Virus record (IMG/VR): IMGVR_UViG_3300016471_001002
Location: 64,001 to 128,000 of that record
Length of the DNA: 64,000 nucleotides
Origin: a virus
Taxonomy: Duplodnaviria > Caudoviricetes
Reading direction: 5' to 3' (one strand)
Both the position numbers and the translations under genes were made by a program. Positions 1 through 64,000 of the stretch are shown piece by piece (position 1 is the stretch's first letter; the number at the start of each line of letters is the position of its first letter). The notes under the pieces were generated by a model. That model did not search any database, was not told where the DNA came from, and saw only the letters and a program-made list of their open reading frames with translations.

Positions 1-28
1 TAATTAAATTTCCCACTGAGAGACCAAT

Positions 29-2611
29 ATGACTTACACACGCGATGAAGCATACCAGGCATCTTTAAAATACTTTAACGGTGATGAATTAGCAGCAAGC
101 GTATATTGCGACAAATATGCTCTAAGGAATCCTGCAGGAAGTTTGCTGGAACTAACTCCATCAGACATGCACGTTCGATTAGCCAAGGAATTTGCTCGAA
201 TCGAGGCAAAATATCCGAACCCCATGTCTGAGAAGGAGATTTTTTGCCTCCTCGCTGATGTTGAGCACATCGATGTTTCGCAACGTGCAGTAATGTCTCT
301 TGAGGAACTTGCCAAGGAATCTCGTGGTCTAGGACCTGTAGTTCCTCAAGGTTCACCGATGTCGGCAATTGGAAATGAATTCCAGTATCAATCTCTGTCG
401 AACTGCTTTGTCATTCAGTCTCCTTATGATTCTTATGCCGGTATTCTTAAGGCTGATCAAGAACAAGCGCAGATCATGAAACGAAGAGGTGGCGTTGGTT
501 TTGACATTTCTACGATTCGTCCGAAAGGAATTGTCACCGCCAATGCAGCTCGCACTACCGACGGTATTGGCGTCTTCATGGAGAGGTTCTCAAACACCTG
601 CCGTGAAGTGGCCCAAGGCGGCCGCCGCGGTGCTTTGATGTTGACGATTGATGTTCACCATCCCGAAATTAGAACATTCGTTAACATCAAACGAGACCTC
701 AAAAAGGTTACCGGTGCAAACATCTCGATCCGCTTGACGGATGAATTCATGCAGGCGGTGAAGGACGGTAATAAGGTTCATCTTCGGTTCCCTGTTGAGA
801 AAAACGCAAAACATTTAGTTGAAGAGATGGTTGATGCCAAGCAACTTTGGCATGAAATCATCGAGGCTGCATGGGCCTCAGCTGAACCCGGTCTTCTATT
901 TTGGGATACTGTCAAAAAGCGTACCCCAACTGAAGCGTATGCATCTGTTGGATATGGGTCAACATCAACGAATCCATGCGGTGAGATTGTTCTATCTCCT
1001 TACGATTCGTGCAGATTGCTTCTAGTCAATCTTTATAAGTTTGTAAAGAATCCATTTACTTCAGCTGCTGCATACGACAATGAAAGATTCAAGGACGTCG
1101 TCATCAAGGCTCAACGCCTTATGGACGATCTCATCGATCTTGAGATTGAAGCTGTAGATAAAATTATTTCCAAGATTAAGAAAGATCCTGAACCTGATGA
1201 TGTAAAACAATCGGAACTTAATCTTTGGATTAAAATTAAGGAAGCAGCTTTGGGCGGTCGTAGAACCGGTCTTGGAATTACTGCTTTGGGTGATGCTATA
1301 GCCGCTATGGGATTCGTTTACGGATCGCAACAATCCATTCAGATGACAGAATCACTCTACAAGGCTCTTGCACTCTCTGCATATCGTTCAACAATCACGA
1401 TGGCAGAGGAACGTGGAGCATTCCCTGTCTTCTCACACAAGCTCGAGGCCGAGCATCCATTCGTCAAGCAGATCCTCGAAGCAAATCCAGAGCTCGTCAG
1501 AGATTATAAGAAGCATGGTCGTAGAAACATTGCCCTTACGACAACGGCTCCTGCTGGTTCTGTCTCGGTTCTTACCCAAACCACATCCGGTATCGAACCT
1601 GCATTCATGTTGTTCTACAAACGCCGCAAGAAGGTCAACGGTGATGATCCAAATGTCAAGGTCGACTTTGTTGATCCACTCGGTGATAAGTGGCAGGAAT
1701 TCATGGTCTACCACCATGCATTCAAGAAATGGATGGAGGTCAACCACAAGACAAAGGACAACGTTGCAGAGTCTCCTTACCACGGTGGAACAGCCAACGA
1801 GATCGATTGGGTCGCCAAGGTAGATCTTCAGGCCGCGGCCCAGAAGTGGATCTGCCATTCTATCTCCAACACAACAAACATCCCTAATTCAACTTCCGTA
1901 GATGTTGTCAAGGAGATCTACATGAAGGGTTGGGAGACTGGATGCAAGGGTGTCACTATCTATCGTGATGGTTGCCGAACCGGCGTCCTTGTGGCCGAGA
2001 CGAAGCCTGAAGAGAAGAAGGTGGACCTCGATGGTCAACCGGAGACCATGGTAGAAAGCCATGCGCCAAAGCGACCCAAGGAATTAACCTGTGATATTCA
2101 CAGAATTAACGTGAGGGCAGGTGGTGACAACGAGAGCTACTTGGTGTTGGTCGGACGGTTGGATGACAAACCTTACGAGATCTTCTGCGGTCTATCTCAA
2201 CACGTCGAGGTACCAAAGAAGGCGAAGACAGGCACTCTTATCAAGAATGGTAAGAAGGATGGTGTGGCGACGTACAATCTCCAGATTCCAATCGGTGATG
2301 ATGACCACCTCCTTTTTAAGGATGTTGTCGAACTTTTTGCCAATCCAAACCACGGAGCAATGACGAGGACACTTTCTCTTGCTCTTCGACACGGAGTCCC
2401 TGTTCAATATGTCGTCGAACAGTTGCAGAAAGACAAGCACAGCGGATTGCAGTCTTTTTCAAAGGCGATTGCTAGAGTCTTAAAGAGCTACATTCCGGAT
2501 GGAACCAAGTCCAACTCTGATAAGATCTGCGGGTCGTGCGGACTTGAAGGAATCGTCTATAAAGAAGGATGCGCGACTTGTAATTCTTGCGGGTGGAGCA
2601 AGTGCGGGTAA
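29..2611 (+). CDS. nrdJ: Class II (B12-dependent) ribonucleotide reductase
   Basis: TNPCGEI catalytic loop, SNCFV, TTAPAGS, KGVTIYRDG, C-terminal TSCPD-like domain and CxxC..CxxC; no small-subunit gene nearby. Confidence 0.92.
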   Translation: MTYTRDEAYQASLKYFNGDELAASVYCDKYALRNPAGSLLELTPSDMHVRLAKEFARIEAKYPNPMSEKEIFCLLADVEHIDVSQRAVMSLEELAKESRGLGPVVPQGSPMSAIGNEFQYQSLSNCFVIQSPYDSYAGILKADQEQAQIMKRRGGVGFDISTIRPKGIVTANAARTTDGIGVFMERFSNTCREVAQGGRRGALMLTIDVHHPEIRTFVNIKRDLKKVTGANISIRLTDEFMQAVKDGNKVHLRFPVEKNAKHLVEEMVDAKQLWHEIIEAAWASAEPGLLFWDTVKKRTPTEAYASVGYGSTSTNPCGEIVLSPYDSCRLLLVNLYKFVKNPFTSAAAYDNERFKDVVIKAQRLMDDLIDLEIEAVDKIISKIKKDPEPDDVKQSELNLWIKIKEAALGGRRTGLGITALGDAIAAMGFVYGSQQSIQMTESLYKALALSAYRSTITMAEERGAFPVFSHKLEAEHPFVKQILEANPELVRDYKKHGRRNIALTTTAPAGSVSVLTQTTSGIEPAFMLFYKRRKKVNGDDPNVKVDFVDPLGDKWQEFMVYHHAFKKWMEVNHKTKDNVAESPYHGGTANEIDWVAKVDLQAAAQKWICHSISNTTNIPNSTSVDVVKEIYMKGWETGCKGVTIYRDGCRTGVLVAETKPEEKKVDLDGQPETMVESHAPKRPKELTCDIHRINVRAGGDNESYLVLVGRLDDKPYEIFCGLSQHVEVPKKAKTGTLIKNGKKDGVATYNLQIPIGDDDHLLFKDVVELFANPNHGAMTRTLSLALRHGVPVQYVVEQLQKDKHSGLQSFSKAIARVLKSYIPDGTKSNSDKICGSCGLEGIVYKEGCATCNSCGWSKCG

Positions 2612-2623
2612 TATTTAGTTTTT

Positions 2624-2950
2624 ATGAAAATAAAAGTTAAAGATCTTAAACGATTAATTAGGGAAAGTTATGCTCGTGAAATCCCGTCATATGTCGTTGA
2701 TGAGATTTACATTTCAGCTTCTAAATTAGATCCAAAAAAATCTGCAAAATATTGCAAAGAACAATTAGAGCATTATTTTAAAATGCATATTAATTCTACT
2801 TCTTCAAATCCAGCTGATATGAGAATGAAGATTATCAAAATGCATAATGTTCTTTCGAATATGGAAGAAGAGATTAGAGAATTAAAAAACTTTAAAGAAG
2901 AATTAAAAGAAGTAATTGATCAAAGTATCAGACGTTTCCTGTTCATTTAA
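2624..2950 (+). CDS. Hypothetical protein with N-terminal 'DLKRLIRES' motif (putative virion/late protein)
   Basis: ORF track; motif shared with many ORFs in the window; ATATTTA at 2611-2617. Confidence 0.6.
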   Translation: MKIKVKDLKRLIRESYAREIPSYVVDEIYISASKLDPKKSAKYCKEQLEHYFKMHINSTSSNPADMRMKIIKMHNVLSNMEEEIRELKNFKEELKEVIDQSIRRFLFI

Positions 2951-2992
2951 ATTGTTGTGTTCAATTAAAGTAGTACATAGTAATATTGTCCC

Positions 2993-3652
2993 ATGCCTCC
3001 TAGGTCTAACAAAGTTGAATTAATTGGATATTATGGTTCTGACGAAACTCATGCACTTTCAGCATGGACATCAACATCAAGAGATCTAACTGAGGATAAA
3101 AGAGAAAGAATTCCAAAGCTACTTAAAATGTTAGCCGAAAATTCACATGAGACCCCTTTTGAAAAGAGTTCACTGCATTTTCTGGTAACCACAGACATTG
3201 CTTCTCACATCCATCTCTTGAAGCATCGTATCGGCGTATCAATTAATGCTGAATCAGCTCGTTATAAAGAGCTTAAGGAAGACAAATATCACGTTCCGAT
3301 TGACTGGGACTCAGAGGAACAAGAGATTTACATCGAACATATGGAATCCAGCCTACAAAAGTATCACTCTACGTTAGAAAGGTTGGTTCAAAAAGGGATG
3401 AGTAGGAAGAGAGCTAAGGAATCAGCTCGATTATATCTTCCTTATGGAAATCAGATAACTGCCGACGTCATGTTCAATTTTCGTAGTTTTGTCCACTTTC
3501 TTCGATTACGATATTCAGAACACGCCCAAGTAGAAATTAGAGACATCGCAAAACAGATGTTAGATCTTGTTCATTCGACTGGATCTTTTAATCATACGAT
3601 GGAGGCATTTGGATTGACGATTGAAGGAAATTTGAGAGGGCCTTTTACATGA
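2993..3652 (+). CDS. thyX: Flavin-dependent thymidylate synthase
   Basis: HETPFE and KHRIGVSINAESARY (ThyX RHRx7-8SxR-like motif), NFRSFVHFLRLR..HAQVEIR. Confidence 0.93.
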   Translation: MPPRSNKVELIGYYGSDETHALSAWTSTSRDLTEDKRERIPKLLKMLAENSHETPFEKSSLHFLVTTDIASHIHLLKHRIGVSINAESARYKELKEDKYHVPIDWDSEEQEIYIEHMESSLQKYHSTLERLVQKGMSRKRAKESARLYLPYGNQITADVMFNFRSFVHFLRLRYSEHAQVEIRDIAKQMLDLVHSTGSFNHTMEAFGLTIEGNLRGPFT

Positions 3653-4242
3653 GCAAGATCATCGTGATTGAAGGACCAGATCGTGTAGGAAAACAGACTC
3701 AAACTCGTCTTTTGAAAAGAAAACTTTCAGAAAGAGGATTTTCTTCGATCGTTATTGAAGTACCAATTAAATCGGCGGTAACGTACAGAATCATTTATTG
3801 GATGCTTCAAAATGGTCTTGCAAAAAAATTTCCAAAAATCTTTCAATGGTTTCAATATATGAATAGAAAGATTTTTCAAGTTTTTAAATTGCCTCATTTA
3901 GAAAAAAACCATGATTGTATCATCATGGACAGATGGAGTTTATCTACTATAGTGTATGGCGTTGCCGAAGGAGTTCCTTTGGAGTATACCATGAAATTAG
4001 CTAGAAAGTTGAGAGAACCAGATCATACGATTATTCTTCATGGAGATTCGCACGTTCATGAAGCTGAAGATTCATATGAGGCAGATTCTGAACTTCAAAA
4101 AAATGTTAGAATTGAGTATGCAAAATGGGCAAAAAACAACCCAAAAACGACAACACTTATTGACTGCCGACAAGAAAAAAAGGTAATTTCTAAAAGAATT
4201 AGAAATGTATTGTATGAAAGAGGAATTTTAGAAAGACCTTAA
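3649..4242 (+). CDS. tmk: Thymidylate kinase
   Basis: IVIEGPDRVGKQTQ P-loop variant, IMDRWSLS (DR motif); ATGA overlap with thyX. Confidence 0.85.
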   Translation: MSKIIVIEGPDRVGKQTQTRLLKRKLSERGFSSIVIEVPIKSAVTYRIIYWMLQNGLAKKFPKIFQWFQYMNRKIFQVFKLPHLEKNHDCIIMDRWSLSTIVYGVAEGVPLEYTMKLARKLREPDHTIILHGDSHVHEAEDSYEADSELQKNVRIEYAKWAKNNPKTTTLIDCRQEKKVISKRIRNVLYERGILERP

Positions 4243-4295
4243 ATTTATAATACAAAATAGTTTTTTTATGTATGATTTATTAAATTAGAGGTGTT

Positions 4296-4559
4296 ATGAA
4301 CTATAAAATTTCAGATTCAGTTGCGATGCGGTTTATTCAAATTTTTCAAGAGGCAGTTTTAATGGGAGTAGATGGCGCAGATTTAATGCGACAGGTTCGT
4401 TTAACTGTCGACGAGTCATCTCCTGATACGTTAACCTTACATCCTGAATATGAGAAAATGGTTGAAGCCCAGCATAAGAAATACCTTGAAGATGCTGAAA
4501 AATTAAAGTCTCAATCTGAAACTTTGACCGATGTTCCTAAATTAATTTTTGAGAATTGA
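4296..4559 (+). CDS. Hypothetical protein
   Basis: ORF track; SD GAGG at about 4286. Confidence 0.6.
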   Translation: MNYKISDSVAMRFIQIFQEAVLMGVDGADLMRQVRLTVDESSPDTLTLHPEYEKMVEAQHKKYLEDAEKLKSQSETLTDVPKLIFEN

Positions 4560-4637
4560 AACTGCGATGAAATTTGCAATATTCATGATATTGTTTTCTA
4601 TCATTGTTATCATGAAAGCTTCAAACACAAAGGAATA

Positions 4638-5006
4638 TTGATGGACAAGCTACAAGAAATGTGGGAGCAACAAAAACAATTTATGGAGTTGTTGCGACAA
4701 CAACGAGACTTTCCTCCATTTCCAGTTGATCCAACGTCTAAGTCTGGTCAAAAACTTCTTAAAGGAATTACGCATGAATGTATGCATGAGCTCTTCGAAG
4801 CTAACCAGACATTAAAAAACTCAAAGGATCATCGTGCAACAGATGTGAAAGAGTTTGATAGAGAACATTATGTCGAAGAGCTCGTCGACGCTCTTCATTA
4901 TTTTTTTGAAATTGCAATTCTTAGTGGCATAACTTTGGATGAGCTTCATGATTCATACATGAAAAAAGGCGAAACTAACGTAAACAGAATTAAAAATGGG
5001 TATTGA
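4638..5006 (+). CDS. All-alpha dimeric dUTPase/dCTPase (MazG-like superfamily)
   Basis: ECMHELFEA...K.H and EELVDALHYF acidic helices typical of the dUTPase_2/T4 gp56-like fold. Confidence 0.75.
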   Translation: MMDKLQEMWEQQKQFMELLRQQRDFPPFPVDPTSKSGQKLLKGITHECMHELFEANQTLKNSKDHRATDVKEFDREHYVEELVDALHYFFEIAILSGITLDELHDSYMKKGETNVNRIKNGY

Positions 5007-5111
5007 TAAAAATATTTTTACCCCTTTTCAAAATTTTAATGATGTTTATCATGTCTCCGTAACGATGGAATGCAACAAAATCCATCGACTTTATAAAAAG
5101 GAGATAGAAAA

Positions 5112-5471
5112 ATGTTGACTAGATACTACGATAGTATTCGCACACCTGTGTTTAATTTGCTTGATCCATTTAAGGTTTTTAACGACTTTGAAATGACGAG
5201 TTATCAACGTCAATTAGATTCTATTGATGAAGAAGGTATTAAAATTGAACTACCCGGTGTTAAATCCATGGATGTCGACGTAACGGTAGAAGGTAGAACT
5301 TTGAAAGTTTCAGGTAAATCTAGGCATGGAAAAGAATTTAGTTATGCTTACAATTTAAGATCAACTGTAGATGAATCAGGGATTGTTGCAAAGCTTGAAG
5401 ACGGTCTTTTGTCAATTTCTTTACCAAAGAAACAAGAGAGTACCGCAAGAAAAATTCACGTTTCTGGTTAA
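5112..5471 (+). CDS. Small heat-shock protein (Hsp20)
   Basis: IELPGVKSMDVDVTVEGRTLKVSG...AKLEDGLLSISLPK alpha-crystallin signature; SD AAGGAG. Confidence 0.88.
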   Translation: MLTRYYDSIRTPVFNLLDPFKVFNDFEMTSYQRQLDSIDEEGIKIELPGVKSMDVDVTVEGRTLKVSGKSRHGKEFSYAYNLRSTVDESGIVAKLEDGLLSISLPKKQESTARKIHVSG

Positions 5472-5494
5472 AAGTTGTTTTCAGTTGATGCTCG

Positions 5495-5522
5495 AGGCTC
5501 GATAAAAAATCGAGCCTTTTTA
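5495..5522 (+). terminator. Intrinsic terminator
   Basis: AGGCTCGAT-AAAAA-ATCGAGCCT followed by a T run, after the hsp20 stop. Confidence 0.85.
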
Positions 5523-5564
5523 CTTTTATGATGTATAATTAATCGTATCAATTTGGAGATACAT

Positions 5565-6086
5565 ATGAAAATAACTGAATCAAAACTTCGTCAAATAATC
5601 AAAGAAGAATACCTCAGAGTAACCCCCGTGATGCCCGGTGAGATTATGTCTGAAGCTCGCGCGATGTACTTGGCAGAAGAAATTGTCAATGAAGGATTTT
5701 TTACCAACGCATTGGGCGCTATCAAGGGATTAGCGTCTGGAATCGGTGCTGCAGGAGCGAAAGCTGGAGAAAAAGCTGCAGGAGCAGCTTCTAAAGTTGG
5801 AGGACAGCTAGCAGCAGCTGCTCAAAAATTAGCAGCGCCGGTCGCCGCTGCAGGAAAAGATGCAATTGCAGCGATTAAAGACATCAAAGACGCCGGCGTG
5901 AAAGCAGCTGCGATGACAGCATCGAATACAATCAAAGCTGCTTTAGAAAAAGAAGTCAAGAATCAAGTTGCTATAATCATTCAAAAAGAAGTTGCCGCTG
6001 GAAAGGATGAGGCTTCAGCAAAGGCTGAAGCTGAAGCAGTCGTATCAAACGCTTTAGCTGCCGCTCTTATGGGCATTGGCGGCTGA
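5565..6086 (+). CDS. Ala-rich protein with 'MKITESKLRQIIKEE' N-terminus
   Basis: ATG 5565 with SD GGAG and ATAATTA at 5535-5541. Confidence 0.65.
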   Translation: MKITESKLRQIIKEEYLRVTPVMPGEIMSEARAMYLAEEIVNEGFFTNALGAIKGLASGIGAAGAKAGEKAAGAASKVGGQLAAAAQKLAAPVAAAGKDAIAAIKDIKDAGVKAAAMTASNTIKAALEKEVKNQVAIIIQKEVAAGKDEASAKAEAEAVVSNALAAALMGIGG

Positions 6087-6149
6087 TTAGTTAATTAGAA
6101 CTTTATCTTTGTATAATATTTCAATGTTGTATACAATGTTGATCATTAT

Positions 6150-6587
6150 ATGACAGAAGAAGAAGATAAAGTTCTTTGCGAAAAATATCCCAAGATATTC
6201 AAAAACAGAAACGGATCCATACAAGAAACCTGTATGGCTTGGGGGTTTGAGTGTGGATCCGGATGGTTTGATATCATCGATATCCTTTGTCACGAAATAC
6301 AAAATCATGTAGACTGGAAGTCTAAAGATCTATCAGAAGAAGAGAAAGAATCTCTACAGGTTGTTGCAGACCAGGTCAAAGAAAAATTTGGCACTCTTCG
6401 TTTTTATTACAGCGGAGGTGATGATGTCATCGAAGGTATGGTTTCGATGGCTGAATCGATATCACATCGCATTTGTGAAGAATGTGGTTGTCCAGGTGAT
6501 CCGCGCAAAGGTTCATGGATAAAAACTCTTTGTGACAAATGCAATGATGAAAGAAAGACGAAGATGGGAGTAATTCGATGCGTTTAG
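6150..6587 (+). CDS. Conserved-looking phage hypothetical protein with C-terminal CxxC pairs
   Basis: GFECGSGWFDII, QVKEKFGTLRFYY, CEECG..CDKC. Confidence 0.6.
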   Translation: MTEEEDKVLCEKYPKIFKNRNGSIQETCMAWGFECGSGWFDIIDILCHEIQNHVDWKSKDLSEEEKESLQVVADQVKEKFGTLRFYYSGGDDVIEGMVSMAESISHRICEECGCPGDPRKGSWIKTLCDKCNDERKTKMGVIRCV

Positions 6588-7411
6588 CATGGATGACTGA
6601 TATTCATCTCGATATGGCAGGAGATATTTTTAATAAAATCTTGTCAATGTCGATGTCTAGTCATGAAGCTGATGCAATATTAATCACTGGAGACATATCA
6701 GTTTCTAATACCTTAACGCAGCATCTGTCTGCTCTTGAAATTGGGTTTAATAAACCAATTTATTTCGTTCTTGGAAATCATGACTATTACGGATCTAATA
6801 TATCGACAGTAAGAAGAAACGTCGTGAATTATTGTAATTCTTCATCTTTTTTAAGATATATGACATCCGTTCCTTACGTAAAATTAGAAGAAGGAACATA
6901 TTTGATTGGACACGATGGATGGTATGATGCCCAAAATGGTAATCCGTACAGCGATTCTTTGTTGATGAATGATTGGATTCAAATAGCTGATTATAATGCA
7001 GCGTTAAGATCTTCTTTTGGTGGAAAGACTTTAAATAAAAACGTTATCATCAATATTTCACAAAAGTTAGCGCAACTTGCAGCGAACCATGTAGCAAATT
7101 CTATTAAGTCTATTGTTAAAGAAAGTGAACATATCATCATAATGACTCATGTTCCTCCATTTAAAGAGACTTTTAATGCATCTGAAAAATATAAAGGAAT
7201 GTCTTCATTAGAAATTATGCCGTGGTATACTTCTAAGATCATGGGAGATACTTTGTTTGCTGCTGCAAAAACATATCCACACGTTAAGTTTACAGTATTA
7301 TCTGGTCACGTTCATAGTTATTATGACGATGATTTGCTAAATAACTTAAACGTTAAAGTCGGAAAAGCTATTTACGGAAATCCTCAGTTAGCAAGTTTGA
7401 TATCGATTTAA
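6578..7411 (+). CDS. Calcineurin-like metallophosphoesterase
   Basis: TDIH, TGDIS, LGNHDYY, THVPP, SGHVH motifs. Confidence 0.88.
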   Translation: MRLAWMTDIHLDMAGDIFNKILSMSMSSHEADAILITGDISVSNTLTQHLSALEIGFNKPIYFVLGNHDYYGSNISTVRRNVVNYCNSSSFLRYMTSVPYVKLEEGTYLIGHDGWYDAQNGNPYSDSLLMNDWIQIADYNAALRSSFGGKTLNKNVIINISQKLAQLAANHVANSIKSIVKESEHIIIMTHVPPFKETFNASEKYKGMSSLEIMPWYTSKIMGDTLFAAAKTYPHVKFTVLSGHVHSYYDDDLLNNLNVKVGKAIYGNPQLASLISI

Positions 7412-7428
7412 TTATTGGGAGGCGACTC

Positions 7429-7959
7429 ATGAAAAGATCGCTGCTTTTAAATTCAAATGGCGAACCTCTTCAGTTTATCACTGAAGTTAGGGCAATTAAA
7501 CTTATGTTAAGCGGTCGAGCCGACCCTCAAACAGGATCTACTGGTGAACTTTCATATTGGAATGAAGAGTATCAAACTTGCTCAAGCAGTTTCAAATTAC
7601 CAGCTATCTTAAGATTGAAGAATTATATCGTTCGCAAAATTGATAGAAAGCCTGCTCGTTTTCAAAAAAAGGTACTATTCAATAGAGATTCATGGTGCTG
7701 CCAATATTGTGGCATTGAATTAAGCTATTCTTCAGTTACAGTAGATCATGTGATTCCTGTATGCAAGGGTGGACCGACTACATGGTTCAATTGTGTTACC
7801 GCATGTAAAAATTGTAATAGAAGAAAAGGTGGCAAAACGCTTGAAGAAACTGGTATGCGTCTTTCGAAAAGGCCAATTGAACCATCAGCATTACATTTTT
7901 GGGATTTATCTAAGTCAACTGCGTGGCACGAAGATTGGTCTATGTTCGTCAATACATAG
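7429..7959 (+). CDS. HNH endonuclease (McrA-like)
   Basis: RDSWCCQYCG..TVDHVIPVCKGG...NCVTACKNCNRRKG. Confidence 0.9.
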   Translation: MKRSLLLNSNGEPLQFITEVRAIKLMLSGRADPQTGSTGELSYWNEEYQTCSSSFKLPAILRLKNYIVRKIDRKPARFQKKVLFNRDSWCCQYCGIELSYSSVTVDHVIPVCKGGPTTWFNCVTACKNCNRRKGGKTLEETGMRLSKRPIEPSALHFWDLSKSTAWHEDWSMFVNT

Positions 7960-8023
7960 TTATTAACTTACATTTACAAAAACTGCGTTTGAACAGAATA
8001 GTTATGCTAGGAGTTTTTTACAC

Positions 8024-9076
8024 ATGCGTTTGAAATTATCTGATCTACAGAAAGTTGTCAAAGAAACTTTGCAAGAAAAGAGCCATACGGAAGCATTTTG
8101 CAATGAGATTAAGAAAGTTTTTGGTCCTTCTGTCGTGGTCAATGACAATCTAGAGTCTTTGGTTGAAGCTGCAAATGAACGTTTAGACGTTATTGAATAC
8201 GTGGGAAGAGAGACGGTAAACTTTTCTCGTAAAGTTGCATTGGCTATGTCAACACATGAATCTCCTGAAGTAAGAAAATTAGTCGCAAGAGTTCTTCCAG
8301 AAAACGCATCTACAATTTTACTTTTTGACCCCGCCGCTAACGTTCGTCTTGCTGCAGCAAAAAAAGCGAAAAAAGAAGTTTTAGAAGAAGCAGTAAAGAA
8401 GTTTCCAAAAGATTCTGCTCTTCAAGATTTGTTTGAAGAAAAGAAAAAAGAAAAAGTTTCTGCTGTCGAAGCAGCTGCTGGACATGACAATGAAGATATG
8501 TTGAGCGACGATTGGTATGAAGGAGTCGCTCGTAAATTAATTCAAGATTATGCTAGATCGTTGGATACAACATGGCAAACATCTGCAGTTAAACAATTTT
8601 GCTCTTCTGTTAGATCTTCAACAAGAATTCCAGTAGATCCAATAAAGCTGATGGACAAAATGTCAGAACTTTTAAAGAAACATGATGATGCAAGAGAAGA
8701 ATATCTTGAGTTGAAAGAAAATGCGCAATTCCAAATGATCATTTCTCAAGATTTAGTTGATGATATGATGTGTGAAAGTTTATCTCCGCAATTGTTCATA
8801 GAACGTTGCAATGATGTTTTTAACATAAAGTATTCTGAGCTTCCTAGAGCAATTATGAAATTTAAGATTGAAGAAGGAACGAAGGCAAGAAAAATACCTA
8901 TTTCATGCACACTTCCTCATGGCAAAGCGCCTAGAAGAATTGATGAATTGGCTTTAGATTCTTACGTAAAACATTGGAATGATAAACAAAAATTAAATGG
9001 TGAGCCTTTTGTTGTACGTTGGTCTCCACATCCAGATTCAGCAAACAAAATTACATTTAAAGTTGAGCTTAAGTGA
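8024..9076 (+). CDS. Hypothetical protein with 'DLQKVVKETLQE' N-terminus and HEAT-like stretch
   Basis: ORF track; PEVRKLVAR..ANVRLAAA; SD AGGAG; ATAGTTA at 7998-8004. Confidence 0.6.
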   Translation: MRLKLSDLQKVVKETLQEKSHTEAFCNEIKKVFGPSVVVNDNLESLVEAANERLDVIEYVGRETVNFSRKVALAMSTHESPEVRKLVARVLPENASTILLFDPAANVRLAAAKKAKKEVLEEAVKKFPKDSALQDLFEEKKKEKVSAVEAAAGHDNEDMLSDDWYEGVARKLIQDYARSLDTTWQTSAVKQFCSSVRSSTRIPVDPIKLMDKMSELLKKHDDAREEYLELKENAQFQMIISQDLVDDMMCESLSPQLFIERCNDVFNIKYSELPRAIMKFKIEEGTKARKIPISCTLPHGKAPRRIDELALDSYVKHWNDKQKLNGEPFVVRWSPHPDSANKITFKVELK

Positions 9077-9636
9077 TGAAAAAGAAAAAATTATCAGAAT
9101 CTATGGAAATGGTTCTTACAGTTGAACCAAATTTATCTGTGATGACAGATAATATGATTGCCGAATGGGGAGGTTCTTCATATGCTCCTCTTTCTGTCGT
9201 TTTAGTGCATCTCAAGTACTTGTATGCTCTTCATCAAAATCATCATTGGACCGCAATGGGAGATCCTTATTACGGCGATCACCTGTTGTTCCAAAGACTA
9301 TATGGAAATATAGTTCAAGAAATTGATGGAATTGCTGAAAAAGCAATTGGCTTAGGGTCTACTTCAAATGTGGATTTACAGCTTGTAAATTCTCAAGTTC
9401 TAAAACTTATTTGTGGTCAAGGGTCTGTGACAATGATTCCTCAATCAACTGACCTTGCAAAGAAATCTTTGTTTGCTGAACTAAATTTTCTTAAAGTTAT
9501 CGATCACGTTATGGTATGTCTTAAAGAACTTGGTCTTCTTACACATGGACTTTCAAACATGCTTGAAGGTATTGCCGACGTACACGAAAGTCATGTTTAC
9601 CTATTGAAGCAAAGGATTTCAAAATCTTTAATTTGA
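9073..9636 (+). CDS. Ferritin/Dps-like four-helix protein
   Basis: LHQNHHWTAMG..YGDHLLFQRLY..EIDGIAEKAIG matches the Dps HW..H.LF..Y...D.IAER pattern. Confidence 0.75.
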   Translation: MMKKKKLSESMEMVLTVEPNLSVMTDNMIAEWGGSSYAPLSVVLVHLKYLYALHQNHHWTAMGDPYYGDHLLFQRLYGNIVQEIDGIAEKAIGLGSTSNVDLQLVNSQVLKLICGQGSVTMIPQSTDLAKKSLFAELNFLKVIDHVMVCLKELGLLTHGLSNMLEGIADVHESHVYLLKQRISKSLI

Positions 9637-9647
9637 AAGAAAATATT

Positions 9648-10187
9648 ATGAAGTTAACAGCTACGAAATTAAAACAAATTATAGCAGAAGAAATAAAGGC
9701 TGCTGTTCAACAAAAGAAAACCATTTCAGAGGCTATGTCTCCTATTACTCCTGATGAAGTTGAAGCTTGGAAGAGCGGAGATTGGGGATACGTTTCTGGT
9801 GATCAAGGCAGAATGATGGACGATGGTGATGATCCAGAAAGATTTTTACATGGAGAAGATCCCCATGATGATGAAGGATCAATGGTGAAATCTCGTTTGT
9901 ATTCAATGAAACAAATGAGTGCAGATCTTTGCGATTTATTAAACCCAGAAGATCAGCTTCCTGGTTGGGTTCAAGATCATATTTCAGTTGCTCATGAAAA
10001 CATGCAACAAGTTCATGGATATCTAATGGGAAGACAACATGCCATTGAACATGAAATGTCTTCGGGCGACGTTGTTGAATCCAAGAGCCGATTGAATGAA
10101 TCTCACAATCGAATCACAAAAGAAGAAATGAATGCTTGGATGCGCGGTGATTGGGGATTTAATTCCGAAGATTCTTCAAACGATTAA
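9648..10187 (+). CDS. Hypothetical protein with 'KLKQIIAEE' N-terminus and duplicated ITxEExxAWxxGDWG motif
   Basis: ATG 9648 in frame with ORF-track 9633; internal duplicate motif. Confidence 0.6.
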   Translation: MKLTATKLKQIIAEEIKAAVQQKKTISEAMSPITPDEVEAWKSGDWGYVSGDQGRMMDDGDDPERFLHGEDPHDDEGSMVKSRLYSMKQMSADLCDLLNPEDQLPGWVQDHISVAHENMQQVHGYLMGRQHAIEHEMSSGDVVESKSRLNESHNRITKEEMNAWMRGDWGFNSEDSSND

Positions 10188-10228
10188 TATTGTTTGTAAA
10201 TTCAATAATATAAAGATATTATCAAAGC

Positions 10229-11308
10229 ATGCAACGAACGCTTTGTTTTGATGATGTTCTTTTAGTTCCCCAATACTCAGAGATTGAGTCTAGAAAAAAT
10301 GTTGACGTGTCTGTTTCGGGATTTGATGATCTTGATGCAGCGTTGACAAAATCGCATTCGACTCTAAAATGCCCTATCATCGGATCGCCGATGGATACGG
10401 TCATTAGTCCTGAAGTAGCTAGCGTTTTGGAAGATTTTGGTGGATTCGGGGTTTTGCATCGATATTGTACGATTCAAGATTCAGTAAAAATGTTCAAGGA
10501 AACACTTGAAAAGTGTCCAGGACATCCTTTACCAAATATCATGGTTGCAATTGGCGCAACAGGGGATTATCTTGAACGTGCAACTGCTCTATATGAAGCT
10601 GGATGTAGAGCATTTTGCATTGATGTTGCTCATGGCCATCATTCATCTGTTAAAAACGCATTAAAAGAACTACGTCTTAAACTTGGGGATGAAGTTCATT
10701 TAATGTCTGGCAATGTTGCAACGCTAGATGCGTTTAATGATCTTGCGGATTGGGGCTCTAACTCTATCAGGGTTGGTGTGGGTGGTGGAAGCATGTGTTC
10801 GACAAGAATTCGAACGGGTCATGGTATTCCAACTCTACAATCGGTGATGGATTGTGCAAAATCTGATCGTGATGTTTTTATCGTCGCAGATGGCGGAATT
10901 AGAAATTCAGGTGATGCTGTTAAAGCTTTGGCTGCAGGTGCTGATATGATTATGTTAGGATCTATTCTTGCAGGACATGATGAATGTCCCGGAGATCTTG
11001 TAGATTCTCATGGGTTGACATATAAGTCATCGCAACCTATTGGAGTTCCACTTTTTAAGAAATTTAGGGGAATGGCTTCACGAGAAGCTCAACTACAATG
11101 GAGAGGTAGAGTTTCTGTCGTTGAAGGAGAAAGTACGATGATCCCTTACAAGGGATCTGTAGCAAACACATTGACAGATTTGCTTGAAGGAATTAAATCA
11201 GGAATATCTTATTCAGGTGCCAGGACGATTAGAGAACTTAGATCAAAGGCTAAATTCATCACAGTGACATCACAAGGGGTCCGAGAAAATGGACCCCATG
11301 GTAAATGA
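10229..11308 (+). CDS. guaB: IMP dehydrogenase / GMP reductase family (no CBS domains)
   Basis: [32 protein letters not shown] (catalytic Cys), ADGGIR, FRGMAS, SYSGA. Confidence 0.85.
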
Positions 11309-11334
11309 ACCTGATTTAAAAGTATTTTTCTAAA

Positions 11335-11880
11335 TCACTTTTCGCTCGGCCATTTGCCTGTAGCTTTATGTGCCATCCACGCTGCTGCAGCAGCTGGATC
11401 TTCTGCCCAGCTAGAAACTTTTTTCATTTTTTGAGCGAATGTTTTTGTTCCTTTGAGGATTTTTTTTGCAGTTTCTTTTGATGGGCCTTTCTTTTTGGCT
11501 TCACTCATACCGCATTTACATTCACTTTCATACATTCCACACTCACCACAAGCAGAACCTTCTTCAACTTCATTCAATCCGCAAGAGCAAGGTGCATCAA
11601 GTTGAACAGGCATCATGCCGCACATTGGGCAGACGCTCTTCATACCACACTGACATTGCGAAGCTGGAAGTCCACAACCTTCGCAAACTTTTTCTTGTTC
11701 AACTTCTGGACATCCACATTTTCCATCGATTGACATCATTCCGCAGGATGGACAAATATCTCCTAGATTATCTTCATGCATGTCTCTAACCCCGACAGCT
11801 CCTACTGTTGTAATTCCAGGAACTTTTCCGATTGGTTCACCAAACATTTCTAATATTGTTTTTTCTAGATTATTTTTCAT
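11335..11880 (-). CDS. Cys-rich protein with four CxxCG..CxC repeats
   Basis: ATG at 11880 (MKNNLEKTILEMFGE), in frame with the ORF track; ATACTTA upstream on the minus strand (11886-11892). Confidence 0.6.
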   Translation of the reverse strand: MKNNLEKTILEMFGEPIGKVPGITTVGAVGVRDMHEDNLGDICPSCGMMSIDGKCGCPEVEQEKVCEGCGLPASQCQCGMKSVCPMCGMMPVQLDAPCSCGLNEVEEGSACGECGMYESECKCGMSEAKKKGPSKETAKKILKGTKTFAQKMKKVSSWAEDPAAAAAWMAHKATGKWPSEK

Positions 11881-11915
11881 GGAATTAAGTATCATCAATA
11901 CATAGATTATATTCA

Positions 11916-12221
11916 ATGGAATCTATCATTGTTACCACAAACATATTGTTATATGGAACAGCTTTTGTTCTAGGTTTTATTGTAGGTAGAATAACTGGAA
12001 AGCCTGATTTAAGTGACCCAAGAATAGATCCGAAGGGTTCATTTTTTAAACCTGAAGTTCGACAAAGAAAAGTTGTAGAGATTGATGAGAAGAAATTTGT
12101 CACAACAATTTCAACTGATTCTTTGAAGAAAAAAGGAAAAGATTTGGGAACCCAAACTATCGTCGATGATGACGTAAGCGCTTCTGCTTCGAAATTGGCG
12201 ATGTTGAAGAAAAACAAATAG
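11916..12221 (+). CDS. Small protein with N-terminal transmembrane helix
   Basis: ILLYGTAFVLGFIVG hydrophobic segment then basic tail; directly upstream of the actin-like gene. Confidence 0.6.
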   Translation: MESIIVTTNILLYGTAFVLGFIVGRITGKPDLSDPRIDPKGSFFKPEVRQRKVVEIDEKKFVTTISTDSLKKKGKDLGTQTIVDDDVSASASKLAMLKKNK

Positions 12222-12247
12222 TATATAATTCAATTAGGAGATAAGAC

Positions 12248-13252
12248 ATGGCTAAAGGATTAGATGTAGGAACATCGTTCATCGTTCTTGCAGAAGAAGG
12301 AACGAAAGGAAAAGTTACATATAAAGATTTTCGAGATGCGTTTTATGTTATAAAACCAACGACCCCCATCGCTACAAAGATGATTGAAAAAGGATTAGCT
12401 GGAAAAGTTTTCGTTAAAGACGCCGATGGTTCATTCATCATACTTGGCAAAGACGCGATTGAAAAAGCAGTGGAAAGAAACGATTCAGCGAAGCGTCCCA
12501 TGTATAAAGGTGTAGTTTCTTCTAAAGAAAAAGACGCCCGCAGAATTTTAACATATATTCTCAAAGAAGTTGCTGGCTCACCACCTGAACCCGGAGAGAA
12601 GCTTGTTTTCTGCGTCCCGGCGCAACCTGTTGATCAAGAAGATGAAGACTTCGATGTAGGATATCATGAGGATGTCATTGTGAAACTCCTTTCAGAAGTA
12701 GGGTATTCAGCTAGAGCAATTAACGAAGCCGAAGCACTTTGTTACTCAGAACTAGAAAAGGATGATTATACCGGAGTCACACTATCATGGGGAGCTGGCA
12801 TGGTCAACGTTTGCGTTATGCTAAATGGCGAACCTATCGTCACATTCTCAACCACGAAGTCTGGTGATTGGGTTGATCGTATGGCAGCCGTTGCTACAGG
12901 CGAGACAGATTCAGTCGTTCAAGCAGAGAAGGAACAAGGCGATTTCACTGTCGGTCAACCAAACGATAATCAAGTTCTTGCTGCTGTTTCAACCTACTAT
13001 GATCGTCTCATCGATTATACGACTAAACAACTTGCTTCAGCCATGGACGGACACAAATCTCTTCCAAAGTTCAAGGATGCATTACCTGTAGTTGTTGCCG
13101 GTGGAACATCAAAGGCCAAGGGATTTGTCGATCTATTTGCAAAGAAGCTCGAAGAGAACGGTTTCCCTCTTCCAGTCAAGGAAGTTCGTCACGCAGCAGA
13201 TCCTCTTCATGCAGTTGCCCGTGGGTGTTTAATCGCAGCACAAATTATGTGA
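12248..13252 (+). CDS. Actin-like ATPase (MreB/MamK/ParM-type fold)
   Basis: GLDVGTS (phosphate 1), INEAEA (connect 1), SWGAGMVNV (phosphate 2), VVAGGTS (adenosine), DPLHAVARG (connect 2). Confidence 0.85.
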   Translation: MAKGLDVGTSFIVLAEEGTKGKVTYKDFRDAFYVIKPTTPIATKMIEKGLAGKVFVKDADGSFIILGKDAIEKAVERNDSAKRPMYKGVVSSKEKDARRILTYILKEVAGSPPEPGEKLVFCVPAQPVDQEDEDFDVGYHEDVIVKLLSEVGYSARAINEAEALCYSELEKDDYTGVTLSWGAGMVNVCVMLNGEPIVTFSTTKSGDWVDRMAAVATGETDSVVQAEKEQGDFTVGQPNDNQVLAAVSTYYDRLIDYTTKQLASAMDGHKSLPKFKDALPVVVAGGTSKAKGFVDLFAKKLEENGFPLPVKEVRHAADPLHAVARGCLIAAQIM

Positions 13253-13273
13253 CTTTCGAAGTTGATTAATCCT

Positions 13274-13300
13274 AAAAGCTCTCGGAAACGGGAGCTTTTT
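13274..13300 (+). terminator. Intrinsic terminator
   Basis: AAAAGCTCTCG-GAAA-CGGGAGCTTTTT. Confidence 0.88.
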
Positions 13301-13318
13301 CATTTTAGAATCTTTGCT

Positions 13319-13349
13319 GTGCAAAACTTACAACCTCGCATGGTATAAT
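13319..13349 (+). promoter_or_regulatory. Putative early/middle promoter of dnaE
   Basis: GTGCAA-N19-TATAAT with extended -10 TGG; same motif recurs at 43856, 58700, 61438. Confidence 0.65.
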
Positions 13350-13355
13350 CATGGT

Positions 13356-14327
13356 ATGTCAAACAGCAAGAAGGAAATGCGCGATCGGAGGCCAAATCGT
13401 TTTGTCGGCCTCCACGCGCATTCGTAATTTCCGCCCGGAATTTATTTTCCGGGCGGAATAATATCAGGATTCTCAACATTTGATGGGCTTGATTATCCAC
13501 AAGAGCACATCGATTACGTCTTAGAAAATGGCATGGATGCGTGGGCATTAACCGACCATGGCCACATGAACGGATTCTGCCATGCATATCTTCACGCTGA
13601 AAAAATGAGGAAATCAGGCAAGAACTTCAAGTTCATTCCTGGATGCGAGATGTATGTCCATCCCGATCTGAAACAGTGGCAGATCGATATCGAAAAATCG
13701 AAAGAGAAACCGGTCAAGGATGAATCTATCATCACGCCTATCACGGCTGTTGTTGATGGAAACGATGAGACGACGGATCTTGGAACTGATGAAGCTTCTC
13801 TGACGATCGAAAATGAAGATGAGACGAAGTCAGGTAAGTATAACGACCCAGTTAAACGTCGGCATCATCTGGTTGTCCTACCAAAAACTTCAGTTGGTCT
13901 GCAGAGGTTATTCCATCTGGTTTCTCGGGGTTATTTGGAGGGCTTCTACAGGTTCCCCCGAATTGATTACAGGATGCTGAAGGAGGCTGCGCAAGGTGGT
14001 CACTTGATGGTGTCAACCGCATGTTTAACTGGAGATGTAGAACTCATAACGAATAGAGGCCTAGAAAACCTGTTGTCTGTCGTTGAAAGATTCAATATGG
14101 GTGATGATGTCTTGGTTCTTTCATATGACGAAAAAACAGGGTCTAAGGAATTCAAGAAAGTTTCTTGGGCAGCAATGACTAGAAAAAACGCGAAATTATT
14201 GAGAATTAAACTGAAGGATGGAAAGAGTGTTACGCTGACACCAGACCACAAAGTCTTTACTAATCTGGGATGGATGGAAGCTCAAGATTTAAAAAAGCAT
14301 GAAGGAATTCAAATTCTTACTTTGTAA
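13356..14327 (+). CDS. dnaE: DNA polymerase III alpha, N-terminal fragment (PHP domain) fused to split intein N-half; interrupted by an in-frame TAA at 13425
   Basis: MSNSKKEMRDRRPNRFVGLHAHS*(13 further codons)GFSTFDG...ALTDHG..GCE..RHHL..STA-CLTGD; same frame as ORF-track 13533. Confidence 0.85.
13425..13466 (+). other. 42-nt stop-plus-hairpin insert in dnaE (candidate ribosomal bypass element)
   Basis: TCG|TAA T TTCCGCCCGGAA TTTATT TTCCGGGCGGAA TAATA TCA|GGA; perfect 12-bp stem; removal restores H-A-H-S-G-F-S-T-F-D-G. Confidence 0.7.
14022..14324 (+). mobile_element. Split intein, N-fragment (101 aa)
   Basis: Block A CLTGDVELITNRG, block B VTLTPDHKVFT, then stop; no endonuclease domain inside. 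Confidence 0.9.
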
Positions 14328-14336
14328 GCTTTAGGT

Positions 14337-14368
14337 CCTCCAAGACAAACATAATTATGTCTTGGAGG
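14337..14368 (+). promoter_or_regulatory. RBS-sequestering hairpin with late-promoter-like motif in its loop
   Basis: CCTCCAAGACA-AACATAATTA-TGTCTTGGAGG; the 3' arm holds SD GGAGG of ATG 14379. Confidence 0.8.
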
Positions 14369-14378
14369 TTCACAAACA

Positions 14379-15359
14379 ATGGGAGCAGAAAAGTATAATA
14401 AATTTTTAGGAGAGGAAAAAAGCAGAATATTTGAAAGTTTTCTAGTTACGTGGAAAACAAAAGATCAAATACTCGAGATGTATAGAGAAGGTTATTCTCC
14501 TTCTCAACTTGCCAAGTTGTTTGAATATGAAGTTGGATTTGACGAGCTCCGTGAGCAACAATCTACTTTTCACGGTAAAAAACCAAGAAGCTTTTTAGTT
14601 TTTCCGACTATTACAACAAACATCTTTGCAAAAAGACTAACATCTATAATACCCTACTCAAAAGAGTTTCATGATATTCATCTTTCAAAACCGCAATGGT
14701 GGAAAATAAAATTTTCACACCTTGATAAAAGTGAAGATGAAGTTAAAGAACTTGCAAAAGTTCAGCTTCTAGATTGGCAAAAAAGTACATGCGAAAAAAG
14801 AAAAAAGTCAGGTGCTTATAATCCAATTTACACAATTGATTATTGGAAAGAGAAATCCGATGATCCTGAAAAATCAATTGAAAAATATAAACGAGAAATT
14901 AGTCCAAGGTGCATTGAGTTTTGGATAAAAAAAGGATATGACATAAATGAGGCAAAAAAAAGAATAGGCGATACATGTCGACCTGGTGCCATTAAGGTTT
15001 TGAAAAATCTCAATGGAAAAAATGCTTCGAAATTAGAAAAAAGAATTTATGAGCTCATAAATGATGATTCTGTTTGTCAACAGCTTTTTTTGGGCAAATA
15101 TGCATATGACATTTACAAAAAAGAAACAAAGAAGATCGTAGAAATCAATGGAACGTATTGGCACGCAGACCAAAGGGTTTATCAAGATTTGCAGCAAAAT
15201 CTCATTCATGGAACAGTTCAGCAGATTAGAGAAAAAGATGAACAAAAAATATCTTATGCAAAATCTAAGGGATGGGATGTTCTGGTCATTTGGGAACTTG
15301 ACTATTGCAAATCTCCAAATGAAGTGATAGAATCTATTAGAAGGTTTTTCAAAACATGA
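14379..15359 (+). mobile_element. Free-standing homing endonuclease, Vsr/DUF559-like C-terminal domain
   Basis: KLEKRIYE..YAYDIY..IVEINGTYWHAD..KDEQKISYAKSKGWDVLVIWE; (E/D)(F/Y)W.(K/E)K repeats; lies between the two intein halves. Confidence 0.8.
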
Positions 15360-18300
15360 GTAATTTTGTAGAAGTTGTTGAGGTCGAAGAACTTGATTAC
15401 GTCGAAGACGTCTATGATATTACCGTAGAAGATAATCATAACTTCTTTGCAAATGGGATGTTGGTTCACAATTGTCTCGGTGGCACGTTGAGTTATGACG
15501 TCTTTTCCAAATTGCAAAAGATCAAGTTTGATGATCTGAAGCATCAGTTGCTCGATGATGCTGCGCTATTTGAATCTGTCTTGCTCGAGATGGGCAACAC
15601 TTATGATAAGCTTGCAGATGCGGTAGGTCGCGAAAACGTTGCTTTGGAGTTGCAGTTCAATAAACTTCCAGCGCAACATCTTGTCAACCGCGCGCTGATC
15701 GAATTTGCGAAACGAAACTCTTTGTCGAATCGGCTAGTCGTCACCTGCGATTCGCATTATTCTCGTCCTGATAACTGGAAAGAACGTGAGATCTACAAGA
15801 AGCTCGGATGGCTCAACTATCAGAACTTCGATCCTAATATGCTTCCAAAGTCTAAGGATGATCTCAAATGTGAACTGTACCCGAAGAACGCAACCCAGGT
15901 CTGGGATTCATATCTGTCCACAACCGAAGGCATGGATTTCTATGATGATGACCTAATCCGCGAGGCCATCGAACGTACTCATGACATCGTTCATAATGAG
16001 TTAGGTGACATTCATCCCAATAAGGAGATGAAGCTTCCTTCATATGTGATTCCTGAAGGGTCGACGGAAGACAAGGCCCTCGTCGAAGCTTGTAAGAAAG
16101 GATTAATCTGGCGAGGTCTGGATGACAAGCCTGGGTATATCGAGCGAATCAAGTATGAGCTGAAGATTATTCGAGACAAGAAGTTTTCTCGATACTTCCT
16201 CACGATGAAGGCAATCATGGACCTTGCACGTGAACACATGCTGATTGGTCCGGGGCGCGGTTCGGCCGCAGGTTCTCTAGTTGCTTATGTCCTCGGCGTC
16301 ACGAACCTTGACCCAATTGAGTATGACCTTTCATTTGAACGGTTCCTTAATCCCTCTCGCCAGGGCGCTCCTGATATCGATTCTGATATTGGAGACCGCG
16401 ATAAGCTGATCGAACTTCTCCGTGATAATTTTGGTAATAACAATGTTATTCCAATCTCTAACTACAATACCTTTAAGCTTAAGAGCCTTGTCAAAGACAT
16501 TTCAAGATTTTATAACATTCCATTCGAAGAAGTCAATGCTGCTCTTGCTCCGGTAGAAGACGATGTCAAGAAAGAAGTCTTCAAACCTGGTGTCGACAAG
16601 AACCTTTTTGTGTTGACTTATGAAGACGCGATGAAGTATTCTAAGTCGATGCAAGACTTCGTTGCATCGCATCCTGAAGTCGCCGAACCGATTGAGATTC
16701 TTTTCAAGCAGAATCGTTCTCTTGGCCGCCATGCCGGCGGTGTTATCGTGTCTGAAGACATTGCTGAACGTATGCCTCTTATTCTCGCAAAGGGTGAACC
16801 TCAGACTCCATGGGTTGAAGGCATGCATTATAAGCATCTCGAAGAGTTCGGATGGATTAAGTTCGATCTACTCGGCCTCGAAACTTTGCGCATCATCGAA
16901 CGATGCATCTATCTAATTTTGCAAAGGCGTGAAGGAATTGCAAATCCAACGTTCCAAGACATTAAGGCTTGGTTTGATAAACACATGGATCCGAAGAATA
17001 TTGATCTAAATGATCAAAAAGTCTATGAATATGTTTATCACGAAGGAAGGTTTGCCGGCGTGTTCCAATGTACGCAACCTGGCGCACAGCGTCTATTTAC
17101 GAAAGCAAAGCCTCGTAGTATCATTGACATTGCTACTCTAACTTCAATCTATCGTCCAGGTCCTCTTGCGGCAAACGTCGACAAGATCTACATTGGCGCT
17201 AAGAACGAACCTGAAAAGATCGATTACCAACATCCTCTTATCAAGAAGGTGCTAGAACCGACTTACGGATGCATCATTTTTCAGGAGCAAACCATGAAAC
17301 TTTGCTCTGTCGTCGCAGGATTCCCTGAGGCAGAGACGGATACAATTCGCAGAAACATTATGAAACGTTCTGCTTCAAAGAAAGACGCCGCGGCAGCAGA
17401 CGCCAAGAAGGCCAAGGAAGACTTCGTTTCTGGTGCGATGAAGAATGGTGTTCCTGAAAGAGTGGCAGATGAACTCTATGAAAAGATTCTCTTCTTCTCC
17501 GGATACGGTTTTAACGCATCTCACGCAGTGTCTTATGCAATTGATTCTTACTACTGTGCATGGCTCCTCACTTACTTTGAGGAGGAATGGCTTTGTGCTT
17601 ATCTTGAATCGATGTCAGGAAATGATGAGAAGCGTGCTAAGGCTTTCTCAGAGGTCAAAGCGCTTGGATACAAGATCGTAAACATCGACGTCAACTATGC
17701 AACGAAGAGCTGGACTATCCTCGAAGGAAAAAGATTCATGCCAAGCTTCCTTTCATGTAAGGGCGTGGGGGAAGCTGCAGTTGATGAGATCATGGAAAAT
17801 CGTCCATACAAATCAATAGAGGACATGTTATGGAATGAGGACGGTACGTGGAAACATTCTAAATTCAACAAACGAGCTCTTGAAGCCCTGATCGGAATCA
17901 AGGCATTTGACTCATTGGATTGTGTTGGCGTAGATAGAACGTTTAGCAGCTATAGACAAATGTATCAAATCCTGATTGATCATAATAATGAAATCAAGAA
18001 GCATACCAAAAAGAACCCTCTCGTTGGAATGGAAGCATTTCGTAATCTCCTGATCGAATCTAAGGATGAACCTGAGTGGACTCGCGGTGAGATTGTCGAT
18101 AATAGCATTAAATACCTTGGTTCATTTAATGCAGCCATGTTAATGCCTGATGATATCCTAAAGAAGTTGGAATCCAGAGGTGTCAAATCAGTTGATGATC
18201 TTTCAGGTAGTGACATTTACTGGTTTATTGTTTCTGACGCAAAACCCAAAAAGACAAAAACAGGGAAAAACTATTTGCTTTTAACGATTACGGGTATTGG

Positions 18301-18442
18301 AGGTCAAAATCATAGATTGTTCTGTTGGGGGTGGGATGGTATTAGAGAAATTCCCAAGTACAGCGTTTGTCTTTCTGAAATCACAGTCGATGGATACGGT
18401 AATAAAACTTTTATGAGTAAGGTTAAAGTATTGGATTCATGA
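15356..18442 (+). CDS. dnaE: Split intein C-fragment (39 aa, 15356-15472) fused to DNA polymerase III alpha C-terminal fragment
   Basis: VYDITVEDNHNFFANGMLVHN-C (blocks F/G); DSHY, GPGRGSAAGSLVAY, PDIDSD, HAGG, KFDLLGL, RPGP, YGFNASHAVSY, C-terminal OB fold. Confidence 0.95.
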   Translation: MSNFVEVVEVEELDYVEDVYDITVEDNHNFFANGMLVHNCLGGTLSYDVFSKLQKIKFDDLKHQLLDDAALFESVLLEMGNTYDKLADAVGRENVALELQFNKLPAQHLVNRALIEFAKRNSLSNRLVVTCDSHYSRPDNWKEREIYKKLGWLNYQNFDPNMLPKSKDDLKCELYPKNATQVWDSYLSTTEGMDFYDDDLIREAIERTHDIVHNELGDIHPNKEMKLPSYVIPEGSTEDKALVEACKKGLIWRGLDDKPGYIERIKYELKIIRDKKFSRYFLTMKAIMDLAREHMLIGPGRGSAAGSLVAYVLGVTNLDPIEYDLSFERFLNPSRQGAPDIDSDIGDRDKLIELLRDNFGNNNVIPISNYNTFKLKSLVKDISRFYNIPFEEVNAALAPVEDDVKKEVFKPGVDKNLFVLTYEDAMKYSKSMQDFVASHPEVAEPIEILFKQNRSLGRHAGGVIVSEDIAERMPLILAKGEPQTPWVEGMHYKHLEEFGWIKFDLLGLETLRIIERCIYLILQRREGIANPTFQDIKAWFDKHMDPKNIDLNDQKVYEYVYHEGRFAGVFQCTQPGAQRLFTKAKPRSIIDIATLTSIYRPGPLAANVDKIYIGAKNEPEKIDYQHPLIKKVLEPTYGCIIFQEQTMKLCSVVAGFPEAETDTIRRNIMKRSASKKDAAAADAKKAKEDFVSGAMKNGVPERVADELYEKILFFSGYGFNASHAVSYAIDSYYCAWLLTYFEEEWLCAYLESMSGNDEKRAKAFSEVKALGYKIVNIDVNYATKSWTILEGKRFMPSFLSCKGVGEAAVDEIMENRPYKSIEDMLWNEDGTWKHSKFNKRALEALIGIKAFDSLDCVGVDRTFSSYRQMYQILIDHNNEIKKHTKKNPLVGMEAFRNLLIESKDEPEWTRGEIVDNSIKYLGSFNAAMLMPDDILKKLESRGVKSVDDLSGSDIYWFIVSDAKPKKTKTGKNYLLLTITGIGGQNHRLFCWGWDGIREIPKYSVCLSEITVDGYGNKTFMSKVKVLDS

Positions 18443-18451
18443 GGTACCATT

Positions 18452-18976
18452 ATGAGCATGGTCATTTTATTTGATGGGTCAGATAAGGTCGGCAAGACCG
18501 AAATGGCCAAAGAGTTATCACGAAGATTAAACATTCCTTACTTTAAGAACGAATCTGAATGGAATGCTTTTTCAAATGATCCTTCATATTTTAAAAATGC
18601 TTTACGATATGGAGATCCGTATTTTTATAATTTTCTAAAAAAGACTGGGACTTCAACGATTTTAGATAGATCTTATCCATCTGAATGGGTTTATTCTGAA
18701 GTGTATGGTCGTCAAACTGATATTGAAGCTTTAAATTACATTGATTCTTTGGCTGCATCAATTGGAGTAAAAATCATTGTTCCTTATAGAACTTCATATG
18801 AGGGTTTTCATGACGACATGCATGACATTGATTCTCGTCAAATGCAAATAATCTCTGACAAATATGCAGATTTTATAAAATGGACTAGATGCAAAACTTT
18901 GCATCTATGTGTTGATTCTGAAGACCTTGATTGGGAAATGAAAACCATTCTAGAATTTATTAACAAAAAAGGATAG
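18452..18976 (+). CDS. Second dNMP kinase-like protein
   Basis: ILFDGSDKVGKTEMAKEL P-loop; ILDRSYPSEWVY. Confidence 0.75.
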   Translation: MSMVILFDGSDKVGKTEMAKELSRRLNIPYFKNESEWNAFSNDPSYFKNALRYGDPYFYNFLKKTGTSTILDRSYPSEWVYSEVYGRQTDIEALNYIDSLAASIGVKIIVPYRTSYEGFHDDMHDIDSRQMQIISDKYADFIKWTRCKTLHLCVDSEDLDWEMKTILEFINKKG

Positions 18977-18977
18977 T

Positions 18978-20003
18978 ATGAAAATAGGAATCAGTTATTG
19001 GGGATTTTGTGAGTCATTTGAATCATCAAAAGAGGCCAAAACGCCGGATGGTCATCGTTATGGTCGGCCCATCATGGTCGATACTTTGATTGATAGAGGT
19101 CATGATGTATATGCGCTCCAACAACAACGAGAAGCAACACCATATCCAGGATTGAAATATGATGATGGATTTCCTGATTTAGATATCCTATTCGTTGAAT
19201 GGCGCTGGAAAACGTATAAAAATTCTGGACCTGATAAATTTGAGCCAGATCTTGACAGGCAATTTGCGTTGTTGTCAAAATATCATGGGAAAATTCCTGT
19301 CGTGATTTGGGATTGCGATTATAAAGTTTCTCATGTTGACGAAATGATGTGGCCTGAAGCAATTATCGCAGATCCTGCTTTCGAACCGAGGAATCTAACG
19401 AGGAAACGCGAAAGATTGATGTTTTGGACGAACTGGAAGAAGCTAATGCCAGTCAATTCGACTTCTTTTGAATACGGATATGTTGGCAACAATTATGAAA
19501 GGCCTCAGGCATTTGAGAGATATTATTCTTTACCCTCAGCGGGATTGCGAAGCTTAGGTATTCAAACGACTGTTCATGGTAATTGGTTAGAAGTTTCTCC
19601 AGAACGTGAATCGCCAAAGTCTTTGATTCAATCGCACCCAAATGTTGCGTTTGCTCCTAGATTAAATTTCTATGATTCAATGAAGAGGCTAAATTCTTTT
19701 ATCTGTACGACTCACATAACTAAACCAGAGTATGCTCAGAGAGGATTCGCTTCTCCTAGATACGTTGAAAATATAGTTTCAAACGTTCCAGCGCTTGTTC
19801 CTGAAGAGTTTTTAATTCCTTCATTATTAGGAAGCCGTTGGACAGTAAATGGTTCTGGGTCCGTTGTGGAAAAGGTTAGTTTAATTTCTTCTATGAATCT
19901 TGAAGATAGAACCGAATTAATTTTAGAACAAGAAAATAATTTAAAGTCAAGCGGTGTATTTTCAATTAACAGTGTTGTAGATTTTCTAGAGTCACTTAAG
20001 TGA
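18978..20003 (+). CDS. DNA glycosyltransferase, T4 beta-glucosyltransferase-like (GT-B)
   Basis: MKIGI start; YGYVGNNYER, TVHGNW, FASPRYVENIVSNVPALVPEEF parallel the recalled T4 BGT segments IYGGSFR, EFFGN, FITLRVWETMASDAVMLIDEEF. Confidence 0.7.
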   Translation: MKIGISYWGFCESFESSKEAKTPDGHRYGRPIMVDTLIDRGHDVYALQQQREATPYPGLKYDDGFPDLDILFVEWRWKTYKNSGPDKFEPDLDRQFALLSKYHGKIPVVIWDCDYKVSHVDEMMWPEAIIADPAFEPRNLTRKRERLMFWTNWKKLMPVNSTSFEYGYVGNNYERPQAFERYYSLPSAGLRSLGIQTTVHGNWLEVSPERESPKSLIQSHPNVAFAPRLNFYDSMKRLNSFICTTHITKPEYAQRGFASPRYVENIVSNVPALVPEEFLIPSLLGSRWTVNGSGSVVEKVSLISSMNLEDRTELILEQENNLKSSGVFSINSVVDFLESLK

Positions 20004-20010
20004 GGAAAAG

Positions 20011-21000
20011 ATGAAAGTATTAATTACAGGTGTTGCAGGACTTCTTGGTGCCAATTTCTCTAGATACCTTTTAGAAAAAGGATACAAGGTCGTAGGAATT
20101 GACGACCTCAGCGGAGGATACGTCGATTCAGTTCATAAAGATGTGACGTTTTACGAACAAGATCTTTGGGATAGAGACGCAGTAGAAAGTATCTTTTCAT
20201 CTGAAAAGCCCGATTATGTTTTTCATTTTGCAGCATATGCAGCAGAAGGATTAAGTCCATTTATTAGAAATTACAATTACACGAATAATGTTCTTTCTTC
20301 TGCAAATATTATTAACGCGTGTGTTAATAACAATGTTAAGAAAGTTATTTTTACTTCATCAATGGCCGTCTACGGCGTAGGAAAGCCTCCATTTACAGAA
20401 GATCAATTACCAACGCCAGAAGACCCATACGGAATTGCAAAGTATGCAGTTGAAATGGATTTGAAGCTTGCTCATGAAATGTTTGGTCTAAAATACAGTA
20501 TTGTTCGACCACATAATGTCGTTGGCATTTATCAAAACATTTGGGATCGATATAGAAACGTCATAGGCATTTGGATTCGTAAAGCCATGAACAATGAACC
20601 TCTGTCTATCTTTGGTGACGGAACACAAGTTAGAGCATTCTCTGATATTAAGTTTTATATGGAACCTTTCGAGAAGCTTATGATGTCTCATGACGGAGAA
20701 ATTTTTAATATTGGTGCAGACAAATATTATACGATCAATGAAGCTGCAGATGTAGTAATCGATGTAGCAAAAGAATTGGGAATTAACGCAACGAAAGTTC
20801 ATCTAGAAAAGAGGAATGAGGTTCACACAGCTTATTGCGACCATGCGAAAGCTCATGAACTCTTAGGGTTTAACGACCAAACAAATCTTCGAGAAACTGT
20901 TATGAAAATGTTTAAATGGGCGTTAGAACAACCGAACCGTCCAACAAAAATGATGAATTATGAAATTGAGAAAAACATGTATTCATTCTGGAAGAAATGA
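20011..21000 (+). CDS. NAD-dependent epimerase/dehydratase (extended SDR)
   Basis: TGVAGLLG, TSSMAVYG, YGIAK (YxxxK), GDGTQVRAF. Confidence 0.92.
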   Translation: MKVLITGVAGLLGANFSRYLLEKGYKVVGIDDLSGGYVDSVHKDVTFYEQDLWDRDAVESIFSSEKPDYVFHFAAYAAEGLSPFIRNYNYTNNVLSSANIINACVNNNVKKVIFTSSMAVYGVGKPPFTEDQLPTPEDPYGIAKYAVEMDLKLAHEMFGLKYSIVRPHNVVGIYQNIWDRYRNVIGIWIRKAMNNEPLSIFGDGTQVRAFSDIKFYMEPFEKLMMSHDGEIFNIGADKYYTINEAADVVIDVAKELGINATKVHLEKRNEVHTAYCDHAKAHELLGFNDQTNLRETVMKMFKWALEQPNRPTKMMNYEIEKNMYSFWKK

Positions 21001-21003
21001 CAT

Positions 21004-21786
21004 ATGACTACGACATCATTGACATTTCCTGAAAAGATCCCTGATAGAGAAAAATTTATTTTTGATCAAGTTATGTCAGGAAACTTTGAAGCTTCTTGGT
21101 CATCGCTTGAATACACTGTTTCAGGAAAAAAAGTTAGATTAAATGTAATGTCTGACGCCTTGAAGATCGGAGGCATTAGAGTGAACGTTTCTGCTACGTT
21201 GCAACAACAGCTAGCTGACATTTTTGATGCATCGTTGTTAACGGCACAAGTTGCTGATTTAATGTACATCAATGCAAGTCATATTTTAAATCCATCTCCG
21301 CAAACAATTTCAACGACTGTTGCTTCCATGATTTCTCATGATAGTAAAGTCACTAAACAATTAGGCGTCTATTCAGGAGGAATTGTTTCAACGGTTGGAA
21401 AACATTGGATTTTGGACAAAAAGATAGATCAATCTCCTAATCGTGCTTGCAATTATGGATGGCATTTTACTGGATCAAATTTTCAAGGAATAAATGGATT
21501 TCCTTGTGCGTCTACATTTAAAAGCATAAATGGAAAGCAAGTTAAAGTTATTCAACCTAATGCAGTAGCCCATGATTCAAGGCATAGTGATTATTCGCAG
21601 ATTTGTCAACTTGTTTCGCAACAATGTTGGATTGATGATGTAGAATATAGATTCTCTGATGTTCTTCAAAATCCTTCTTTTTGTGATCTTATTAATCATA
21701 ATGGAGTTTTAAAAAATGTCAGACAACCTGGCGTTCAAAAAGTATCAGGACAAATTGTTTTATTTCCAGTCGTAATTACTTCTTGA
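21004..21786 (+). CDS. Hypothetical protein, possible His-dependent hydrolase
   Basis: GKHW, NYGWH, HDSRHSDYSQ. Confidence 0.5.
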   Translation: MTTTSLTFPEKIPDREKFIFDQVMSGNFEASWSSLEYTVSGKKVRLNVMSDALKIGGIRVNVSATLQQQLADIFDASLLTAQVADLMYINASHILNPSPQTISTTVASMISHDSKVTKQLGVYSGGIVSTVGKHWILDKKIDQSPNRACNYGWHFTGSNFQGINGFPCASTFKSINGKQVKVIQPNAVAHDSRHSDYSQICQLVSQQCWIDDVEYRFSDVLQNPSFCDLINHNGVLKNVRQPGVQKVSGQIVLFPVVITS

Positions 21787-21793
21787 GGTTAAC

Positions 21794-22003
21794 ATGCCGA
21801 CTTACGAATATCAATGTGAAGCTTGCAAACATTTATTGGAAACCTTTCAATCAATAAAAGATGATCCTTTGACTACTTGCCCCAATTGTAATTCAGAGAC
21901 AATGAAACGCTTAATTTCCGCCGGCGGAGGTTTTACTTTGAAAGGTGGAGGTTGGTATAAAGATCTTTACGCTTCAAATAAGTCTTCTATTTCTTCTGAA
22001 TAG
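21794..22003 (+). CDS. FmdB-family zinc-ribbon protein
   Basis: MPTYEYQCEACKH...CPNC...KRLIS..GFTLKGGGWY. Confidence 0.88.
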   Translation: MPTYEYQCEACKHLLETFQSIKDDPLTTCPNCNSETMKRLISAGGGFTLKGGGWYKDLYASNKSSISSE

Positions 22004-22712
22004 AAGGTTGTTTTTTTGCGATGTTCCTACTTGTTCTAGCTGCAACATGACTTGGCTTTATTAAGTTATGCTCATCTTCATTTTGTTTTGATTCAAATGT
22101 AGGTTTAATTTCGCCGGTTTCACAATTTAAAATTATATTATATCCCCCATGTGCAAGTGTAAGAGGCGCTTTTATTGTAGATAGATAATCATATCTTGCT
22201 TCATTTATCATTTCTTTATCAAACCAAGGGTCTAGAACAAAATTTGAAACGCTAACGTTTTTTCCATTGATGTTTATTTCATAAGAGCTATTTTCTACTG
22301 GATCGCAAACTTCAACTGCAACAAAAGTTTCGTCCCCTCTGTGCGACCAGAGATTTATAAAAGGATTATAAAAAGTTTCAAGAATTTCATGAGAAAGAAC
22401 GACAGAAACAGATTTTGTTCCATTTAATATCGTTCCTCCGTTATTTAAGATAGGATTTACAAACACTCTACCCCAAACTTTCCCATCAGGATCTTGCGAA
22501 TGATAACCTAATGCAGTAGCGTGATCACTATCATCCATTATGACCATCGGAAATCCATCGTTGCCATCAATTTTTATTTCCCATTCAATCCTTCCAAGAA
22601 GCGGAGCAGCATGATCTTTTAATTGAACTCTGCAAGCTTCAACCATTAGTTCTAAATCTTCTTTTGATATCTTAGATGATTTGTTTATTACGTTGAATGT
22701 TTTCATTATCAT
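21987..22712 (-). CDS. Putative zincin-like metalloprotease
   Basis: LGYHS, SHEILET, EVCDPVE; start placed at MIMKTF (22712) to avoid overlap with the next gene. Confidence 0.5.
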   Translation of the reverse strand: MIMKTFNVINKSSKISKEDLELMVEACRVQLKDHAAPLLGRIEWEIKIDGNDGFPMVIMDDSDHATALGYHSQDPDGKVWGRVFVNPILNNGGTILNGTKSVSVVLSHEILETFYNPFINLWSHRGDETFVAVEVCDPVENSSYEININGKNVSVSNFVLDPWFDKEMINEARYDYLSTIKAPLTLAHGGYNIILNCETGEIKPTFESKQNEDEHNLIKPSHVAARTSRNIAKKQPSIQKK

Positions 22713-22761
22713 AATTAATGAACTTTTTATGTTTGCGCAGTAATATTTTATTGAAGTTTTT

Positions 22762-23724
22762 ATGAAAAAAGTTTTATTAACAGGCGGCGCAGGTTTTATA
22801 GGAAGCAATATTGCTCGTAAATTGGAAGAATTAAATTTTGATTTTGATATTGTGGATGATTTGTCAAATGGATTTATTGAGTTTTTGCCTGAAAATATCA
22901 AATCAAAATTGATTCTTGACGATTTTTCTTCCGAAGCAATCTTAGAAAAGATACGCAATAAAGAGTATGATTATGTAATGCACATCGCTGCTGTTCCAAG
23001 AGTAAGTTACTCTGTAGAGTATCCTATAAAGACAAATGATATCAACGTTTCAAAGACTTTAAGGTTGATTGAAGCTTGTAAGAATAATGTAAAGAGAATA
23101 GTTTTTGCATCGTCGTCATCAGTTTATGGAAATACTGATGTACTTCCCACAACAATTTTGCAAAATAAAAACCCTCAATCTCCATATGCTTTACAAAAAT
23201 CAATCATAGAAGATTATCTAAGATTGTATAGCTCTTTATACGGATTAGATTCAGTTTGCCTTAGGTTTTTTAACGTCTTTGGACCAAATCAACTTGGGGG
23301 TTCTCCTTATGCAACAGTCGTTGGATCTTGGCTCACTGCAATCAAAAGTGGAACCTCAATGAGATCAGACGGAGATGGAACGCAGTCTAGAGATATGTGT
23401 TACATAGACAACGTAGTTGATGCATGCATCAAAGGAATTCAAGTTGATCATGCTTTGAAAGCAGAATGTTTAAATATTGCATGTGGAGACAGGACAACAA
23501 ATAAAGAAATTCTTCAATACCTTTTGACCAAATATCCAAATGCTAAGTACCATGATGCACCATGGAGACCAGGCGATGTCATGCACACGCTTGCAGACAT
23601 TTCAAAAACAGAGGAAATCCTAGGATACAAACCGTTGGTGAGATTTTGGGAAGGCCTAGATTTAACCATAAAGTGGTATGAAGAAAATTGGGATATGATT
23701 AAAACTTTGATTCTTAAGGCATAA
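22762..23724 (+). CDS. NAD-dependent nucleotide-sugar epimerase (WbpP/GalE-like SDR)
   Basis: TGGAGFIGS, ASSSSVYG, YALQK, RFFNVFGPNQ, GDGTQSRD, RPGDVMHTLADISK. Confidence 0.92.
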   Translation: MKKVLLTGGAGFIGSNIARKLEELNFDFDIVDDLSNGFIEFLPENIKSKLILDDFSSEAILEKIRNKEYDYVMHIAAVPRVSYSVEYPIKTNDINVSKTLRLIEACKNNVKRIVFASSSSVYGNTDVLPTTILQNKNPQSPYALQKSIIEDYLRLYSSLYGLDSVCLRFFNVFGPNQLGGSPYATVVGSWLTAIKSGTSMRSDGDGTQSRDMCYIDNVVDACIKGIQVDHALKAECLNIACGDRTTNKEILQYLLTKYPNAKYHDAPWRPGDVMHTLADISKTEEILGYKPLVRFWEGLDLTIKWYEENWDMIKTLILKA

Positions 23725-23725
23725 T

Positions 23726-24727
23726 ATGAAAGCATATAATAACTTCACAGAAGCTTATGTTGACATCATAAAAGATGTCTATTCTAATCCAGAATTTACT
23801 TCATCGCCTAGAGGTATGAAGGTTAAAGAAATTTTAGGATATCAATTTAAAATTCTAAATCCTAGAAACAGAATTCCTTATGTTCCTGGTAGAGATTTGT
23901 CAGTTCATTACATGATTGCTGAACTTTTATGGTATTTGAGTGGAAATAATTCCACTGAATGGATTAGCAATTATTCTGCGTTTTGGTCTAAAATTTCTGA
24001 TGACGGTAGCACAGCTAATAGCGCTTATGGTGCAAGAATTTTTAAACCTCATGATAGAATTGCATCGACAATCAAGCAAGATTGGACGCAATGGGATTAT
24101 GTTATCAATGAACTAAAATCTGATCCTGATTCAAGACGTGCAGTTATTCATATTCGTTCCCCACAAGATTCATTGTTAGCACAGCTCGATGTTCCATGCA
24201 CATTATCATTGCAATTTTTCTTGCGAAATGATAAAGTACACATGGTCGTTTCTATGAGATCTTCAGATGTCATCCTTGGCTTGGCATACGACGTGCCAGC
24301 TTTCACAATTTTCCAAGAATTGCTCGCTGTACAATTAACAAAAGAGCTTGGAAGATCAATTGGATTAGGGTCTTATACGCACCTTAGCGCATCTCTACAT
24401 GTGTACGAGAGGCACTTTAAAATGGTCGAAAAAATACTTAATGAAGATATGAAGCAAGATTATCGAAACATTCCTGAGATGCCTCTGATGCCTAGTGATA
24501 TTCCTCTTGAAGATCTAATGGCTGTTGAAAAAGATCTAAGAAAATCTAAAACTTCAAGTTCTTTGATCAAAACTGTAGAGAATTTTGGTTTTTCTAATGA
24601 TTATTGGAAAGATTGGTGTAAAGTTTTGGCATCTCACAAAGCATTGAAATTAGATGATCAAAAAACGTCAAATGATCTTCTTTCATCAACAATTTTTGAA
24701 GGGTATAGGTATTTTACGAAGCCATGA
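23726..24727 (+). CDS. Thymidylate-synthase-fold enzyme, probably dCMP hydroxymethylase
   Basis: SRRAV, DVPCTLSLQF, MRSSDVILGLAYDV (Asp where dUMP-specific ThyA has Asn), SLHVYERH. Confidence 0.78.
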   Translation: MKAYNNFTEAYVDIIKDVYSNPEFTSSPRGMKVKEILGYQFKILNPRNRIPYVPGRDLSVHYMIAELLWYLSGNNSTEWISNYSAFWSKISDDGSTANSAYGARIFKPHDRIASTIKQDWTQWDYVINELKSDPDSRRAVIHIRSPQDSLLAQLDVPCTLSLQFFLRNDKVHMVVSMRSSDVILGLAYDVPAFTIFQELLAVQLTKELGRSIGLGSYTHLSASLHVYERHFKMVEKILNEDMKQDYRNIPEMPLMPSDIPLEDLMAVEKDLRKSKTSSSLIKTVENFGFSNDYWKDWCKVLASHKALKLDDQKTSNDLLSSTIFEGYRYFTKP

Positions 24728-25302
24728 CCACAACATTTACTGTATTTTGCGGGCCGATGTTTTCTGCAAAAACTACTTCTTTATTATCTGTTCTTGATAG
24801 ATTCAAGTATCAAGGTAAAAAGATTGCTGTTTTTAAACCGAAGTTAGATGACAGGTATAGCGAATCTGACGTTTCTACGCATGGGGGATGGAAAATGCCG
24901 GCAATTTGCGTAAAGTTAGGAACTGATATCTTAGAGCATCTTGCTAATATGGAAGAAAATCCTCAAGTAATTGCTGTTGATGAAGCCTTTATGATACCAG
25001 GAGTAGCAGATGTATTGGTTTGGTTATATAGAAGCGGGTATTCAGTTGTGGTTTCTAGCTTGGATTTATCTGCAACTGGAAAACCATTCTTAGAAGTTGA
25101 AAAAATGTTGCCTTGGGCAACGAAGGTAGAAAAATTAAGCGCAGTTTGTACAGTATGTAATAAAGACGCTTTTTACACGTATAAGAAACAAACAGGTGGA
25201 GATGAAATAGAAGTTGGAGGAAATGAACTATATGAGCCGAGATGTTCTCGTTGCCATCCTTCAATCTTAAATCGAGATGGAGTTTATTCTACAAGAGGTT
25301 GA
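24724..25302 (+). CDS. tdk: Thymidine kinase
   Basis: GPMFSAKTT, FKPKLDDRY, IAVDEAF, AVCTVC, IEVGGNELYEPRCSRC. Confidence 0.92.
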   Translation: MTTTFTVFCGPMFSAKTTSLLSVLDRFKYQGKKIAVFKPKLDDRYSESDVSTHGGWKMPAICVKLGTDILEHLANMEENPQVIAVDEAFMIPGVADVLVWLYRSGYSVVVSSLDLSATGKPFLEVEKMLPWATKVEKLSAVCTVCNKDAFYTYKKQTGGDEIEVGGNELYEPRCSRCHPSILNRDGVYSTRG

Positions 25303-25304
25303 TT

Positions 25305-25781
25305 ATGTCAAATTCTTTGGATCGACATGTAAAAAAGTTGTCAGTTTTCATGAAAATGTGTAATGAATTATCTTCATTGTCATACGACGACAAATATAAA
25401 GTTGCTTCAATCATAATCACTAAAGACTATAGAGAAGTATGTGCAATAGGGTATAACGGAGGATATAAGGGAGGTCCTAATAAGAGATCTTCTTTAGACC
25501 ATGGTAAATCTGGTTTTCTTCATGCGGAAGAAAATGCATTGTTTCATTTATGCAAACCATATGAATTAAGAAATGATCTTTTAATGTTATGCACGCATAA
25601 ACCATGTTCGATGTGTGCAAGGAGGATTGTTAATAGTGGGATCAAGGATATTGTGTATTATGCTGATTATACTGATGCAGAAGCCGCTACCGATCATATT
25701 TTTGAGATTACTGGAACTTCTTGCACTAAATTTGATGATATTTTGCAAAACCCAGCTGCTATCATGAATATTCGAGCGTGA
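25305..25781 (+). CDS. dCMP deaminase
   Basis: IGYNG, HAEENAL, PCSMC; ATG 25305 in frame with ORF-track 25242. Confidence 0.88.
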   Translation: MSNSLDRHVKKLSVFMKMCNELSSLSYDDKYKVASIIITKDYREVCAIGYNGGYKGGPNKRSSLDHGKSGFLHAEENALFHLCKPYELRNDLLMLCTHKPCSMCARRIVNSGIKDIVYYADYTDAEAATDHIFEITGTSCTKFDDILQNPAAIMNIRA

Positions 25782-25809
25782 TCGATAATTACTTAGACAT
25801 GGAGATAAC

Positions 25810-26181
25810 ATGAAGCAAAAGCTTACAGGAAATTACATTATCAATCTTATGAGAGAAGAATGGCAAAAAAAAGTTAATTCTTTACTCTCAGAAACTCCCT
25901 CGCAAAAGAAAAAGCCACGAGGGTTAAAGATGCAAGTCGACGTCGATGGAGATGGAAGTAAAGAGAACGTGATTGATGTTGGTTTGAAGGTACAAAAAAA
26001 GATGCCAGATGACAAACGCATAAATGTTAAAGGTGACCCCACTTCTGGATTAGTTTATACTGTAGTTTCAGTGAACGATCAGGATAAAACGATTACTTTA
26101 AGCAGACCAGATTCTGGTAACGGCGAGAAAACAATAGTTATAACAAAACAAGCTTTTGAGAACGAATATCAAAGAAAGTGA
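25810..26181 (+). CDS. Hypothetical protein (N-terminal 'INLMREEW..LLSE')
   Basis: ORF track; SD GGAG; ATAATTA at 25785-25791. Confidence 0.55.
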   Translation: MKQKLTGNYIINLMREEWQKKVNSLLSETPSQKKKPRGLKMQVDVDGDGSKENVIDVGLKVQKKMPDDKRINVKGDPTSGLVYTVVSVNDQDKTITLSRPDSGNGEKTIVITKQAFENEYQRK

Positions 26182-26191
26182 TGATGCTATC

Positions 26192-26920
26192 ATGAACATT
26201 AAATCTTTAGGCGTAGACTTAGATAATATCCTCAAGGATGCAGTAAAAAATTCAATTAAAGCACAAACTAAAGAATTGCCTACTGCTGAAAAACTAGATG
26301 AAGCTTATGTTGCTGAGCCTAAGGTTTTTAAGCAAGTTTCTGAATTTTCTACTCAAAAAACAAAAGACGCACATGACACCTTATATAAAGGATATGTCGA
26401 ATCTTTAAACAAAATTTCCGCAGAGCTAGATTCTGCAGATCGAAATGCAGCTGATTCTAAACATTCTCAATATCGTTCTTTAAAACTCGATGAAGTTTAT
26501 AATTTAAATGCGACATGGCTTCATGAGCTATATTTTGCAAATGCATTTGATCCTCACTCTGAAATCACCATGGATTCATTATCCTATATGAGACTTGAAA
26601 GAGATTTCGGAACGTTTGAAGATTGGCAAAAAGATTTCATGGCTTGCGCATTATCTTCAGGGAGTGGATGGGCCGTGTGCGGATATCATATCTTTTTGCA
26701 AAGATACGTCAATACTGTAGTTAGCCACCACAGCGGAGACGTCATGCTTGGTTTATATCCAGTTATCGTTGTTGACATGTGGGAACATGCTTATTATAGA
26801 GATTACTTGAATGACAAAAAGAGTCATCTTGTGGCAAGAATGAGAGAATTTGATTGGGATGTGATTGAGGAAAGAGTAAAGAAAGCTGAGTTAATTTCTC
26901 AAGCCATAAAGGTGAAGTGA
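26192..26920 (+). CDS. sod: Fe/Mn superoxide dismutase with N-terminal extension
   Basis: Ligands present: AHDTLYKGYV, WLHELYF, VDMWEHAYY; GSGWA. Confidence 0.85.
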   Translation: MNIKSLGVDLDNILKDAVKNSIKAQTKELPTAEKLDEAYVAEPKVFKQVSEFSTQKTKDAHDTLYKGYVESLNKISAELDSADRNAADSKHSQYRSLKLDEVYNLNATWLHELYFANAFDPHSEITMDSLSYMRLERDFGTFEDWQKDFMACALSSGSGWAVCGYHIFLQRYVNTVVSHHSGDVMLGLYPVIVVDMWEHAYYRDYLNDKKSHLVARMREFDWDVIEERVKKAELISQAIKVK

Positions 26921-27468
26921 TGAATCGTAAATTAAACGTATCACAATTAAAGAAGATTATTCGTGAGCAAGTAAAATTATTGGTTGAAGGAGACAAGAAA
27001 GAATTAAAAGATTCTTTAGACCAACAAGTCGATGATCTTCTTATGTCTTATGAATCAGAAGCAAAAACTAAAAAAAATGAAGGGTTAGATTTCAGGATGA
27101 TGACCCGCAGGTTTTTATCATCTTCAACAACACAATTGCTTGAAGCAGACGAAGATAAAGGATCTGATAAGGAAAAAGAAGAAAAAAAGAAATTGAAGAT
27201 GGAAGATATCGACGTCGAGGAATTTGCTGGCAGCGTTTCAAGGTTGATAGACAATTACGACTCTTTATTAGAAGTTAGAAATACGTTGGCAAGAAGAGCT
27301 GTTAATTTTTTGATTGAAAATTATGAGCAAGATGTTGTTAATGAATTTAAGAACGTTTTAGAAGATTCTTATGATATTACAATTGGAAAATCAAAAATAG
27401 AAATTGAAGATGAAAAATTTGAAGCACCACTTGCAGATAGAGCTGGAGGTTCAGGAGGTGGTGCTTGA
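26917..27468 (+). CDS. Hypothetical protein with 'QLKKIIREQ' motif
   Basis: ORF track; motif family. Confidence 0.6.
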   Translation: MMNRKLNVSQLKKIIREQVKLLVEGDKKELKDSLDQQVDDLLMSYESEAKTKKNEGLDFRMMTRRFLSSSTTQLLEADEDKGSDKEKEEKKKLKMEDIDVEEFAGSVSRLIDNYDSLLEVRNTLARRAVNFLIENYEQDVVNEFKNVLEDSYDITIGKSKIEIEDEKFEAPLADRAGGSGGGA

Positions 27469-27767
27469 TTAGAACTGATATTTTGCATGATAAAAAATGT
27501 ATTCATATTAAATTGACAAAAGACGTTCATTTAAAATTAAGAGAAAAGTTATTTCAATATCAATTGTCGATGCAATCTATCTTTGACGAATTTGCAAGGC
27601 TTGTAATTGAAGATGAAAAATCTGCAATTAAAGTTTTAGAAGATCTTGCATTAAAAAGAGCTCGTGAGCAAATTGAAAAACCTATAAAAAAGTCTACTTC
27701 ATATAATCGAGATAGCATAAATGAACTAGATCATAATACGTTGTATAATATGATCAACGATGACTGA
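27465..27767 (+). CDS. Possible ribbon-helix-helix DNA-binding protein
   Basis: CIHIKLTKDVHLKLREKLFQYQLSMQSIFDEFA beta-alpha-alpha pattern. Confidence 0.45.
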   Translation: MIRTDILHDKKCIHIKLTKDVHLKLREKLFQYQLSMQSIFDEFARLVIEDEKSAIKVLEDLALKRAREQIEKPIKKSTSYNRDSINELDHNTLYNMINDD

Positions 27768-28071
27768 CGAAAAAGAAACTAGCAAACCTAAGATGAAATT
27801 GTTTGACTATATTTTTGAGTCATCGATTAAATCATCAAAAACTATCTTAAACATAGTTAATGAACTTATTTTATTATCTCAAGACGTTCGCTCTTTAAGA
27901 GACACGATTTTAACTTTATCTAAAGTTCTACAAACTCACCAAGCCATTATAGAAGATATATGTAAAGTTCTTGAAAGTGCAGCTGAACATGTAGAAAAGC
28001 AAGAACAAAAACTAGAAAATAGTTTCTCAGTTTCTTTAACTAAAGATCCAAAAAAAGATAAACCTAATTGA
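27760..28071 (+). CDS. Coiled-coil hypothetical protein
   Basis: ORF track; coupled overlap. Confidence 0.55.
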   Translation: MTDEKETSKPKMKLFDYIFESSIKSSKTILNIVNELILLSQDVRSLRDTILTLSKVLQTHQAIIEDICKVLESAAEHVEKQEQKLENSFSVSLTKDPKKDKPN

Positions 28072-28072
28072 T

Positions 28073-28462
28073 ATGATCTGGAATAAAATTATAAATTTAG
28101 CAAAAAAATATTGGCAATACATTCTTTTGTTTTTTGGAGCAATTTTTACGTTTATTTTGTTTAGAAAAAAAGATTCTCCTGTTGATGATCAAACTCAGTC
28201 AAGAAAAGACAAGGATAAGCAATTAGACGTCATTGATGATGTGAGAAAAGAAGAGAGAAAAGAGCATGATAATGCTGATAAAAAGCTAAAAGAAGGATTA
28301 GAGATTGTAGAAAAACAATACCAAGAACAAAAAAAAGAACTTGACGAAAAGAAAAAGCAAGAAGTAAAAAATGTTCTTGAAAAATATAAAGATGATCCAA
28401 CAGGGCTAGCAAAAAAGTTGTCAGAGGTAACAGGATTCAAGATTATAATGCCAGATGAGTGA
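28073..28462 (+). CDS. Membrane-anchored coiled-coil protein (spanin-like topology)
   Basis: YILLFFGAIFTFILF transmembrane segment then charged coiled coil. Confidence 0.5.
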   Translation: MIWNKIINLAKKYWQYILLFFGAIFTFILFRKKDSPVDDQTQSRKDKDKQLDVIDDVRKEERKEHDNADKKLKEGLEIVEKQYQEQKKELDEKKKQEVKNVLEKYKDDPTGLAKKLSEVTGFKIIMPDE

Positions 28463-28468
28463 GAGTTT

Positions 28469-29029
28469 ATGAAAAATAAATTAATCCAATTAATTACTTT
28501 ATTCTCGATGACGTTATCTTCTATCACTTTTGCAAGTGAACGAACGATTAGTCCAGAGCCAGACGACCTAGAAGGTCCTATTACAACGACCACAATATTC
28601 CCTCCTATACCAGAAATTCCTAAATCAGAGCCAGATGTTGGTGAAGCAATCTCTCCAATGAGAAAAGGACAAATTGCTCCATTCACTGGATTGTTGTTGT
28701 CTCCTGCTGCTGTAGCATCCGTCATGACTGATTTAGAAACTAAAGACGAATTGATAAGATTAGAAGTTGAACGTGCGACTTCTAGACTTAAATTAAATCA
28801 TGAACATGAAATGACTATTTTGAGAATTAGATCAGAGTCTGATTCTAAAATAGATAAATTACGAATTGAAGAACAAAGGAAAGACATCGATAGAATAGAT
28901 GCTCAATTAAAAAAAGAAAGAGAGAGCAGGCCTGATCCTTTAGTTTGGGCATCAATAGGGTTGGGAGCTGGTGTCGTTTTGTCAACGTTAACTGCTGCCA
29001 TAATTGCTGCTGTTTCTAACGTTAACTAA
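28469..29029 (+). CDS. Secreted/membrane protein (signal peptide, coiled coil, C-terminal TM)
   Basis: N-terminal signal ending ITFA-S; C-terminal VWASIGLGAGVVLSTLTAAII. Confidence 0.5.
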   Translation: MKNKLIQLITLFSMTLSSITFASERTISPEPDDLEGPITTTTIFPPIPEIPKSEPDVGEAISPMRKGQIAPFTGLLLSPAAVASVMTDLETKDELIRLEVERATSRLKLNHEHEMTILRIRSESDSKIDKLRIEEQRKDIDRIDAQLKKERESRPDPLVWASIGLGAGVVLSTLTAAIIAAVSNVN

Positions 29030-29060
29030 TAAATAAGCTTGTCAATCATAAAGGTGAATT

Positions 29061-29459
29061 ATGCCAAGAAAAGCGCAAGAAAACAAAAAAGTTATACCAA
29101 CAGAACAACCTGTCGAACAAGCAACAGAACAAGTAAAAAAAGTTGAAGAAGCTAAAGATCACAAACATTCTGAAGCAAAGCATGATAAAGATGTTAAACG
29201 CGGATCTAAAGTTCCATGGTGGTGGATGAGAAATGATAAAGGCACTCAATCTGTTTCGGTGACATTTGCTTCAATATCATTTTTAGTAACGACAGTAATT
29301 TATTTAGGATCAGCATTTGAGAAAATCGGCTCAGTTGCTTTACGCCCATTCGATGTGTCTGCAGCCATGGCGTATTTCATTCCAGCATTATCATTATACT
29401 TCGGTAGAAGGCTTACTGATGCAAAGTATAATGTTTCTCAAAAAAATGACATTGCTTAA
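29061..29459 (+). CDS. Two-TM membrane protein (holin-like)
   Basis: SVTFASISFLVTTVIYLGSAF and AAMAYFIPALSLYFGRR. Confidence 0.45.
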   Translation: MPRKAQENKKVIPTEQPVEQATEQVKKVEEAKDHKHSEAKHDKDVKRGSKVPWWWMRNDKGTQSVSVTFASISFLVTTVIYLGSAFEKIGSVALRPFDVSAAMAYFIPALSLYFGRRLTDAKYNVSQKNDIA

Positions 29460-29480
29460 TAATACTTATCGACATTCAAC

Positions 29481-30335
29481 ATGCGTCAAGTATTAATAAC
29501 AGAATCATCATTAAGAGAATTACTAAAAGAAATGATGGATTCAGAATCCCCAGTTAATGTAAATCCAGTCGTGGATCCTTCAGCTGCGGAAACAGATCCT
29601 TCAAATATAAATTTTTTGCCATCAAATAAGGCAGAACTTATGTCTGCTCTTAGGGTTTTAGTAAATTCAATCGATGATCAAATTGCAGCCGACATCTACG
29701 TCACTGTTCAAGACGCTATGAAAGAAAAGGAAGATGAAATGAAGAACTCAAATGTTGAAGAATCAATCCGCGCAATCGTTAGAAAAACATTATTAGAAGC
29801 ACAAACTAATCTTGAAGAGGCTCCTATGCCTCCTGTGAAAAAAATACCAGCAGGAGTTCATGGGTCAGAATACATGCAAAGATTTGAAAAAGCAAAGAGC
29901 GGACTACAAAAAACTCTTTCTACTTTGAGAGATGATGAAGAATTTGTTAGCTCAGATGAACCAGAAGAAGGTCGTTCTCGCAAAAACGTAATGATGTCTG
30001 ACGTCGGCGGAGCGTCTTTTAAGGAAATTGCGAAAGAATTAGGATTTGCAGCAGAATCTGGTGCAAAACAAGCTGTGGAAAAGGCTTTGGCAAAAGCTAA
30101 GTTTGTCATGAAAATGGACATGTTCCAACCAGATGAATTAGAGATTCTTGTCCTTCAAAACATGAATGACTATATTGATGTTTTGAAGAGCACAGGCGAA
30201 ATTGATGATTCAGAGGTCAAATTATTAAAAGACAACCCAGATATTGTAAGAGAACTTGACGGGTTTAGAGAATTTTTGGATAAGGCTCTTAAAAAAGCTC
30301 GTAAAGAAAAAGAATCAGAAGCTTCAGAAGAGTGA
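29481..30335 (+). CDS. Protein with 'SLRELLKEM' N-terminus and C-terminal HTH-like segment
   Basis: ASFKEIAKELGFAAESGAKQAVEKAL; ATACTTA at 29462-29468. Confidence 0.55.
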   Translation: MRQVLITESSLRELLKEMMDSESPVNVNPVVDPSAAETDPSNINFLPSNKAELMSALRVLVNSIDDQIAADIYVTVQDAMKEKEDEMKNSNVEESIRAIVRKTLLEAQTNLEEAPMPPVKKIPAGVHGSEYMQRFEKAKSGLQKTLSTLRDDEEFVSSDEPEEGRSRKNVMMSDVGGASFKEIAKELGFAAESGAKQAVEKALAKAKFVMKMDMFQPDELEILVLQNMNDYIDVLKSTGEIDDSEVKLLKDNPDIVRELDGFREFLDKALKKARKEKESEASEE

Positions 30336-30338
30336 AAC

Positions 30339-31097
30339 ATGAATCAAACAAAAGCCATAGTAGCCGCGATTCAATATGAACCTAAAATTTTGAAGGTTCA
30401 TGAAAATCTTGGTACAGCTGTACAGCTAGTCCATGAAGCGGCTGCTAAAGGTGCATGCGTAATCGTATTACCTGAATTATGCATAAGTGGTTACGTTTTA
30501 AGAAATGCTTCAGAAGCAATGGAATGTGCTCAACAACGAGATGGTTATCAAACGCAAGCGTTCAAAAATATCGCTGAAAATTATAATTGTCATATTGTTC
30601 TTGGGTATGTGGAATTAAAAGAAGGAAATTTATATAATTCTGCAGCAATAATTGGACCGACGGGACTAGTCGGAAATTCTCAAAAGCATAATTTATGGGG
30701 AAGTGATTATTTGTGGGCAACGCCAGCAGACTCAATGAGTCCCATTGCTATTACTCGAGCAGGAAGATTAGGCGCTCTTGTTTGTAGAGATGCAATGAAT
30801 AACTATAGAAATTCTTATAAGTTCCATAACGAAAATCATAGATTTTATAAGAAAGGATCTATCGATACTTTAGCGTTATTAACAAACTGGAGCGGGGACT
30901 ACGGATATCCCGATAACAATTGGGTTGATCTTGCTGAAGAAACTTGTTCGAATGTAATTGTTTCTAATAGAGTTGGAAAAGAAAGAGATTTGTTTTTCAA
31001 GGGCGGATCTTGCATAATCGATAAGAATCGTAAAGTTTGGTCAAATGGATCATCGTTTACGGAATCTGCCGTCGTTGGCGGAGTCGTTTTATTATGA
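30339..31097 (+). CDS. Carbon-nitrogen hydrolase (nitrilase family)
   Basis: LPELCISGY (Glu), QKHNLW (Lys), LVCRD (Cys), SNRVG. Confidence 0.88.
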   Translation: MNQTKAIVAAIQYEPKILKVHENLGTAVQLVHEAAAKGACVIVLPELCISGYVLRNASEAMECAQQRDGYQTQAFKNIAENYNCHIVLGYVELKEGNLYNSAAIIGPTGLVGNSQKHNLWGSDYLWATPADSMSPIAITRAGRLGALVCRDAMNNYRNSYKFHNENHRFYKKGSIDTLALLTNWSGDYGYPDNNWVDLAEETCSNVIVSNRVGKERDLFFKGGSCIIDKNRKVWSNGSSFTESAVVGGVVLL

Positions 31098-31465
31098 AAT
31101 TAGTCGATTTAAATAAAGAATTTATTGAAAGATCAATTAGACCAATAGTCTCAGGCATTCCTATAAAAGTTTCAAATCCAGATAAGCCTATTATTGCAAT
31201 AGAAAAATGGAAAGTTAACAAAGAACATAAGCTTAGCAAAAAATTTATGTTTGAATCTTATGATGACAGAAATCGATTTATTAAATCGATGCTTGAATAT
31301 GAAACTCAATTAGGCCATCATGGTTCTTTTGAAATTGATGAACTTGAAGTTAAAATATCTTTATTAACTAAAGACGTAGAAAAAGTAACAGAACTTGATA
31401 AAGAATACGCAAAATATGCCGATACAGTCAGAAGAGATTTAGTGTATAAATCTACTAATGATTGA
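31094..31465 (+). CDS. Pterin-4-alpha-carbinolamine dehydratase-like protein
   Basis: LSKKFMFESY..RFI..E...HH..F....V.I.L.T.D...VTELD...AK..D. Confidence 0.7.
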   Translation: MKLVDLNKEFIERSIRPIVSGIPIKVSNPDKPIIAIEKWKVNKEHKLSKKFMFESYDDRNRFIKSMLEYETQLGHHGSFEIDELEVKISLLTKDVEKVTELDKEYAKYADTVRRDLVYKSTND

Positions 31466-31832
31466 AGACGACAATAAATTAATGATGAGTCAGGAATTGT
31501 TAGGCATAATTCCTGATTTTGATGATCAGTTTCAACAAGATAAATTTTTTATTTCTTATAAGACATCAAAAGCTGATTTAGCTTTTGTTTTTCCTCTAAC
31601 TCAAATATCTGTAGGAGAAAATCTTTCTATTGAATGCATCGCAAATTTAGAGCATTCTTTAGAAATTATTAGAAATTATAATGAAATTTCAATTAAAGAA
31701 ATTAATTTAATTTATCAAGATTCAAGTTCTTCATTCGAAGGATCATTTAAAGTTACGACAGCTGCGTTAAAAATAGTTAATTTGAAAGATAAAACCTGCT
31801 TATTGTCTTTAAATTTAATGAAAAATTCTTAA
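31458..31832 (+). CDS. Hypothetical protein
   Basis: ORF track; coupled overlap. Confidence 0.5.
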   Translation: MIEDDNKLMMSQELLGIIPDFDDQFQQDKFFISYKTSKADLAFVFPLTQISVGENLSIECIANLEHSLEIIRNYNEISIKEINLIYQDSSSSFEGSFKVTTAALKIVNLKDKTCLLSLNLMKNS

Positions 31833-31878
31833 AGTAATCTTTTTTCTCGTGCTTCCTATTTATTAAAAGGAGTTAATC

Positions 31879-32058
31879 ATGTCGCAAGATAATGAAAATG
31901 ATGATGTTACATTTACGTTCGATAAATTCATGGATGATATTCTAATCAAAGAATCCAAACAACAGCCTGTTCTTGCTGAAGAAACTCCTTCTCGTGAATA
32001 CGTAAAGCGTTATATCGAAAAAGCAGCTAACCGCATTAAGTACGTAAAGGTGACATGA
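31879..32058 (+). CDS. Small hypothetical protein (59 aa, not in the ORF track)
   Basis: SD AAGGAG; MSQDNENDDVTFTFDKFMDDILIKE...; TGA overlaps the next ATG. Confidence 0.65.
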   Translation: MSQDNENDDVTFTFDKFMDDILIKESKQQPVLAEETPSREYVKRYIEKAANRIKYVKVT

Positions 32059-32555
32059 TGTTTAAGAGAGATGTAATCACTACTAAAGTTGATTTAAAAG
32101 ATTTTTTAAACAGCGTAATCAAAGAATCTCTTAATTCAAAGAAATCATTAATCAATGAGCAAGAAGAAGAAAAAGAAGCTTTAAAAACGGGCGATGTTTC
32201 TGTCGAAGAAGTCATTGATAAACTTAACACAATAAGATCTGGAAAATCATTTAAGAGTGAAGAAATAAAAGCAGCAATGCAAGCTTATCTAAATGATTTA
32301 GATGATGCAGAAAAAACAGCATTGTTTGCGTTTTTAAAGGGAATTGCGCAAGTCGTCACAGGCGAAGTTGAAGGCGAAAAAGCCACTGAACCCAGCGATT
32401 TTCCTGGAAATGTAAAAATGGAAAAGAAACCTACCTCACAAAAGGTTTCCGTTAAACCAGTCGTCATTAAAAAGCCAGAATCAGAAGGACCTTCAGGCAA
32501 AAAACCTAAAGAAGACACATCTCCTCCTGTTCCAATTGAGCCAAAGAAAAAGTAA
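32055..32555 (+). CDS. Hypothetical protein with 'LKDFLNSVIKESL..LINE' motif
   Basis: ORF track; motif family. Confidence 0.6.
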   Translation: MMFKRDVITTKVDLKDFLNSVIKESLNSKKSLINEQEEEKEALKTGDVSVEEVIDKLNTIRSGKSFKSEEIKAAMQAYLNDLDDAEKTALFAFLKGIAQVVTGEVEGEKATEPSDFPGNVKMEKKPTSQKVSVKPVVIKKPESEGPSGKKPKEDTSPPVPIEPKKK

Positions 32556-32580
32556 ATTTTAATGTTTTTGGTGTATATTC

Positions 32581-32772
32581 ATGTGTATGGATATACAAGA
32601 CGTTAAGTTCATTAAGCTTCCAAACGGAAACACTTTAGAAGTTTCAATCTTTCCTGGGTTTTTAGAAAAAGTTAAAGATCATTTTAATTTGACATCAGCT
32701 TCTGACGTTGATGATGATCACATCAGAATGTATATTTATGGTGCATTTAAAGGTGCACTAGATAGACAATGA
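32581..32772 (+). CDS. Small hypothetical protein
   Basis: ORF track. Confidence 0.5.
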   Translation: MCMDIQDVKFIKLPNGNTLEVSIFPGFLEKVKDHFNLTSASDVDDDHIRMYIYGAFKGALDRQ

Positions 32773-33071
32773 GGAAAGATGCCATGATAACTCCTGCTTT
32801 GTATGAATTTATAAAACTTACAATTCTCAATGAGAGTCGTGCCAAACAAGCATACTTGTCAGGAGGCAGAATTTCTGAATGGGGATCTGATGATCACATC
32901 AAAGATTTAGAAGAACAGATTGAAGAAATTTCTAGAAGAAAATCTAGAGAAAGCAAAGGTTCTGCTCGACGAGCTGAATGGGCAAAAGTTGAATCCAGGC
33001 TTAGAGCTGAATTAAAATCTGCAAAAAGAAAAGCTCAAGTAAAAGCGTTGAACGAAAAAGAAGAGGCTTGA
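32769..33071 (+). CDS. Basic coiled-coil hypothetical protein
   Basis: ORF track; WGSDDHIKDLE.. Confidence 0.55.
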   Translation: MRKDAMITPALYEFIKLTILNESRAKQAYLSGGRISEWGSDDHIKDLEEQIEEISRRKSRESKGSARRAEWAKVESRLRAELKSAKRKAQVKALNEKEEA

Positions 33072-33072
33072 C

Positions 33073-34275
33073 ATGGGAGGTGCCGTTGGACATCTGCAAC
33101 ATTTGTATGACAATCGTGATCTCACATTCAATGAGATTGAGGACATTCTCACGGCCGCTGCTTCAGGAAATCTAAAAAAAGTTTCAGAAAAGTTAGATGG
33201 TCTTAACCTCGTTTTTTCTTGGGACGTTTCTGGGGGCATCTTAAAGGTTGCCCGATCTGGGGGAGACATTAAACGTGGAGGAATGGATTCTGAATCTTTG
33301 GCTTCAAAGTTTGCCGGTAGAGGTAATTTGACAGACGCTTTTAATTCTGCTTTTAAAGTTTTGAATGGCGCGTTGTCGACGCTTCCAGACAGGGTCAAAG
33401 AGAAGGTGTTTGGACCCAACGCAAACCACTGGTATTCAATGGAGATCATTTACACGAAGAACCCAAACGTCGTCAACTATGATTCAAACAGTATAGTGTT
33501 TCACGGATGGCCGGTCTTCAAGGTCGAAGAAAACGGTGATGTTCAAATGACTGAAGATGATGCCGGTGGCGTTGACATTTTAACAAACAATATTGATAGG
33601 ATGCAAAAGGCTGTTTCTTCCAATGATTGGAAGGTAAGGGGCCCTGCCCTTGTGCGGATGAAAAAACTTTCCGATGGTTCGATACTGCAATCAACCTTGT
33701 TGAAGATCAAAGCAGCGTTGGACGCCGTTGGACTAGACGGTTCGGCAACCATGAGAGATTTTATTAAAGAAAACATTCAAGCAGATGCTGAATCGCTCGG
33801 ACTGCCATCCAACGTAGTCGACATGCTTGTGCAACGTTGTCTTGCAGAGCCTGGTTCTCCGACCCTGGTCCAAATCAGAAAAAATGCAGATAAATCAGAT
33901 CATGAAACCATCAACGATTTTGTAAAAGAATGTCCTACAAGGTTGAAGGACTATGTACGACCGGTCGAACTTGCAATCAATGATTTTGCGGTTGAATTGT
34001 TGAAAGGTCTCAAGTCTACTTTGATAGATGACACGGATGCAGAAGTGATGAGGCTCAGGTCAGAGGTAGAAAAAGCCGTCGCCATGATCCAGTCATCAGG
34101 AGATGAAAACGCTATGACTATTCTCAACAAGCAACTAGAGAAGCTTGGTTCGGTCAGCGATATAACATCCCCAGTTGAAGGAGTCGTGTTTATTTATAAG
34201 GGAAATGCTTATAAATTTACCGGAAGCTTTAGCGCAGCAAATCAAATCTTGGGAATATTTAGATATCGTAGGTAA
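33073..34275 (+). CDS. Putative ligase-fold covalent nucleotidyltransferase (RNA-ligase-like)
   Basis: SEKLDG (motif I KxDG), MEII, IVFH, EGVVF (motif IV), YKF (motif V). Confidence 0.55.
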   Translation: MGGAVGHLQHLYDNRDLTFNEIEDILTAAASGNLKKVSEKLDGLNLVFSWDVSGGILKVARSGGDIKRGGMDSESLASKFAGRGNLTDAFNSAFKVLNGALSTLPDRVKEKVFGPNANHWYSMEIIYTKNPNVVNYDSNSIVFHGWPVFKVEENGDVQMTEDDAGGVDILTNNIDRMQKAVSSNDWKVRGPALVRMKKLSDGSILQSTLLKIKAALDAVGLDGSATMRDFIKENIQADAESLGLPSNVVDMLVQRCLAEPGSPTLVQIRKNADKSDHETINDFVKECPTRLKDYVRPVELAINDFAVELLKGLKSTLIDDTDAEVMRLRSEVEKAVAMIQSSGDENAMTILNKQLEKLGSVSDITSPVEGVVFIYKGNAYKFTGSFSAANQILGIFRYRR

Positions 34276-34278
34276 AAA

Positions 34279-35265
34279 ATGGAAAATCTTCTAAAAAGAT
34301 ATATTAAAATCCTCATAGAGGCTCCTGGTGTGCTCATGGAAAAAGACTCTACAAAGAAAGTTACATCCAGCCCTTCGGCCGCTATAAAAAAAGTTTCAAA
34401 GGTCAGCTTTGATAATTTAAATCTTTGGCAAGATTTTCCTAGTAAAGTTCCTCTTGTTGGCCGGTCCGGCGTCGGCCCGGGAGAAGACAGGCTAGCTGAC
34501 ATATTTGGTGGAGAAGTTCAGGGGCAGAACGTGTCATTCGATTTAGAGTTTTCATCTGGACCCCTTGCGGGAGTCTGGGAGGTAAAAGCTCCAGACGCGG
34601 AAGGAAATATTCGACCTGGTACTGAAGGTACATCTGCCGTAGCACCACTTATGAAAATTTTAGTGACCGCGTGTGATGAGCTCTATGAGTTTGTAAATTT
34701 TCCTGGCGTCAAAGAGATAACCAAGAACAGCGAATCAAAAGGTCTTTATGATGAGATTGAATCATTCATAAACTTTAAGAAAGACGAAAAAGGAAAAACA
34801 AACTACGAGCTTATTCAAAGCGGAGAAATAAATTCTGAAAGATTCATTTCAGCGAAGAAAGCCGTAGAAGCAGCTTCTAAACTGATCAAAAAAACGCAAG
34901 GAAATCTTTTAACAATCGTTGTTAACAAAAAGAAGTATCAAGTTACTCCTACAAACATGTTAAAGATATCTAAGCTGCTTGGGATGGAACAAGATGAATC
35001 TTCTTCTAACTTGGGAGATATCTCCGCCATCGCTGAAGCGCTATCTGTTTTAAACAGTCCTGTTTTTGCTGATCCATCATTGTTAGATTCTAAATGGAAC
35101 GGAATAAGCCCAGATAACGTTTTTGATGTTACAGGAGTTATTCTTGTTAACGAAAAAGGATTTATGGTCCTTCGTTATCCTTATGGAGACAAGATTAAAA
35201 TCTCTAGAATATCACAAGGCAAGCCAAAATTTAAAGTTCCTCTAAGAGGATCTAAGAGGATCTAA
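34279..35265 (+). CDS. Possible PD-(D/E)xK nuclease-fold protein
   Basis: GPGEDRLA..SFDL..WEVKAPD; N-terminal 'LLKRYIKILIE'. Confidence 0.45.
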   Translation: MENLLKRYIKILIEAPGVLMEKDSTKKVTSSPSAAIKKVSKVSFDNLNLWQDFPSKVPLVGRSGVGPGEDRLADIFGGEVQGQNVSFDLEFSSGPLAGVWEVKAPDAEGNIRPGTEGTSAVAPLMKILVTACDELYEFVNFPGVKEITKNSESKGLYDEIESFINFKKDEKGKTNYELIQSGEINSERFISAKKAVEAASKLIKKTQGNLLTIVVNKKKYQVTPTNMLKISKLLGMEQDESSSNLGDISAIAEALSVLNSPVFADPSLLDSKWNGISPDNVFDVTGVILVNEKGFMVLRYPYGDKIKISRISQGKPKFKVPLRGSKRI

Positions 35266-35280
35266 GAGGATCTAAGAGGA
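35241..35280 (+). repeat. Perfect 10-bp tandem repeat, four copies
   Basis: (TCTAAGAGGA)x4. Confidence 0.97.
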
Positions 35281-35295
35281 AAAGCATAGCTAAAT

Positions 35296-36183
35296 TTAGT
35301 CTTTGATTGTATCAGCACAACATCTAAACCCTTGTTGGTAGAATGCATGACCTGGGCCATGGTTACGGGTCGCAGGACGACATCGAGTTCGAACAGGACC
35401 CCAATATCCTCCTTTGAGAATTGAAGGATACTTACCGGGCCTTGTTGCCACTGTCCATTCATCAACATTACCAATCATGTCATGGACCCCGAATGGACTC
35501 ATACACTGCGGGTCAGATCCTGATAGATGACCTTGCCATAATTTTTGTAGTTCCTCTCCACTGTCCCTTGTCCCCCTCGGAAACATGCGGCGGGTGTCGT
35601 ATTCGAACCACTGTCTGTCTATGTTACATTTTTGAGGATCTCTTATGTAACCATTCGGAAAGGGAAGCGCTTCTTCTCCTTCGCAAGCAAAAGTCCATTC
35701 ATCTTCTGTGCACAATCTTTTGCCTCTAGACTCGCATAACTTTTGTGATTCATCCCACGTTACCATGATCCAAGGTGCGGCTCCGCCTTTATTGGGCCAT
35801 TCGTATGGGTCGATGCAAAAGCTCATGTCTTTCTGTGGAAATTCATCTCTGCTCTTTTCCCACCTCTGTTGATCAAAAGCCGCGCACCGTTCAGGAAAGT
35901 TTCTTTCTATCCATCTGGTACAAGTAACTTTTTGTAGGGTTTCGATGGTGTTGAACGCGTATGGGTTTGGATTAGAGTTTACACGCATCTTGCCGTTGAC
36001 CTCTATCATGTCTCCACCCGGACAATTGATGGACCCCTTGGGGGATAGGCCCGGGTCATTTGCTACGATCCAGTATTTTTTGTCGATGAAGTCCCACTCG
36101 TTGGTTGGAGAACCGATATGTTGGCAATATTCATCACAAACTTGTAATGATAGAATTTGCGAAAAAATGATTTTAAAATTCAT
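35296..36183 (-). CDS. FGE-sulfatase (SUMF1/C-lectin fold) domain protein
   Basis: FCIDPYEWPN, LCESRGKRLCTEDEWTFACEG, FGVHDMIGNVDEW, KGGYW, GFRCC. Confidence 0.88.
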   Translation of the reverse strand: MNFKIIFSQILSLQVCDEYCQHIGSPTNEWDFIDKKYWIVANDPGLSPKGSINCPGGDMIEVNGKMRVNSNPNPYAFNTIETLQKVTCTRWIERNFPERCAAFDQQRWEKSRDEFPQKDMSFCIDPYEWPNKGGAAPWIMVTWDESQKLCESRGKRLCTEDEWTFACEGEEALPFPNGYIRDPQKCNIDRQWFEYDTRRMFPRGTRDSGEELQKLWQGHLSGSDPQCMSPFGVHDMIGNVDEWTVATRPGKYPSILKGGYWGPVRTRCRPATRNHGPGHAFYQQGFRCCADTIKD

Positions 36184-36203
36184 ATGATGATTTATGTAAT
36201 GAA

Positions 36204-36446
36204 TTATTCAAAAAATTCTATATGATCGACCATTGATTCTAGAATCCATCCTGCGTTTAAGCTTGTGTTGAATACGCATAACCAATTTTGATCGTTTAGC
36301 TTCGTTTTTTGTTTTATGATAATTGCAAGTTGACCTGGTTCAAGAACGTCAGTTCTATAGTAAGAATATCCTGGACCTGATCTTAACACAACAGGAAATT
36401 TTCTTCTATATCCTATTGTGACTAAGTCGCCTATTTGAAAACTCAC
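36204..36446 (-). CDS. Small SH3/KOW-like protein
   Basis: FQIGDLV start, GW near the C-terminus. Confidence 0.5.
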   Translation of the reverse strand: MSFQIGDLVTIGYRRKFPVVLRSGPGYSYYRTDVLEPGQLAIIIKQKTKLNDQNWLCVFNTSLNAGWILESMVDHIEFFE

Positions 36447-37006
36447 GTGATCAACTCATCGACGCATCCCCATTTAAGAGAATCTTTTGCGTCGAGATAC
36501 CAGTCTTGCTTTTTCTTGTAAACTTTTTCAAGTCTTTCTTTTGTGATCTTTGTGTTTTCAAGCGTCATGTCTTCGATTTTCTGTTGTAAACGCTTCGCTT
36601 CAATGACGTCCTCTTCCACTTCAGCGACTTTACCATGAGTACCCGTGCTAACTTGATGATACATCATTGTTCCATGTTTATGGATTTTTCTATGACGACC
36701 GTGAATTGCGATCATAAACCCGCATGACATAGCGCATCCAGTCACGATAGTGTCAACCGGTGTTCCTTTATCTTTCATAATAGAAAGCAATCCAAAGCAT
36801 TGATACACTGCACCGCCGTATGAATCAATATGAATTACGATTGGTTTAGGTTCGTATGATAAACCAAATAGAGGATAAAGCTTTTTCAGAAATTCGTCGT
36901 GTTCTCTAATATCGATGATCGCTTTTGATAAAGAATTCATTGATTCTTGATCGACTTGATGCGATAAAAACAAATTTCTGTGTGCTGGTCTTTCTAGTTC
37001 GGGCAT
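36443..37006 (-). CDS. clpP: ClpP-like protease
   Basis: IHIDSYGGAV, GCAMSCG (Ser), MMYHQ (His), DWYLDAKDSLKWGCVDEL. Confidence 0.85.
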   Translation of the reverse strand: MPELERPAHRNLFLSHQVDQESMNSLSKAIIDIREHDEFLKKLYPLFGLSYEPKPIVIHIDSYGGAVYQCFGLLSIMKDKGTPVDTIVTGCAMSCGFMIAIHGRHRKIHKHGTMMYHQVSTGTHGKVAEVEEDVIEAKRLQQKIEDMTLENTKITKERLEKVYKKKQDWYLDAKDSLKWGCVDELIT

Positions 37007-37043
37007 AATGTGTTAAACGTATATTATTAAAAAAAAATGTATA

Positions 37044-37292
37044 TTAAGTTATTTTCTTAAGGTAATTCACGTTAACCCATCCAACAATATTTTTTTCTGT
37101 GCAAACTTTTGCGCCTATTGTTCCCTTGTGTCCGTCTTTAGAGTTACAAAGTTCAATAACAATAGCTGTTTCTTTTTTGTTGAAAATACCGACTATGTTT
37201 GGCCAAAAAACTAAAACTGATTCATCGTAGTCATCCCATGTCTCCCAAAGAGTCAAAGAATCCATTAGGCCAATGTTATGTAACACGACCAA
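37044..37292 (-). CDS. Small SH3/KOW-like protein
   Basis: PGDLVVL upstream in frame; ETAIVI..GWV. Confidence 0.5.
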   Translation of the reverse strand: MVVLHNIGLMDSLTLWETWDDYDESVLVFWPNIVGIFNKKETAIVIELCNSKDGHKGTIGAKVCTEKNIVGWVNVNYLKKIT

Positions 37293-37539
37293 ATCTCCTG
37301 GACATGGAACTGCACATTTTTTTTGATAGAATTTTATTTTATTTAAATTCCTTATCTTGATCTAATCCATCCAATTCGACGATTAAATCTGTTAGTTGTT
37401 TTATTTCTTTAGAAAAATCTTTTCCAAGACTTCTAAGTTCTTGAATGAGTTCATTTAATTCCGTTATCTCTTGTAAAAGAGACTCGCGTTTGCTCGTCAT
37501 AACGTCACCTACGCTGATTGTAAGTATTACTGACGAACG

Positions 37540-37773
37540 TCAAAAACTAGAAATCCATATTCTCGGAACGTATCCTGTTAATCCAGAGTTCGTTAAAATT
37601 TTATACCAATTAATTTTTTGACCTTTTTCTTTGAAAAGCCCGATGACAATTGCTGTTTCTTTACAAGAGAACTCAGTATCCAAAATGAATAAATCATCAT
37701 CTGTTATTTTATAAAATTGCCTTTTACCAGAAAAAGTAGGCTTAACTAGTTGTCCTATAGAAAAAATGTTCAT
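37540..37773 (-). CDS. Small SH3/KOW-like protein
   Basis: FSIGQLV, ETAIVI, YKILT.SG..GY. Confidence 0.5.
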   Translation of the reverse strand: MNIFSIGQLVKPTFSGKRQFYKITDDDLFILDTEFSCKETAIVIGLFKEKGQKINWYKILTNSGLTGYVPRIWISSF

Positions 37774-37900
37774 TAAATGAATAAATTATTTAATGGAAGT
37801 TTTTTTATTTTTATTGAAAAACTTTTTAGAATTTTTAGGGAAGTTATTTTTGTCTCTTGGGGTTGTATCAAAGGCAATTTCTTTTCTTTACCTCGATTGA

Positions 37901-38170
37901 TCAAGGTTCATCACCTTTAACATTCTCATCATAAGAATCTAAATCGTTTAACTCAAGGTTTTCACGTTCATAAAGGGGTTTTTCACAAAGAAAATCTTCT
38001 TTTTGATCTTGCATTGCTTCTTGAAACTCTACGACATTAGCAGATTGTGATTCTTGGTGAATCATTGGTTCATCATATGATGAATTTTTTGTCAAAGGGT
38101 CATTTGGCAAAATGGAAGTGCAAAATGCAAAAATATACGTTGAATAACAAATAAATTTAATTGAGTTCAT
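37901..38170 (-). CDS. Hypothetical protein, possible lipoprotein
   Basis: Hydrophobic N-terminus ending FAFC; acidic tail. Confidence 0.45.
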
Positions 38171-39420
38171 TTTGAAAATTGTTGGGTTTCTGTGGAATGC
38201 TCTAGAGCCAATGTTGATGAAGTACCACCTGTGATGACTTTAGATACTTCATCGAAGTATCCTGTCCCAACTTCTCGTTGGTGTTTTGTAGCCGTATATC
38301 CAAATTGTTCTGAAGCAAACTCTGCTTGTTGCAGTTCAGAATATGCGGCCATTCCTCTGTCCTTGTAAGCACGAGAAAGTTCGAACATTCCATAATTCAA
38401 TGAATGGAATCCGGCGAGTGTGACGAATTGGAATTTGTAACCCATTGCTCCAAGTTCACGTTGAAACTTTGCAATGGTAGCATCGTCGAGCTTCTTCTTC
38501 CAGTTAAACGATGGTGAACAATTGTACGCCAATGGCTTGCCTGGGAATTTTGCATGAATTCCTTCCGCAAATGTTTTTGCTTCTTCGAGATCAGGAGTTG
38601 AAGTTTCCATCCAGATCATGTCCGCGTAAGGTGCATATGCTAATCCGCGGGCGATGCAACGTTCCATTCCTGTTCCGCTAAGGTAATGGAATCCTTCAGG
38701 GGTTCTTTTGTTGGGTTCGATATAAGCATGGTCATACGGATCAGCGTCGCTTGTAATAAGATTTGCAGACTCTGCATCCGTCCTAGCAATGATAACTGTT
38801 GGAACGTCACAAACATCTGCTGCTAAACGAGCAGCTGTTAATGTACGAATAAATTGTGATGTTGGAACAAGAACTTTTCCTCCAAGATGACCGCACTTCT
38901 TTTCAGAAGCAAGTTGGTCTTCCCAATGCACTGCCGCTGCTCCTGCCTCAATCATTGCCTTCATCAATTCATATGCATTAAGAGGTCCTCCAAATCCTGC
39001 TTCTGCGTCTGCGACGATGGGAACCATCCAATGTTTATTGTTATCAGGATTCTCTGCATGCTCAATCTGTTCAGCACGCAAAAGAGCTTGATTAATTCTT
39101 TTGACGATGGTAGGTACGCTGTTTACGGGATACAGGCTCTGATCTGGATATGTGTTCCCTGATAAATTTGCATCTGCTGCGACCTGCCAACCTGAAAGAT
39201 AAATTGCTTCAAGACCGGCTTTTACCTGTTGAACAGCCATTGCACCAGTCGATGCCCCAAGCGCATTGATGTATGGTTTTTCATTGATCAATTTCCAGAA
39301 TCTTTCTGCGCCGAGTCGGGCTAACGTATGTTCGACCCTAGTCTTTCCACGAAGCTTTTCGACATCAGTTTCGTTATAAAGTCTTTTAATGTTTGCAAAT
39401 CTATCTTTCATAATCATCAT
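38167..39420 (-). CDS. aceA: Isocitrate lyase (short type)
   Basis: [66 protein letters not shown]. Confidence 0.96.
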
Positions 39421-39472
39421 CCAAAAGCAATGAGGTTAATTTATAGTTTAGTTTATAAATTTATAAAACTTT

Positions 39473-40069
39473 TTAAATTTTGTTTTCTAAAATTGTCTTT
39501 ACGTATTTTCTTAGTAAGTTTTCTCCGACTATTTCGTCTTGCAACAGTTCGAATATCTCTTTTCCATGCTGCTGAATCGCTTGGGGCAATAAGGCGACAA
39601 ACCCCACAAGATCTCCGTCTTCGAGGAATTCTCGCATTTCCGTTCCACTGACTTGCACAGTTTCAGATCTGCTAATCCCTCGCCGGACGATTTGTCCGTT
39701 CGTGAATAATGTTGGAGCAGCTTTTATCAAGCTTTCATCGGTGTACTTTAAGATGTCTTCTTCATCAGAATAAATTGTATAAATGTCGGTTGATCCTTCT
39801 GCTTCTGCTTTTTCTAATTCTAGATAAACTTTGCTGACTGGTATGCCACCATAATCTGGCGTTACGTTTTCAGGTAACGTTGGTTCTATGTAATCCCACC
39901 AAATCGTTTGCATGGTATCGCCGCTAACCTTTAATTCCCCTGATCTGGTCCTGTCAGATGTAGATACAAAAAGTTTAACGATGTCATTTTCATTTGACGC
40001 AATTCTAACAAGACCATCATGCCCAGCATGATAAGGTTTTGCAGACATAGGAACTAAACCAATCTTCAT
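39473..40069 (-). CDS. HxGH nucleotidyltransferase (cytidylyltransferase/NMNAT-like)
   Basis: KPYHAGH, VSGTEMR; ATG at 40069. Confidence 0.75.
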   Translation of the reverse strand: MKIGLVPMSAKPYHAGHDGLVRIASNENDIVKLFVSTSDRTRSGELKVSGDTMQTIWWDYIEPTLPENVTPDYGGIPVSKVYLELEKAEAEGSTDIYTIYSDEEDILKYTDESLIKAAPTLFTNGQIVRRGISRSETVQVSGTEMREFLEDGDLVGFVALLPQAIQQHGKEIFELLQDEIVGENLLRKYVKTILENKI

Positions 40070-40101
40070 AGACCTATATTTATGTAGCAATAGTAATAAA
40101 T

Positions 40102-40536
40102 TTGATGATTATGTTTATTAAACCAGCTATATCATGCGGAGCAGTTGTTTATAAGAAAGAACAAGGAAAAACTTTTGTTCTTCTTGTAAAGCAATCTGGA
40201 CATACGCTAGGCTGGGGGATCCCAAAAGGCCATATGGAGCCTGGAGAAACTTATTCAAAAACAGCAATTAGAGAAGTAAAAGAAGAAGCAGGAATCGATA
40301 TTAAAATTTTAACTCGTTTGCCTCATGCTACTTTGACAAGAAAAAATTATAAAAAAATCGTTGTTCCTTATTTAGCTATTCAAATTGATGATTCAGTTCC
40401 TAGATGCGATCATAAAATGAGCGAAGTGGTCGACGTTAAATGGTTTGATGCAGAATTTTTACCTCAAATATACCCTTATCAAAAACCAATTATTGATGCT
40501 GCAATGCTCATCTTAGGAGGATATGTCAATGGATAA
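40102..40536 (+). CDS. NUDIX hydrolase
   Basis: WGIPKGHMEPGETYSKTAIREVKEEAG NUDIX box. Confidence 0.92.
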   Translation: MMIMFIKPAISCGAVVYKKEQGKTFVLLVKQSGHTLGWGIPKGHMEPGETYSKTAIREVKEEAGIDIKILTRLPHATLTRKNYKKIVVPYLAIQIDDSVPRCDHKMSEVVDVKWFDAEFLPQIYPYQKPIIDAAMLILGGYVNG

Positions 40537-40774
40537 ATTCATTTTAGATGAAGCTATATCCATTGTTTCATCTTATGTGGGCCCGACTAATAATTGGATG
40601 ATTATAAAAAAGGAATTATTAAAAACTCTATCTCCACAAGATAGAATGTATTTTTCTACAAGAGATCCAGTCACGAAGAAGCAAACGATGAATACTTTTG
40701 AAAAAATCGTTGCAGAAAAATGGCGCGACAAGACAGGAATATACCCCATACTTATTGACCGTAATGAAAGATGA
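40523..40774 (+). CDS. Hypothetical protein
   Basis: ORF track; coupled overlap. Confidence 0.5.
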   Translation: MSMDKFILDEAISIVSSYVGPTNNWMIIKKELLKTLSPQDRMYFSTRDPVTKKQTMNTFEKIVAEKWRDKTGIYPILIDRNER

Positions 40775-41678
40775 ACAAGAAATTATAAGAGAATTTATTA
40801 GAGAGTCTCTTTTGGTTGAGGATGGTGCTTCTTTTCGTCGCAGCATGGGCGCTGCGGTTGGAAAACTTAAAGATGTTGCAGTGGGAGAATTTAAAAATGT
40901 CTTTGCTGCGGTAAAACAGCTTGCTGGAATAACATTTGAAGCGGTCAAGGAAGTTGGATCTTTGGGTTTATTCAAGGCTAACTACGATAAAGTAAAAGAA
41001 AATTACCAAAAAAACCTTCAAGAAATCGACTTCAAATATGGCGATGCTATTCGTGAGGCTAGAGGGAACGTCGATATTGCACTAGCACCTTTAAAAGCAG
41101 CAACAAAAGCCGGTTTTGGAGCGACTGCTCTTGCGTTTTTTGCAGTTAACCCGTTGGCTTTCATTGCAGCAGGAGCTGCTGCTTCCGTTGCAGGAACTGG
41201 AATAAAAAAAGCTGCTGAAAAAGGAAAAGAAGTCATAGATAAAGCTGAAAAAGCAATTGATAAAATGGCTTATGGTGAAAAAGAAGCCGCTGGTGCAACA
41301 GAAATCACAAATGAGCAATGGGTGAAAGACGCGAAAGCTGACGTGTTGAAGGCGTCAGAAAGCTATTACCAACAAATAAAAGAGCAAATTAACAAGGTTT
41401 TATCTGCTTCTAAGATCGAAGATTTAGGTTTACCAGCTGAACTAGTAAAAAAATTGCAAACAGATGAAAAGAATAAACAAATTGTCCTAAAAGCCAGCAA
41501 AGGTATGGCGTTGAATTCAATTCTTTCTTCTGTAAAGCAAGATAAACAAAGAGTTATCGATGATGCTAAGAAAGCAGGATTATCAGATAAGATAATTTAT
41601 GATAGCAAAAGTTACATAAAAATTTATGATAAGCTCATCAATGAAATTAATGCAGCATTAAAATCTGCAGCGGCATGA
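40764..41678 (+). CDS. Helical membrane-associated protein with 'IIREFIRESLLVE' N-terminus
   Basis: ATG 40764; central hydrophobic Ala/Gly hairpin. Confidence 0.6.
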   Translation: MKDEQEIIREFIRESLLVEDGASFRRSMGAAVGKLKDVAVGEFKNVFAAVKQLAGITFEAVKEVGSLGLFKANYDKVKENYQKNLQEIDFKYGDAIREARGNVDIALAPLKAATKAGFGATALAFFAVNPLAFIAAGAAASVAGTGIKKAAEKGKEVIDKAEKAIDKMAYGEKEAAGATEITNEQWVKDAKADVLKASESYYQQIKEQINKVLSASKIEDLGLPAELVKKLQTDEKNKQIVLKASKGMALNSILSSVKQDKQRVIDDAKKAGLSDKIIYDSKSYIKIYDKLINEINAALKSAAA

Positions 41679-41720
41679 AATTTTCTAAACATATCGAGCG
41701 CATCCTGTATAGTTTACAGT

Positions 41721-42026
41721 ATGCCGAAACGACAACAAAAAAATTATAACGTGGACATCATGCAACCAGATGAACTTGGAGAGCTCAAGAAGCTTGTCAA
41801 GGAATTTGTGTCTAGAATTGAAAATGTCGACAACGAAATTGAACTTTTAAAAAGCGATAGAAAAGAACTCATTGAAGAGTATTCTACAAAGCTTGACTTG
41901 AAAGTACTTCAAGCCGCAATGAGAGTTGTTAAGATCAAGCAAGGCGTTGCTCATAAAGACACGTTTGATCTTTTCTTAGAAGTTTTAGATCCAGAACCAG
42001 GATCTGATTCAGCGAGTGAATCATGA
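41721..42026 (+). CDS. GapR/DUF2312-like (phage DsbA-like) DNA-binding protein
   Basis: LVKEFVSRIENVDNEIELLKSDRKELIEEY..LDLKVLQAAMRVVK. Confidence 0.65.
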   Translation: MPKRQQKNYNVDIMQPDELGELKKLVKEFVSRIENVDNEIELLKSDRKELIEEYSTKLDLKVLQAAMRVVKIKQGVAHKDTFDLFLEVLDPEPGSDSASES

Positions 42027-42403
42027 CTAAAATGAATAAAAATGAAAAAGAACAAGATGAAGGCTTAAAGCCTAAGAAGAACTTTTCTTTAAAACTTTCA
42101 AGAAAAGAGCTTGTTCATCTACGAGACTTATTCGGCGTTTTATTGCCAGCAGACATGAAGTCTACCATCAGTCAAGCTCTTGCATCTAGTCAAGACAGAC
42201 AGCTCATAGAATCAAAGCTTTGGAACAAGATCATCAGCTTGTGTAATGAAGCAGAAATTCCTCTAGGAGATGAAGCCCCAGATTTTATCGTAACAATTTC
42301 TTCGACTCCGCAGCTTGGCGTTTTTGAACTTATCTCTGAAGAAGAAGAAATTGCTGCTGCTATCGGTCAACAGCTATTAGCTGAAGCTGCGGAGGATGAA
42401 TGA
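42023..42403 (+). CDS. Hypothetical protein
   Basis: ORF track; coupled overlap. Confidence 0.55.
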   Translation: MTKMNKNEKEQDEGLKPKKNFSLKLSRKELVHLRDLFGVLLPADMKSTISQALASSQDRQLIESKLWNKIISLCNEAEIPLGDEAPDFIVTISSTPQLGVFELISEEEEIAAAIGQQLLAEAAEDE

Positions 42404-42804
42404 AATACTCGATAGGCCAAATTTTGTATATTCTAATGAATCGTGAAACGAAGATATTACCCGTTCAGGTAATTGAAGAAATTACAAAAAAAAGCTTAAA
42501 TGGAGAATCAACTAACTATATCGTAAGAGTAGGATCAAAAGGAGAAGCAACGTCATTGTCAGACATCGACGGAGAAATATTTGATTCTATTATTGTTTTG
42601 AGGCAAACTCTTCATGAAAAAATCATAAAGATGGTTGATTCTGTCGTAGAAAATTCTGAGAAAAGAGCAAAAGAATGGTATCAAATTGATGATGTTGATT
42701 CCATCATAAGTGAGCCAATTGAAAAAGCTATAGAAATTCAGCAGGATGATGCGGTGGTTATTTTGCCAGATGGAACAAAAGCGAAAATAAAAATGGCAAT
42801 TTAA
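42400..42804 (+). CDS. Hypothetical protein
   Basis: YSIGQILY SH3-like start; coupled overlap. Confidence 0.55.
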   Translation: MKYSIGQILYILMNRETKILPVQVIEEITKKSLNGESTNYIVRVGSKGEATSLSDIDGEIFDSIIVLRQTLHEKIIKMVDSVVENSEKRAKEWYQIDDVDSIISEPIEKAIEIQQDDAVVILPDGTKAKIKMAI

Positions 42805-42815
42805 GGGATAAATTT

Positions 42816-43058
42816 ATGACAGAACAATCCAGCGATGTTTATAAACACGTTTATCAATCATTAAATGAAATTAAGAAAAAGTTGACTGAGATGTCATTTA
42901 TGGATTTGTCACAAATTCATATAGACCAAGAATGGTCATGGATGCCATATGTCAAAGATCATATTGATTTTTTACTCGAACAAACGAATGGAGTTCTTGA
43001 AAGCTTGAAGGATTCTCCTCCTCCTTCCATCAGGAATATCGAAAATATCGATCAATAA
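42816..43058 (+). CDS. Hypothetical protein
   Basis: ORF track. Confidence 0.45.
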   Translation: MTEQSSDVYKHVYQSLNEIKKKLTEMSFMDLSQIHIDQEWSWMPYVKDHIDFLLEQTNGVLESLKDSPPPSIRNIENIDQ

Positions 43059-43141
43059 AAATCGTTTATTAAAAAAAATCGCTTTTGAAATGCGCGAATA
43101 GCTTTGTGCAAACTTGCTTCTTTTAGTTATAATGTAAATCC

Positions 43142-43855
43142 ATGGACCGCTCTGAGCTAAAAAAAGCCCTAAAGCTCGCAAGAAATATCGTAATGACTCA
43201 TGGCATTACGAATCACATGACGGAACATTATAAAGAAAGCCTGTTAAGATATGACGAAAGTGAATACCATGATCATAATCAATATGAATTTTTGCTAGAT
43301 CCAAAGCGTTCAGGCTGGAGCAATGGAAATTTTGTTTGTTGCTTAAATGTAGGTTATGAGTCGGGAGAAAACGTTCTCGTAGCCGGAGGGTTCTATCGAG
43401 ATTATTTTCGAAGGATTTCGATCCGTTACGGAAACTCAGAATTCTCTTTGGAACAGGTAAAAGAAAGAGAGAATTTTATCAATTCGCTGCTGATGGTTGC
43501 GGAGATGATTGAATCTTGCATCCCTCAAAAGATTACCTTGACAGTTGAGACGCCCGAAGAGGTAACAAACCGTAAAAGGAAAGAACACGAACAGAACGTA
43601 GGGTTTCAAATCTACCATGAGCTTGGTAGTTCAAGCTTTAAAAACCTCCGAACGGGCGGAAAAGGCCGAATTTGTAGGATCCCAGATTCATATCTAAACG
43701 TCCACGAAAACATGCCAGAAGCAGGAACGTATCGATATACACATATTAACAAACGTGATCGCCGCGGAAGACCAACGAGTCATTCGAGGTATGTTTTTAA
43801 CGTTTCCTTGGCTTTCAATGGCGATTCTTATGTGAAAATTTTTAAGGTTGATTGA
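43142..43855 (+). CDS. Hypothetical protein
   Basis: ORF track; GTGCAA-N16-TATAAT at 43106-43133. Confidence 0.55.
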   Translation: MDRSELKKALKLARNIVMTHGITNHMTEHYKESLLRYDESEYHDHNQYEFLLDPKRSGWSNGNFVCCLNVGYESGENVLVAGGFYRDYFRRISIRYGNSEFSLEQVKERENFINSLLMVAEMIESCIPQKITLTVETPEEVTNRKRKEHEQNVGFQIYHELGSSSFKNLRTGGKGRICRIPDSYLNVHENMPEAGTYRYTHINKRDRRGRPTSHSRYVFNVSLAFNGDSYVKIFKVD

Positions 43856-43885
43856 GTGCAAAGTTCACCACCAAAATGGTAGTAT
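43856..43885 (+). promoter_or_regulatory. Putative early/middle promoter
   Basis: GTGCAA-N18-TAGTAT preceded by TGG. Confidence 0.55.
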
Positions 43886-43891
43886 AAGACC

Positions 43892-44473
43892 ATGGGTATT
43901 GGAAAGATTGACCTCCACGAGGCAGAATCCATCGCAAATAAAGTTCGACAGCACATCTTCCCGGCAATGGACCGCGTCGAAGTAGCTGGTTCAATTCGCC
44001 GACGAAAAGAAATTGTCGGTGACATTGAGATCTGTGGCATCCCTGGTGATCGTGAACGCCTCATCTCCCTCCTCAGTGACGTCGGTCAACACATCAAGCC
44101 CGGTGTTCCAGGTGCCATTCCATGGACTCCTAAGGTCTCTGCCAAGTACCTTCGTGTTCGATTGGCGGAGGGGATGAACCTCGATGTCTTCCTGGCGACT
44201 CCTGATAACTGGGGTGGTCTGTACATGATGCGAACTGGTAGCGGAGCTGGACCAGACGGTAATCCATTTCATGGATTTATCCCAGGAATCTTTGGTCGAT
44301 GGAAGAAGATGTCCGGTGGCGGTCGTATGACAGATTGTATGCCAACTACAACGGATGGCACCCAACTCCTTGTCGCCGAAGAACAGGATTTCTTCGATCT
44401 TCTCGAAATGGATTTCGTTCCTCCTCAGGAACGTATGTCCAAAGGTGCAATTAAGAAGTACGCTAAGGTATAA
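43892..44473 (+). CDS. Minimal family X DNA polymerase-like nucleotidyltransferase
   Basis: VAGSIRRRKEIVGDIEI, LDVF, RTGSG, EEQDFFDLLEMDFVPPQER. Confidence 0.8.
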   Translation: MGIGKIDLHEAESIANKVRQHIFPAMDRVEVAGSIRRRKEIVGDIEICGIPGDRERLISLLSDVGQHIKPGVPGAIPWTPKVSAKYLRVRLAEGMNLDVFLATPDNWGGLYMMRTGSGAGPDGNPFHGFIPGIFGRWKKMSGGGRMTDCMPTTTDGTQLLVAEEQDFFDLLEMDFVPPQERMSKGAIKKYAKV

Positions 44474-44480
44474 TCTAAAC

Positions 44481-45311
44481 ATGTCAATCCTTTGTATCGA
44501 TTTCATGAATCAATGTCATCGTGCTCGATCCGGATTCCAGGTCGGGCCTGCCCCTGTCGTCTTCAACTTTTTCAGGCAGTTCAAGTCTCTCGTTGATCAA
44601 TTCAAACCGAATCGAGTTTATGTGGTCCTCGAGGGCCGACCGGTTAAGCGCTACGAACTTCTGCCCGAGTACAAGGCCACACGTCGAGTTGAGGAGGACG
44701 ACCCCAAGTATGCAGAGCTTCAAAAGTTCTTCAAGCAAAAGGATCATATCGTCGATCTCCTGACCAAGCACTTCCCTGTCTCAGTCGTTCGGCACCCTAC
44801 ATCTGAGTGTGACGATACTATCTACAATCTCATCGATCGTTCCACCACAGCGGTGCCATGGACTGTAGTCTCCAATGACTCAGATTTTACCCAGTTAATT
44901 CAGAAATATTCTCATGTAAAAGTATGGAATCCAATTAAGAAAGAATATCTGGAGGCACCTGAGGATTACGATTACATCACCTGGAAGTCCCTACGTGGTG
45001 ATGGATCAGACAACATCCCTGGCATCCCCGGCATCGGCGACAAGACCGCAGCTGATTTGGCTACCGACCCTGACAAGTTAGCAAGGTTTCTTTCTGACCC
45101 CAACAATGCGGCACAGTTTCAACGCAACTATGAACTTATTTCGTTCAAGGAGTGGACCGAGGGTGAGCGGATGGAAATGACTTCTTCATCTCCGATTTGT
45201 AATTGGGATGCAGTGAAAGTTGCCTTTGACGTTTACGGATTTAAATCTATCGTTAAAGAAGAAGCTTGGAATAAGTTTATTGGATCTTTTTCCTCGCTTT
45301 GGGGTTCTTAA
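44481..45311 (+). CDS. 5'-3' exonuclease / RNase H (PolA N-terminal-like)
   Basis: CIDFMN, YKATR, ECDD, VSNDSDFTQL, LRGDGSDNIPGIPGIGDKTA; ATG 44481. Confidence 0.9.
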   Translation: MSILCIDFMNQCHRARSGFQVGPAPVVFNFFRQFKSLVDQFKPNRVYVVLEGRPVKRYELLPEYKATRRVEEDDPKYAELQKFFKQKDHIVDLLTKHFPVSVVRHPTSECDDTIYNLIDRSTTAVPWTVVSNDSDFTQLIQKYSHVKVWNPIKKEYLEAPEDYDYITWKSLRGDGSDNIPGIPGIGDKTAADLATDPDKLARFLSDPNNAAQFQRNYELISFKEWTEGERMEMTSSSPICNWDAVKVAFDVYGFKSIVKEEAWNKFIGSFSSLWGS

Positions 45312-45324
45312 TAATTAATGATTA

Positions 45325-45600
45325 ATGAAATCATTATTTTTTCTTCTATTTTGCTCAGGTTGTGGAACCGTGTGGGGATCTCAAGCGACGACGATAGAAC
45401 CTCTACCAATTAAATTTGGTGGGTTTAAAGATAGTTCGATTGAACTTGCGATACCTCTTAAAGTAGAGAAGAAAAAATCAGGAACAGGGTATCGCTCGCC
45501 AATTGAGATTAGGATTAGGGCTTTGCTTACAACGCCAGACGACGTTCCAGTTCCTATAATTCCATCGGGATGTGAAGGTAGAGTAAGAGTTAGGTGGTGA
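45325..45600 (+). CDS. Putative lipoprotein
   Basis: MKSLFFLLFCSGC lipobox-like; ATAATTA at 45311. Confidence 0.45.
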   Translation: MKSLFFLLFCSGCGTVWGSQATTIEPLPIKFGGFKDSSIELAIPLKVEKKKSGTGYRSPIEIRIRALLTTPDDVPVPIIPSGCEGRVRVRW

Positions 45601-45871
45601 TAGGAATTAACCATCCTTCGCCTGTCCATCCGCTAGTACCATTTGAAGTTAAAACCCGATAGGCTCCATTTTGCCATTCAGGCGTTAGGTATTTGTCTTG
45701 AATTTCTTTATCTGTAGGCTTTCTTGCCTCTATGATCACAAGGACGTCGTCAGAATATATTTTATCAATATCGTCATCGACTTCACAAGCGTATGAAGAC
45801 CAAATAATCAAACCATCACAATCTGGCTTGCATATTGCAAGAGTGCCAGGTTTTAGAAGCTTTCTAGACAT
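45590..45871 (-). CDS. Small SH3/KOW-like protein
   Basis: LKPGTLA, YRVLTSNGTSGW. Confidence 0.55.
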   Translation of the reverse strand: MSRKLLKPGTLAICKPDCDGLIIWSSYACEVDDDIDKIYSDDVLVIIEARKPTDKEIQDKYLTPEWQNGAYRVLTSNGTSGWTGEGWLIPITT

Positions 45872-45936
45872 TATATAGATTTTATATCAATCATTTAACG
45901 AAATGTTTTAGATATTTATAGTAAGAGGAGATTTCC

Positions 45937-46476
45937 ATGAAAGAAGAATACAATAAAATTCTTGCAGAAACCAAGCAAGAATTTCCAGACTTTGAAATCA
46001 TCGAGAAAGAAAAATCCGTGTTGATGAAGTTCATCGATGCGGCATTGAAGATCATAACTTTTGGACAGATGAAACTCTTTATGACGGGTTTTATCACCAC
46101 GATGGGAAATAAAGTTTATGTTCCGAGCAGCTGGGAAAACGCTACAATAACTAGCAAGGCCGAGATTATCAGGCACGAAAGAGTTCACATGCGTCAAGCC
46201 AAGAGGCACGGAAGATTCTTGTTCTCAGTTGCGTACCTTTTAGTTCCATTTCCATTGGTGTTTGCACGATGGCGCAAAAAGTTTGAACAAGAAGCTTATG
46301 AAGAAAGCCTCCGCGCTATTTACGAATATCATGGAGAAAAGGCTTTCACACCGGCTTTAAAAGAAAATATGATTGCTCATTTCACCACGGCACAATATTT
46401 TTGGATGTGGCCTTTCAGGAAGTCCATCGAGGCTTGGTATGATGCAGCAATAGAAAAAGTAAAGTCATCTAAGTAA
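45937..46476 (+). CDS. Zincin-like metallopeptidase
   Basis: IRHERVHMRQ (HExxH) with downstream FEQEAY. Confidence 0.65.
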   Translation: MKEEYNKILAETKQEFPDFEIIEKEKSVLMKFIDAALKIITFGQMKLFMTGFITTMGNKVYVPSSWENATITSKAEIIRHERVHMRQAKRHGRFLFSVAYLLVPFPLVFARWRKKFEQEAYEESLRAIYEYHGEKAFTPALKENMIAHFTTAQYFWMWPFRKSIEAWYDAAIEKVKSSK

Positions 46477-46497
46477 ATTAAATTAAAAAACATTATG

Positions 46498-46529
46498 AAG
46501 CAGAGAGGATACCCTCTCTGCTTTTTTTT
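46498..46529. terminator. Probable bidirectional intrinsic terminator between convergent genes
   Basis: AAGCAGAGAGG-ATAC-CCTCTCTGCTT plus T run. Confidence 0.8.
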
Positions 46530-46543
46530 ACATCATGTTTTTC

Positions 46544-46774
46544 TCAGCACGGATTATTCTTATACCATTCTATCATTCGTAGAATCTCTGGAACTTGGTG
46601 ATCGTCACAATCCTTGTATGACTTACCCAGACGAGATTTTAGTCTCTCCCATATGTGGGCATAAGAATTACGCTCTTTGAGAAACTTGCAGGGAGGTAAT
46701 TTACCCTTAAGATGATCTCCAGCATCTTTTGCCGCTGTTCTAATAACCTTAATATTTTCTTCCGATAAAGGCAT
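46544..46774 (-). CDS. Small hypothetical protein
   Basis: ORF track; RNSYAHIW..SYKDC. Confidence 0.55.
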   Translation of the reverse strand: MPLSEENIKVIRTAAKDAGDHLKGKLPPCKFLKERNSYAHIWERLKSRLGKSYKDCDDHQVPEILRMIEWYKNNPC

Positions 46775-46894
46775 GAATCAAATATTACATTTGATTACAA
46801 AAATCTATAAATCTCAAGAACAAAAAGAGAATCTCGAGTGAAATACTATAACTATAATTAAGCTGGATTTTCAACCGCCAGCGAGGAGTCTCTA

Positions 46895-47620
46895 GTGAAA
46901 AATTTCATGAGCTCGCTAATCTTGGGGTCGTTCTTCTTCCTGGTAGGTTGTTGTTCATCTTCGCATGTTCAAACTCCTAAAGTGAGTAATGTTTTAAACG
47001 AACATGAAATGCAAAGATCTTCTCAGATAGAAAACGTAAAGAAAATAAAAAGATTGACAGTCGCACTTACTAGTTTAGACACTTCAGATCAAATGATCCA
47101 TTGTGCTGCCATTTGGATTAATCGCGGAATGTTGTTAACTGCAAATCATTGCGTTAATAAAGATGAATTGATAACGTATATAACTTATGATGAGCTTAAT
47201 GAAAGCTCATTCCATTTAGCTATAGTAAAATCGAACGATGAAATTAACGATTTGGCGCTTCTTTTAGTTGACCCGAGTTCAGAACCGCCTCATGATGTCG
47301 TCGAAATAACTGACGAAATTGTTGAGCCTGGTGAAGAAGTTAACATCATGGGCCACACAGTCGGGTTAGGATGGACTTTTTCTAAAGGATATGTCTCATC
47401 AATAAGAAATAACTTAAAAACTCCGGATTTATTTCCCACGGAAAAAGTTATTCAAATATCATCACCAGCTTGGCTAGGAAATTCTGGCGGTGGTGCGTTC
47501 GATTTGAATGGACATCTTGTAGGATTATGTTCATATATTTCTACTTCAGGACCTTTTTTAACTTATTTCATTCATAAAAACACGATTGTTAAGTTTCTTA
47601 TGAAAGAAGGTGCTATATAA
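46895..47620 (+). CDS. Trypsin-like serine protease, lipoprotein
   Basis: LVGC lipobox; LTANHC, DLALL, GNSGGG triad. Confidence 0.88.
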   Translation: MKNFMSSLILGSFFFLVGCCSSSHVQTPKVSNVLNEHEMQRSSQIENVKKIKRLTVALTSLDTSDQMIHCAAIWINRGMLLTANHCVNKDELITYITYDELNESSFHLAIVKSNDEINDLALLLVDPSSEPPHDVVEITDEIVEPGEEVNIMGHTVGLGWTFSKGYVSSIRNNLKTPDLFPTEKVIQISSPAWLGNSGGGAFDLNGHLVGLCSYISTSGPFLTYFIHKNTIVKFLMKEGAI

Positions 47621-47651
47621 TATTGCGTTTTTTCTTGCAGGAGGCTACATC

Positions 47652-48686
47652 ATGGCAAGAGTCGAAGATGTTACATGGGGTTCTTATCAAGAATTTGAAG
47701 GTCCTTTTTATAAAGGAAAAATAAAATTTGAGCTTCCTAAAAATCCATCGATTAATGATAAGTTTTTAGCTACAATCGTCGCGATTGAAAGCGGTCATTA
47801 TGATGCAATCAACATGTATGATAGGATGATTGTTTCTGCCGGATTAATACAGTGGGGAGAAGCCAACGTTTTTTCAGTATCAAAGATGTTGGGTTTTTTT
47901 TGTGATTCTGGATTTGAAACAATAGTTCAAGGATGTTTGAAACCTGCTTTAGATGTATCTGGTTCTTCATTTAAGAAAAACCAAAAGGGAATTTGGAGAT
48001 TTTTTATAGGAACGTCAGAGGTTAATAACCTAGCAGCGCAACAAAAACTTTTTTGGGGATGTGATGGTAAAAAAGGTAGTTGGAAATCAGAAGAAAGTAA
48101 AAAATGTGCAAAACTTTGGGCTGCTTGCATAGCTTCAATCTTAGAAGATCCACGAACACGCGAATTGCAAAAGAAATTCACGCTTGATAGATTAATGGGA
48201 TTCGTTACCCCGACCGCAAAAAAAGAATTATTTGATGATAAAACTCAAACGCAATGGTCAAATGCATTAAGAGCAATTTATTTAACTTTTGCAATTAATC
48301 TTCCCCGCGTGACAGGAGAAATGTTTTCTTCAACAAAATTTGTTGGTGAAAAATGGTCTGAAGAGTGGTGTTTGTGTTTAATAAAAAAATTAACTTTTGG
48401 ATCAAACATTAAAATTTATCCAACAAGATATAATGCTTTAAGACCTGTTATAGAAAAATTATTTGATGTTGATCTTCCACAAAATGCAGAAGAGTTAAAA
48501 CTTTGGGATCCAAAAACGACGCCTCCTCCTTCAAGTAAAAACGCCATAGGTAATTCGCAACAAACGATAAATGAAGAATTGTTGAAGGAGTTAAATCAAA
48601 TTATAATGACTAAACCTTCTCAGCCGCCACCGGCTCCTAATCCGATTGTGGCTCTTTTCAAAAAGATTTTTTCATTTTTTTCCTGA
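47652..48686 (+). CDS. Putative lysozyme-like cell-wall hydrolase
   Basis: AIESGHYDAINMYD..SAGLIQW resembles a lysozyme-superfamily core; ATG 47652. Confidence 0.4.
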   Translation: MARVEDVTWGSYQEFEGPFYKGKIKFELPKNPSINDKFLATIVAIESGHYDAINMYDRMIVSAGLIQWGEANVFSVSKMLGFFCDSGFETIVQGCLKPALDVSGSSFKKNQKGIWRFFIGTSEVNNLAAQQKLFWGCDGKKGSWKSEESKKCAKLWAACIASILEDPRTRELQKKFTLDRLMGFVTPTAKKELFDDKTQTQWSNALRAIYLTFAINLPRVTGEMFSSTKFVGEKWSEEWCLCLIKKLTFGSNIKIYPTRYNALRPVIEKLFDVDLPQNAEELKLWDPKTTPPPSSKNAIGNSQQTINEELLKELNQIIMTKPSQPPPAPNPIVALFKKIFSFFS

Positions 48687-48995
48687 AGAAAGTAGCTTAA
48701 CAACTTTTGGAGCTTCGTTGGTTGAGAATACAAACCATTGGTGAATGGTTTCATCCCATGTGTGAATGAGACCATTTTCTTCAAGCTCTTTTACCGTACA
48801 AACATGAAATGCTTGTTTTCCATTCCTAAATCGATCAACAATGATTTCATTTCCTACTTGACCGACAAACTTTCCATCGACGATAGCATCTTGTAGAGAA
48901 TCAGGCTTGAATCCTCTTTTTACTTTTTTAGAATCTACCTTTTCTACTTTCTTTTTTTGAATTTTTTCTACGAATTGTTTTCTTTCAATTGTCAT
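48672..48995 (-). CDS. Hypothetical protein
   Basis: ATG 48995 in frame with the ORF track. Confidence 0.5.
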   Translation of the reverse strand: MTIERKQFVEKIQKKKVEKVDSKKVKRGFKPDSLQDAIVDGKFVGQVGNEIIVDRFRNGKQAFHVCTVKELEENGLIHTWDETIHQWFVFSTNEAPKVVKLLSSGKK

Positions 48996-49407
48996 GTTTT
49001 TTCCTCCAAATCCAATATGAAGCAAGAACCCCATCATTTGGTGGAGTATCTCCTAGTTTATTTTTAAAAAATATTTCCCAAGATCTAGCTGCGTATTCGC
49101 CTACCCCAGGTAGATCTCTAGGGTCTTTCCATTTTTTGCTTAAATAAGCTTTTGACATATTGAGTAAATTTTTTGCTCTTCTATTTTTAAACCCCAAAGA
49201 AGCAATTGTTTCAATAACGTCAGCTTCATTTGCTGAAATTAAATCTTTTGCAGATGGCCATTTTGTGAAAAAAATAGAAAGAACTTTTTCTGCTTGTTTT
49301 CTAGAAGTACAATTCAGCATGATGCATGAAGTAAACATTTTCCATTCATCAGGCCATACGTCTTCTTGAATCAATCCAAATCCGCTTCTTGGAGGTATTC
49401 GGTTCAT
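48985..49407 (-). CDS. HhH-GPD DNA glycosylase, MBD4-like
   Basis: SCIMLNCTS, LGFKNRRAKNL, DLPGVGEYAARSWEIF, PNDGVLASYW. Confidence 0.82.
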   Translation of the reverse strand: MNRIPPRSGFGLIQEDVWPDEWKMFTSCIMLNCTSRKQAEKVLSIFFTKWPSAKDLISANEADVIETIASLGFKNRRAKNLLNMSKAYLSKKWKDPRDLPGVGEYAARSWEIFFKNKLGDTPPNDGVLASYWIWRKKHDN

Positions 49408-49523
49408 TTTTTGAATAGTAACGTTTGTTTTTTTTCTTTACACGTTTCAAATTCATACGCGAATTTGAAAAAATAAAAAATTTTTTTGTGAACAATGTGA
49501 TCAAATGTAATATATAAATTGCC

Positions 49524-50168
49524 ATGAGTTTCATAGCATACATTACAACAATTTTGCTAGGACTTCAACCCGCCTATGGCGATAACGAGACCTGGCAGGA
49601 ACGCACTGATAGGATGACAATCATCGCTGAAGCGATTGATGATGCTTCATCTAGAGCAACATGCTCTGACAAGTACAACGTAGAAGGTTGCGTAGCAACT
49701 TGGCCACAAGATAAAAAAAGCTTAGCAATTCTCTTGGTCACTAAGGGATATTGGGAATCTAAGTTTGCAAAAAACGTTCATGAAGGAAAATGCAGACCAT
49801 ACGAATGTGATTCGTACCGAAAAGACGGTCACCTTATTCACAAGGCAAGATCACCTTGGCAAATTCAGAGAACTGGGCTTGTCTCGAAGGAAGAATATTC
49901 AAAAATGAATTCTTCATCTCAAGAGAGCACGACGGTTTCTGCGAATGTCGCTGTTCGATATTTGTCGATCGGAATGAGACAATGTCACACAATCATGGGT
50001 GCAATGTCAATTTACGGCGGAGTTAAATCTTGCAACTGGTCTGGTGTAAAACATCGATTATCTTTTTATAAAAAGTTGATGGAAAAATCGCCAGAAGATC
50101 TTTCTGCGGCAAAAGAAAAACAAGAGCAACTGCATAAGTCATTTGTTAAAGTATCTTCTTATAAGTAG
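49524..50168 (+). CDS. Exported protein, possible transglycosylase-like fold
   Basis: Hydrophobic N-terminus; GYWESKFA..ARSPWQIQ. Confidence 0.45.
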   Translation: MSFIAYITTILLGLQPAYGDNETWQERTDRMTIIAEAIDDASSRATCSDKYNVEGCVATWPQDKKSLAILLVTKGYWESKFAKNVHEGKCRPYECDSYRKDGHLIHKARSPWQIQRTGLVSKEEYSKMNSSSQESTTVSANVAVRYLSIGMRQCHTIMGAMSIYGGVKSCNWSGVKHRLSFYKKLMEKSPEDLSAAKEKQEQLHKSFVKVSSYK

Positions 50169-50186
50169 CAAGAAATAAAAACCATT

Positions 50187-50501
50187 TTGGTCGCCCTCTT
50201 AACGGAGGGCGTTTTTGTTTCAGCAAAGAATAAAATTGTGAAAAAAAGAAAAGAATCGTTGTATTCTATTTCTGTGAAAGTAGGGTCATTAGTTGTTCCT
50301 ACTTCGTTTAACCAAAGAGAATCTTTTTATTTAACTCCTATATCAGTTTTCGAGCAAGAAAATTTTTTATCTTGGCCAGAATGGAAAAAAGGAGAAATCG
50401 GAATTGTTCTACCCCCAGAAGAAGGTCAAATAGGAATTAAGGTTTTAATTCCTGATGGTGTTGGGTTGTGCTTCTTTGATGAAATAAAAGAGATATTGTA
50501 A
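50187..50501 (+). CDS. Small SH3-like protein (true start probably downstream of the terminator)
   Basis: VKVGSLV, EIGIVL, IKVL..GVG. Confidence 0.45.
   Translation: MVALLTEGVFVSAKNKIVKKRKESLYSISVKVGSLVVPTSFNQRESFYLTPISVFEQENFLSWPEWKKGEIGIVLPPEEGQIGIKVLIPDGVGLCFFDEIKEIL
50192..50216 (+). terminator. Intrinsic terminator
   Basis: CGCCCTC-TTAACG-GAGGGCG-TTTTT. Confidence 0.85.
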
Positions 50502-50504
50502 GTT

Positions 50505-50855
50505 GTGAATACATTTATGAAAGTAGAACCCTTAAATAAAGTCGCGATTACTCTTTTTATAATTGCAAAAATCTTTGGATTAATTGGCGTTAGCATGGGA
50601 TTCATGGGATCAAAAACGCATACAATCGGAGGATATCTTCTTTTCTTTGCAATAATTTCTATTTTTGGATCCATAGGATGCGCATTGTTTCAAACGGCGA
50701 AAGATAAAAAGAAGTTTTCCAAAGAAGACGAAGAGAATGCAAAGCTTAACTCATTTATAAGAGTAAAATCGACTTTAGAACAAGAAATTAAAGATCTTGA
50801 AGAACGTAGAATGGCCCTTGAAAATTTTTTGATTAAAAAAGGAAAAATGCTATGA
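50505..50855 (+). CDS. Two-TM membrane protein with coiled-coil tail
   Basis: Two hydrophobic segments in residues 12-60. Confidence 0.55.
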   Translation: MNTFMKVEPLNKVAITLFIIAKIFGLIGVSMGFMGSKTHTIGGYLLFFAIISIFGSIGCALFQTAKDKKKFSKEDEENAKLNSFIRVKSTLEQEIKDLEERRMALENFLIKKGKML

Positions 50856-51844
50856 TTAAGTTTGCAGATGTAATTTTAGACCTACAACAAGGTGATAGCG
50901 GAAAAGGAAAAATTTCGAACGCATTGGTTCAGACTGGCGAATATACACATTCAGTTAGATACAACGGATCTAATAATGCTGGGCATACGGTTTATGTTGA
51001 AGGCAAAAAAATTGTTACGCATAGCATTCCTGCCGGCGTTCTTCATGGTGTAAAAAGCATCATTGGCCCTGGTTGCGTTCTTAATATAGATCATTTCTTT
51101 GATGAAATGGATATGCTTTATGATAAAGGAATTGATCCGGATGATTTAGTTTTTATTTCAAAAAATACTCATATCATTACTAATAAGCATCTTGAAGAAG
51201 ATCAACAAGACGTTTCAATCGGAACAACAAAACGAGGCAACGGACCTGCATATAGAGACAAGTACGCAAGAAAAGGAAAACGTGCTGAAGATTTTCATGA
51301 ATTACAACCTTATTTAATTGATGTTTATGAAGAATTTCATGAAAAACAAGAATGCAGCATCCTCTTTGAAGGAGCGCAAGGATTTTATTTAGACATAGAC
51401 TGGGGTGATTATCCCTATGTGACTTCTTCTCATTGTACGGTTGGATCTGCAGTTATGAATGGAGTTCCACCACAAAAGATTAGAAGAATTTATGGAGCAG
51501 CAAAAATTTATGAGACTTATGTTGGTTCAAAGAAGTTTGAACCGAAAGATCCAGTTTTTGAAAAGATTAGGCAACTAGGTAATGAGTTTGGTGCAACCAC
51601 CAATAGGCCGCGGCAGTGTAATTGGTTGAATATTGATAATCTAGTTAAAGCAGTAAAAGTCAATGGTGTGACAGATCTTGTTATATCGAAGATGGATATT
51701 TTAAGAGAAATCCGAGCATGGAACATGTATTATAAAGGAAGAAAACTTTCTTTCTCTTCTGAGTGGGCAATCAAAGATTTTATCACGACTCAAGTTGGAA
51801 AAGATGTTATTATACATTGGAGTGATAATCCAGAAGCCATATGA
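50852..51844 (+). CDS. purA: Adenylosuccinate synthetase
   Basis: GDSGKGK (catalytic Asp kept), NNAGHT, GTTKRGNGPAY, FEGAQG, YPYVTSS, GATTNRPR. Confidence 0.9.
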   Translation: MIKFADVILDLQQGDSGKGKISNALVQTGEYTHSVRYNGSNNAGHTVYVEGKKIVTHSIPAGVLHGVKSIIGPGCVLNIDHFFDEMDMLYDKGIDPDDLVFISKNTHIITNKHLEEDQQDVSIGTTKRGNGPAYRDKYARKGKRAEDFHELQPYLIDVYEEFHEKQECSILFEGAQGFYLDIDWGDYPYVTSSHCTVGSAVMNGVPPQKIRRIYGAAKIYETYVGSKKFEPKDPVFEKIRQLGNEFGATTNRPRQCNWLNIDNLVKAVKVNGVTDLVISKMDILREIRAWNMYYKGRKLSFSSEWAIKDFITTQVGKDVIIHWSDNPEAI

Positions 51845-52206
51845 TTTTCAAGGGGAAAAAAATGGCTAGAAAAGTTGACAAACCGTGGGGGCATGAACTG
51901 ATTTGGGCGGAAACTGAAAAATATGTTGGGAAAATTCTCCATATTTCAAATGGGTTTTGTCTATCGCTACAATATCATAACGTAAAAGATGAAACGATAT
52001 TGGTTCAATCAGGTATTTTAACGATGGAAATAAGAGAAGGCGAGTCTAGGAAAATCTTTAAAATGAATTCTGGAGATTCGATAAGAATTAAACCTACTAT
52101 TATTCATAGAATGTCCGCGTATGACGGAGATGTTGACGTGATTGAAGTTTCAACTTCTGAACTTGATGATGTTATCAGGCTAGAAGACAGTTACGGAAGA
52201 GTTTAG
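51841..52206 (+). CDS. Cupin (mannose-6-phosphate isomerase C-terminal-like)
   Basis: KPWGHE, SLQYH..KDET, IHRM, EVST..LDDVIRLEDSYGR. Confidence 0.82.
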   Translation: MIFKGKKMARKVDKPWGHELIWAETEKYVGKILHISNGFCLSLQYHNVKDETILVQSGILTMEIREGESRKIFKMNSGDSIRIKPTIIHRMSAYDGDVDVIEVSTSELDDVIRLEDSYGRV

Positions 52207-52244
52207 TTCATTTTTTGTTGTTTGTAGTATATTATCAATAACTA

Positions 52245-54563
52245 ATGAATTCATCTTCGCATTTAAAAAAATTTTTTGCTTTAGCCATTTGCGCAATAAT
52301 TTCATGCGTAAGCGAAACAAAAGAGACAACTACTGATGTAGTTTTTTCTGATGACATAAGCGATTCTTCGCAGGGGGGCAACGAACCTAAAGAACCTGAA
52401 TCCTGCAAAGAAGAAGAAAAACGAACTTGTCATGTTGCGCTTGGTGAACATGAAGGTGTTCTTAGTTGCTTCGTTGGAGTTCAAACTTGTGTAGATGGTG
52501 AATGGTCTGACTGTTCAGACGGCGAAGATGTCAAAAAAATTCCAAATGATGATGGCAAACCTTTATCGCTAACCTCTGAAAAAGTTTGCACTGATAATCC
52601 CTGCGATCCTCGTTGCAGTAAGTGGGTAGAAGATGGGAAGTGGAAGGCAGACGGTTCTATCTGCAAATGGCCGTGGAATTGGTCTAGCACTCCAGCGGAT
52701 AGTATCGATAAGGCGAACAAGGGAGGCGCAGCCAAAGAACCTTGCACACATGGTTCGCAATGCCACCAGAACCAGAAGTGTCAAGATCCAGCTCAAGGAA
52801 GTTGCTCTCATGACATCTGCACCAAAGGTGCAGGTTTAATCAAGGGTTGTGAGACCAAGTGTGTTGACAAGATCTGTGACGAGAAGCCTCAGTGCTGCGA
52901 GAAGAAGTATACAGGTACTTGTGAAGTCGAACCTTGCTTGACCTATCAAAAGGGGTTAACTAAAGATTGCGATCCAAATGTCAAGAAGACCTGTGATTGG
53001 GACAAGACGTGTTGCCCTTATACTCAGATCGAAACCTGTAGTTATTGGGGAATCATTGGATATAAACAGGTTTGCGAATGGATCGAAACTTACAAGTGTG
53101 GCTGGCGTAATTACTATTTCTGCGGATGGAGATGGAGAGAAGTATACACATGTGGTTGGCGTTGGAGAGAAATTTATAAATGTGGCTGGAGATGGCGTGA
53201 GTTCTACGTCTGCGGGTGGCGGTGGAGAGAAATATACGTTTGCGGATGGAGATGGAGAGAAGTATACGTCTGTGGCTGGCGACAGACCTATGTTTGCGGG
53301 TGGAATTATTGTTGTAACTTCTTCTGGTGCGAATGGTGCTACACTTGCTGGTGGGATTACCGGTACGAGTGCTGGTGGGAACAAGTATATGTCTATGAGT
53401 GTTGGTGGGAACAGATCTACGTATATGAATGCTGGTGGGAGCTTCGATATGTGTACGAGTGTTGGTGGGAACAGATCTATGTTTATGAGTGCTGGTGGGA
53501 GCAGCAATACGTGTATGAATGTTGGTGGGAAGAGCGTTACGAGTGCTGGTGGGAACTGACACAAAAGTGTTGGGATGAGCCTGAGTACGGTTGGATCTAT
53601 TATTCCTGCGAGAAGAGTTACGAGGGTGAGTGGACCCAAAAGTGCGTAGATCAATACAAGGTTTATAATCCTGGAGCTTGTCCCATGAGTTGGAAGGGAG
53701 ATTGGGATGCCACCTGTATCAATGCGGTCCACGATACATGTCACAACTATTGCGATGGAGTCAAGAAGGGAGCCGGTGATTGTGTAGAATGGGAGGCTCC
53801 AAACTTCGATGACAAGTGTGGAGACTTTGAACTCGGGGTTGGCCTCACCTGTCAATCAGGTAACACGCCGATCGTCCCAATCTGCAACACTGGGTCCAAA
53901 GAAGCACCGAAAGGTATTCCGATCGCAATCATGCCGAAGGGTTCAGGTTATTTTGGAACAGAACCAACATCGCTTCCGGGTGCGAAGTACTGCTACACCG
54001 ATGAAGCTATTCCGGCCGGTGAGTGTCGCAACGTGAAGAGCTGTAATGTGGTCGACGGAGACGAGGTCATGGTCAACCCGTCCACGAACGCCAGCTACAA
54101 CAAGGCTGAGTGCTTCAAGGGTGACAACTGGGGATTCTTCTATAATGCGGCCTGTGGATATCCACCAAAATGTCCAGGGGGTTATCTAGATACCACCAAA
54201 GTGGAATCTTATGAAACTACTTGTGAATCTGGCGAGACACCAGTCTGGGGTTTCTTGTCTTGGGATTCAACAACACCGCCTGGCACAGAAGTTTCATTCC
54301 GCGTGAGGACAGCGGGAACGAAAGCAGATCTTTCTTCTGCAACTTGGTATTCTGTGTCGACCAAATCGACGAATGCATCTCCTGATTGTTTGGCCAGCGG
54401 ACCGTCACCATGTCCGGTTGACCTCTACAACGTGCTTGGAAAGATTCAAGCTCAGAAGAAGTTCCTGGAGTTGGAGGTCAGTATCAAGGTCGACGCTAAC
54501 AAGAAGAACACACCGGTTCTAGAAAAATGGGAGATCAGCTATTCCTGTAAGGAGGAACAGTGA
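52245..54563 (+). CDS. Large exported Cys/Trp-rich protein with mirror-symmetric repeat
   Basis: Signal/lipobox-like IISC; CGWRWRE.Y. repeats then CWWEQ.YVYE repeats; C-terminal beta-domain WDSTTPPGTEVSFRVRTA. Confidence 0.75.
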   Translation: MNSSSHLKKFFALAICAIISCVSETKETTTDVVFSDDISDSSQGGNEPKEPESCKEEEKRTCHVALGEHEGVLSCFVGVQTCVDGEWSDCSDGEDVKKIPNDDGKPLSLTSEKVCTDNPCDPRCSKWVEDGKWKADGSICKWPWNWSSTPADSIDKANKGGAAKEPCTHGSQCHQNQKCQDPAQGSCSHDICTKGAGLIKGCETKCVDKICDEKPQCCEKKYTGTCEVEPCLTYQKGLTKDCDPNVKKTCDWDKTCCPYTQIETCSYWGIIGYKQVCEWIETYKCGWRNYYFCGWRWREVYTCGWRWREIYKCGWRWREFYVCGWRWREIYVCGWRWREVYVCGWRQTYVCGWNYCCNFFWCEWCYTCWWDYRYECWWEQVYVYECWWEQIYVYECWWELRYVYECWWEQIYVYECWWEQQYVYECWWEERYECWWELTQKCWDEPEYGWIYYSCEKSYEGEWTQKCVDQYKVYNPGACPMSWKGDWDATCINAVHDTCHNYCDGVKKGAGDCVEWEAPNFDDKCGDFELGVGLTCQSGNTPIVPICNTGSKEAPKGIPIAIMPKGSGYFGTEPTSLPGAKYCYTDEAIPAGECRNVKSCNVVDGDEVMVNPSTNASYNKAECFKGDNWGFFYNAACGYPPKCPGGYLDTTKVESYETTCESGETPVWGFLSWDSTTPPGTEVSFRVRTAGTKADLSSATWYSVSTKSTNASPDCLASGPSPCPVDLYNVLGKIQAQKKFLELEVSIKVDANKKNTPVLEKWEISYSCKEEQ
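53037..53609 (+). repeat. Two imperfect 30-nt tandem repeat arrays encoding Cys-registered decapeptides
   Basis: TG(T/C)GG.TGG(A/C)G.TGG.G.GA.. five times and GAGTG(T/C)TGGTGGGA.CAG.. five times. Confidence 0.9.
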
Positions 54564-54941
54564 TCATCGAGAACGCTTAAGTTCTTCTTTGATTAACTCG
54601 CGAAGAACGCCTCGAAGAACTTTTTCTTCGAGGTTGGCATCAATAGCAGATACGACGTATTTGTTTTTTCTCAAGCTAGAATTCAAATTAAATATGTCCA
54701 TCCCAGCTCCACCCACGTATGCGACCACATTATTGAGTTGAGCTATTAAATCGTCGAGAACCTTCTTGTCTTGATCATCGACTTGACCATCACCAGTTAC
54801 GTCAGCGTTTTGGCTCTTTTGAATTGCGCTAATAACTTTACCGATGCCAACGACAGGTTCATCTAACTGTTTTTTTATTTTGGCAAGAGCCACGTGAGTT
54901 TTTGCTGCGCCAAGCTCATTTATTCTAGACGGTTTTTTCAT
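54564..54941 (-). CDS. Hypothetical protein with dockerin/EF-hand-like loop
   Basis: DVTGDGQVDDQD; C-terminal 'VLRELIKEEL'; ATG 54941. Confidence 0.55.
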   Translation of the reverse strand: MKKPSRINELGAAKTHVALAKIKKQLDEPVVGIGKVISAIQKSQNADVTGDGQVDDQDKKVLDDLIAQLNNVVAYVGGAGMDIFNLNSSLRKNKYVVSAIDANLEEKVLRGVLRELIKEELKRSR

Positions 54942-55573
54942 TTCTTTTTCTTCTTTTTGCCACGTGCTTTTTTGATTTGATTCCATTGAGCGGCGTCGAC
55001 TTTTCTTGCGGGACCGCCTGCAAGCACGCTATTGACTCTGGCCATTGCCCACGCATGTTGAGAAGCCCCGGGTCTATGTCCCGTTCTCCATGCTGCTAGA
55101 CCTTTATTATAGATTGCTCGCAAGGCGCTCATCGGCGCGCCAGACTTTTCTGCCTTGTTTTTCAGAGCTTTTGTGACGTTGTTTCCTTTTTTCTTCTCTT
55201 CGAGGACGGCCTCCGCGATAAATTCTTTTAGGACGTCTAAGTCGACCGCCAAATCTAGATCTTCTTCTAACAAGTCTTCATTTTCGATTAATGATTCTCC
55301 GAACATGTCTTTAACTTTCTTGTTCCATTTGGAAGGTTTTGTTTTTATTGGCTCACCAGTCTTTGGGTCTTTGTCTGTGGCAAAAGGTCGATAAGCTGAT
55401 GGATCATCAGTGTCTTTCTTTGCGCGCGCTCTTATTTCTTTTGCTCTCTTTTCCTTTTCAGGAGAACCTTTTAGATAAGAAGGATTAACCTTGCTTTTTT
55501 TCTCTTCTTCTCCTAAAATTGATTCAATTTCTTCTAAGATTATTTCGTATAATTTTTGTTCTGTCTCAAGCAT
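54938..55573 (-). CDS. DUF5824-like viral protein
   Basis: LRAIYNKGLAAWRTGHRPGASQHAWAMARVNS; TKPSKW; ATAATTA upstream on the minus strand. Confidence 0.65.
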   Translation of the reverse strand: MLETEQKLYEIILEEIESILGEEEKKSKVNPSYLKGSPEKEKRAKEIRARAKKDTDDPSAYRPFATDKDPKTGEPIKTKPSKWNKKVKDMFGESLIENEDLLEEDLDLAVDLDVLKEFIAEAVLEEKKKGNNVTKALKNKAEKSGAPMSALRAIYNKGLAAWRTGHRPGASQHAWAMARVNSVLAGGPARKVDAAQWNQIKKARGKKKKKK

Positions 55574-55590
55574 GAAATAATTATTCAGCG

Positions 55591-55911
55591 ATGTTCCAAA
55601 GAGGATTAAATTTATTTAGATCAATTTCATTTGCTTTAAAGCATCGTTTAAAGCACAAACTAGAACATTTTTCTATTTCAGAACTAAAAGATGTGTTCAT
55701 AAAGGGAGGAGTTCCTCTTCTCATCATATTCATTGGATGGGAAATAATAGAAGATGTTCTGTTTCCAGCCGCGTTTTGGACGTTAGGAAAATTTGTTCAT
55801 CCTGTATTTTATGCAGGAATGCCGATATCATGGATGCTGTGTCTTCATTGGATCGCAGTCCCGGTTCTTTGGGGAGTTTGGATGAAAATATCAAAAAAAT
55901 CGAAGCAGTGA
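55591..55911 (+). CDS. Small membrane protein
   Basis: GVPLLIIFIGWEIIEDVLFP and further hydrophobic segments. Confidence 0.55.
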   Translation: MFQRGLNLFRSISFALKHRLKHKLEHFSISELKDVFIKGGVPLLIIFIGWEIIEDVLFPAAFWTLGKFVHPVFYAGMPISWMLCLHWIAVPVLWGVWMKISKKSKQ

Positions 55912-55943
55912 AAAAGCTCATAACTTTGATGTAGTATGGATCT

Positions 55944-56891
55944 ATGTTATCGTTTGAGGCACTTTCCTGTGATCCTTTGCGATTAATTAAGCAAAAATTT
56001 GCAAAATCTCGCGTCTTTATACCACGTGTCATCGAAACGTTGGAAGGCGTCTTCTCAAGAGGCGGCTATGTGTCAGGAGGATCTGCTGCGATCGTTGGCA
56101 GATGGTTGTTTTCTGAATTGAGTTATGGTACTTTGCCAGAAGAAGGTCCAAGATTTAAAAATGATGATCCTCAAAACCGTGTAGAGGAATACCTCATTTT
56201 GCCATCTTTTAGAATCCCGAAGGATGCAGAAGATAGGCTTAAAAATCGTTTTTGGAAATCAGGGGCTGGAGATATTGACTTTTATTTTAAAAATGATTCA
56301 GATGCATCTGATGTCATCCAATTCCTCAACATGGAAGTGAAGAGGTATAAAGTCTCCAACTTGTATCCGTCAGGTGATGCTCCGACTTTGGCTGGATGGG
56401 GACGAGAATATTATTTTGGTAATGCCCTCGTACAAGCAATCACGAAAATTACAGGTGATCCGTGTCAAATACTTGAATCTTTTGACATTGTCAATGCGCA
56501 GTGTTATCTAGACAAGAGTGGATTTTACTACACAAATCGTTGGTTAGATTGCGAAAAGAGGGGCGAGCTAGAGATTTTTAGGGGCGATAAGGACAACCTA
56601 TTATGGAGAGTCTCAAAATGGGCCGTACGACACAACTTAAGAGTAACCAGCGATTCTCAAAAGATTCTATCACATGCAGCCGTCAATCTTGCTGAAAAGA
56701 TTCAATTAGGAGATGGTCCTGTGATGTGGAATCGACCGGTCGACATGAAACATTTACGTGGAAAGGTTAAAGAATTAATTTGGAGATGGGATGCAAGCAA
56801 TATTCTATTGGCATCTCTTATTTTAGATTCTTATGATCAACTTGATCTATTAGGGTTAATTTCTGAAAAGAGCAAGGAGAATGATGCGTAA
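55944..56891 (+). CDS. Nucleotidyltransferase-like protein (Pol beta / CCA-head-like)
   Basis: GYVSGGS..AGDIDFYF..ESFDIVNAQ. Confidence 0.5.
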   Translation: MLSFEALSCDPLRLIKQKFAKSRVFIPRVIETLEGVFSRGGYVSGGSAAIVGRWLFSELSYGTLPEEGPRFKNDDPQNRVEEYLILPSFRIPKDAEDRLKNRFWKSGAGDIDFYFKNDSDASDVIQFLNMEVKRYKVSNLYPSGDAPTLAGWGREYYFGNALVQAITKITGDPCQILESFDIVNAQCYLDKSGFYYTNRWLDCEKRGELEIFRGDKDNLLWRVSKWAVRHNLRVTSDSQKILSHAAVNLAEKIQLGDGPVMWNRPVDMKHLRGKVKELIWRWDASNILLASLILDSYDQLDLLGLISEKSKENDA

Positions 56892-57270
56892 TGTCATTGG
56901 AAAGAAAAAGACCAAAGCTATCTCGAAAGATGTTCAAAGATTTAAAGTAGGAGATTTGGTAAAGATAGTTGAAGATCCAAATAGTTTTGTGATCGGTGAG
57001 GGTCTCATTGACAGAATGGGTCTCATCGTAGAGTATGATTCAGAAAAAAACATTTATAGCGTTTTATTAGAAAACGGAAACAAATTTAGGATTTTGGATT
57101 TTATGTTGAAAAATGTAAAAAATATGAAAAAGCAAAAGAAACAGAAAAAGTTGGACGAAAGCGATTACACAAAAACGATTACGCACTGTCCAACTTGCGG
57201 AGTTGATCTAAATGGACCTGATTTTTGCAAATCGATAAATTGTGCTTGCGCTCCTAAAATTACGTGTTAA
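56881..57270 (+). CDS. KOW/SH3-like protein with C-terminal CxxC
   Basis: FKVGDLVKI..GLIV; CPTC..C...C.C. Confidence 0.55.
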   Translation: MMRNVIGKKKTKAISKDVQRFKVGDLVKIVEDPNSFVIGEGLIDRMGLIVEYDSEKNIYSVLLENGNKFRILDFMLKNVKNMKKQKKQKKLDESDYTKTITHCPTCGVDLNGPDFCKSINCACAPKITC

Positions 57271-58699
57271 TTATGGGAGATGCAATCAAGCTCTTCTTTA
57301 GAGAAAATATTTAAATGCGGACAGTTGATCACTACAAATTTTGAAGGTGATTACAGGTTAACGTATTGTAGAGTACCTCTAGAGAAAACCATTCCAAATA
57401 ATACTCGATTCTACTGTGGAGACATAGGTCTTATCGTTGAAACGTTAGATGTACCAGACTTATTTTATACGTCTGGATTCGCGATGATTTTAGTTCCACA
57501 AGGAAGAGGGTGGGTCCCTTTTGAGTGGTTAAAGTCGTTGAGTTAATATGTCGCCTGGGGATTTAGTACAAATTACATTAAGAGGAGTATGTTCCGATAA
57601 GTTTATAGGAATATTATTATCAATTTCTCTGGAGTCTCCCCACATTCCAAGGTATGATTCTCAGCAAAGTCGTCCTGGACCGATTTTTAATTTGAAAGTT
57701 TTGAAAATTGATGGAGAAATATGGGATTCTTGGATCGATCAAAATGATATTGTAGAAACTTTATTAAAAAATGAATTATGATTGATCAAAATGATGAAGA
57801 CCGGTGATCTTATCATCGTTATTTCTCACGAATGGGAAAAATCCCAACACGGTCGGCGAGGGTATTCTTCATATCCAAGAGTCCGTGGGTTTCATAAGTC
57901 AATCTACGTAGTACCAGACACGATCGGAATCATACTAGAAAAACGGAATGATTACTACAGGATAGCCTTCGACTCTAGAGAAGTTTGGATGAACATGGAC
58001 AAGGTGAAAAAGCTATAGGATCTCCGGTGGTGGTATGTCGTCGTCTCGTAGAAAAAACGTTGGTGATCTTGTGGTTCCAATCGGTACTTGGGACATTCTT
58101 CTCTTCGATGAAAATGCCGAACTTGGCTACACGATCCACTGGAAACCTGAACACGTGGCTCTCGTCATCGGTATGAAGACCCTCAACGATACCCAAGGAA
58201 GAACTAGGTTAATCGAGGTCCTCACCCCCAACGGTGCCGGATGGTGTTACCTATCGGAGGCTCAGAAGGTAAGATGAACCCCGGTGACCTCGTTAGAAAA
58301 ATCGATTGGAACGGTGAGTTGAATCCCCGGTTGTTAGGGATTCTTCTCGAGGTGAAGATCGATAAAAAGTTGTTGAAGAGCCCCTTTGGAGTTCCGTGGA
58401 TTTATAAAGTGGCATGGAACGATGGTATTATCAAGGAACACGAGATGGGTACCCTCCGCAGGGTTTCAGTCAGGTGAAACATGGAAATCACTTACCACGG
58501 GCACAACACCATAGAACTTAATCCTGGTGACCTAATCCGTTACCAGCTGGTTTCTGGTGTTTGGAACTACATGGGTACATTCATCGATGTTCTTCCACCC
58601 CTTCCTCACCGCGGAAACGTAAGATGGATTCGAGTCTTAACTCAGGACGGTTTGCAGAAGTTAAACACGGCCACCATTTTCAGGATGGAAAAGCAATGA

Positions 58700-58729
58700 G
58701 TGCAAAACCCGTCTTTCCTGTGGTATACT
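58700..58729 (+). promoter_or_regulatory. Putative early promoter
   Basis: GAGTGCAAAAC..., GTGCAA-N18-TATACT with TGG; ATG 58736. Confidence 0.7.
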
Positions 58730-60020
58730 GACCCTATGGATCTGAAGCCCGGTGACCTGGTTCGGCACAAGATCAACCGCGATTGGGTGGGTGTGGTGTT
58801 GGGACTCGCAGTGGACCCGAATTCTCGTAGGAAATTTACGAAGTACACCGCCTACCAGTTGAACTCCTACCGTGTTCTTCGCCTGGGATCTGAATCGACC
58901 CTCTTCGCTAGGTTTCACATCTCGTACTTGGAGGTCATTGGGTGATCAAACCGGGCGATCTGATTCGATTTACTTGGGCTCATCACCAGACGGCCATGGG
59001 TGTTGTTCTATCCATCCATCCACCGCCCAATTATCACAGTGGAATTGATTACACGATAGAGATCTTAGAGCCCGACGGCCGTAAGTTCGTTTATGATGTT
59101 TTTCGGGGTGGTGACCAACCGGAGGTCCTCAGTGAAGCCGGGTGATCTCATTCGTGGGAAGCAAGGCTTCTGGAAGGGCACCCCTCTGGTTGGTATCATC
59201 ATCAAGGAATCTGACCGTAGCAACACCTGGGGAGATGACAGGCACCAATGGTGGACGGTCCTGTGTGAGGGAGGTGTGGTTGTGGACGAGATTGAATCAC
59301 TGATGGAGGTCGTCGATGAAAACTCTTCAGGCAGGTGACCTTGTTCAGGTGGAACCGCATGCCAGTTGCAACGTGGATTGGGGTTCGGCCAAGAGGCATT
59401 TTAACACTGGTAAACAGCCCACCTTGGGAGTCCTGATCGAGAACAAACTCGAGTGGTACCATGTGATGATGAACGATGGTAGATCTGGGTGGATTTGGTT
59501 CCGTGAGGTGAAGCCGTTGTGAAGCCGGGTGATTACGTTTCTGTGACTCGTTATCACAATGGTTTCCGCATGGATGACCCACCTATAACCGGTCTCCTGG
59601 TGGAACGTTGCCCATTGATGCCCTTCGATTCCTTTAAAAGATCTTTCATAATTAAGATACTGGAAACAACAGGGGAATTAAGGGAAATATTTGTGGACAA
59701 TCGTGATGTCACGAAGGTGCTAATTGGAGCCTGAGTACAAGGTCGGTGACCTGGTCCGACTCAATGTGGTCAAGAAACCCTTGGGATTGACGGTCCTCGT
59801 GGACATCAGCGGTGATGTTTTTGCGATGGAGATGAACCGTGATGGTTTGATTCCCAAGATCGTGGGACGGTTTTTCAAGGGTGATGTCGGTGTTGTTCTC
59901 CAGATCGATGATGAAACCTTCATGACTCGGATTATCACCAAGTCAGGTTTGATAGGTTGGGGAAACACTTGGGATTTTATCCCGGTGCAAAACACCGGGG
60001 GATGATGATATTATAGAACC

Positions 60021-60218
60021 ATGAAGCTCGGTGACCTTCTCCTGGTGAATCCTGGAACTCATGTTCCGCCTGGTGGCCGATATTCCCAGGGTGTTGTTCT
60101 AACAAACCCTACCTCTCTGGGTTTTCTCACCATCGCGTGGCGGGATGGTAAGATCACAAGGGAATTTTTGGGTAATGTTTCCAAGTACTACACGGTGATC
60201 AACAGTGAAACCCGGTAA
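60021..60218 (+). CDS. KOW/SH3-like mini-protein, paralogue of 62280..62486
   Basis: GDLLLV.PG..VPPGGRYSQG.VL...AW.DGKIT shared. Confidence 0.7.
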   Translation: MKLGDLLLVNPGTHVPPGGRYSQGVVLTNPTSLGFLTIAWRDGKITREFLGNVSKYYTVINSETR

Positions 60219-60597
60219 ACTCGTTGTGTGGAGAGCTAGATTTCAAATGGATCTTCCTGGTGATATTGGGATCATCCTGGAACACATCCCCCATGAATCC
60301 CGTGGAAATGATCCGTTCCCCCACTGGAAGGTATTGTTTCCGGAACGCGGAGTTCTTCACTGCCGAGAATCGGATCTCCAGGAGGTTGAGTGAGAGTTGG
60401 TGATCTCGTTCTCTACACCAATCCCCAGAGGATGATCTCCCCCACACTCGGGATAATCACCGAGGAACACCACAACATCTCAATCGATCACCGTTTCTTC
60501 TCCGTTCTACTCCACAATGGTAGGAAACAAATCATCTCTGATCACTACCTCTCCCTCCCCGGTGAAAATCCACCGTAGGATGATTTAGGATAACATC

Positions 60598-60813
60598 ATG
60601 AAGAACAAAAGAGGGCATCACTACTTCATTTCCTCCACCAAATCAGGAAAGATTCTTGCCCAAAGCGGGGAGAAAGGTGATGTGGAGAAGTTCTCCGAAA
60701 CATGGATTCGAGAATCTCCCCATTATGATCCAGGTGATCCAATCATCATAGAGAAGGTTACCGTGGATTGGGATGGTTTCAAAACCTCAAAAAAGATCAT
60801 CAAGGAATATTGA
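60598..60813 (+). CDS. Small hypothetical protein (non-KOW member of the array)
   Basis: ORF track; SD AGGA. Confidence 0.55.
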   Translation: MKNKRGHHYFISSTKSGKILAQSGEKGDVEKFSETWIRESPHYDPGDPIIIEKVTVDWDGFKTSKKIIKEY

Positions 60814-60816
60814 ACA

Positions 60817-61068
60817 ATGCCGCTCTATAGAGTAACATTCCATACAGAAATCCTCATCGATGCCCGTGATGAACGTGAGGCCGAGAGGATTGGGGATAGA
60901 AACCTAGAATCCGAGGTTAGGAACTGTGGATCCGAGGTGTATCGGATTGAGGAATTGAATTCCGTGGATCAACTCCGAAGGGCAGAGAGGGGTTCCTTAC
61001 CTTGGAGAGCAACGGAGAGAAGAGGGGAACCTGAGCTACTGGTGGAAGAGATTCTGGGAGGAAAGTGA
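60817..61068 (+). CDS. Small hypothetical protein (non-KOW member of the array)
   Basis: MPLYRVTF..IDARDEREAE. Confidence 0.55.
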   Translation: MPLYRVTFHTEILIDARDEREAERIGDRNLESEVRNCGSEVYRIEELNSVDQLRRAERGSLPWRATERRGEPELLVEEILGGK

Positions 61069-61071
61069 ACC

Positions 61072-61437
61072 GTGGGTACAAACTATTATCTCCACCAAAA
61101 ATCAACCTCGATGTGTGAACACTGTGGGCATGACCCCGGTGCCAAGGTGTTACACATAGGAAAATCCTCCTATGGTTGGTGTTTCTCCCTTCACATCATT
61201 CCTGAGGAAGGTATCAATTCCTTGGATGATTGGAAGTTGGCCTGGGATAAACCTGACACCAAGATCCTCAATGAATATGATGAGGTTGTCCGGCCCGAGG
61301 ACATGTTGAAGATCATCACCACTCGTGGCCCTGGAAAATGGTCACCTGAGGGAATGGATCCACAGAGACATGATGGGGATCACTGTGTTGGGCATGGAAA
61401 TGAATCATATGATCTTATCATTGGGGAATTTAGTTGA
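61072..61437 (+). CDS. Phage hypothetical protein
   Basis: MGTNYY..CEHC..LHIGKSSYGWCFSLH. Confidence 0.6.
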   Translation: MGTNYYLHQKSTSMCEHCGHDPGAKVLHIGKSSYGWCFSLHIIPEEGINSLDDWKLAWDKPDTKILNEYDEVVRPEDMLKIITTRGPGKWSPEGMDPQRHDGDHCVGHGNESYDLIIGEFS

Positions 61438-61467
61438 GTGCAAAACACCGTGAGGGGATGATATACT
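61438..61467 (+). promoter_or_regulatory. Putative early promoter
   Basis: GAGTGCAAAAC..., GTGCAA-N18-TATACT with TGA; ATG 61474. Confidence 0.7.
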
Positions 61468-62279
61468 GGTAACATGGAGATCATCCGGGTACATGAACTT
61501 CAGGTTGGAAAACTGTACCGTTGGAATGAGTACATGGGTGATCAAGATGAGATCTTCATGGTGGTTGGAAACCCCATCGATGGAGTATCTCAGGATGTTC
61601 ACTATGTGGAAGTAATTTCCAGTAAGTTTTCCCACAATAAAATGATGGTTTTCTCCTCCGATCGATTCAACGAGGTGATGGAATGAAGCCCAGTTCCGGT
61701 ATGGTTCCAGGTGTTCTGGTTAGAAACCGTTGCTATATGCATTTTTATCTCACCGCGGAAAGTGTTAACCGTGGAATTCCGAAGGAAGGAATTCCTATGG
61801 ATTCCATCAGTACTGTTCTCACCCCGCCTAACGGAACCTGGATCAAGGTTCTGTGTGATGGTAAGATCGGCTGGGTTAACTGGACCCTGTGGCTTGAGGT
61901 GATCCAGTGAAACCAGGTGATCTGGTTAGGTTAACTCGTTTCGATGAGATACCTTTCATTGGTGTTTATCTCGGCCCATCCAATAGATTTGATGAGAAGA
62001 GACAACCTTATGAGGGGAGGTTCGTGTTGAACACCGGAATCATTAAAGATGTTGATTTCGGAAACCATTTGGTTTGGAACTTCGAGGTGATGAAGTGAAA
62101 CTATCTCTCGGTGATATGGTTTTCGTGAGGGATTCTCTCTTTGTTCCTCCAACAAAACCGTTAATCATCATTGATATCTACAAGGTAGGGCTTTCTTCGT
62201 ATCCCTACTTCGTGGTTGTGGATCCAAACACCGGTGAAAAGTTTACTTACCAGAAACACGATCTTTCGGAGGATCCTCT

Positions 62280-62486
62280 GTGAGTTTTTGTGTTGGTGAT
62301 TTACTCCTCGTGGCACCGGGTTCATATGTTCCACCGGGTGGAAGATATTCCCAGGGGATTGTTTTATCTGATCCTGATCCAGGTTTCCGTACCGTGTATG
62401 TGGCCTGGTATGATGGTAAGATCACCCAGGAATTGGTGAGTAACCTTTTGAAATCCTACGTGAGGATCACCAATGATTCTAGGTGA
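62280..62486 (+). CDS. KOW/SH3-like mini-protein, paralogue of 60021..60218
   Basis: Shared VPPGGRYSQG and DGKIT. Confidence 0.7.
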   Translation: MSFCVGDLLLVAPGSYVPPGGRYSQGIVLSDPDPGFRTVYVAWYDGKITQELVSNLLKSYVRITNDSR

Positions 62487-63304
62487 TCTTCTCCAGGCAA
62501 AGAGTAAAATCCAGGTTGGTGTGGTTCGGATCTACAGGGAGCCCCAATGTGATTCATGGGAAACACACACGATAAAGGGTGAAACATTCCTTCTATTGGA
62601 GGAACACAAGAATCAGTGGGGCCAGGATGTTTGTAAGGTTCTATTTCCCTGGGGAATCCGTTGGGTTTACCGGTTGGATGTGGAGGTGGTGGAATGAAAA
62701 GGGGAACCTTGGTTCGATTCAACGTTTCCATCTATTCTGATTGGGGTTTGGGGATTCTCCTCGGTGAGAAACCGATTGTGGATAGAGAAGGTAGGAATCA
62801 CCGTGGATTTTATGATGTTTTAACCCAGTGTGGAGTTAAACTAGTTTCCAGTGAATACTTTGAGAGGTTGAGTTGGGATGTTTAGCATTGGTGATTTGGT
62901 GAGGATGAAGAAAGTTTATAGTTCCACACCACTTTTTTCCACCTGGGGAAACAAGGAAGGTGGTGATAAACCCATTGGAACCATTCAACCAGGTGAGATC
63001 GGTGTTGTTCTTGAAACAACCCAACCTCGAGGTGGAAACGGGGCACGGATCATGGTATCCGGTGGGAAGATCGGTTGGGTTAATCTTATTTTCCTGGAGA
63101 ATGAAACATGAAACCTGGGGATCTTCTCAAATTCATCCATATTGTTGATCTAATGGATCCGATTTACCGTGAATCCGGGTGGAAGTTTGGGATCTACCTG
63201 GAGCACAAAAACATTAAGTTCAGTGGTGAAACCATAAAGGTTATCGATTCCGACGGGAAGATAAACCACTATCCTCAGGATTCATATCATTTCCAGGTGG
63301 TGGA

Positions 63305-63478
63305 ATGATTCCATCTCCAGGTGATTTGGTAAAAGTGAAAGGCTACAGAACAGATTCACTCGGGTTGATTATCGATATTCAAGGTGGAACTGGTTTGTAC
63401 CGGGTTTGGTTGCTCGGCCAACCTGATCTCTATAAGGTTTTCCGGTATTCCAAGGAGATGTTGGAGGTTGTGGGGTGA
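63305..63478 (+). CDS. KOW/SH3-like mini-protein (57 aa, not in the ORF track)
   Basis: MIPSPGDLVKVKG..GLIIDI..YRVW..LEVVG; fills the gap between coupled neighbours. Confidence 0.7.
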   Translation: MIPSPGDLVKVKGYRTDSLGLIIDIQGGTGLYRVWLLGQPDLYKVFRYSKEMLEVVG

Positions 63479-64000
63479 GAAACAATGATATCCCCAGTAT
63501 CAATCAGGTGGTACCTGGATCCCTGGTTATCCACCGTTACACCCCTGAGATCGGTGTGGTTCTCCGCGTTTCCTGGAACATGGTTGAGGTTCTACTTGGA
63601 AACTCCACCGTGAAGTGGGAGATGAATGGATTCAGAAGTACCTATAGGAATCTCCAGTGAGAATCGGTGATATGGTTCAACTCAGCCCCTCCCACAAGAG
63701 TTACGTTAACATGTATGAGGAGGATGATCTGAACCGAATAGAGAACGGTGAAAGGTTCTACCGGAATGATATAGGATTGGTTCTGGAGAGCCAAGGGAAC
63801 GGGGAATACATCCACTTCAAGGTTTTAACTCCCCGCGGGGCAATGGGGTGGATCCATAACTTCCACCTGGAGTTGGTGAGATGAAACCCGGAGATTTGGT
63901 TTTAATCTCCGCGGATTTTCTGGAACCACATGAACCCCGTGTGGGGATATTCTGGAGTGATAAGGTTCCACTGGATGAATGGGGAGATCAGGTTGCAGGT

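Follow-up and report, generated by a model that had tools for sequence, protein, structure and literature searches.

To our knowledge, long-gap translational bypassing in bacterial viruses has for decades been represented by essentially one example, T4 gene 60, whose only known homologues lie in the same gene. One case from a Streptomyces phage and the yeast mitochondrial elements complete the list known to us. The mitochondrial 'byp' elements of Magnusiomyces are said, in work of Lang in 2014 and of Nosek in 2015, to be inserts of 27–55 nt that occur in many copies and show mobile behaviour. Short tRNA hops over stop codons were reportedly obtained in E. coli reporters, by Weiss, Dunn, Atkins and Gesteland in 1987 and by O'Connor, Gallant and others. 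The gene 60 bypass, its homologues in myovirus topoisomerase genes and the mobA cassette are treated by Manning & Atkins (bioRxiv 10.1101/2022.08.31.505936) and in two reviews (PMC7026636, PMC5009743); as published, the gene 60/mobA family is confined to topoisomerase genes. In the Streptomyces phage phiHau3, pieces of the terminase gene are joined by bypassing, with the junction peptide demonstrated in E. coli by mass spectrometry (PMC10732093).

The site described here lies in the dnaE gene of a 211-kb lake phage, within a 64,000-nt stretch of its DNA that we call the window; all coordinates refer to the window and all features are on its plus strand. The metal-binding motif HxHS|GFSTFDG is split by TCG-TAA, a perfect 12-bp hairpin and TCA. 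ORF1 (13356–13424, 23 codons, MSNSKKEMRDRRPNRFVGLHAHS) encodes the PHP domain's N-terminal strand, which bears the HxH metal ligands; its product would be the nascent peptide at take-off. It ends with the candidate take-off codon TCG (13422–13424), the Ser of HAHS, which is TCG in relatives and TCA in L076; TCG is a rare Ser codon in the phage genome (8%). A TAA stop (13425–13427; TAA or TAG in relatives) follows directly. Because TAA ends 36 of 100 long ORFs of this genome, it is not reassigned. The gap hairpin occupies 13429–13458, with a stem formed by TTCCGCCCGGAA (13429–13440) and TTCCGGGCGGAA (13447–13458) and the loop TTTATT. An A/U-rich spacer, TAATA (13459–13463; CAATA, CAACA or TGATG in variants), connects it with the putative landing codon TCA (13464–13466), assigned by alignment to the uninterrupted HAHSGFSTFDG. 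The sequence after it, GGA TTC TCA ACA TTT GAT GGG, encodes GFSTFDG, and decoding would resume at GGA 13467. The coding gap is 39 nt (13425–13463; 36, 38 or 39 nt in relatives) and the displacement from take-off to landing is 42 nt. The 42-nt insert is in frame, and its removal restores HAHSGFSTFDG. ORF2 (13467–14327) carries the rest of the PHP domain (GFSTFDG, TDHG, GCE and RHH), followed by the N-half of a split intein; it has no in-frame ATG, GTG or TTG before 13533. The ATG, TCG, TAA, hairpin, TCA and GFSTFDG all lie where the initial annotation had placed them. It had also described the other PHP ligands as intact, and TDHG, GCE, RHH and DSH are indeed present, together with the polymerase motif PDID.

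Upstream of the ATG, an extended –10 box, TGGTATAAT (13341–13349), can be read directly from the sequence, 6 nt before the start codon, and the same spacing of –10 box, 6 nt and ATG is found in the relatives L058, L059 and L062. A scan with the sigma-70 consensus calls no match at the dnaE start; of the promoter proposed earlier, the extended –10 element stands and the consensus match does not. This arrangement predicts a leaderless or nearly leaderless mRNA for the N-terminal part of dnaE. Among Ser tRNAs, the phage genome encodes only tRNA-Ser(GGA).

Like the byp elements, the window has a matched pair of take-off and landing codons, a stop (or, in byp, an unused codon) after take-off, and a hairpin. 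The byp elements, however, are mitochondrial and eukaryotic and occupy dozens of sites in many genes, whereas here one motif of one phage gene is interrupted. The stop at take-off, the matched codons, the RNA structures and the AU-rich 3' part of the gap are shared with gene 60 and its homologues, as described in bioRxiv 10.1101/2022.08.31.505936. In both, the gap is tens of nucleotides long (50 nt in gene 60, 42 nt here), a stem-loop precedes the take-off codon and a hairpin stands at the start of the gap. In both, bypassing would be needed for one chain of an essential replication protein, and the dnaE gaps, like gene 60, have a patchy, cassette-like spread among close relatives. The two differ in many details. 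Gene 60 encodes a topoisomerase subunit, while this gap lies in the PHP motif of dnaE, and there is no sequence similarity. The gene 60 hop is from Gly GGA to an identical GGA, that proposed here from Ser UCG to the synonymous UCA. The gene 60 hairpin contains the take-off codon, while the hairpin of the window starts 4 nt after it. The nascent peptide has 23 residues, too few to span the exit tunnel, and shows no similarity to the gene 60 signal. In contrast to gene 60, the landing codon is also not preceded by a clear Shine-Dalgarno-like element; GGCGG in the 3' arm was considered for this role and rated weak because of a central mismatch to the anti-Shine-Dalgarno sequence. Both points count against bypassing. 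The dnaE family as a whole differs from gene 60 in its graded gap lengths (5–42 nt) and its use of all frames. In phiHau3, predicted RNA structures bring the landing codon near the take-off codon (PMC10732093), as they would here, but its trigger is a rare UUA codon tied to the supply of the bldA tRNA, and gene, host group and gap anatomy are different.

Relatives of the window provide the main evidence on the nature of the insert. The closest homologue (P0005/L062) has an uninterrupted HAHSGFSTFDG joined to the same N-terminal peptide. A hairpin gap occurs at the same codon in 15 related loci (9 distinct cores, window included). These alleles have totals of 39, 41 or 42 nt, a TAA or TAG stop and a TCG or TCA take-off codon, and the landing codon TCA is invariant in all of them. 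From allele to allele the gap differs in length, frame and stops, and the sequence on either side is conserved. Across 9 distinct relatives, 99 of 99 stem cells are paired, and 3 pairs are changed on both sides. The loop varies freely, and it is reverse-complemented in L001 and in run X4. In the window the gap hairpin folds at –24.1 kcal/mol (z –5.8, 0 of 200 shuffles) and is the longest and most GC-rich perfect hairpin of the 211-kb genome, where it occurs once. Close relatives in culture are not available, because the matches to a protein search of the phage GenBank collection are all below 31% identity; a DNA search of that collection in distant mode returned nothing.

A second structure lies 5' of the take-off codon. 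The stem GGAGGCC (13387–13393) with GGCCTCC (13407–13413), pointed out in the initial annotation, is present, as the inner helix within a larger stem-loop (13374–13423). The outer helix pairs approximately 13374–13383 with 13415–13423, so that its 3' arm enters the take-off codon. The whole folds at –26.4 kcal/mol (z –3.9). In the uninterrupted L062 this stem-loop is weakened (z –1.05) with the inner stem kept; since L062 has the N-terminal peptide as well, neither this peptide nor the inner stem is specific to bypassing.

The same 5' structure recurs in about 27 further loci, in which gaps of 5–16 nt lie at the same Ser codon or at the next (GFS^T), in all three frames. A stem of 7–14 bp, ending 0–4 nt from the end of the take-off codon, and a stop directly 3' of a Ser codon are each found in 30 of 30 distinct gap alleles. 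The 76 uninterrupted alleles have no equivalent stem; their best stems have a median length of 4–5.5 bp. Comparisons across alleles, here and elsewhere in this account, are not phylogenetically independent. The N-terminal peptide through HxH is at least 22 residues long in gap alleles against a median of 16 in uninterrupted ones, and an internal GGAG(G) is present in 30 of 30 gap alleles against 12 of 68 uninterrupted. RNAalifold predicted no structure on 18 short-gap alleles, because four sequences hold the 5' arm in another register. Pairs were then counted explicitly on the 14 in-register alleles, and stems were sought by an alignment-free search. In these 14 alleles, 7 of 13 pairs of the 5' stem show changes in both partners; none of 500 shuffles attained the values seen in the real alleles. 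The landing codon of some short-gap alleles is a Ser codon readable by the same tRNA (TCC>TCT/TCC; TCG>TCA/TCT); others match the take-off codon at two positions and covary with it (TCG>ACG, TCC>ACC, TCG>TTG). The hops described for E. coli reporters are said to involve a peptidyl-tRNA that quits a codon beside a stop and re-pairs a few nucleotides downstream on a cognate or near-cognate codon, as we propose for the 5–16-nt alleles, but they are low-level events in artificial constructs, whereas the dnaE sites are natural, conserved and accompanied by a stem-loop. Judged by these comparisons, the window site is one of many Ser-stop gaps in phage dnaE that form a family with a covarying 5' stem-loop ending at the take-off codon. 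Members include L059 (41 nt, TAG), L098 (same site, no hairpin), L002 (+5) and L052 (+9). We found no paper that describes hops in phage dnaE, in the hairpin form or the short-gap form. Two crude scans of the whole phage genome for further hop sites, one for ORF pairs and one for a stop with a stem and a landing codon ahead of a long open frame, recovered the dnaE site, but gave only noise elsewhere.

We put the probability that the window dnaE is a site of programmed translational bypass, with a long hop from TCG to TCA, at roughly three in four. The initial annotation had favoured this reading, and comparative evidence now supports it: the uninterrupted relative, the varied hairpin alleles, covariation and purifying selection. 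Translation would begin at ATG 13356, on an mRNA that is probably leaderless, and yield the 23-residue peptide that ends in HAHS. When peptidyl-tRNA-Ser occupies the rare UCG (13422) with UAA in the A site, some of the ribosomes would escape termination. The tRNA would unpair, the ribosome would slide 42 nt, and the tRNA would re-pair with UCA (13464). Decoding from GGA would then give a single chain with an intact HAHSGFSTFDG metal site. The 5' stem-loop may re-form behind the sliding ribosome, driving it forward and hiding the take-off codon. With 30 nt looped out in the 12-bp gap hairpin, about 9 unpaired nucleotides would be left between the two Ser codons, an effective distance that is the same as in the hairpin-less relatives. 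The hop, the precise landing codon, what the two structures do and any regulatory or protective function of the gap are inferences from these alignments and predicted folds. The hop may also gate production of an essential polymerase, as had been suggested earlier.

Among the alternatives, excision at the RNA level survives best. The 42 nt (or an equivalent segment with TC edges) would be cut out and the ends ligated, and translation would be ordinary. Hairpin-guided unconventional splicing occurs in HAC1/XBP1. A conserved, compensated hairpin would also suit an RNA recognition element, and excision would accommodate an insert of variable length and frame equally well. The sole RNA-library contig across the site (13372–13524, 153 nt, from a metatranscriptome; a single contig with possible DNA carry-over) is identical to the window with the insert retained, and no joint skipping the 42 nt is seen among the contigs across the site, although the available reads are contigs, which drop rare spliced forms. 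The insert has no Rfam match (no hit at E<0.4) and at 42 nt is far below any self-splicing intron, which rejects a group I or group II intron. The 5–16-nt gaps share the Ser-stop and the 5' stem-loop with the window and have no gap hairpin, and no known RNA-splicing system would remove them. Cutting and joining also does not predict the covariation of take-off and landing codons. We regard RNA excision as unlikely.

Termination followed by re-initiation is somewhat less likely still. The peptide would be released at TAA, the ribosome would restart past the hairpin at a non-canonical codon, for instance AUA 13458 or 13461, and the two products would assemble non-covalently. 70S ribosomes can scan and re-initiate past a stop, and one relative (L082) has an in-frame TTG-ATG directly before TCA, with GGGCGG just upstream. 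However, the window and most relatives are without ATG, GTG or TTG from the stop to the conserved GFSTFDG...ENG segment. The short-gap alleles are without any start, and several resume in another frame within 2–8 nt. The first strand of the PHP barrel and two of its metal ligands would have to come from a free peptide of 23 residues, and the match of take-off and landing codons is left unexplained.

Readthrough of TAA, raised in the initial annotation as an alternative, would place a 14-residue insert (x-FPPGIYFPGGIIS) inside the motif. It formally fits the window, where the insert is in frame without a second stop. It is excluded in close relatives: alleles 81–96% identical in the PHP domain have 41-nt inserts that change the frame, or, in L001, a further in-frame stop within the flipped loop. 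This genome uses TAA as an ordinary stop, and the 14 residues would fall between metal-binding residues. For the window, readthrough is thus a very poor prospect.

Inactivation of the gene by a palindromic insertion, leaving a pseudogene or a truncated PHP domain starting at ATG 13533, is likewise highly improbable. Gene callers do start such alleles at MDAW... (the 264-residue P0009, P0010 and P0012). But dnaE is not a pseudogene, because the hairpin alleles have at least 280 open codons downstream with a dN/dS of 0.03–0.06 and saturated synonymous sites (dS 0.9–2.3). The 23 codons upstream of the gap and the 23 codons from the gap to ATG 13533 are conserved as well, all motif residues included. 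A mobile hairpin element had also been considered earlier, but no repeated element is found. The hairpin is present in a single copy in the 211-kb genome, which rejects a REP or MITE-like repeat, and an exact-stem search of IMG/VR gave only the dnaE of a relative and three unrelated intergenic GC-rich hairpins in high-GC phages. The claim that the hairpin is not an intrinsic terminator holds: the terminator scan calls neither strand, the tail of the hairpin being TAATATCAGG, and the only terminator-like site nearby (13274–13299) belongs to the upstream gene. An assembly or sequencing artefact, a concern of the initial annotation, has next to no likelihood, even though assemblers can be confused by palindromes: besides the RNA-library contig, contigs from DNA runs of two other studies span the insert (one with the flipped loop), and further assemblies (L072, L001/L071, L058, L059 and others) carry it or its variants.

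The short-gap and hairpin alleles differ in their neighbourhood. An endonuclease ORF lies upstream in 16 of 27 short-gap loci, in 6 of 98 uninterrupted loci and in 0 of 15 hairpin loci. A free-standing endonuclease gene adjoining the site is a feature that the short-gap relatives share with gene 60/mobA and the window allele does not. This endonuclease has roughly 300 residues (for example L004 1982–2908). Because it has no homologue in the window phage genome, a mobA-like link finds no support in the window's own allele. The window does contain a free-standing Vsr-like/DUF559 endonuclease gene (14379–15359), to which the short-gap endonuclease is not similar. It lies between the two halves of the split intein; the C-half (...LVHN|CLGG) and the rest of DnaE (DSH, PDID, fingers and HhH) are encoded at 15356–18442. 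Fractured genes that combine a split intein with a free-standing Vsr-like endonuclease are described by Dassa et al. 2009 (PMC2677866), and the same arrangement is seen in the window dnaE, 0.9 kb downstream of the gap. It is a protein-splicing answer to DNA insertion, and its mechanism is unrelated to that of the gap. The fracture is present in some hairpin alleles and missing from others.

We lean slightly towards a broader reading, in which phage dnaE carries a second, independently evolved natural bypass system of mobile 5' cassettes, with Ser-stop take-off in a covarying stem-loop and gaps of 5–42 nt in any frame. The window allele would be its extreme member, in which looping out of the 30-nt palindrome makes a 39-nt gap into a hop of about 9 nt. 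As has been proposed for gene 60, the gaps may have originated as indels that shielded the DNA of the motif from a homing endonuclease. The endonuclease gene still stands beside most short-gap alleles and would have been lost ('hit and run') from the hairpin clade.

If bypassing takes place as proposed, the window site would be a second natural counterpart of T4 gene 60, in an unrelated essential gene. Dozens of natural alleles with one stem-loop design, ranging from hops of 5 nt to the hairpin gap of 42 nt, would form a natural mutational series for take-off, sliding and landing of the ribosome. The family would also show how bypass sites evolve alongside homing endonucleases. In public databases, phage replication modules are mis-annotated because gene callers truncate or split polymerases with such gaps, as in the 264-residue 'MDAW...' proteins.

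The PHP motif HxHS-GFSTFDG of the window's dnaE is interrupted by a stop-containing gap, and TCG, TAA, hairpin and TCA are all found where the initial annotation placed them. The gene starts at ATG 13356 on the plus strand and opens MSNSKKEMRDRRPNRFVGLHAHS. The take-off Ser codon TCG at 13422 is immediately followed by TAA and, after a single T, by a perfect 12-bp hairpin (13429–13440/13447–13458, loop TTTATT). The landing codon TCA at 13464 is preceded by TAATA and continues GGA TTC TCA ACA TTT GAT GGG, giving S-GFSTFDG. The displacement from TCG to TCA is 42 nt and leaves the frame unchanged. The gap hairpin folds with −24.1 kcal/mol (z −5.8). No other perfect hairpin in the genome is as long or as GC-rich, and this one is present once in the 211,097-bp source contig (a single contig of 40% G+C, with the window as its 64001–128000). 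It is not terminator-like in a terminator scan, as had been proposed, and an Rfam search gave no match for hairpin or insert. The PHP ligand motifs downstream of the gap, described earlier as intact, were confirmed by a motif check, and the polymerase PDID motif is intact too. TAA serves as a normal stop codon here: of 100 long ORFs in the genome, 36 end with it. Its gene content, which includes 13 tRNA genes, marks the phage, of freshwater metagenomic origin, as a jumbo phage.

An assembly artefact is contradicted by contigs that two further studies' DNA runs yielded and which span the insert (13250–13650), and by an identical 153-nt contig of a metatranscriptome library (13372–13524) that contains the insert, where DNA carry-over is possible. 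No joint skipping the 42 nt is reported among the contigs spanning the site, which can miss rare forms. In one of the DNA-run contigs the hairpin loop is the reverse complement. The window's TTTATT (13441–13446) is replaced by its exact reverse complement AATAAA in locus L001 and in X4, a sequencing run of another study; the phage of L001 is 96% identical in protein to the window's, and the palindrome is flipped whole, in place.

Close homologues from the protein search are of two kinds, one of 300–309 residues starting M...RFVGLHAHSGFSTFDG and one of 264 residues starting MDAW, a start that reflects the gene caller's handling of the interrupted gene. Protein P0005, of the longer kind, carries the window's N-terminal peptide joined directly to GFSTFDG. 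This uninterrupted relative and the hairpins at the same site in further relatives are what the initial annotation had named as support among homologues. DNA was compared for the loci behind these proteins together with 57 IMG/VR loci and 80 metagenome loci. Both half-motifs occur at 141 loci, of which 93 are uninterrupted, 5 have one extra residue and 43, the window included, have a stop-containing gap, counts over alleles that are not phylogenetically independent. A hairpin at HAHS^GFS is found at 15 loci besides the window, with nine distinct cores including the window's. The 42-nt variants are the same as the window (L072), have a flipped loop that creates a second in-frame stop (L001), have the TTTTTTAG loop plus one T (L073) or show a U-A to A-U change (L082). 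A 39-nt variant has a compensatory C-G to U-A change and a 4-nt loop (L058, L063, L064), and a 41-nt variant has TAG, loop TTTTTTAG and a changed frame (L059, L066, L075, L076, L079, L080). Take-off is at TCG (once TCA), and landing is at TCA in all. In the 11-pair stem, 99 of 99 cells are paired, with two-sided changes in three pairs, while slid registers pair in 29–60%. The aligned alleles indicate that the stem is under selection and that loop and length are not. Readthrough of TAA is rejected, because the 41-nt alleles shift the frame and L001 has its second in-frame stop; such lengths and extra stops exclude it as the mechanism of the hairpin family.

The spacer before the landing codon in L082 (23–72) contains an in-frame TTG ATG (..CGG TTG ATG TCA GGA..), and among the alleles seen only this one would allow re-initiation directly where landing occurs. 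No cultured close relative was found in the phage collection. Truncated (MDAW or MNGF start) or out-of-frame N-termini are frequent among public protein predictions of the PHP/DnaE-N family (P0009, P0010, P0012–P0014, P0016, P0018, P0026–P0029, P0054, P0057, P0058). Inspection of the DNA for P0009, P0010 and P0012 showed truncation by a gap that the gene caller could not cross, and the others look the same.

About 27 further loci have short gaps, placed 12 nt downstream of the window's site, after Ser of GFS; one of them, L098, has its gap at the same site as the window but lacks a hairpin. The displacements in these short-gap alleles are 5, 7, 8, 9, 10, 11, 12 or 16 nt, and a stop lies directly 3′ of the Ser codon in every one. 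The P-site codon that resumption of the motif would require is of two kinds. In one group it is a Ser codon that the same tRNA can read (TCC>TCT, TCC>TCC, TCG>TCA, TCG>TCT). In the other, two of its positions match the take-off codon and it covaries with that codon: TCG>ACG (two different gaps), TCC>ACC (three), TCT>ACC, and TCG>TTG (two lineages, with U-G pairing possible at the middle position). Splicing does not explain the short gaps, as no known splicing system takes out 5 nt, and stop readthrough cannot, given that two consecutive stops occur (TAA TAA, TAG TGA). A peptidyl-tRNA hop would explain all of these cases.

Upstream of the gap, 62 nt were tested for pairing with the 14 nt ending at the Ser codon. 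All 30 distinct gap alleles have a 5′ stem of 7–14 bp with a loop of 13–43 nt, and its 3′ arm reaches to within 0–4 nt of the take-off codon's end. The best stems of 76 uninterrupted alleles are shorter, with a median of 4–5.5 bp and at most 7.5. Examples of covarying arms are AGAATCC/GGATTCT, GAGAAGCCGG/CCGGCTTCTC, GAGAACCCTGTGT/ACACAGGGTTCTC and GCGCCCGGTG/CACCGGGCGC, the last with the protein motif itself altered from F to R. Among 14 in-register alleles, 7 of 13 pairs show two-sided changes and the six core pairs form in every sequence; the observed values were reached by 0 of 500 shuffles, and slid registers score far lower. In the window the stem-loop spans 13374–13423 on the plus strand (−26.4 kcal/mol, z −3.9), and the second stem GGAGGCC/GGCCTCC noted earlier is real, forming its inner helix. 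The uninterrupted L062 has two mismatches in the outer helix and an unremarkable fold (z −1.05). Gap alleles also have an N-terminal peptide through HxH of at least 22 residues (median otherwise 16), and all 30 contain an internal GGAG(G), versus 12 of 68. Within 13341–13358 an extended −10 element, TGGTATAAT, lies exactly 6 nt 5′ of the dnaE ATG with no Shine-Dalgarno sequence, predicting a leaderless mRNA; the 6-nt spacing is kept in L058, L059 and L062. With such a start, GGAGG in codons 11–12 would be an internal Shine-Dalgarno-like element and part of the 5′ stem-loop.

Seven hairpin alleles have at least 280 open codons each beyond the gap. Those sharing downstream architecture show dN/dS of 0.03–0.06 at dS of 0.3–2.3, so the gap has persisted over long divergence while purifying selection was strong. 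The 23 codons preceding the gap and the 23 from the gap to ATG 13533, the first in-frame ATG after it, are conserved, including all motif residues, and the window sequence has no ATG, GTG or TTG able to start the latter segment independently.

The programmed translational bypass proposed in the initial annotation is thus supported by comparative sequence evidence, from which we infer the hop itself, and we assign it a probability of roughly three in four. We infer its steps in the window as follows. A fraction of the ribosomes that have UCG in the P site, and hence UAA in the A site, would escape termination; tRNA-Ser would unpair, the ribosome slide, and re-pairing occur at UCA 13464. Once out of the ribosome, the 3′ arm of the 5′ stem-loop would pair with its partner, favoring forward movement and masking the take-off codon, an idea taken from the gene 60 literature (bioRxiv 10.1101/2024.12.09.627546). 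With the 30-nt palindrome folded, TAAT + TAATA (9 nt) alone would separate the two Ser codons. This remainder nearly matches the hairpin-less allele L054 in sequence (TCG TAATAATA TCA) and equals L098 in length (9 nt), so the hairpin allele looks like a short hop site with an inserted palindrome. The phage's own tRNA-Ser(GGA), encoded among the thirteen tRNA genes at 157782–205044 of the whole genome, outside the window, reads the TCC/TCT take-off codons of many short-gap relatives but neither UCG nor UCA, the window's pair.

The window's dnaE (13356–18442) is also a fractured gene, an arrangement with split intein and Vsr-like endonuclease that has been described (PMC2677866). The PHP N-fragment carries at its end the N-half of a split intein (...STA|CLTGD...) and is followed by a DUF559/Vsr-like endonuclease gene (326 residues, 14379–15359). 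This gene has an ATGA overlap with the start of the next, which encodes the intein C-half (...LVHN|CLGG) and the rest of DnaE. Some hairpin-gap relatives appear to lack the fracture, for example L001, where tblastn similarity is confined to the first ~190 residues. The upstream gene (12248–13252) encodes a 334-residue actin-fold protein with a full-length Pfam Volactin match (E 7e-66) and is followed by a clean intrinsic terminator (13274–13299); several related phages (L001, L002, L003, L004, L019) also have a homologue upstream of dnaE. At 10229–11308 an IMPDH/GMP-reductase family gene (Pfam IMPDH, E 4e-87) appears intact; IMPDH is among the families reported as split-intein-fractured in metagenomic phages of this kind (PMC2677866).

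Natural bypassing has been described in topoisomerase genes of myoviruses (T4 gene 60 and its homologues), in the phiHau3 terminase (PMC10732093) and in Magnusiomyces mitochondria; full-text literature searches found no described case in dnaE. The dnaE gap alleles match the features of gene 60 and its homologues as listed in one preprint (bioRxiv 10.1101/2022.08.31.505936): stop at take-off, matched codons, 5′ stem-loop, structure at the gap start and AU-rich gap end. A PHP-domain tree shows gap and uninterrupted alleles intermingled within each major clade, with 12 hairpin, 6 short-gap and 9 uninterrupted among the 27 rows of the window's clade. N-terminal peptide types travel with gap types, and a hairpin allele and an uninterrupted one that are 90–100% identical downstream differ completely over ~250–350 nt (around promoter, N-terminus and gap). 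Immediately upstream of dnaE, 16 of 27 short-gap loci (L004:1982–2908, L013:2060–2932, L052:2000–2926 and others), 6 of 98 uninterrupted loci and none of 15 hairpin loci have an ORF of ~300 residues. Its C-terminal endonuclease domain (PHROG 945/9019) is weakly Endo I-like. None adjoins the window's allele or has a homologue in the window's genome, and a mobA-like link for that allele is drawn only by analogy. The mobA/gene 60 gap has been proposed to shield the carrier's DNA from its own endonuclease. At the short-gap dnaE loci that have it, the endonuclease ORF is a candidate homing endonuclease, and together with the hop site it may form a cassette like that of mobA/gene 60.

Follow-up and report, generated by a model that had tools for sequence, protein, structure and literature searches.

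Gene content of the locus

The stretch of DNA analysed here (the window, 64,000 nucleotides) belongs to the 211-kb IMG/VR record of an uncultured freshwater jumbo phage. It had been predicted to carry a hydroxymethylcytosine hypermodification module directly after dnaE, and the open reading frames named in that original prediction were found exactly at their positions. Next to the module on its left, in a conserved arrangement, lies a split dnaE gene for DNA polymerase III alpha (13533..18442, plus strand), which contains intein halves as well as an endonuclease (Pfam PHP, Intein_splicing, DNA_pol3_alpha, finger and HHH_6). It ends at 18442, and the first gene of the module starts at 18452. 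On the plus strand, this first gene (18452..18976) encodes a P-loop nucleotide/nucleoside kinase-like protein of 174 aa, a candidate hm-dCMP kinase, and is followed by the gene for a GT-B glycosyltransferase of 341 aa (18978..20003), a candidate hmC-DNA glycosyltransferase, and by that for an extended-SDR nucleotide-sugar 4-epimerase of the GalE/Gne-like type (epimerase 1; 20011..21000; Pfam Epimerase, 1.9e-48). Further downstream, a second plus-strand string encodes another extended-SDR nucleotide-sugar 4-epimerase, which is WbpP/WbgU/6DNT-like (epimerase 2; 22762..23724; Pfam Epimerase, 1.6e-46), a ThyA-fold enzyme predicted to be a dCMP 5-hydroxymethylase (23726..24727; PF00303, 5.9e-32), thymidine kinase (24724..25302; Pfam TK, 1.3e-39) and dCMP deaminase (25242..25781; Pfam dCMP_cyt_deam_1, 4.5e-17; PHROG dCMP deaminase, 1.6e-25).

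Three genes inside 18452-25781 had not been mentioned before. A 260-aa protein (21004..21786, plus strand) matched nothing in Pfam or PHROG. Its AF2 model (pLDDT 91) has a weak C-type-lectin/FGE-like fold (Z <=8.1), and its look-alikes in AFDB occur as fusions with amidase, SLT or carbohydrate-binding proteins. The gene is restricted to the closest freshwater clade, and its product probably stands outside the modification pathway. The second gene encodes an FmdB-type zinc-ribbon protein of 69 aa (21794..22003, plus strand; Pfam Zn_ribbon_8, 3.5e-17). The third, a 239-aa gene on the minus strand (21987..22706) that splits the module into its two plus-strand strings, likewise gave no Pfam or PHROG match and belongs to a hypothetical family of ~600 members (Atlas).

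The kinase-like character of the gene at the head of the module was supported by a match to PHROG 761 thymidylate kinase (2e-10), a Walker A motif (GxxxxGKT) and an invariant DR motif. Profile matches included SPbeta YorR (2axp, 6.5e-7) and deoxyguanosine kinase (5.5e-5); T4 gp1 was not among them. In nearly all related loci the kinase gene adjoins that of the glycosyltransferase. All three nucleotide metabolism genes predicted at 2993-5006 are present on the plus strand: thyX (2993-3652; Pfam Thy1, 7.4e-36), tmk for thymidylate kinase (3649-4242; Pfam Thymidylate_kin, 1.5e-16) and a gene for an all-alpha (MazG/dimeric-dUTPase-like) NTP pyrophosphatase (4638..5006), a candidate dCTPase. The last matched PHROG nucleotide pyrophosphohydrolase (3.5e-14), Pfam dUTPase_2 in its C-terminal part only (1.1e-5) and, by BLASTP, T4 gp56 over 42 aa (7e-6). 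In relatives, homologues of the pyrophosphatase are found close to the cassette.

Residue signature of the ThyA-fold enzyme

The ThyA-fold protein sequence quoted in the original prediction, RSSDVILGLAYDV, is present in 23726-24727. As had been suggested, searches with this enzyme retrieved both MilA (5jnh, 8.5e-44) and T4 dCH (1.9e-15). The catalytic cysteine is present (Cys158), the Cys of its LDVPC motif being aligned with the catalytic Cys of T4 gp42 and MilA (E. coli C146). At the position of E. coli N177 the enzyme carries Asp, its AYDV being aligned with RNDY of T4 and SDV of MilA. Replacement of Asn177 by Asp is the mark of a cytosine substrate (PMC13326640, PMC5175136). A second Asp replaces L143, three residues N-terminal of the catalytic Cys, and an acidic residue at this site admits water and leads to a hydroxymethyl instead of a methyl product (PMC13326640). 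D169 is retained (RSSDV); Asn at this position (D169N) marks the 5-hydroxy-dCMP synthases of the RB69 gp48 type (PMC13326640). At the positions of MilA A176 and K133 we found Ser and Arg, the deoxyribose-specificity residues (Ser167, Arg126'). In MilA, Ala176 and Lys133 favour ribo-CMP, and mutation to the Ser and Arg pair switches the enzyme to dCMP (PMC5175136). The complete active-site pattern is identical to that of T4 gp42 and differs from those of ThyA and the 5hodCMP synthases. It is kept across the ThyA proteins that accompany the transferase in 36 IMG/VR loci (24 distinct ones), the L143-site Asp being present in 23 of these 24 relatives and D169 in all of them.

This complete dCMP hydroxymethylase signature supports the proposal that the enzyme makes hm-dCMP, and, judged by these residues, it is very probably an hm-dCMP synthase (dCMP 5-hydroxymethylase). 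A ThyX gene is available for dTMP, as had been assumed. Asp at N177 fixes only cytosine as the substrate, and the product rules are drawn from a limited set of characterised enzymes, so that another C5 product, namely the 5-methyl-dCMP of Xp12 or the 5-hydroxy-dCMP of RB69, has to be considered. We regard this as very improbable: Asp instead of a bulky hydrophobic residue at L143 argues against methyl transfer, the retained D169 argues against the flavin hydroxylase class, and the whole pattern is that of gp42. The hydroxy-dCMP alternative entertained in the original prediction is thus disfavoured, and with D169N absent the predicted linker is a hydroxymethyl group, not a direct ether.

Fold, family and genomic linkage of the glycosyltransferase

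The 341-aa transferase did not match any family in Pfam, PHROG or NCBIfam, Pfam PF09198 (BGT; CAZy GT63) included. Its AlphaFold (AF2) model (pLDDT 93) shows a GT-B fold with two Rossmann domains. In the VIA structure search the top match was T4 BGT (1c3j; Z 22.1, rmsd 3.7, 294 aligned), with which GT4 enzymes tie (Z 21.6 vs 22.1); Foldseek matched the model to 1qkj (7.9e-10). Alignment with the BGT family by hhalign (72%, E 3.4e-5) was confined to 130 columns of the C-terminal domain. Here the family-invariant R261 and E264 align with the BGT-invariant R269 and E272, and EEF comes next in both. We take Arg269 and Glu272 of BGT to be donor-binding residues. No sequence similarity to BGT was found in the N-terminal (acceptor) domain, where the region of BGT Asp100 stayed unaligned in the profile-profile comparison; this domain of BGT presumably provides Asp100 as the catalytic base as well as a base-flipping DNA-binding surface. 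The expected likeness to T4 BGT was seen in the fold and in the C-terminal domain, which on these alignments appears remotely related to the beta-glucosyltransferase. The family is acidic, with a pI of ~5.9 vs 9.05 for T4 BGT. No homologues were found among 50,697 GenBank phage genome records, and all family members found so far lie on viral or metagenomic contigs.

In phages of many lineages the transferase gene is tied to an Asp-type ThyA gene. The two lie within ~3 kb of each other in all 33 untruncated loci. For the four distant family members, found on small phage contigs that also encode DnaE or PolB and usually a P-loop kinase and a dUTPase_2 protein, they directly adjoin each other in every case. 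This pairing supports glycosylated hmC in DNA, and we consider it fairly likely that the transferase acts on hmC DNA. Alternatively, hm-dCMP or hmC could be made while the transferase glycosylates something other than DNA, be it a nucleotide, small molecule, protein or envelope glycan. The acidic nature of the family and an N-terminal acceptor domain unlike that of BGT would fit such a target, as would structural scores equal to those of GT4 enzymes acting on small molecules and lipids and the fact that the ThyA homologue is nearest to MilA, a nucleoside-antibiotic enzyme. However, the strict adjacency to Asp-type ThyA and replicative polymerase genes on many unrelated phage backbones speaks against it. 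The residues of the ThyA-fold enzyme are of the deoxy type, a MilB-like N-glycosidase was not found in the 211-kb record, and no membrane or secretion features were noted. A target other than DNA is therefore improbable.

Epimerases and the nature of the sugar

Both epimerases match Pfam Epimerase over their full length and show the SSS/YxxxK motifs in alignments with 6dnt, WbgU and 4zrm. This agrees with the marks of extended-SDR UDP-hexose/UDP-HexNAc 4-epimerases, which combine a Rossmann GxxGxxG with a catalytic Ser and YxxxK and lack the Asp-Glu pair of dehydratases. Epimerase 1 has its best PDB match in the Thermotoga UDP-glucose 4-epimerase 4zrm (2.4e-47). For epimerase 2 the predicted resemblance to WbpP (2e-43) was seen, with 6dnt (2e-58) and WbgU (5e-52) being closer still and TviC being the best NCBIfam match. 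At the gatekeeper position (Ser in WbgU and TmGalE), epimerase 2 has an invariant Thr276 and epimerase 1 has Ala. Tyr at this position restricts substrates to hexoses and a small residue also admits N-acetylated ones (PMC3792076). The small gatekeepers in both enzymes hence predict permitted substrates only, not the actual substrate. Enzymes of the WbpP, WbgU and TviC type use UDP-GlcNAcA in vivo and are paired with a dehydrogenase; this dehydrogenase partner is absent here.

The original prediction regarded the two epimerases as dedicated to the module and as a sign of a sugar other than glucose. Their distribution speaks against the first point. In 23 of 47 related loci without ThyA-fold gene and transferase, an epimerase 2 orthologue sits in the interval from dnaE to TK-dCD, and in 20 of these contigs (49-237 kb) both are absent from the entire contig. 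Locus L077 even carries both epimerases without transferase or ThyA. Conversely, many cassette-bearing lineages have a single epimerase, and the distant loci L044, L046 and L047 have none nearby. As judged from these loci, the WbpP-like epimerase 2 is a backbone gene of the phage group and not pathway-specific. Since the epimerases are general to the group, those of the window do not imply a non-glucose sugar.

These observations favour a plain T4-like glucosyl-hmC made from host UDP-glucose, in which the epimerases would be backbone auxiliaries serving, for example, host envelope or virion glycan metabolism. Two other observations weigh against this reading, which we consider rather unlikely. 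First, epimerase genes are interleaved between transferase and ThyA genes in the freshwater clade of the window and in L001, L004, L020 and L023. Second, sister lineages carry sugar-nucleotide tailoring genes within the cassette in three separate arrangements, namely UDP-galactopyranose mutase (GLF), Gfo/Idh/MocA with SDR, and FAD oxidoreductase with SDR. The tailoring genes, the mutase among them, make non-glucose donors plausible for the transferase family, and to this extent the earlier suggestion of a different sugar stands. For the phage studied here, a sugar other than glucose, of the Gal or GalNAc type and supplied by the two 4-epimerases, has in our estimate a little under an even chance. 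Tentatively, the 341-aa protein may found a new family of DNA-hmC glycosyltransferases whose donor sugar has diversified across lineages, with Gal or GalNAc on hmC here, galactofuranose in lineages whose cassette includes the mutase, and tailored sugars (keto, amino or others) in those whose cassette includes oxidoreductases.

A proposed pathway for cytosine replacement and glycosylation

Given these findings, the module most likely replaces DNA cytosine with hydroxymethylcytosine and then adds a sugar by means of an uncharacterised enzyme family. We hold it somewhat probable that a jumbo phage of the DnaE type here carries a T4-type pathway of cytosine replacement and glycosylation. The residue signature, the fold, the gene linkage and the identities of the genes are observed; each biochemical step is inferred. 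The MazG-like pyrophosphatase (4638-5006) and dCMP deaminase would set the dCTP, dCMP and dUMP pools, and ThyX, Tmk and TK would supply thymidine nucleotides. The ThyA-fold enzyme (23726-24727) would convert dCMP to 5-hydroxymethyl-dCMP, which would be phosphorylated by the small P-loop kinase (18452-18976) and by host NDK to hm-dCTP and built into DNA by the phage DnaE polymerase. After replication, the GT-B transferase (18978-20003) would move a sugar from a UDP-sugar to the 5-hydroxymethyl group in DNA, and the resulting sugar coat would protect the genome against restriction and CRISPR nucleases.

To our knowledge, glucose and gentiobiose, in T-even phages, are the only sugars described on hmC. 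Arabinose and hexoses have been found on 5-hydroxycytosine (PMC13326640). The module would extend glycosyl-hmC to the abundant, uncultured jumbo phages of the DnaE type from freshwater and the sea and would add a new transferase family and possibly new sugars. If true, Gal or GalNAc on hmC would be a DNA base not yet described. The natural series of cassettes, some with mutase, some with oxidoreductases and some with one or two epimerases, would allow study of the diversification of sugar coats on DNA when restriction, type IV and CRISPR defences exert pressure, and transferases of this family may become reagents for 5hmC labelling. The locus also teaches that a sugar epimerase within a DNA-modification cluster is no evidence that it feeds that pathway.

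Comparison with known systems

The enzyme roles of the T4 system (gp56 dCTPase, gp42, gp1 dNMP kinase, cd and the alpha- and beta-glucosyltransferases) have counterparts in the phage genome. In T4, b-gt adjoins gene 42 near gene 43; here the transferase gene lies beside that of the hydroxymethylase, near the polymerase gene. The ThyA homologue shares the gp42 active-site pattern, and the transferase can be aligned with the BGT family in its C-terminal domain. In contrast to T4, the replicase is DnaE and not of family B, the ThyA homologue resembles MilA and has a C-terminal extension of ~80 aa, the kinase is YorR/dNK-like without gp1 among its matches, the transferase belongs to a separate acidic family missed by Pfam BGT, dTMP comes from ThyX instead of a ThyA-type Td, and sugar epimerases lie inside the cluster.

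MilA (PDB 5JNH, 5B6D), which acts as CMP 5-hydroxymethylase in mildiomycin biosynthesis, is the best solved relative of the ThyA-fold enzyme, with a match along the entire length that takes in the C-terminal helical extension. Both have Asp at the L143 and N177 positions; they differ in Ala176 and Lys133 of MilA vs Ser and Arg, and the MilB partner is missing from the 211-kb record. The arabinosyl- or hexosyl-5hoC systems of RB69, DLP3 and RL38JI (PMC13326640) differ in the D169N change diagnostic of 5-hydroxy-dCMP synthase and in arabinose-5-phosphate pathway genes, both absent here. They share with the present module the common logic of a ThyA homologue, a dNMP kinase, DNA glycosyltransferases and phage-encoded NDP-sugar enzymes, and phages of the RL38JI type use UDP-galactopyranose mutase (PMC13326640), as do sister lineages of the phage described here.

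Composition and setting of the gene cluster

The source record is a linear IMG/VR virus sequence of 211 kb with an estimated completeness of about 65%, and the phage is therefore a jumbo phage. The window spans bases 64001-128000 of this record. Metagenomes of freshwater and lakes, from over ten studies, contain near-identical DNA. Megablast of the 7.3-kb region against the 50,697 GenBank phage genome records of INPHARED gave no match. The open reading frames of the original prediction were reproduced at exactly the same positions. Directly downstream of a split, intein-bearing dnaE, family searches identified genes for a P-loop kinase-like protein (18452-18976), a 341-aa protein without annotation (18978-20003, hereafter the transferase), two extended-SDR epimerases (epimerase 1, 20011-21000; epimerase 2, 22762-23724), a ThyA-fold protein (23726-24727), thymidine kinase (24724-25302) and dCMP deaminase (25242-25781). 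ThyX (2993-3652), Tmk (3649-4242) and a MazG/dimeric-dUTPase-like pyrophosphatase (4638-5006) are encoded upstream. The search with the kinase profile did not return the T4 dNMP kinase (gp1) among its PDB matches.

Three further genes in this span went unmentioned in the original prediction. They encode a 260-aa protein (21004-21786), a 69-aa zinc-ribbon protein and, on the minus strand, a 239-aa protein (21987-22706), whose gene separates two compact strings of plus-strand genes and belongs to a large hypothetical family. The transferase and the 260-aa and 239-aa proteins had no match in Pfam, PHROG or NCBIfam. The 260-aa protein is one of a large family in viruses, in which many Cys, His and Asp residues are invariant, and its gene was confined to the closest clade in our locus survey. 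It was considered as a second transferase and dropped: its fold was predicted with confidence, but the only similarity was a weak one, to C-type-lectin/FGE-like domains (Z up to 8.1). Predicted look-alikes occur as fusions with amidase, SLT or carbohydrate-binding proteins, those of cellular organisms as fusions with peptidoglycan hydrolases. The protein probably has no part in the pathway.

A scan for promoters and terminators was uninformative, with fewer promoter-like sites than in shuffled sequences. Two lake metatranscriptome data sets contained short fragments of at least 99% identity covering epimerase 1, the 260-aa, zinc-ribbon and minus-strand genes, epimerase 2 and ThyA; DNA carry-over is possible, and these fragments are at most a weak hint at expression. 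Neighboring genes encode an HSP20 chaperone (5112-5471), an IMPDH/GMP-reductase family protein (10229-11308, 4e-87), a Volactin-family actin homologue (12248-13252, 7e-66) and an Fe/Mn superoxide dismutase (26156-26920).

The ThyA-fold protein is predicted to form hydroxymethyl-dCMP

The closest solved structure to the ThyA-fold protein, which contains RSSDVILGLAYDV, is the CMP 5-hydroxymethylase MilA (8.5e-44), matched over its full length including the C-terminal extension; the T4 dCMP hydroxymethylase gp42 was also matched (1.9e-15). According to tested residue rules published in 2026 by the Weigele and Peters laboratories (PMC13326640), replacement of N177 by Asp (E. coli ThyA numbering) selects dCMP, replacement of L143 by Asp or Glu accompanies hydroxymethyl and not methyl products, and D169N is the mark of flavin-dependent 5-hydroxy-dCMP synthases. 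The phage protein has Asp at 143, retains Asp169 and has Asp at 177, and direct BLASTP alignment showed the same pattern in T4 gp42. The preference of MilA for ribo-CMP is due to Ala176 and Lys133, and an A176S/K133R double mutant is converted to use of dCMP (PMC5175136); the phage protein has Ser and Arg at these positions. From these residues, the predicted product is hm-dCMP and not 5-hydroxy-dCMP, 5-methyl-dCMP or hm-CMP, in agreement with the proposal made originally. Hydroxy-dCMP had been left open as the alternative, and it loses ground since the D169N mark is missing. We regard the hm-dCMP step as well supported.

The transferase has a GT-B fold and a BGT-like donor domain

The AlphaFold model of the transferase, built from an alignment of 27 homologues, has a GT-B fold (pLDDT 93). 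In an exhaustive structural comparison T4 beta-glucosyltransferase (BGT) came first (Z 22.1, rmsd 3.7, 294 residues), with GT4 enzymes such as PimA and BshA less than one Z unit away and T4 alpha-glucosyltransferase at Z 20.1. The Pfam BGT model gave no match to the transferase, and single-sequence hhalign against T4 BGT was weak (8%) and became usable only after a BGT family profile was substituted. When the family profile was compared with a six-member BGT alignment, 130 columns of the C-terminal, donor-binding domain matched (72% probability, E 3.4e-5), and within them the family-invariant R261, E264 and EEF motif align to the BGT-invariant R269, E272 and EEF. No alignment with BGT was obtained for the N-terminal acceptor domain. 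Members of the family are acidic, with a pI of about 5.9 compared with 9.05 for T4 BGT. The earlier term "BGT-like" hence suits the fold and the donor domain well enough; membership in the BGT family is not established, and the transferase is best read as a new family remotely related to BGT.

The transferase is linked to Asp-type ThyA genes

Counted in 1.8 billion proteins, the family has 241 word-indexed homologues and 371 representative clusters, almost all metagenomic, and tblastn of three members found none in the 50,697 INPHARED records. Among 36 IMG/VR loci surveyed, every untruncated one (33 of 33) carried a ThyA gene with Asp at position 177 within about 3 kb of the transferase, nearly always accompanied by the small kinase and an adjoining dnaE. 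All 24 distinct ThyA partners kept the hydroxymethylase signature. Four distant members of the family (profile E 3e-50 to 2e-23) were located on small contigs representing other types of phage, of which one has a family-B polymerase. In all four an Asp-type ThyA gene directly adjoins the transferase, and genes for a P-loop kinase and a dUTPase_2 usually lie upstream. This gene linkage is the strongest line of evidence. If the transferase acted on protein or LPS, its constant pairing with an Asp-type ThyA would be unexpected; glycosylation of hmC DNA is the likely function.

In relatives without this transferase family, its place next to the kinase and an Asp-type ThyA is taken by proteins of about 430-445 aa (L085:7675-8997, L076:8071-9363, L053:8625-9953 and L050:7512-8849). 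These had no Pfam match, nor did that of L085 match any PHROG. They showed no similarity to the transferase family and may represent another DNA-modifying enzyme that is so far undescribed. Related DnaE phages (L050, L053, L055, L067, L083, L087-L090, L101) have at least three further ThyA subfamilies, comprising T4 gp42-like SDFxCTN, DYPCTH and NDVPCTY types, all with Asp at N177 and D169 retained. It therefore appears that this group acquired hydroxymethylcytosine synthesis more than once, on several occasions.

The epimerases are backbone genes

Epimerase-type motifs are present in both epimerases, and each has a small gatekeeper residue (Ala in epimerase 1, Thr in epimerase 2), which would permit N-acetylated substrates. 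Epimerase 1 is nearest to a Thermotoga UDP-glucose 4-epimerase and epimerase 2 to 6DNT, WbgU, WbpP and TviC, a group whose in vivo substrate is UDP-GlcNAcA and which always has a dehydrogenase partner (PMC3682973). No such UDP-sugar dehydrogenase was found in the 211-kb record.

The original prediction had taken two dedicated epimerases as a sign of a non-glucose sugar. Dedication was tested by a survey anchored on epimerase 2, covering 47 loci of the dnaE...epimerase-TK-dCMP deaminase group. The transferase was present in 10 loci, other Asp-type ThyA subfamilies without this transferase family in 14, and neither transferase nor ThyA in 23. On 20 of the latter contigs (49-237 kb) no ThyA fold and no transferase family member occurred anywhere, and one of them, L077, encodes both epimerases. 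We conclude that the epimerases belong to the backbone and that the kinase-transferase-ThyA cassette has been inserted or lost around them; their presence gives no proof of a non-glucose sugar.

Between dnaE and the epimerase, some ThyA-less relatives still have a gene for a P-loop protein (AAA_28/Tmk-like, 303-342 aa; L056:9067-9978, L077:7149-8177). A C5 cytosine DNA methylase-like gene (L087:8835-10013) adjoins the backbone epimerase in L087, where ThyA is of another Asp-type subfamily.

Sugar identity and comparison with known systems

Evidence on the sugar came from sister lineages. Within the cassette, a UDP-galactopyranose mutase gene (GLF, E about 1e-77) is arranged in three separate ways (L024:8850-9962, L027:8763-9989, L004:8379-9473, L045:4879-6000): many marine contigs have thyA-GLF-GT-kinase-epimerase, L004 and L019 have epimerase-GLF-kinase-GT, and the distant L045 has UDG-GLF-GT-thyA. 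This insertion suggests galactofuranosyl-hmC in the GLF-bearing lineages and has a parallel in RL38JI-type phages, for which a galactofuranose pathway has been proposed. In the dnaE group, GLF was confined to loci with the transferase. In other lineages a variable slot beside the transferase holds Gfo/Idh/MocA plus SDR genes, FAD oxidoreductase plus SDR genes or a methyltransferase gene (L022:8422-10001, L020:7724-9474, L021:7281-8141), which may serve further tailoring of sugar or base. The inserted mutase and tailoring genes favor sugar diversity within the family.

In the phage itself, the 211-kb, approximately 65% complete record contained no GT1 transferase (PF00534), sugar nucleotidyltransferase or GLF that would fix the sugar, and no MilB-like glycosidase. 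The sole other recognizable transferase, a GT2-methyltransferase fusion (L043:8203-9510, equal to positions 158203-159510 of the whole record), is encoded 94 kb away, outside the window, next to phage-borne PrkA, SpoVR and YeaH (DUF444) genes. A non-glucose sugar on the hmC of this phage is possible, at slightly less than an even chance.

The module is real. Its gene order resembles that of T4, where b-gt likewise adjoins gene 42, close to gene 43. The most plausible interpretation of the module is a T4-type hydroxymethylcytosine pathway, a known strategy that appears here in a new variant form, with a different transferase family and in a DnaE jumbo phage.

Follow-up and report, generated by a model that had tools for sequence, protein, structure and literature searches.

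We examined a 64,000-nt stretch of a Caudoviricetes genome (hereafter the window; positions 64,001 to 128,000 of IMG/VR record IMGVR_UViG_3300016471_001002). According to the ORF list and translation, it encodes at 52245..54563 (+ strand) a cysteine-rich lipoprotein of 772 amino acids, which is probably best explained as a phage-borne DUF8252 lipoprotein bearing a disulfide-laddered, length-tunable hairpin ribbon. Two repeat arrays within this protein very probably pair rung by rung as a two-stranded beta ribbon with about a dozen disulfides. The product (P0001) contains 70 Cys residues (9%), and its gene occurs once in the phage's own 211-kb record. We know of no described protein family that shares this paired-array, disulfide-laddered hairpin design, and if the model holds, the ribbon would be the longest natural cystine-ladder hairpin known to us.

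The protein begins with a signal peptide and a lipobox (I-I-S-C, Cys21; 52245..52307, +), both evident from the sequence itself. All relatives compared (P0002-P0009) have a lipobox matching L/I-x-[AS]-C at the equivalent position, which fits the earlier proposal that the protein is exported. N-terminal Cys-rich modules follow (approximately residues 50-264; 52392..53036, +), delimited by family alignment and the AF2 model; many of their Cys are invariant in the alignment, and pLDDT is 70-94 over most of their length. The last of these modules (...CDWDKTCCPY...) hosts the hairpin as an insertion, composed of an N-arm (residues 265-351; 53037..53297, +), a tip (residues 352-367; 53298..53345, +) and a C-arm (residues 368-455; 53346..53609, +). 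Each arm, delimited by Cys spacing, DNA array and AF2, carries 10 rung Cys, while the tip was defined from the AF2 turn, the Cys register and the loops of relatives. The C-terminal region (residues 456-772; 53610..54560, +), defined from AF2 and AlphaFold DB cluster matches, is modelled by AF2 as the remainder of the split Cys-rich helical module followed by two beta-sandwich domains (mean pLDDT 80.6). Among AlphaFold DB clusters it matches the C-termini of VWA proteins and CARDB/PA14/IgGFc-binding-like entries; a Foldseek search of the C-terminal half against PDB gave only generic beta-sandwich likeness (TM <=0.25) and no convincing match.

The first-pass annotation had noticed a mirror symmetry in the cysteine spacing, and this is reproduced in frame over residues 265-455: the gaps between successive Cys are 11,7,7,9,9,9,9,9,7 in the N-arm, 4,0,4,2,2 across the tip and 7,9,9,9,9,9,7,7,12 in the C-arm, with only the outermost gaps (11 vs 12) differing between the arms. 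The tip string CGWNYCCNFFWCEWCYTC and the consensus sequences of both units also match the earlier description. The N-arm is built of five 10-residue CGWRWRExYx units with 8- and 12-residue units at the flanks, the C-arm of five 10-residue CWWEQxYVYE units with 8-residue ones on either side, and Tandem Repeats Finder reports them as two separate 30-nt arrays (53121-53282 and 53363-53531, respectively). When the own Cys intervals of P0001 and nine relatives were shuffled, an equally long mirror was obtained in 0/200 shuffles. Cys-Cys distances within arms are even in 168/172 cases, which places the Cys all on one face; aromatic residues concentrate at even offsets, at +/-2 and +/-4, and thus share this face. 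At the tip, four extra Cys (356, 357, 362 and 365) surround a turn loop N-F-F-W (residues 358-361; nt 53316-53327). The 191-residue hairpin segment as a whole contains 19 Arg+Lys vs 27 Asp+Glu, i.e. a net charge of about -8.

Equal arm lengths in homologues had been named beforehand as a test of the hairpin. Among 22 distinct complete hairpins from phage and Polyangiaceae-type contigs, 19 are exact mirrors, having 3 to 16 rungs. Some of them comprise 3/3, 4/4, 5/5, 6/6 or 7/7 ten-residue units, others are aperiodic (8/10/12 patterns, up to 16 rungs per arm), and arm length ranges among relatives from ~66 to ~178 residues. Distant bacterial relatives are mirrored too, although their repeat sequences are unrelated and their net charges run from -19 to +41 (12 rungs in P0013, 14 in P0160, nine in P0008, eight in P0161 and seven in P0014). 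Equivalent aromatic tip loops, likewise predicted to be closed by disulfides, occur in relatives as DWWG, DWWS and GWGWWGWS. The insertion site is occupied by 0-93 residues in hairpin-less relatives vs 160-375 in hairpin bearers. The three hairpins with unequal arms are P0004 (6 vs 2, a mismatch not attributable to any long exact repeat), L028 (6 vs 5; its 2-kb contig has a garbled end) and P0006, whose inequality is probably a copy-number error of assembly.

The two arrays had also been expected to expand together, and near-identical alleles do gain or lose one 30-nt unit in both arms. Three alleles with 5/5, 6/6 and 7/7 units are separated in their C-terminal regions by branch lengths of only 0.003-0.006, each length step corresponds to one in-frame 30-nt indel in each arm, and the allele tree requires at least five concerted changes. 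A DNA palindrome behind these changes was considered and rejected, the inter-arm inverted match amounting to a single 10-nt chance match. From the matched indels and the lack of a palindrome between the arms, it can be inferred that selection keeps the register, as is also indicated by the rarity of alleles with unmatched arms.

Residues and unit types covary across the arms as well. When units were permuted only among those of equal length, the mirrored order of unit types was matched in 0/2000 (P0005) and 1/2000 (P0007) permutations. On mirrored rungs, N-arm Phe (N7) stands opposite C-arm Arg/Trp (C5) in 32/32 cases, Ile opposite Ile/Val in 24/25 and Val opposite Gln/Val in 14/14. Mirror pairing yields a mutual information of 1.33 and same-order pairing one of 0.50; the value observed for mirror pairing was reached by 0/5000 shuffles. 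Structure prediction, suggested earlier as a check, points in the same direction: AF2 returned one long antiparallel hairpin and no solenoid or globule, although pLDDT in the arms is 48-75 only. Its strands span residues 259-315 and 320-357 in the N-arm and 362-399 and 404-459 in the C-arm; the kinks (316-319 and 400-403) and the sole turn (358-361) all fit the register i+j=719, which is that of the Cys pairing and is satisfied also by C357 and C362. In the same register, the numbers of aromatic-aromatic pairs (24) and of diagonal pairs of opposite charge (19) are highest. Of the aromatic zippers and salt bridges proposed in the first-pass annotation, the former thus gain support, whereas direct cross-strand Arg-Glu pairs are rare (2) and opposite charges face each other diagonally. 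Similarly, the extra Cys of the supposed small Cys knot do exist at the tip, but they are more simply read as two cross-links closing the 4-residue aromatic loop. Compared with PDB by Foldseek, the whole AF2 model gave TM <0.1, because the rod dominates the model. An alpha-helical hairpin was rejected: with 8/10/12 spacings the single helical face would be lost, and both AF2 and the two-residue periodicity of aromatics indicate beta structure.

In the model that we favour, the gene would be a phage copy of a Myxococcota (Polyangiaceae-type) DUF8252 lipoprotein, in which a module loop between ...CCPYTQIETC and CEKSYEGEW... has been extended into an antiparallel ribbon of ~95 residues per arm. 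The disulfide rungs would form following export into the oxidising periplasm. The predicted outer pairs are C265-C455, C277-C442, C285-C434, C293-C426 and C303-C416, the inner ones C313-C406, C323-C396, C333-C386, C343-C376 and C351-C368, and two further links would be formed among C356, C357, C362 and C365. With Trp-Tyr cross-strand pairs on either side of every rung, the ribbon should be stiff, having one aromatic/disulfide face and one charged face, and would measure ~29-31 nm if straight, terminating in the disulfide-closed N-F-F-W loop.

The mirror spacing and the covariation are equally compatible with antiparallel pairing within one chain and between chains. It is therefore conceivable, if unlikely, that the N-arm of one chain pairs with the C-arm of another in a domain-swapped dimer, oligomer or fibril, or that two intramolecular ribbons lie face to face; the continuous Trp/Tyr strip on the Cys face favours such self-association. 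Against pairing between chains, a 4-residue loop connects the two arms, the two Cys closing it are themselves in register, and the AF2 monomer model makes an intramolecular hairpin. Moreover, the hairpin is an insertion in a loop of a folded module, so both of its ends must meet.

A lysis or envelope-bridging device, in which an outer-membrane lipoprotein spans the periplasm and its aromatic tip enters the inner membrane in the manner of a spanin or fusion loop, appears quite improbable. The lipobox, the aromatic tip with its predicted disulfide closure and a straight rod length near the periplasmic width would suit it. However, the same module resides on bacterial chromosomes, and the range of arm lengths in relatives speaks against a fixed ruler length. 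Unlike unimolecular spanins, the protein lacks a C-terminal membrane segment (its C-terminus, ...SCKEEQ, is polar) and a lysis cassette: the neighbours of the gene are purA-like, cupin and DUF5824 genes, and no holin or endolysin gene adjoins it.

Marginally less probable still is a beta-solenoid or another compact stacked fold with incidental mirror spacing. Disulfide-bonded beta-helices such as the Tenebrio antifreeze protein also use short Cys repeats of 8-12 residues, and the repeat length observed here fits their building blocks. Yet the Tenebrio-type coil has 12 residues with an internal Cys pair, while the phage units have 8-12 residues with one Cys each. Nor would a solenoid demand that N-unit k and C-unit n+1-k agree in length and residue type, as they do, and both the even Cys spacings and the AF2 hairpin argue against it. 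Finally, although short-read assemblers mis-count tandem repeats and P0006 seems affected, non-coding or mis-assembled repeat DNA can practically be dismissed, as the homologues include 22 distinct in-frame sequences, no exact DNA repeat within the gene (52245-54563) is longer than 27 nt, and independent contigs agree over the array, with 0 differences for 52926-53799 on a contig from another sample and 2 differences for 52821-53539 on a contig from another study. The repeat array is thus no assembly artefact. Three further reading frames over the repeats (52956..53855 on the - strand, 52978-53559 on the + strand and 53053-53562 on the - strand) are shadow ORFs and not genes; they are open because the repeat DNA is stop-free, and all evidence from homology and covariation concerns the reading frame of the 772-aa protein and none the shadow ORFs.

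As for the role of the hairpin in our preferred model, we tentatively suggest, with somewhat less than even confidence, that it serves as a rigid, protease- and force-resistant projection of adjustable reach on a lipid-anchored envelope or surface protein. Such a projection would keep the aromatic fingertip, together with the continuous aromatic strip, at a distance from the part anchored in the lipid, and its display by the infected cell might alter adhesion, mask receptors or exclude superinfection. Since a continuous Trp/Tyr face is unlikely to stay exposed to solvent, the ribbon may actually exist as an oligomer or within a complex instead of alone. More broadly, chances seem about even that the hairpins represent an undescribed, genetically length-adjustable architecture of ~20-60 nm with disulfide rungs and co-evolving arrays, common to Polyangiaceae-type bacteria and their jumbo phages, and that they act as a reach-tuned probe that binds or inserts into a membrane or glycan target on the cell surface and by which phages alter host surface behaviour. 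In that case the geometry and the aromatic fingertip would be conserved, while surface chemistry would be free to vary (net charge -19 to +41).

The first-pass annotation knew of no named family with this design. This stands for the hairpin itself, but the flanking domains do have a name, Pfam PF26780/DUF8252. Homologues at 55-80% identity have a precomputed PF26780/DUF8252 match; it is present in P0002-P0010 and P0013, being weak or faint in P0004, P0006 and P0007. P0001 and its parts gave no match in a scan of Pfam-A, the scanned copy of which may lack the PF26780 model, and nothing in NCBIfam or PHROG. Full-length phmmer searches matched P0002-P0007 with E=0 and P0008 and P0009 with E-values of 1e-108 to 1e-94; among 50%-identity cluster representatives, 771 proteins had E<=1e-3, with matches in the N-terminal, middle and C-terminal domains. 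Most DUF8252 members lack the hairpin, so the family name does not describe it. DUF8252 is a domain of unknown function, and no paper on the family was found in the literature searched. A tblastn search of 50,697 phage records (cultured phages) gave no match; in a profile search of PDB sequences only the VWA insert of relatives was matched, and an ESM Atlas feature search returned scores <0.85 and no names. In a sample of 61 genomes from the order of the Polyangiaceae MAG, searched with one protein query, the family was present in only two. DUF8252 lipoproteins are found in Myxococcota and are exchanged with jumbo phages, and the hairpin module is present on bacterial chromosomes too. The gene connects a freshwater jumbo phage, itself uncultured, with a likely host of the Polyangiaceae type, and it offers a foothold on an uncharacterised family.

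The closest geometrical counterparts are cystine-ladder peptides. Theta-defensins, protegrins, tachyplesins and gomesin act in host defence as free peptides, which are 16-20 residues long and have 2-3 rungs. Like them, the phage hairpin would be antiparallel and two-stranded, with parallel cross-strand disulfide rungs (here predicted) and aromatic and charged residues; cross-strand Cys in register are indicated by AF2, i+j=719 and covariation. Unlike them, it would have 10-12 rungs (in relatives, hairpins reach up to ~17), which follow each other at intervals of 6-12 residues along arms of 90-180 residues, and consists of two tandem-repeat arrays inside a 772-aa lipoprotein, and no homology exists. 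Nor is it a small (<~40 aa), free, cationic defence peptide, given its 191 residues and net charge. Tryptophan zippers are hairpins stabilised by Trp/Tyr pairs that face each other across the strands at non-hydrogen-bonded positions, and in class II viral fusion proteins elongated beta structures, held by disulfides, end in an aromatic/Gly loop. Both are analogies only; these zippers and 'fingers' are without repeats, and neither a sequence nor a fold match to them was found.

In periscope proteins, the stalk is a linear row of folded domains that bears a binding domain at its distal end and changes its length through one indel (PMC8201768). As in periscope and fibrillar-adhesin stalks, a repeat-built rod is part of an envelope protein, and repeat number varies between near-identical alleles. 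In contrast to periscope proteins, the phage chain runs out and back with a 4-8-residue aromatic loop alone at the far end, both globular parts are at the base, matched indels are needed in two arrays, and the anchor is a lipobox rather than a cell-wall anchor. Among outer-membrane or surface lipoproteins of Myxococcota, CglB (PMC9946355) and CglD (bioRxiv 10.1101/2023.10.19.562135) are Cys-rich VWA proteins with many predicted disulfides. They resemble the phage protein in being Cys-rich lipoproteins, and many DUF8252 relatives, e.g. P0008 and P0009, bear a VWA domain. Unlike CglB and CglD, P0001 lacks a VWA domain with its MIDAS motif; in the Pfam scan, no VWA domain and no CglD-type N-terminal COMP-like repeats were found in it. 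The portion of the CglD preprint available makes no mention of such a hairpin (bioRxiv 10.1101/2023.10.19.562135).

If the model holds, two arrays that change their unit number jointly would represent a rare evolutionary coupling readable by eye, and the nearly identical alleles a natural test bed for the upkeep of register during length change. The ribbon is also a candidate redox-lockable rigid nanorod with length steps of ~3.3 nm. As for expression, searching the surroundings of the gene for promoters and terminators gave chance-level results; RNA-library contigs overlap part of a related allele, which is a weak hint and no proof of transcription. Elsewhere in the window, the gene at 15356-18442 is DnaE-like.

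The segment at 53037-53609 encodes in-frame residues 265-455 of a 772-aa Cys-rich lipoprotein (ORF 52245-54563, + strand) with 70 Cys (9%), 51 Trp and 47 Tyr. The N-terminus carries a signal peptide followed by a lipobox (I-I-S-C21), and an equivalent lipobox is kept in all full-length relatives. The mirror-symmetric Cys spacing claimed in the first-pass annotation was confirmed by a recount of the translated ORF. The residues between successive cysteines number 11,7,7,9,9,9,9,9,7 in the N-terminal arm (N-arm), 4,0,4,2,2 in the tip (CGWNYCCNFFWCEWCYTC) and 7,9,9,9,9,9,7,7,12 in the C-terminal arm (C-arm), and a mirror of equal length arose in none of 200 shuffles of the protein's own Cys intervals. 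The repeated unit is CGWRWRE(V/I/F)Y(T/K/V) in the N-arm and CWWE(Q/L)xYVYE in the C-arm, encoded by two separate 30-nt tandem repeat arrays (53121-53282 and 53363-53531, respectively; 71-84% matches). The repeat array is no assembly artefact, because a contig from another sample covers 52926-53799 without any difference and one from a different study covers 52821-53539 with two differences. Three other long ORFs across the repeats were rejected as shadow frames; the repeat DNA is stop-free.

In all, 22 distinct complete hairpins were gathered by protein searches and from viral and metagenome contigs. Equal arm lengths had been predicted for homologues, and 19 of the 22 were indeed exact mirrors, outermost interval aside, with ten-residue unit counts of 3/3, 4/4 (n=2), 5/5 (n=3), 6/6 (n=8) and 7/7. 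In mixed 8/10/12 patterns, one arm was the exact reverse of the other, for example 7,9,9,11,11,9,11,11,9,11,9,11,9,11, or alternating 11 and 9 over 15 units. Distant bacterial relatives (30-40% identity) contained entirely different repeats, Lys-rich or Glu-rich and with periods of 6, 8 or 12, and their hairpins were likewise mirrored, with 12 rungs (mirrored Cys pairs) in P0013, 14 in P0160, 9 in P0008, 8 in P0161 and 7 in P0014. Net charge of the hairpin ranged from -19 to +41 among relatives; the geometry is conserved, the chemistry is not. Most family members lack the hairpin, and the insertion site measures 0-93 residues without it versus 160-375 with it. As the insertion sits within a small Cys-rich module and divides it, the two ends of the hairpin must meet.

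In a tree built from the non-repeat C-terminal region, the window's protein (5/5) groups in one clade (branch lengths 0.003-0.006) with its near-identical alleles at L011 (6/6) and L005 (7/7). Other clades are mixed as well (3/3, 4/4 and 6/6, or 5/5 and 6/6), and at least five concerted changes in arm length are required by the tree. When these three alleles were aligned as DNA, each step proved to be one clean 30-nt indel in each arm, toward the tip end. No inverted DNA repeat was found between the arms; lacking such coupling at the DNA level, the arms must be coupled by selection on the protein. In a related strain, a contig (~90% identical) carries an additional 90 nt (three units) in the N-arm, at window 53184-53273, so array length varies within natural populations.

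Three hairpins had unequal arms. In the relative P0006, the N-arm exceeds the C-arm by two 22-residue double units, the excess residing in a 66-nt tandem array that is 95-100% identical. An independent Polyangiaceae copy of P0006 carries at least one additional double unit in the C-arm, its contig breaking within the array, and the inequality is probably a copy-number error. Locus L028 (6 vs 5 units) comes from a contig of 2 kb whose 3' end is garbled. The relative P0004 (6 vs 2 units) lacks any long exact repeat that could explain the difference; it is perhaps a genuine allele with unmatched arms, or else has suffered a deletion. Unequal-arm alleles may also be the transient intermediates required by the model. 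Another copy (L025:2511-4364, a relative of L006) is interrupted by a stop within the C-arm, and one of its N-arm units has Cys in place of Trp, indicative of either decay or sequencing error.

Unit types are mirrored in addition to unit lengths. With C-units permuted solely among units of equal length, the mutual information of the real order was matched by 0 of 2000 permutations in P0005 and by 1 of 2000 in P0007. Thirteen distinct alleles share the window's type of tip; in these, Phe at N-arm position 7 stood opposite Arg/Trp at C-arm position 5 in 32/32 mirrored rungs, Ile opposite Ile/Val in 24/25 and Val opposite Gln/Val in 14/14. Mutual information was 1.33 for mirror pairing versus 0.50 for same-order pairing, and none of 5000 shuffles attained the mirror value. 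Cys-Cys distances within arms were even in 168 of 172 cases (nine proteins), and aromatics were enriched at +/-2 and +/-4 from each Cys. Judged from sequence, this spacing is the two-residue periodicity of a beta-strand, with every Cys predicted to lie on one face.

AlphaFold2, supplied with a 40-sequence alignment, returned a model with mean pLDDT 74 (modest in the arms, 48-75). Its strands cover residues 259-315, 320-357, 362-399 and 404-459, and the chain turns only once, at 358-361, where C357 and C362 enclose the N-F-F-W loop. The register i+j=719 is obeyed by both kinks (316-319 and 400-403) and by each of the ten mirrored Cys pairs. When 13 registers were compared for cross-strand pairs, this register, with 10 Cys-Cys pairs, also gave the most aromatic-aromatic pairs (24, including 17 Trp-Tyr on the Cys face), in support of the aromatic zipper envisaged earlier, and the most diagonal opposite-charge pairs (19). 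As for the salt bridges proposed alongside, only two direct opposite-charge pairs were present, so the bridges would be diagonal. With tip and salt bridges refined in this way, the long antiparallel hairpin of the first-pass annotation is supported by both covariation and structure prediction. The C-terminal 317 residues were modelled as two beta sandwiches (pLDDT 80.6) resembling the C-terminal ends of VWA proteins and domains of the CARDB/PA14 kind; among solved structures, none was convincingly similar.

After export, the Cys pairs would oxidise into 10+2 disulfide rungs, each shielded by Trp/Tyr pairs. The product would be a stiff ribbon of ~29-31 nm if straight (87-93 residues per arm, 3.3-3.4 A per residue). 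One of its faces would be aromatic and the other charged, and its tip would be an aromatic loop closed by disulfide. Because an aromatic tip loop ends the hairpin in all relatives (DWWG, DWWS or bacterial GWGWWGWS), we favour a reach-tunable projection whose aromatic fingertip or strip would be offered to a partner, be it a membrane, a glycan or a protein. Oligomerisation of the ribbon is a serious possibility, given that its aromatic face is continuous. A periplasm-spanning, spanin-like role is unlikely, as hairpin lengths vary about threefold and the module is also carried by bacteria. For the phage, the likeliest of the putative roles would be to remodel the surface of the infected cell, for example in adhesion, receptor masking or superinfection exclusion. 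In the bacterial P0013, P0160 and P0161, arms unrelated in sequence or charge carry the same kind of tip, an 8-residue Trp/Gly loop (~GWGWWGW) that is conserved and closed by a pair of Cys.

Homologues of the protein have a precomputed assignment to Pfam PF26780 (DUF8252), while the protein itself had zero matches in local Pfam, NCBIfam and PHROG libraries. Among cluster representatives, 771 proteins scored at E<=1e-3; they match the N-terminal Cys-rich part, the middle domain and the C-terminal domain, many with a VWA insert. Bacterial members reside in high-GC loci alongside sigma-54/FHA regulators and Ser/Thr kinases, and a Polyangiaceae MAG holds one copy 98% identical to P0006. GC content of the phage gene (52245-54563) is 47%, versus 39% for the window. 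This offset fits acquisition from high-GC bacteria, or may simply mirror Trp/Cys/Gly/Arg codon content; combined with the 55-73% identity shared with high-GC bacterial copies, it points to gene exchange between Polyangiaceae-type hosts and these phages. Related phage loci have the same offset (gene 43-48%, surroundings 31-41%). Bacterial DUF8252 genes are often preceded, with overlapping start and stop, by a gene for a ~110-aa lipoprotein (L001:1633-1965, L002:773-1105 and the P0009 contig). The sole recognisable part of this candidate partner is a copy of the big protein's first Cys module (C..G..R.C....GEH..V..CF.G...C..G.W..C), and no such gene lies upstream in the phage.

Cystine-ladder hairpin peptides follow the same principle as the phage hairpin, but have only 16-20 residues and 2-3 rungs. 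Periscope proteins likewise possess variable-length stalks, but these are linear, change by one indel per step and bear a distal domain (PMC8201768). The phage hairpin would combine both designs, on a scale and with a coupling of two arrays undescribed before; neither DUF8252 nor a long disulfide-laddered beta ribbon was mentioned in the literature searched. Among the surface lipoproteins of Myxococcota, CglB and CglD are rich in Cys and contain a VWA domain (PMC9946355; bioRxiv 10.1101/2023.10.19.562135). They are useful functional analogues; the VWA domain is absent from the phage copy.

At 211 kb (estimated 65% complete), the parent virus record, of which the window covers bases 64001-128000, represents a jumbo phage, in which the DUF8252-type gene is single-copy. 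Several studies have the locus in their metagenomes of freshwater and lakes, and the gene was seen in no cultured phage. The window also codes for ribonucleotide reductase and, at 15356-18442 (+), for a large DnaE-like (Pol III alpha type, not family-B) polymerase with ~29-33% identity to those of Bacillus and Streptomyces phages. The lipoprotein gene is immediately flanked by genes for a purA-like protein, a small cupin and a DUF5824 protein. Directly upstream, 50852-52206 (+) encodes a short adenylosuccinate synthetase-like protein (330 aa vs a 416-position profile), then the cupin (121 aa), which resembles the C-terminal part of mannose-6-phosphate isomerase. Gene neighbourhoods vary among phages bearing the DUF8252 gene; on the phage contig encoding P0007 (L003), a collagen-repeat protein is encoded just upstream (L003:6584-7732), with HNH and LAGLIDADG-like genes close by.

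Follow-up and report, generated by a model that had tools for sequence, protein, structure and literature searches.

A long disulfide-laddered beta-hairpin predicted in a jumbo phage lipoprotein, with arms that change length together

In PMC6327110, which cites Conibear 2012, theta-defensins are described as having parallel cross-strand disulfides that form a ladder. The module described here is encoded in a 64,000-nucleotide stretch of viral DNA (positions 64,001 to 128,000 of IMG/VR record IMGVR_UViG_3300016471_001002), referred to hereafter as the window. Like theta-defensins, tachyplesin and protegrin, it is predicted to consist of two antiparallel strands rich in Arg, Trp and Tyr with cross-strand disulfides on one face. 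Those peptides have 2-3 rungs in ~18 residues and are free and cationic, and theta-defensins are cyclic as well. In contrast, the phage module would have ~12 rungs and those of relatives up to ~20, within inserts of 200-390 residues. Made up of expandable repeats, it is approximately charge-balanced (Arg versus Glu) and sits inside a 772-residue lipoprotein. Strands that run antiparallel and bring each Cys opposite another, the mark of a cystine ladder, are indicated here by prediction and sequence logic, while an insert of ~200 residues does not qualify as a small (~18 residues), cyclic, cationic peptide. The insert would work like a cystine ladder, yet it falls outside the theta-defensin family.

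In green algae, a loop of the larger extracellular protein HAP2 holds a lineage-specific, cystine ladder-like insert (PMC6327110). The phage module would likewise be a ladder of parallel disulfides placed as a loop insert, whereas the HAP2 loop has three disulfides, is 37 residues long, resembles EGF and shows no repeats, length variation or aromatic zipper. Cross-strand aromatic pairs would be a feature shared with the designed trpzips; in the phage module their positions and face would be those of the disulfides. Trpzips are synthetic peptides of 12-16 residues without disulfides. Stems of beta-pore-forming toxins, which are very long two-stranded hairpins, resemble the predicted module in outline, but they occur only as staves of an oligomeric barrel, lack a disulfide ladder and show an alternation of polar and apolar residues. 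Finally, the phage copy differs from the DUF8252 lipoproteins in that vWA is missing and in that the hairpin insert is absent from most family members. In literature searches on PF26780/DUF8252, ladders and tryptophan zipper, no module of this design came up. A solved or described protein of such build was not found.

The lipoprotein, its family and its phage

The features of the gene and its product are collected in Table 1. The protein (P0001) contains 70 Cys, and the 35 potential disulfides argue that it is exported. Lipidation is predicted from the fit of the lipobox to the PS51257-like pattern, which was also present in 84 of 124 full-length family members. Bacterial lipoproteins are marked by a lipobox of the form [LVI][ASTVI][GAS]C close to the N-terminus, and A-I-I-S-C21 has this form. 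A unimolecular spanin was considered and rejected because, despite the lipobox, the C-terminus is a conserved polar beta-sandwich (...SYSCKEEQ) without a hydrophobic helix.

Table 1. Features of the lipoprotein gene and its predicted product (nucleotide positions in the window; rung positions are residues)
Feature	Position	Strand	Basis
Gene for 772-aa Cys-rich lipoprotein with predicted hairpin	52245..54563	+	ORF and translation
Lipoprotein signal peptide and lipobox A-I-I-S-C21	52245..52307	+	PS51257-like pattern match
Low-complexity tether behind the predicted lipidated Cys, aa 22-45	52308..52379	+	AlphaFold2 pLDDT <50
N-terminal Cys-rich modules, aa 54-257	52404..53015	+	family-wide conservation
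Predicted N-arm strand, aa 259-357, Arg-rich CGWRWRE.Y. units	53019..53315	+	Cys positions, predicted strands, TRF array
Predicted N-arm rung Cys	277, 285, 293, 303, 313, 323, 333, 343, 351, 357		
Predicted tip, aa 356-365	53310..53339	+	turn at palindrome centre in both models
Predicted C-arm strand, aa 362-459, Glu-rich CWWEQ.YVYE units	53328..53621	+	Cys positions, predicted strands, TRF array
Predicted C-arm rung Cys	362, 368, 376, 386, 396, 406, 416, 426, 434, 442		
C-terminal Cys-rich region and beta-sandwich domains, aa 460-772, conserved family body	53622..54560	+	

The protein body, made up of the N-terminal Cys-rich modules and the C-terminal beta-sandwich, shares homology with lipoproteins probably assignable to DUF8252 (PF26780), a family of 771 cluster representatives at E<=1e-3. 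Judging by cluster names, the family belongs mainly to the Myxococcota (Polyangium, Polyangiaceae); many members have vWA, and the named ones are Polyangium vWA proteins. A VWA domain was present in the bacterial relatives P0008, P0014, P0016 and P0020, and C-type lectin domains are also carried by relatives. Homologues 54-88% identical to the window protein came from phage-like and bacterial contigs, and bacterial homologues were also found in non-lysis contexts. Only ~12 of 159 family proteins have the insert, which begins where the N-terminal modules end, at a CCPY motif.

P0001 itself had no Pfam hit at E<=1 by hmmscan (the PF26780 model lay outside the set searched) and thus no vWA (PF00092), while precomputed PF26780/DUF8252 hits were available for homologues 54-80% identical to it, some of them weak or faint. 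PHROGs and NCBIfam returned no family, and CW_binding_1, choline-binding and other repeat families were unmatched in Pfam, PHROGs and NCBIfam. Searches against GenBank phages (tblastn, megablast) gave no match, the PDB sequence search gave nothing at E<=1, and the ESM Atlas gave no usable match to residues 250-470. In the full-length AlphaFold2 model, pLDDT was mostly 84-94 over residues 54-257, with one low-confidence stretch (95-106), and mostly 86-97 over residues 460-772, with lower values at 471-480 (80), 711-720 (78) and the final two residues. A fold search with the full model gave generic beta-sandwich matches only. By VIA-align, the C-terminal region matched the beta-sandwich of Bd1399, whose function is unassigned (Z 9.2, 3.1 A, 134 aligned), and residues 514-634 gave a CARDB-like match (Z 7.4). 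The sequence-only reading had placed the insert in an exported protein and had known no named family of this design; the lipobox and the many family members without the insert agree with the former, and the lack of Pfam, PHROG and PDB sequence matches, together with trivial fold matches, agrees with the latter.

The window comes from a contractile-tailed jumbo phage. With PHROGs, genes for terminase, portal, major head and tail sheath were recognised in this phage; neither capsid nor terminase was hit in Pfam searches, and no phage-encoded Dsb (DSBA, Thioredoxin_4) was detected in the 65%-complete record. The hairpin system has likely been exchanged between jumbo phages and Myxococcota.

Mirrored cysteines and the predicted hairpin

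Positions 53037-53609 are in frame with the gene and correspond to codons 265-455. The 191 residues include 35 Trp, 29 Tyr, 25 Glu, 24 Cys and 15 Arg. Gaps between successive Cys are 11, 7, 7, 9, 9, 9, 9, 9, 7 in the N-arm, 4, 0, 4, 2, 2 across the tip, and 7, 9, 9, 9, 9, 9, 7, 7, 12 in the C-arm. The mirrored series reported earlier was therefore exact, the outermost interval alone being different (11 versus 12), and the repeat motifs and composition were also as first described. Shuffling the gap order 5000 times never produced a mirror of eight intervals, and homologues with 9-16 mirrored intervals were likewise never matched by shuffles. When N-arm and C-arm positions were paired with i+j constant, an N-arm Cys lay opposite a Cys in 86 of 86 cases (seven symmetric sequences), compared to 44 of 86 in the best shifted register. 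In the window protein, all rung Cys obey i+j=719. In the DNA, TRF found two separate arrays with a period of 30 nt, at 53121-53282 and 53363-53531. A DNA palindrome as the origin of the mirrored spacing was ruled out, since the DNA contains no inverted repeat. The symmetry exists at the protein level only.

AlphaFold2 placed strands at residues 259-358 and 361-459 of the full-length protein, with the turn at 359-360 and mirrored kinks at 316-319 and 400-403. When residues 250-470 were modelled alone, two 96-residue strands were obtained around the turn NFFW, with pLDDT of 80-89 in the arms. In the full-length model pLDDT dropped to 40-50 in mid-arm; alignments over the insert were shallow (9 rows in A3). 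The insert of ~200 residues almost certainly makes one very long two-stranded beta-hairpin. Residues ~259-459 would form a single intramolecular antiparallel hairpin with ~100 residues per strand, carried by a lipid-anchored exported protein. The hairpin itself had been proposed from sequence and is reproduced by both AlphaFold2 runs (~96-100 residues per strand, turn at the palindrome centre), though the arm length of ~85 residues given then has to be raised to ~100.

If residue i pairs with 719-i, each arm Cys comes to lie opposite a Cys. This would give 10 in-register rungs, from 277/442 to 357/362; an eleventh is probably 265/455, spanning a one-residue bulge, and a twelfth disulfide is probably 356/365, at the tip on the opposite face. 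Cross-strand disulfides had been proposed from sequence, and their predicted number is revised from ~10 to ~12. The repeat periods are all even (8, 10 or 12 residues), so the rungs would all be on the same face. This Cys face would be made almost entirely of cystines and cross-strand Trp/Tyr pairs, with N-arm Arg, C-arm Glu and Val/Ile on the other. By count, the Cys face of the arms (82 residues) holds 23 Trp, 23 Tyr and 20 Cys, whereas the opposite face is R/E/V, which bears out the charge and aromatic layout proposed earlier. Predicted W-Y and Y-W cross-strand pairs fall at offsets 2 and 4 from every Cys. Instead of the "Cys knot" first suggested, the tip is more likely a four-residue aromatic turn closed by a Cys pair and accompanied by one extra Cys pair, a predicted disulfide: C357 and C362 close the turn N-F-F-W, and 356/365 lie on the other face. 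If extended, the rod would measure ~30 nm here and ~26-63 nm over all alleles, at 0.33 nm per residue.

A Cys face with 23 Trp and 23 Tyr is very hydrophobic for an exposed strip, and the arms might instead pair antiparallel between molecules or in a higher-order assembly, such as a domain-swapped dimer, face-to-face hairpins that bury Trp/Tyr, or a multi-hairpin barrel or sheet. Pairing of N-arm and C-arm across chains would also need mirror symmetry, and the sole PDB matches of the hairpin model by Foldseek were pore-stem hairpins of oligomers (lysenin, aerolysin, anthrax PA, CDTb). Those matches carry no weight because TM was ~0.1 and the best VIA Z 2.6, a resemblance in outline only; the polar/apolar alternation of a membrane barrel is absent, both faces being mixed, neither arranged as one polar and one apolar face as in pore stems. 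The four-residue turn closed by Cys exactly at the palindrome centre and the intramolecular hairpin in both AlphaFold2 models also speak against exchange between chains. Designed tryptophan zippers offer a precedent, since peptides with a Trp-paired face were reported by Cochran et al. in 2001 to be able to stay monomeric in water. We therefore regard intermolecular pairing as unlikely.

Joint change of the two arms among homologues

The aromatic turn is conserved among homologues as C[NSD][FW][FW][WGS]C, and the two extra tip Cys were always both present or both absent. Trp-rich tips were conserved in close and distant relatives. These tips and the regular line of Trp/Tyr along one face could suggest that the aromatic face binds a linear polymer (a peptidoglycan glycan strand, an exopolysaccharide or a cellulose/chitin-like chain), with length tuning avidity and not reach; adhesins typically have beta-sandwich and CARDB-like domains such as those of the body, and relatives have vWA and C-type lectin domains. 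Yet no carbohydrate-binding family was matched in Pfam, and the aromatics would already be used in cross-strand pairs beside the cystines, so that we think polymer binding quite unlikely. It concerns function alone and is compatible with the hairpin structure.

Arms were equal in 22 of 25 distinct homologous hairpin regions, at eight lengths (60, 70, 80, 90, 100, 112, 166 and 172 residues); 11 of 35 metagenome loci had no complete hairpin region, mostly at contig ends. Gaps within the arms of the close group were all odd (5, 7, 9 or 11), the parity that a beta ribbon should show. In some homologues irregular 7/9/11 patterns were mirrored interval for interval, one example being 5, 11, 9, 11, 9, 11, 9, 11, 11, 9, 11, 11, 9, 9, 7, 7. 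Mirroring was also seen in P0008, P0010, P0013 and P0014, which are 30-45% identical and have unrelated Lys-rich or period-8 units. On the flank tree, arm length was altered repeatedly, in several independent events and in both arms jointly, also between nearly identical genes. The window protein, L009 and L004 have almost identical flanks and 5+5, 6+6 and 7+7 units, respectively, and further joint changes occurred in other clades. The earlier proposal that the two arrays expand together is borne out by these series.

The units also agree in order. Unit types matched in 93 of 96 pairs in mirror order versus 69 of 96 in parallel order. By this match, an N-arm unit with Phe at position 8 lies opposite a C-arm unit whose position 6 is Arg or Trp; in the i+j=719 register, these residues would be diagonal neighbours on one face. 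Selection would thus enforce the register, with arrays that are unrelated in DNA yet change unit number jointly and in mirror order. A disulfide-laddered hairpin whose register is kept by selection is, in our judgement, the probable explanation of the structural and evolutionary observations taken together.

Short tandem repeats rich in Cys and aromatics are often solenoids, insect antifreeze proteins and choline-binding repeats being examples, and by this precedent the insert could form a beta-solenoid or another compact repeat fold with incidental mirroring of the Cys spacing. Such a fold gives no reason for the mirroring of irregular 7/9/11 patterns interval by interval, leaves the joint arm-length change and the mirror-order matching of units unexplained, and is at odds with the hairpin in both structure predictions; it is very improbable. 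An artefact, with a tandem repeat that is non-coding or mis-assembled and open in several frames by chance, might be suspected from the three other frames open through the repeat and from the incomplete loci mentioned above, but it is refuted by dozens of independent contigs, drawn from several collections, on which the same frame and its flanks are conserved, by the divergence of the DNA repeats (longest exact repeat at the window locus, 27 nt) and by the high-confidence fold of the flanking domains, and its probability is negligible.

The disulfide-laddered hairpin has three exceptions to equal arms, so that the claim of equal repeat counts held for most regions and not for all. Arms were unequal in L029 (70/60), P0004 (90/50) and P0006 (176/132), an outcome that the sequence-only reading had named as counting against the hairpin. 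The flanks of P0004 were identical to those of the symmetric L019, and P0006 sits within near-perfect 66-nt tandem repeats; because of this, we read the unequal-arm alleles as recent or assembly variants and not as a stable design. At the P0004 locus the longest exact repeat was 20 nt, a divergence too high for easy assembly collapse.

A proposed variable-length projection

The hairpin is placed within a loop of a small domain rich in disulfides and would therefore stand out from the protein body as a free, aromatic-tipped spike. Such a rigid projection, varying in length, could, tentatively, serve to set or probe distance at the envelope of the infected host cell. Receptor probing, superinfection exclusion and surface display, as proposed from sequence alone, would be hypothetical roles. 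In its widest form, the proposal is an undescribed class of repeat protein in which unrelated arrays pair in mirror order around a turn. The product would be a free-standing beta-ribbon of 26-63 nm, stapled by cystines and zipped by Trp/Tyr, tuned in length in steps of ~3.3 nm (one unit per arm) and used by jumbo phages and Myxococcota as an envelope ruler or spike with an aromatic tip. We lean slightly towards this proposal as a whole.

If the model holds, this would be the longest known single beta-hairpin, and a rod without a hydrophobic core that depends solely on its cystine ladder and aromatic zipper for stability. It would also be a case of compensatory repeat evolution, in which a change in one array needs a match in an unrelated array more than 200 nt away, and such matched changes are visible between nearly identical genes. 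The natural length series, from 3+3 to 7+7 units plus longer mixed forms, is suited to biophysics. It suggests a scaffold, modular and very stable, that could be used for display or as nanoscale spacers, and points to a function in setting or probing distance at the envelope that is common to jumbo phages and Myxococcota. As a separate observation, the ~46 exposed Trp/Tyr over ~30 nm might require a partner or self-association.

Mirror register of the two arms

A recount of the Cys gaps over codons 265-455 of the window protein (P0001, 772 aa, 70 Cys) gave 11,7,7,9,9,9,9,9,7 in the N-arm, 4,0,4,2,2 in the tip and 7,9,9,9,9,9,7,7,12 in the C-arm, identical to the series behind the earlier claim of mirror-symmetric Cys intervals. 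An 8-interval mirror was reached by none of 5000 shuffles of the gap order. W (35), Y (29), E (25), C (24) and R (15) predominate among the 191 residues. TRF found two distinct arrays and no inverted repeat was found in the DNA of the hairpin region, so the mirror symmetry is confined to the protein level. Three further open frames across the repeat are a by-product of its composition and do not count as evidence of overlapping genes.

The proposed antiparallel pairing of the arms is also supported. Under the rule i+j=719, where residue i of the N-arm faces residue 719-i of the C-arm, every arm Cys of the window protein lies opposite a Cys. Over seven symmetric sequences Cys faced Cys at 86 of 86 positions, compared to 44 of 86 at best once the register is shifted. 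Unit types match in mirror order as well. Phe at position 8 of an N-arm unit goes with Arg or Trp at position 6 of the C-arm unit facing it, with agreement in 93 of 96 pairs in mirror order versus 69 of 96 in parallel order, the two being separable through sequences asymmetric along the arm (e.g. FFFFII against VIRRRR). Under i+j pairing the covarying positions are diagonal neighbours on one face. Sequence comparison shows a mirror register with covarying unit types. In the close group every arm gap is odd (5, 7, 9 or 11); all periods are therefore even, as a beta ribbon requires for all Cys to lie on one face and in equivalent pairing positions.

The Cys face contains W 23, Y 23, C 20, E 7 and Q 6, and the opposite face E 16, R 15, V 12, W 8 and G 8. 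One face is a cystine and aromatic zipper; the other carries Arg (N-arm) and Glu (C-arm) with Val/Ile. The turn C[NSD][FW][FW][WGS]C is present in every close relative, and the tips of distant relatives are Trp/Gly-rich. The two added Cys of the 4,0,4,2,2 tip (356 and 365) are always both present or both absent, and are diagonal neighbours on the face opposite to the ladder. From this we infer a single extra disulfide, not the Cys knot that had been suggested for the tip.

Arm length among relatives

Searches of proteins, of IMG/VR and of metagenomes together yielded 34 regions with a complete hairpin, of which 25 were distinct; 11 of 35 metagenome loci contained no complete region, mostly because the contig ends there. 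The expectation of equal repeat counts held in 22 of the 25 distinct regions and failed in three. Equal arms were of 60, 70, 80, 90, 100, 112, 166 or 172 residues, arranged as 3+3, 4+4, 5+5, 6+6 or 7+7 ten-residue units or as longer mixes of 10- and 12-residue units. Where the two unit lengths are mixed, the periods follow an irregular order that the opposite arm mirrors exactly; the gaps of allele L005 are 7,7,9,9,11,9,11,9,11,9,9, a central 4, and the same series reversed. The homologues P0007 and P0005 each had 16 mirrored intervals. Relatives at only 30-45% identity, with Lys-rich or period-8 units, were mirrored too (P0008, 9 intervals; P0013, 12; P0014, 7; P0010, 6).

To address shared ancestry, a maximum-likelihood tree was built on the non-repeat flanks. 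The window protein (5+5) and alleles L009 (6+6) and L004 (7+7) have nearly identical flanks (branch lengths 0-0.005), and symmetric arm-length changes were present in at least three additional clades. The arms have therefore changed length jointly, often and recently. The joint expansion of the two arrays, as claimed by the sequence-only reading, is visible as arm lengths that shift together among near-identical genes.

The three unequal alleles (L029, 70/60; P0004, 90/50; P0006, 176/132) form no lineage. P0004 has flanks identical to those of the symmetric L019, and its C-arm looks to have lost four units internally. The P0006 locus contains 67-nt exact repeats at 66-nt spacing, where short-read assembly is unreliable. 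Because the repeats in the P0004 locus have diverged, artefact status is not provable for the unequal alleles, which may be real, short-lived intermediates.

Predicted fold and the protein that carries it

Structure prediction, the check proposed earlier, gave a two-stranded hairpin in both AlphaFold2 runs. The full-length model (74 sequences; mean pLDDT 78.8) placed strands at 259-358 and 361-459, the turn at the centre of the palindrome (359-360) and mirrored strand breaks at 316-319 and 400-403, with low mid-arm confidence (40-50). Modelled on its own (residues 250-470; 9 sequences), the insert was predicted as two unbroken 96-residue strands with the turn N-F-F-W and an arm pLDDT of 80-89. 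Such a hairpin, with its putative disulfide map, would form a monomeric rod of ~30 nm in the window allele and ~26-63 nm over alleles (0.33 nm per residue).

The claim that no named family has this design agrees with our searches: no sequence match for the insert was found in Pfam, PHROG, NCBIfam or PDB, no such module was found described in the literature, and a fold search with the hairpin model returned only the long hairpins found in stems of pore-forming toxins and in phage tail proteins (TM ~0.1, best VIA Z 2.6). Among the nearest concepts are designed tryptophan zippers and the theta-defensins, with a cystine ladder of 3 rungs. Algal HAP2, which has a ladder-like insert with 3 disulfides (PMC6327110), is another. 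The module follows the same principles at 4-7 times the size and is modular, length-variable and embedded in a large lipoprotein.

The window protein begins with a lipoprotein signal (lipobox A-I-I-S-C21) and a disordered tether (AlphaFold2), and its 70 Cys require oxidation outside the cytoplasm. Signal and Cys content point to export as a lipoprotein of the envelope, made in the infected cell, rather than to a virion part. The body is a member of a large family (E<=1e-3 for 771 cluster representatives; PF26780/DUF8252 in precomputed annotation) whose named members are vWA-domain proteins from Polyangium and Polyangiaceae. Confident AlphaFold2 domains flank the insert on both sides; VIA-align matched them only to generic beta-sandwich and CARDB-like folds (Bd1399, itself without known function, Z 9.2; CARDB, Z 7.4). 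Since only ~12 of 159 family proteins examined have the long mirrored pattern, the others scoring 1-3 intervals, the hairpin is an insert, as had been proposed. It enters between the CCPY and W...CV motifs of a small disulfide-rich module, within the second copy of a tandem Cys motif (H..C..G..L...C..CV..IC...P.CC) also seen in the family consensus. In many relatives the Cys spacing shows a short mirror (0,5,4, then 9,2, then 4,5,0).

The insert starts and finishes in one and the same loop; the predicted rod therefore carries only its aromatic tip, and the module is a spike, not a domain-lifting stalk. Rapid, stepwise length changes among near-identical phage genes suggest selection on reach, which might for instance match how deep an envelope layer is or how far away a partner surface lies, a function we propose only tentatively. 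The main alternatives are that hairpins self-associate via the aromatic face, or that the hairpin binds a linear polymer.

Genomic setting

Two hairpin proteins, P0005 (locus L008) and P0006 (locus L003), are in bacterial contigs of 62% GC; the remaining hairpin-bearing relatives are in phage-like contigs (30-42% GC). Both bacterial loci share a conserved block in the order FG-GAP/ASPIC protein, hairpin protein, 393-399-aa protein, trypsin-like protease, DUF3105, the first and the protease being conserved neighbours. The 393-399-aa neighbour of P0005 in L008 is DUF4215-like by a weak match, and the DsbA-like protein neighbouring P0006 is encoded by a DsbA/thioredoxin gene upstream in L003.

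Coordinates of features in the window and the source record
Feature	Position	Strand	Remark
Hairpin gene	52245-54563	+	GC 47% vs 39% for window
Hairpin repeat region	53037-53609	+	in frame, codons 265-455
Repeat arrays (TRF)	53121-53282; 53363-53531		30-nt period
Other open frames	52956-53855; 52978-53559; 53053-53562	-; +; -	169-299 codons each, three frames
Tandem Cys motif	52803-53015	+	aa 187-257, two copies
Small-ORF array	57280-64000, on to ~66241 past the window	+	~35-40 ORFs, head-to-tail, 57-129 aa
Actin homologue	12248-13252	+	Volactin family, full-length match, E 7e-66
326-aa ORF	14379-15359	+	end overlapped by polymerase ORF
DnaE-type polymerase ORF	15356-18442	+	intein C-terminal splicing segment, residues 4-39
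Metabolic genes	38167-39420; 10229-11308; 50852-52206	-; +; +	rare in phages
Tail-sheath region	G000:C1:30487-39918 (beyond window)		three neighbouring ORFs, ~1000 aa each

The source record (IMG/VR, 211 kb, estimated completeness 65%) codes for terminase, portal, major head protein and at least two tail-sheath paralogues, and the window for RNR, DnaE-type polymerase, ThyA, IMPDH/GMP-reductase-family protein, isocitrate lyase and an actin homologue. Within this record the window spans bases 64001-128000. The virus is a contractile-tailed jumbo phage. The raised GC of the hairpin gene would fit a gene acquired from a GC-rich bacterium, or may be a mere effect of Trp/Gly/Arg/Cys-rich codon content. 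The ORF immediately upstream of the hairpin gene is small and matches PHROG 7851 (cysteine dioxygenase).

The small-ORF array appears to encode a large family of small proteins of unassigned function, arranged in tandem. Many start with M-K-P-G-D-L-V/I-R, several are detectably paralogous (identity up to 57%), and GC is 0.46-0.49 compared to 0.33-0.40 in most other 2-kb bins. The metabolic spans hold the isocitrate lyase, the IMPDH/GMP-reductase-family protein, an ORF that we take, by eye from its sequence, to be adenylosuccinate-synthetase-like, and the small PHROG 7851 ORF. The Volactin-family product may be a phage cytoskeletal protein. The intein segment at the start of the polymerase ORF and the overlap with the preceding ORF suggest an intein-interrupted or split gene at 14379-18442. 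Both scanned ORFs of the tail-sheath region match PHROG 23 (tail sheath), a gene that appears duplicated in the record.
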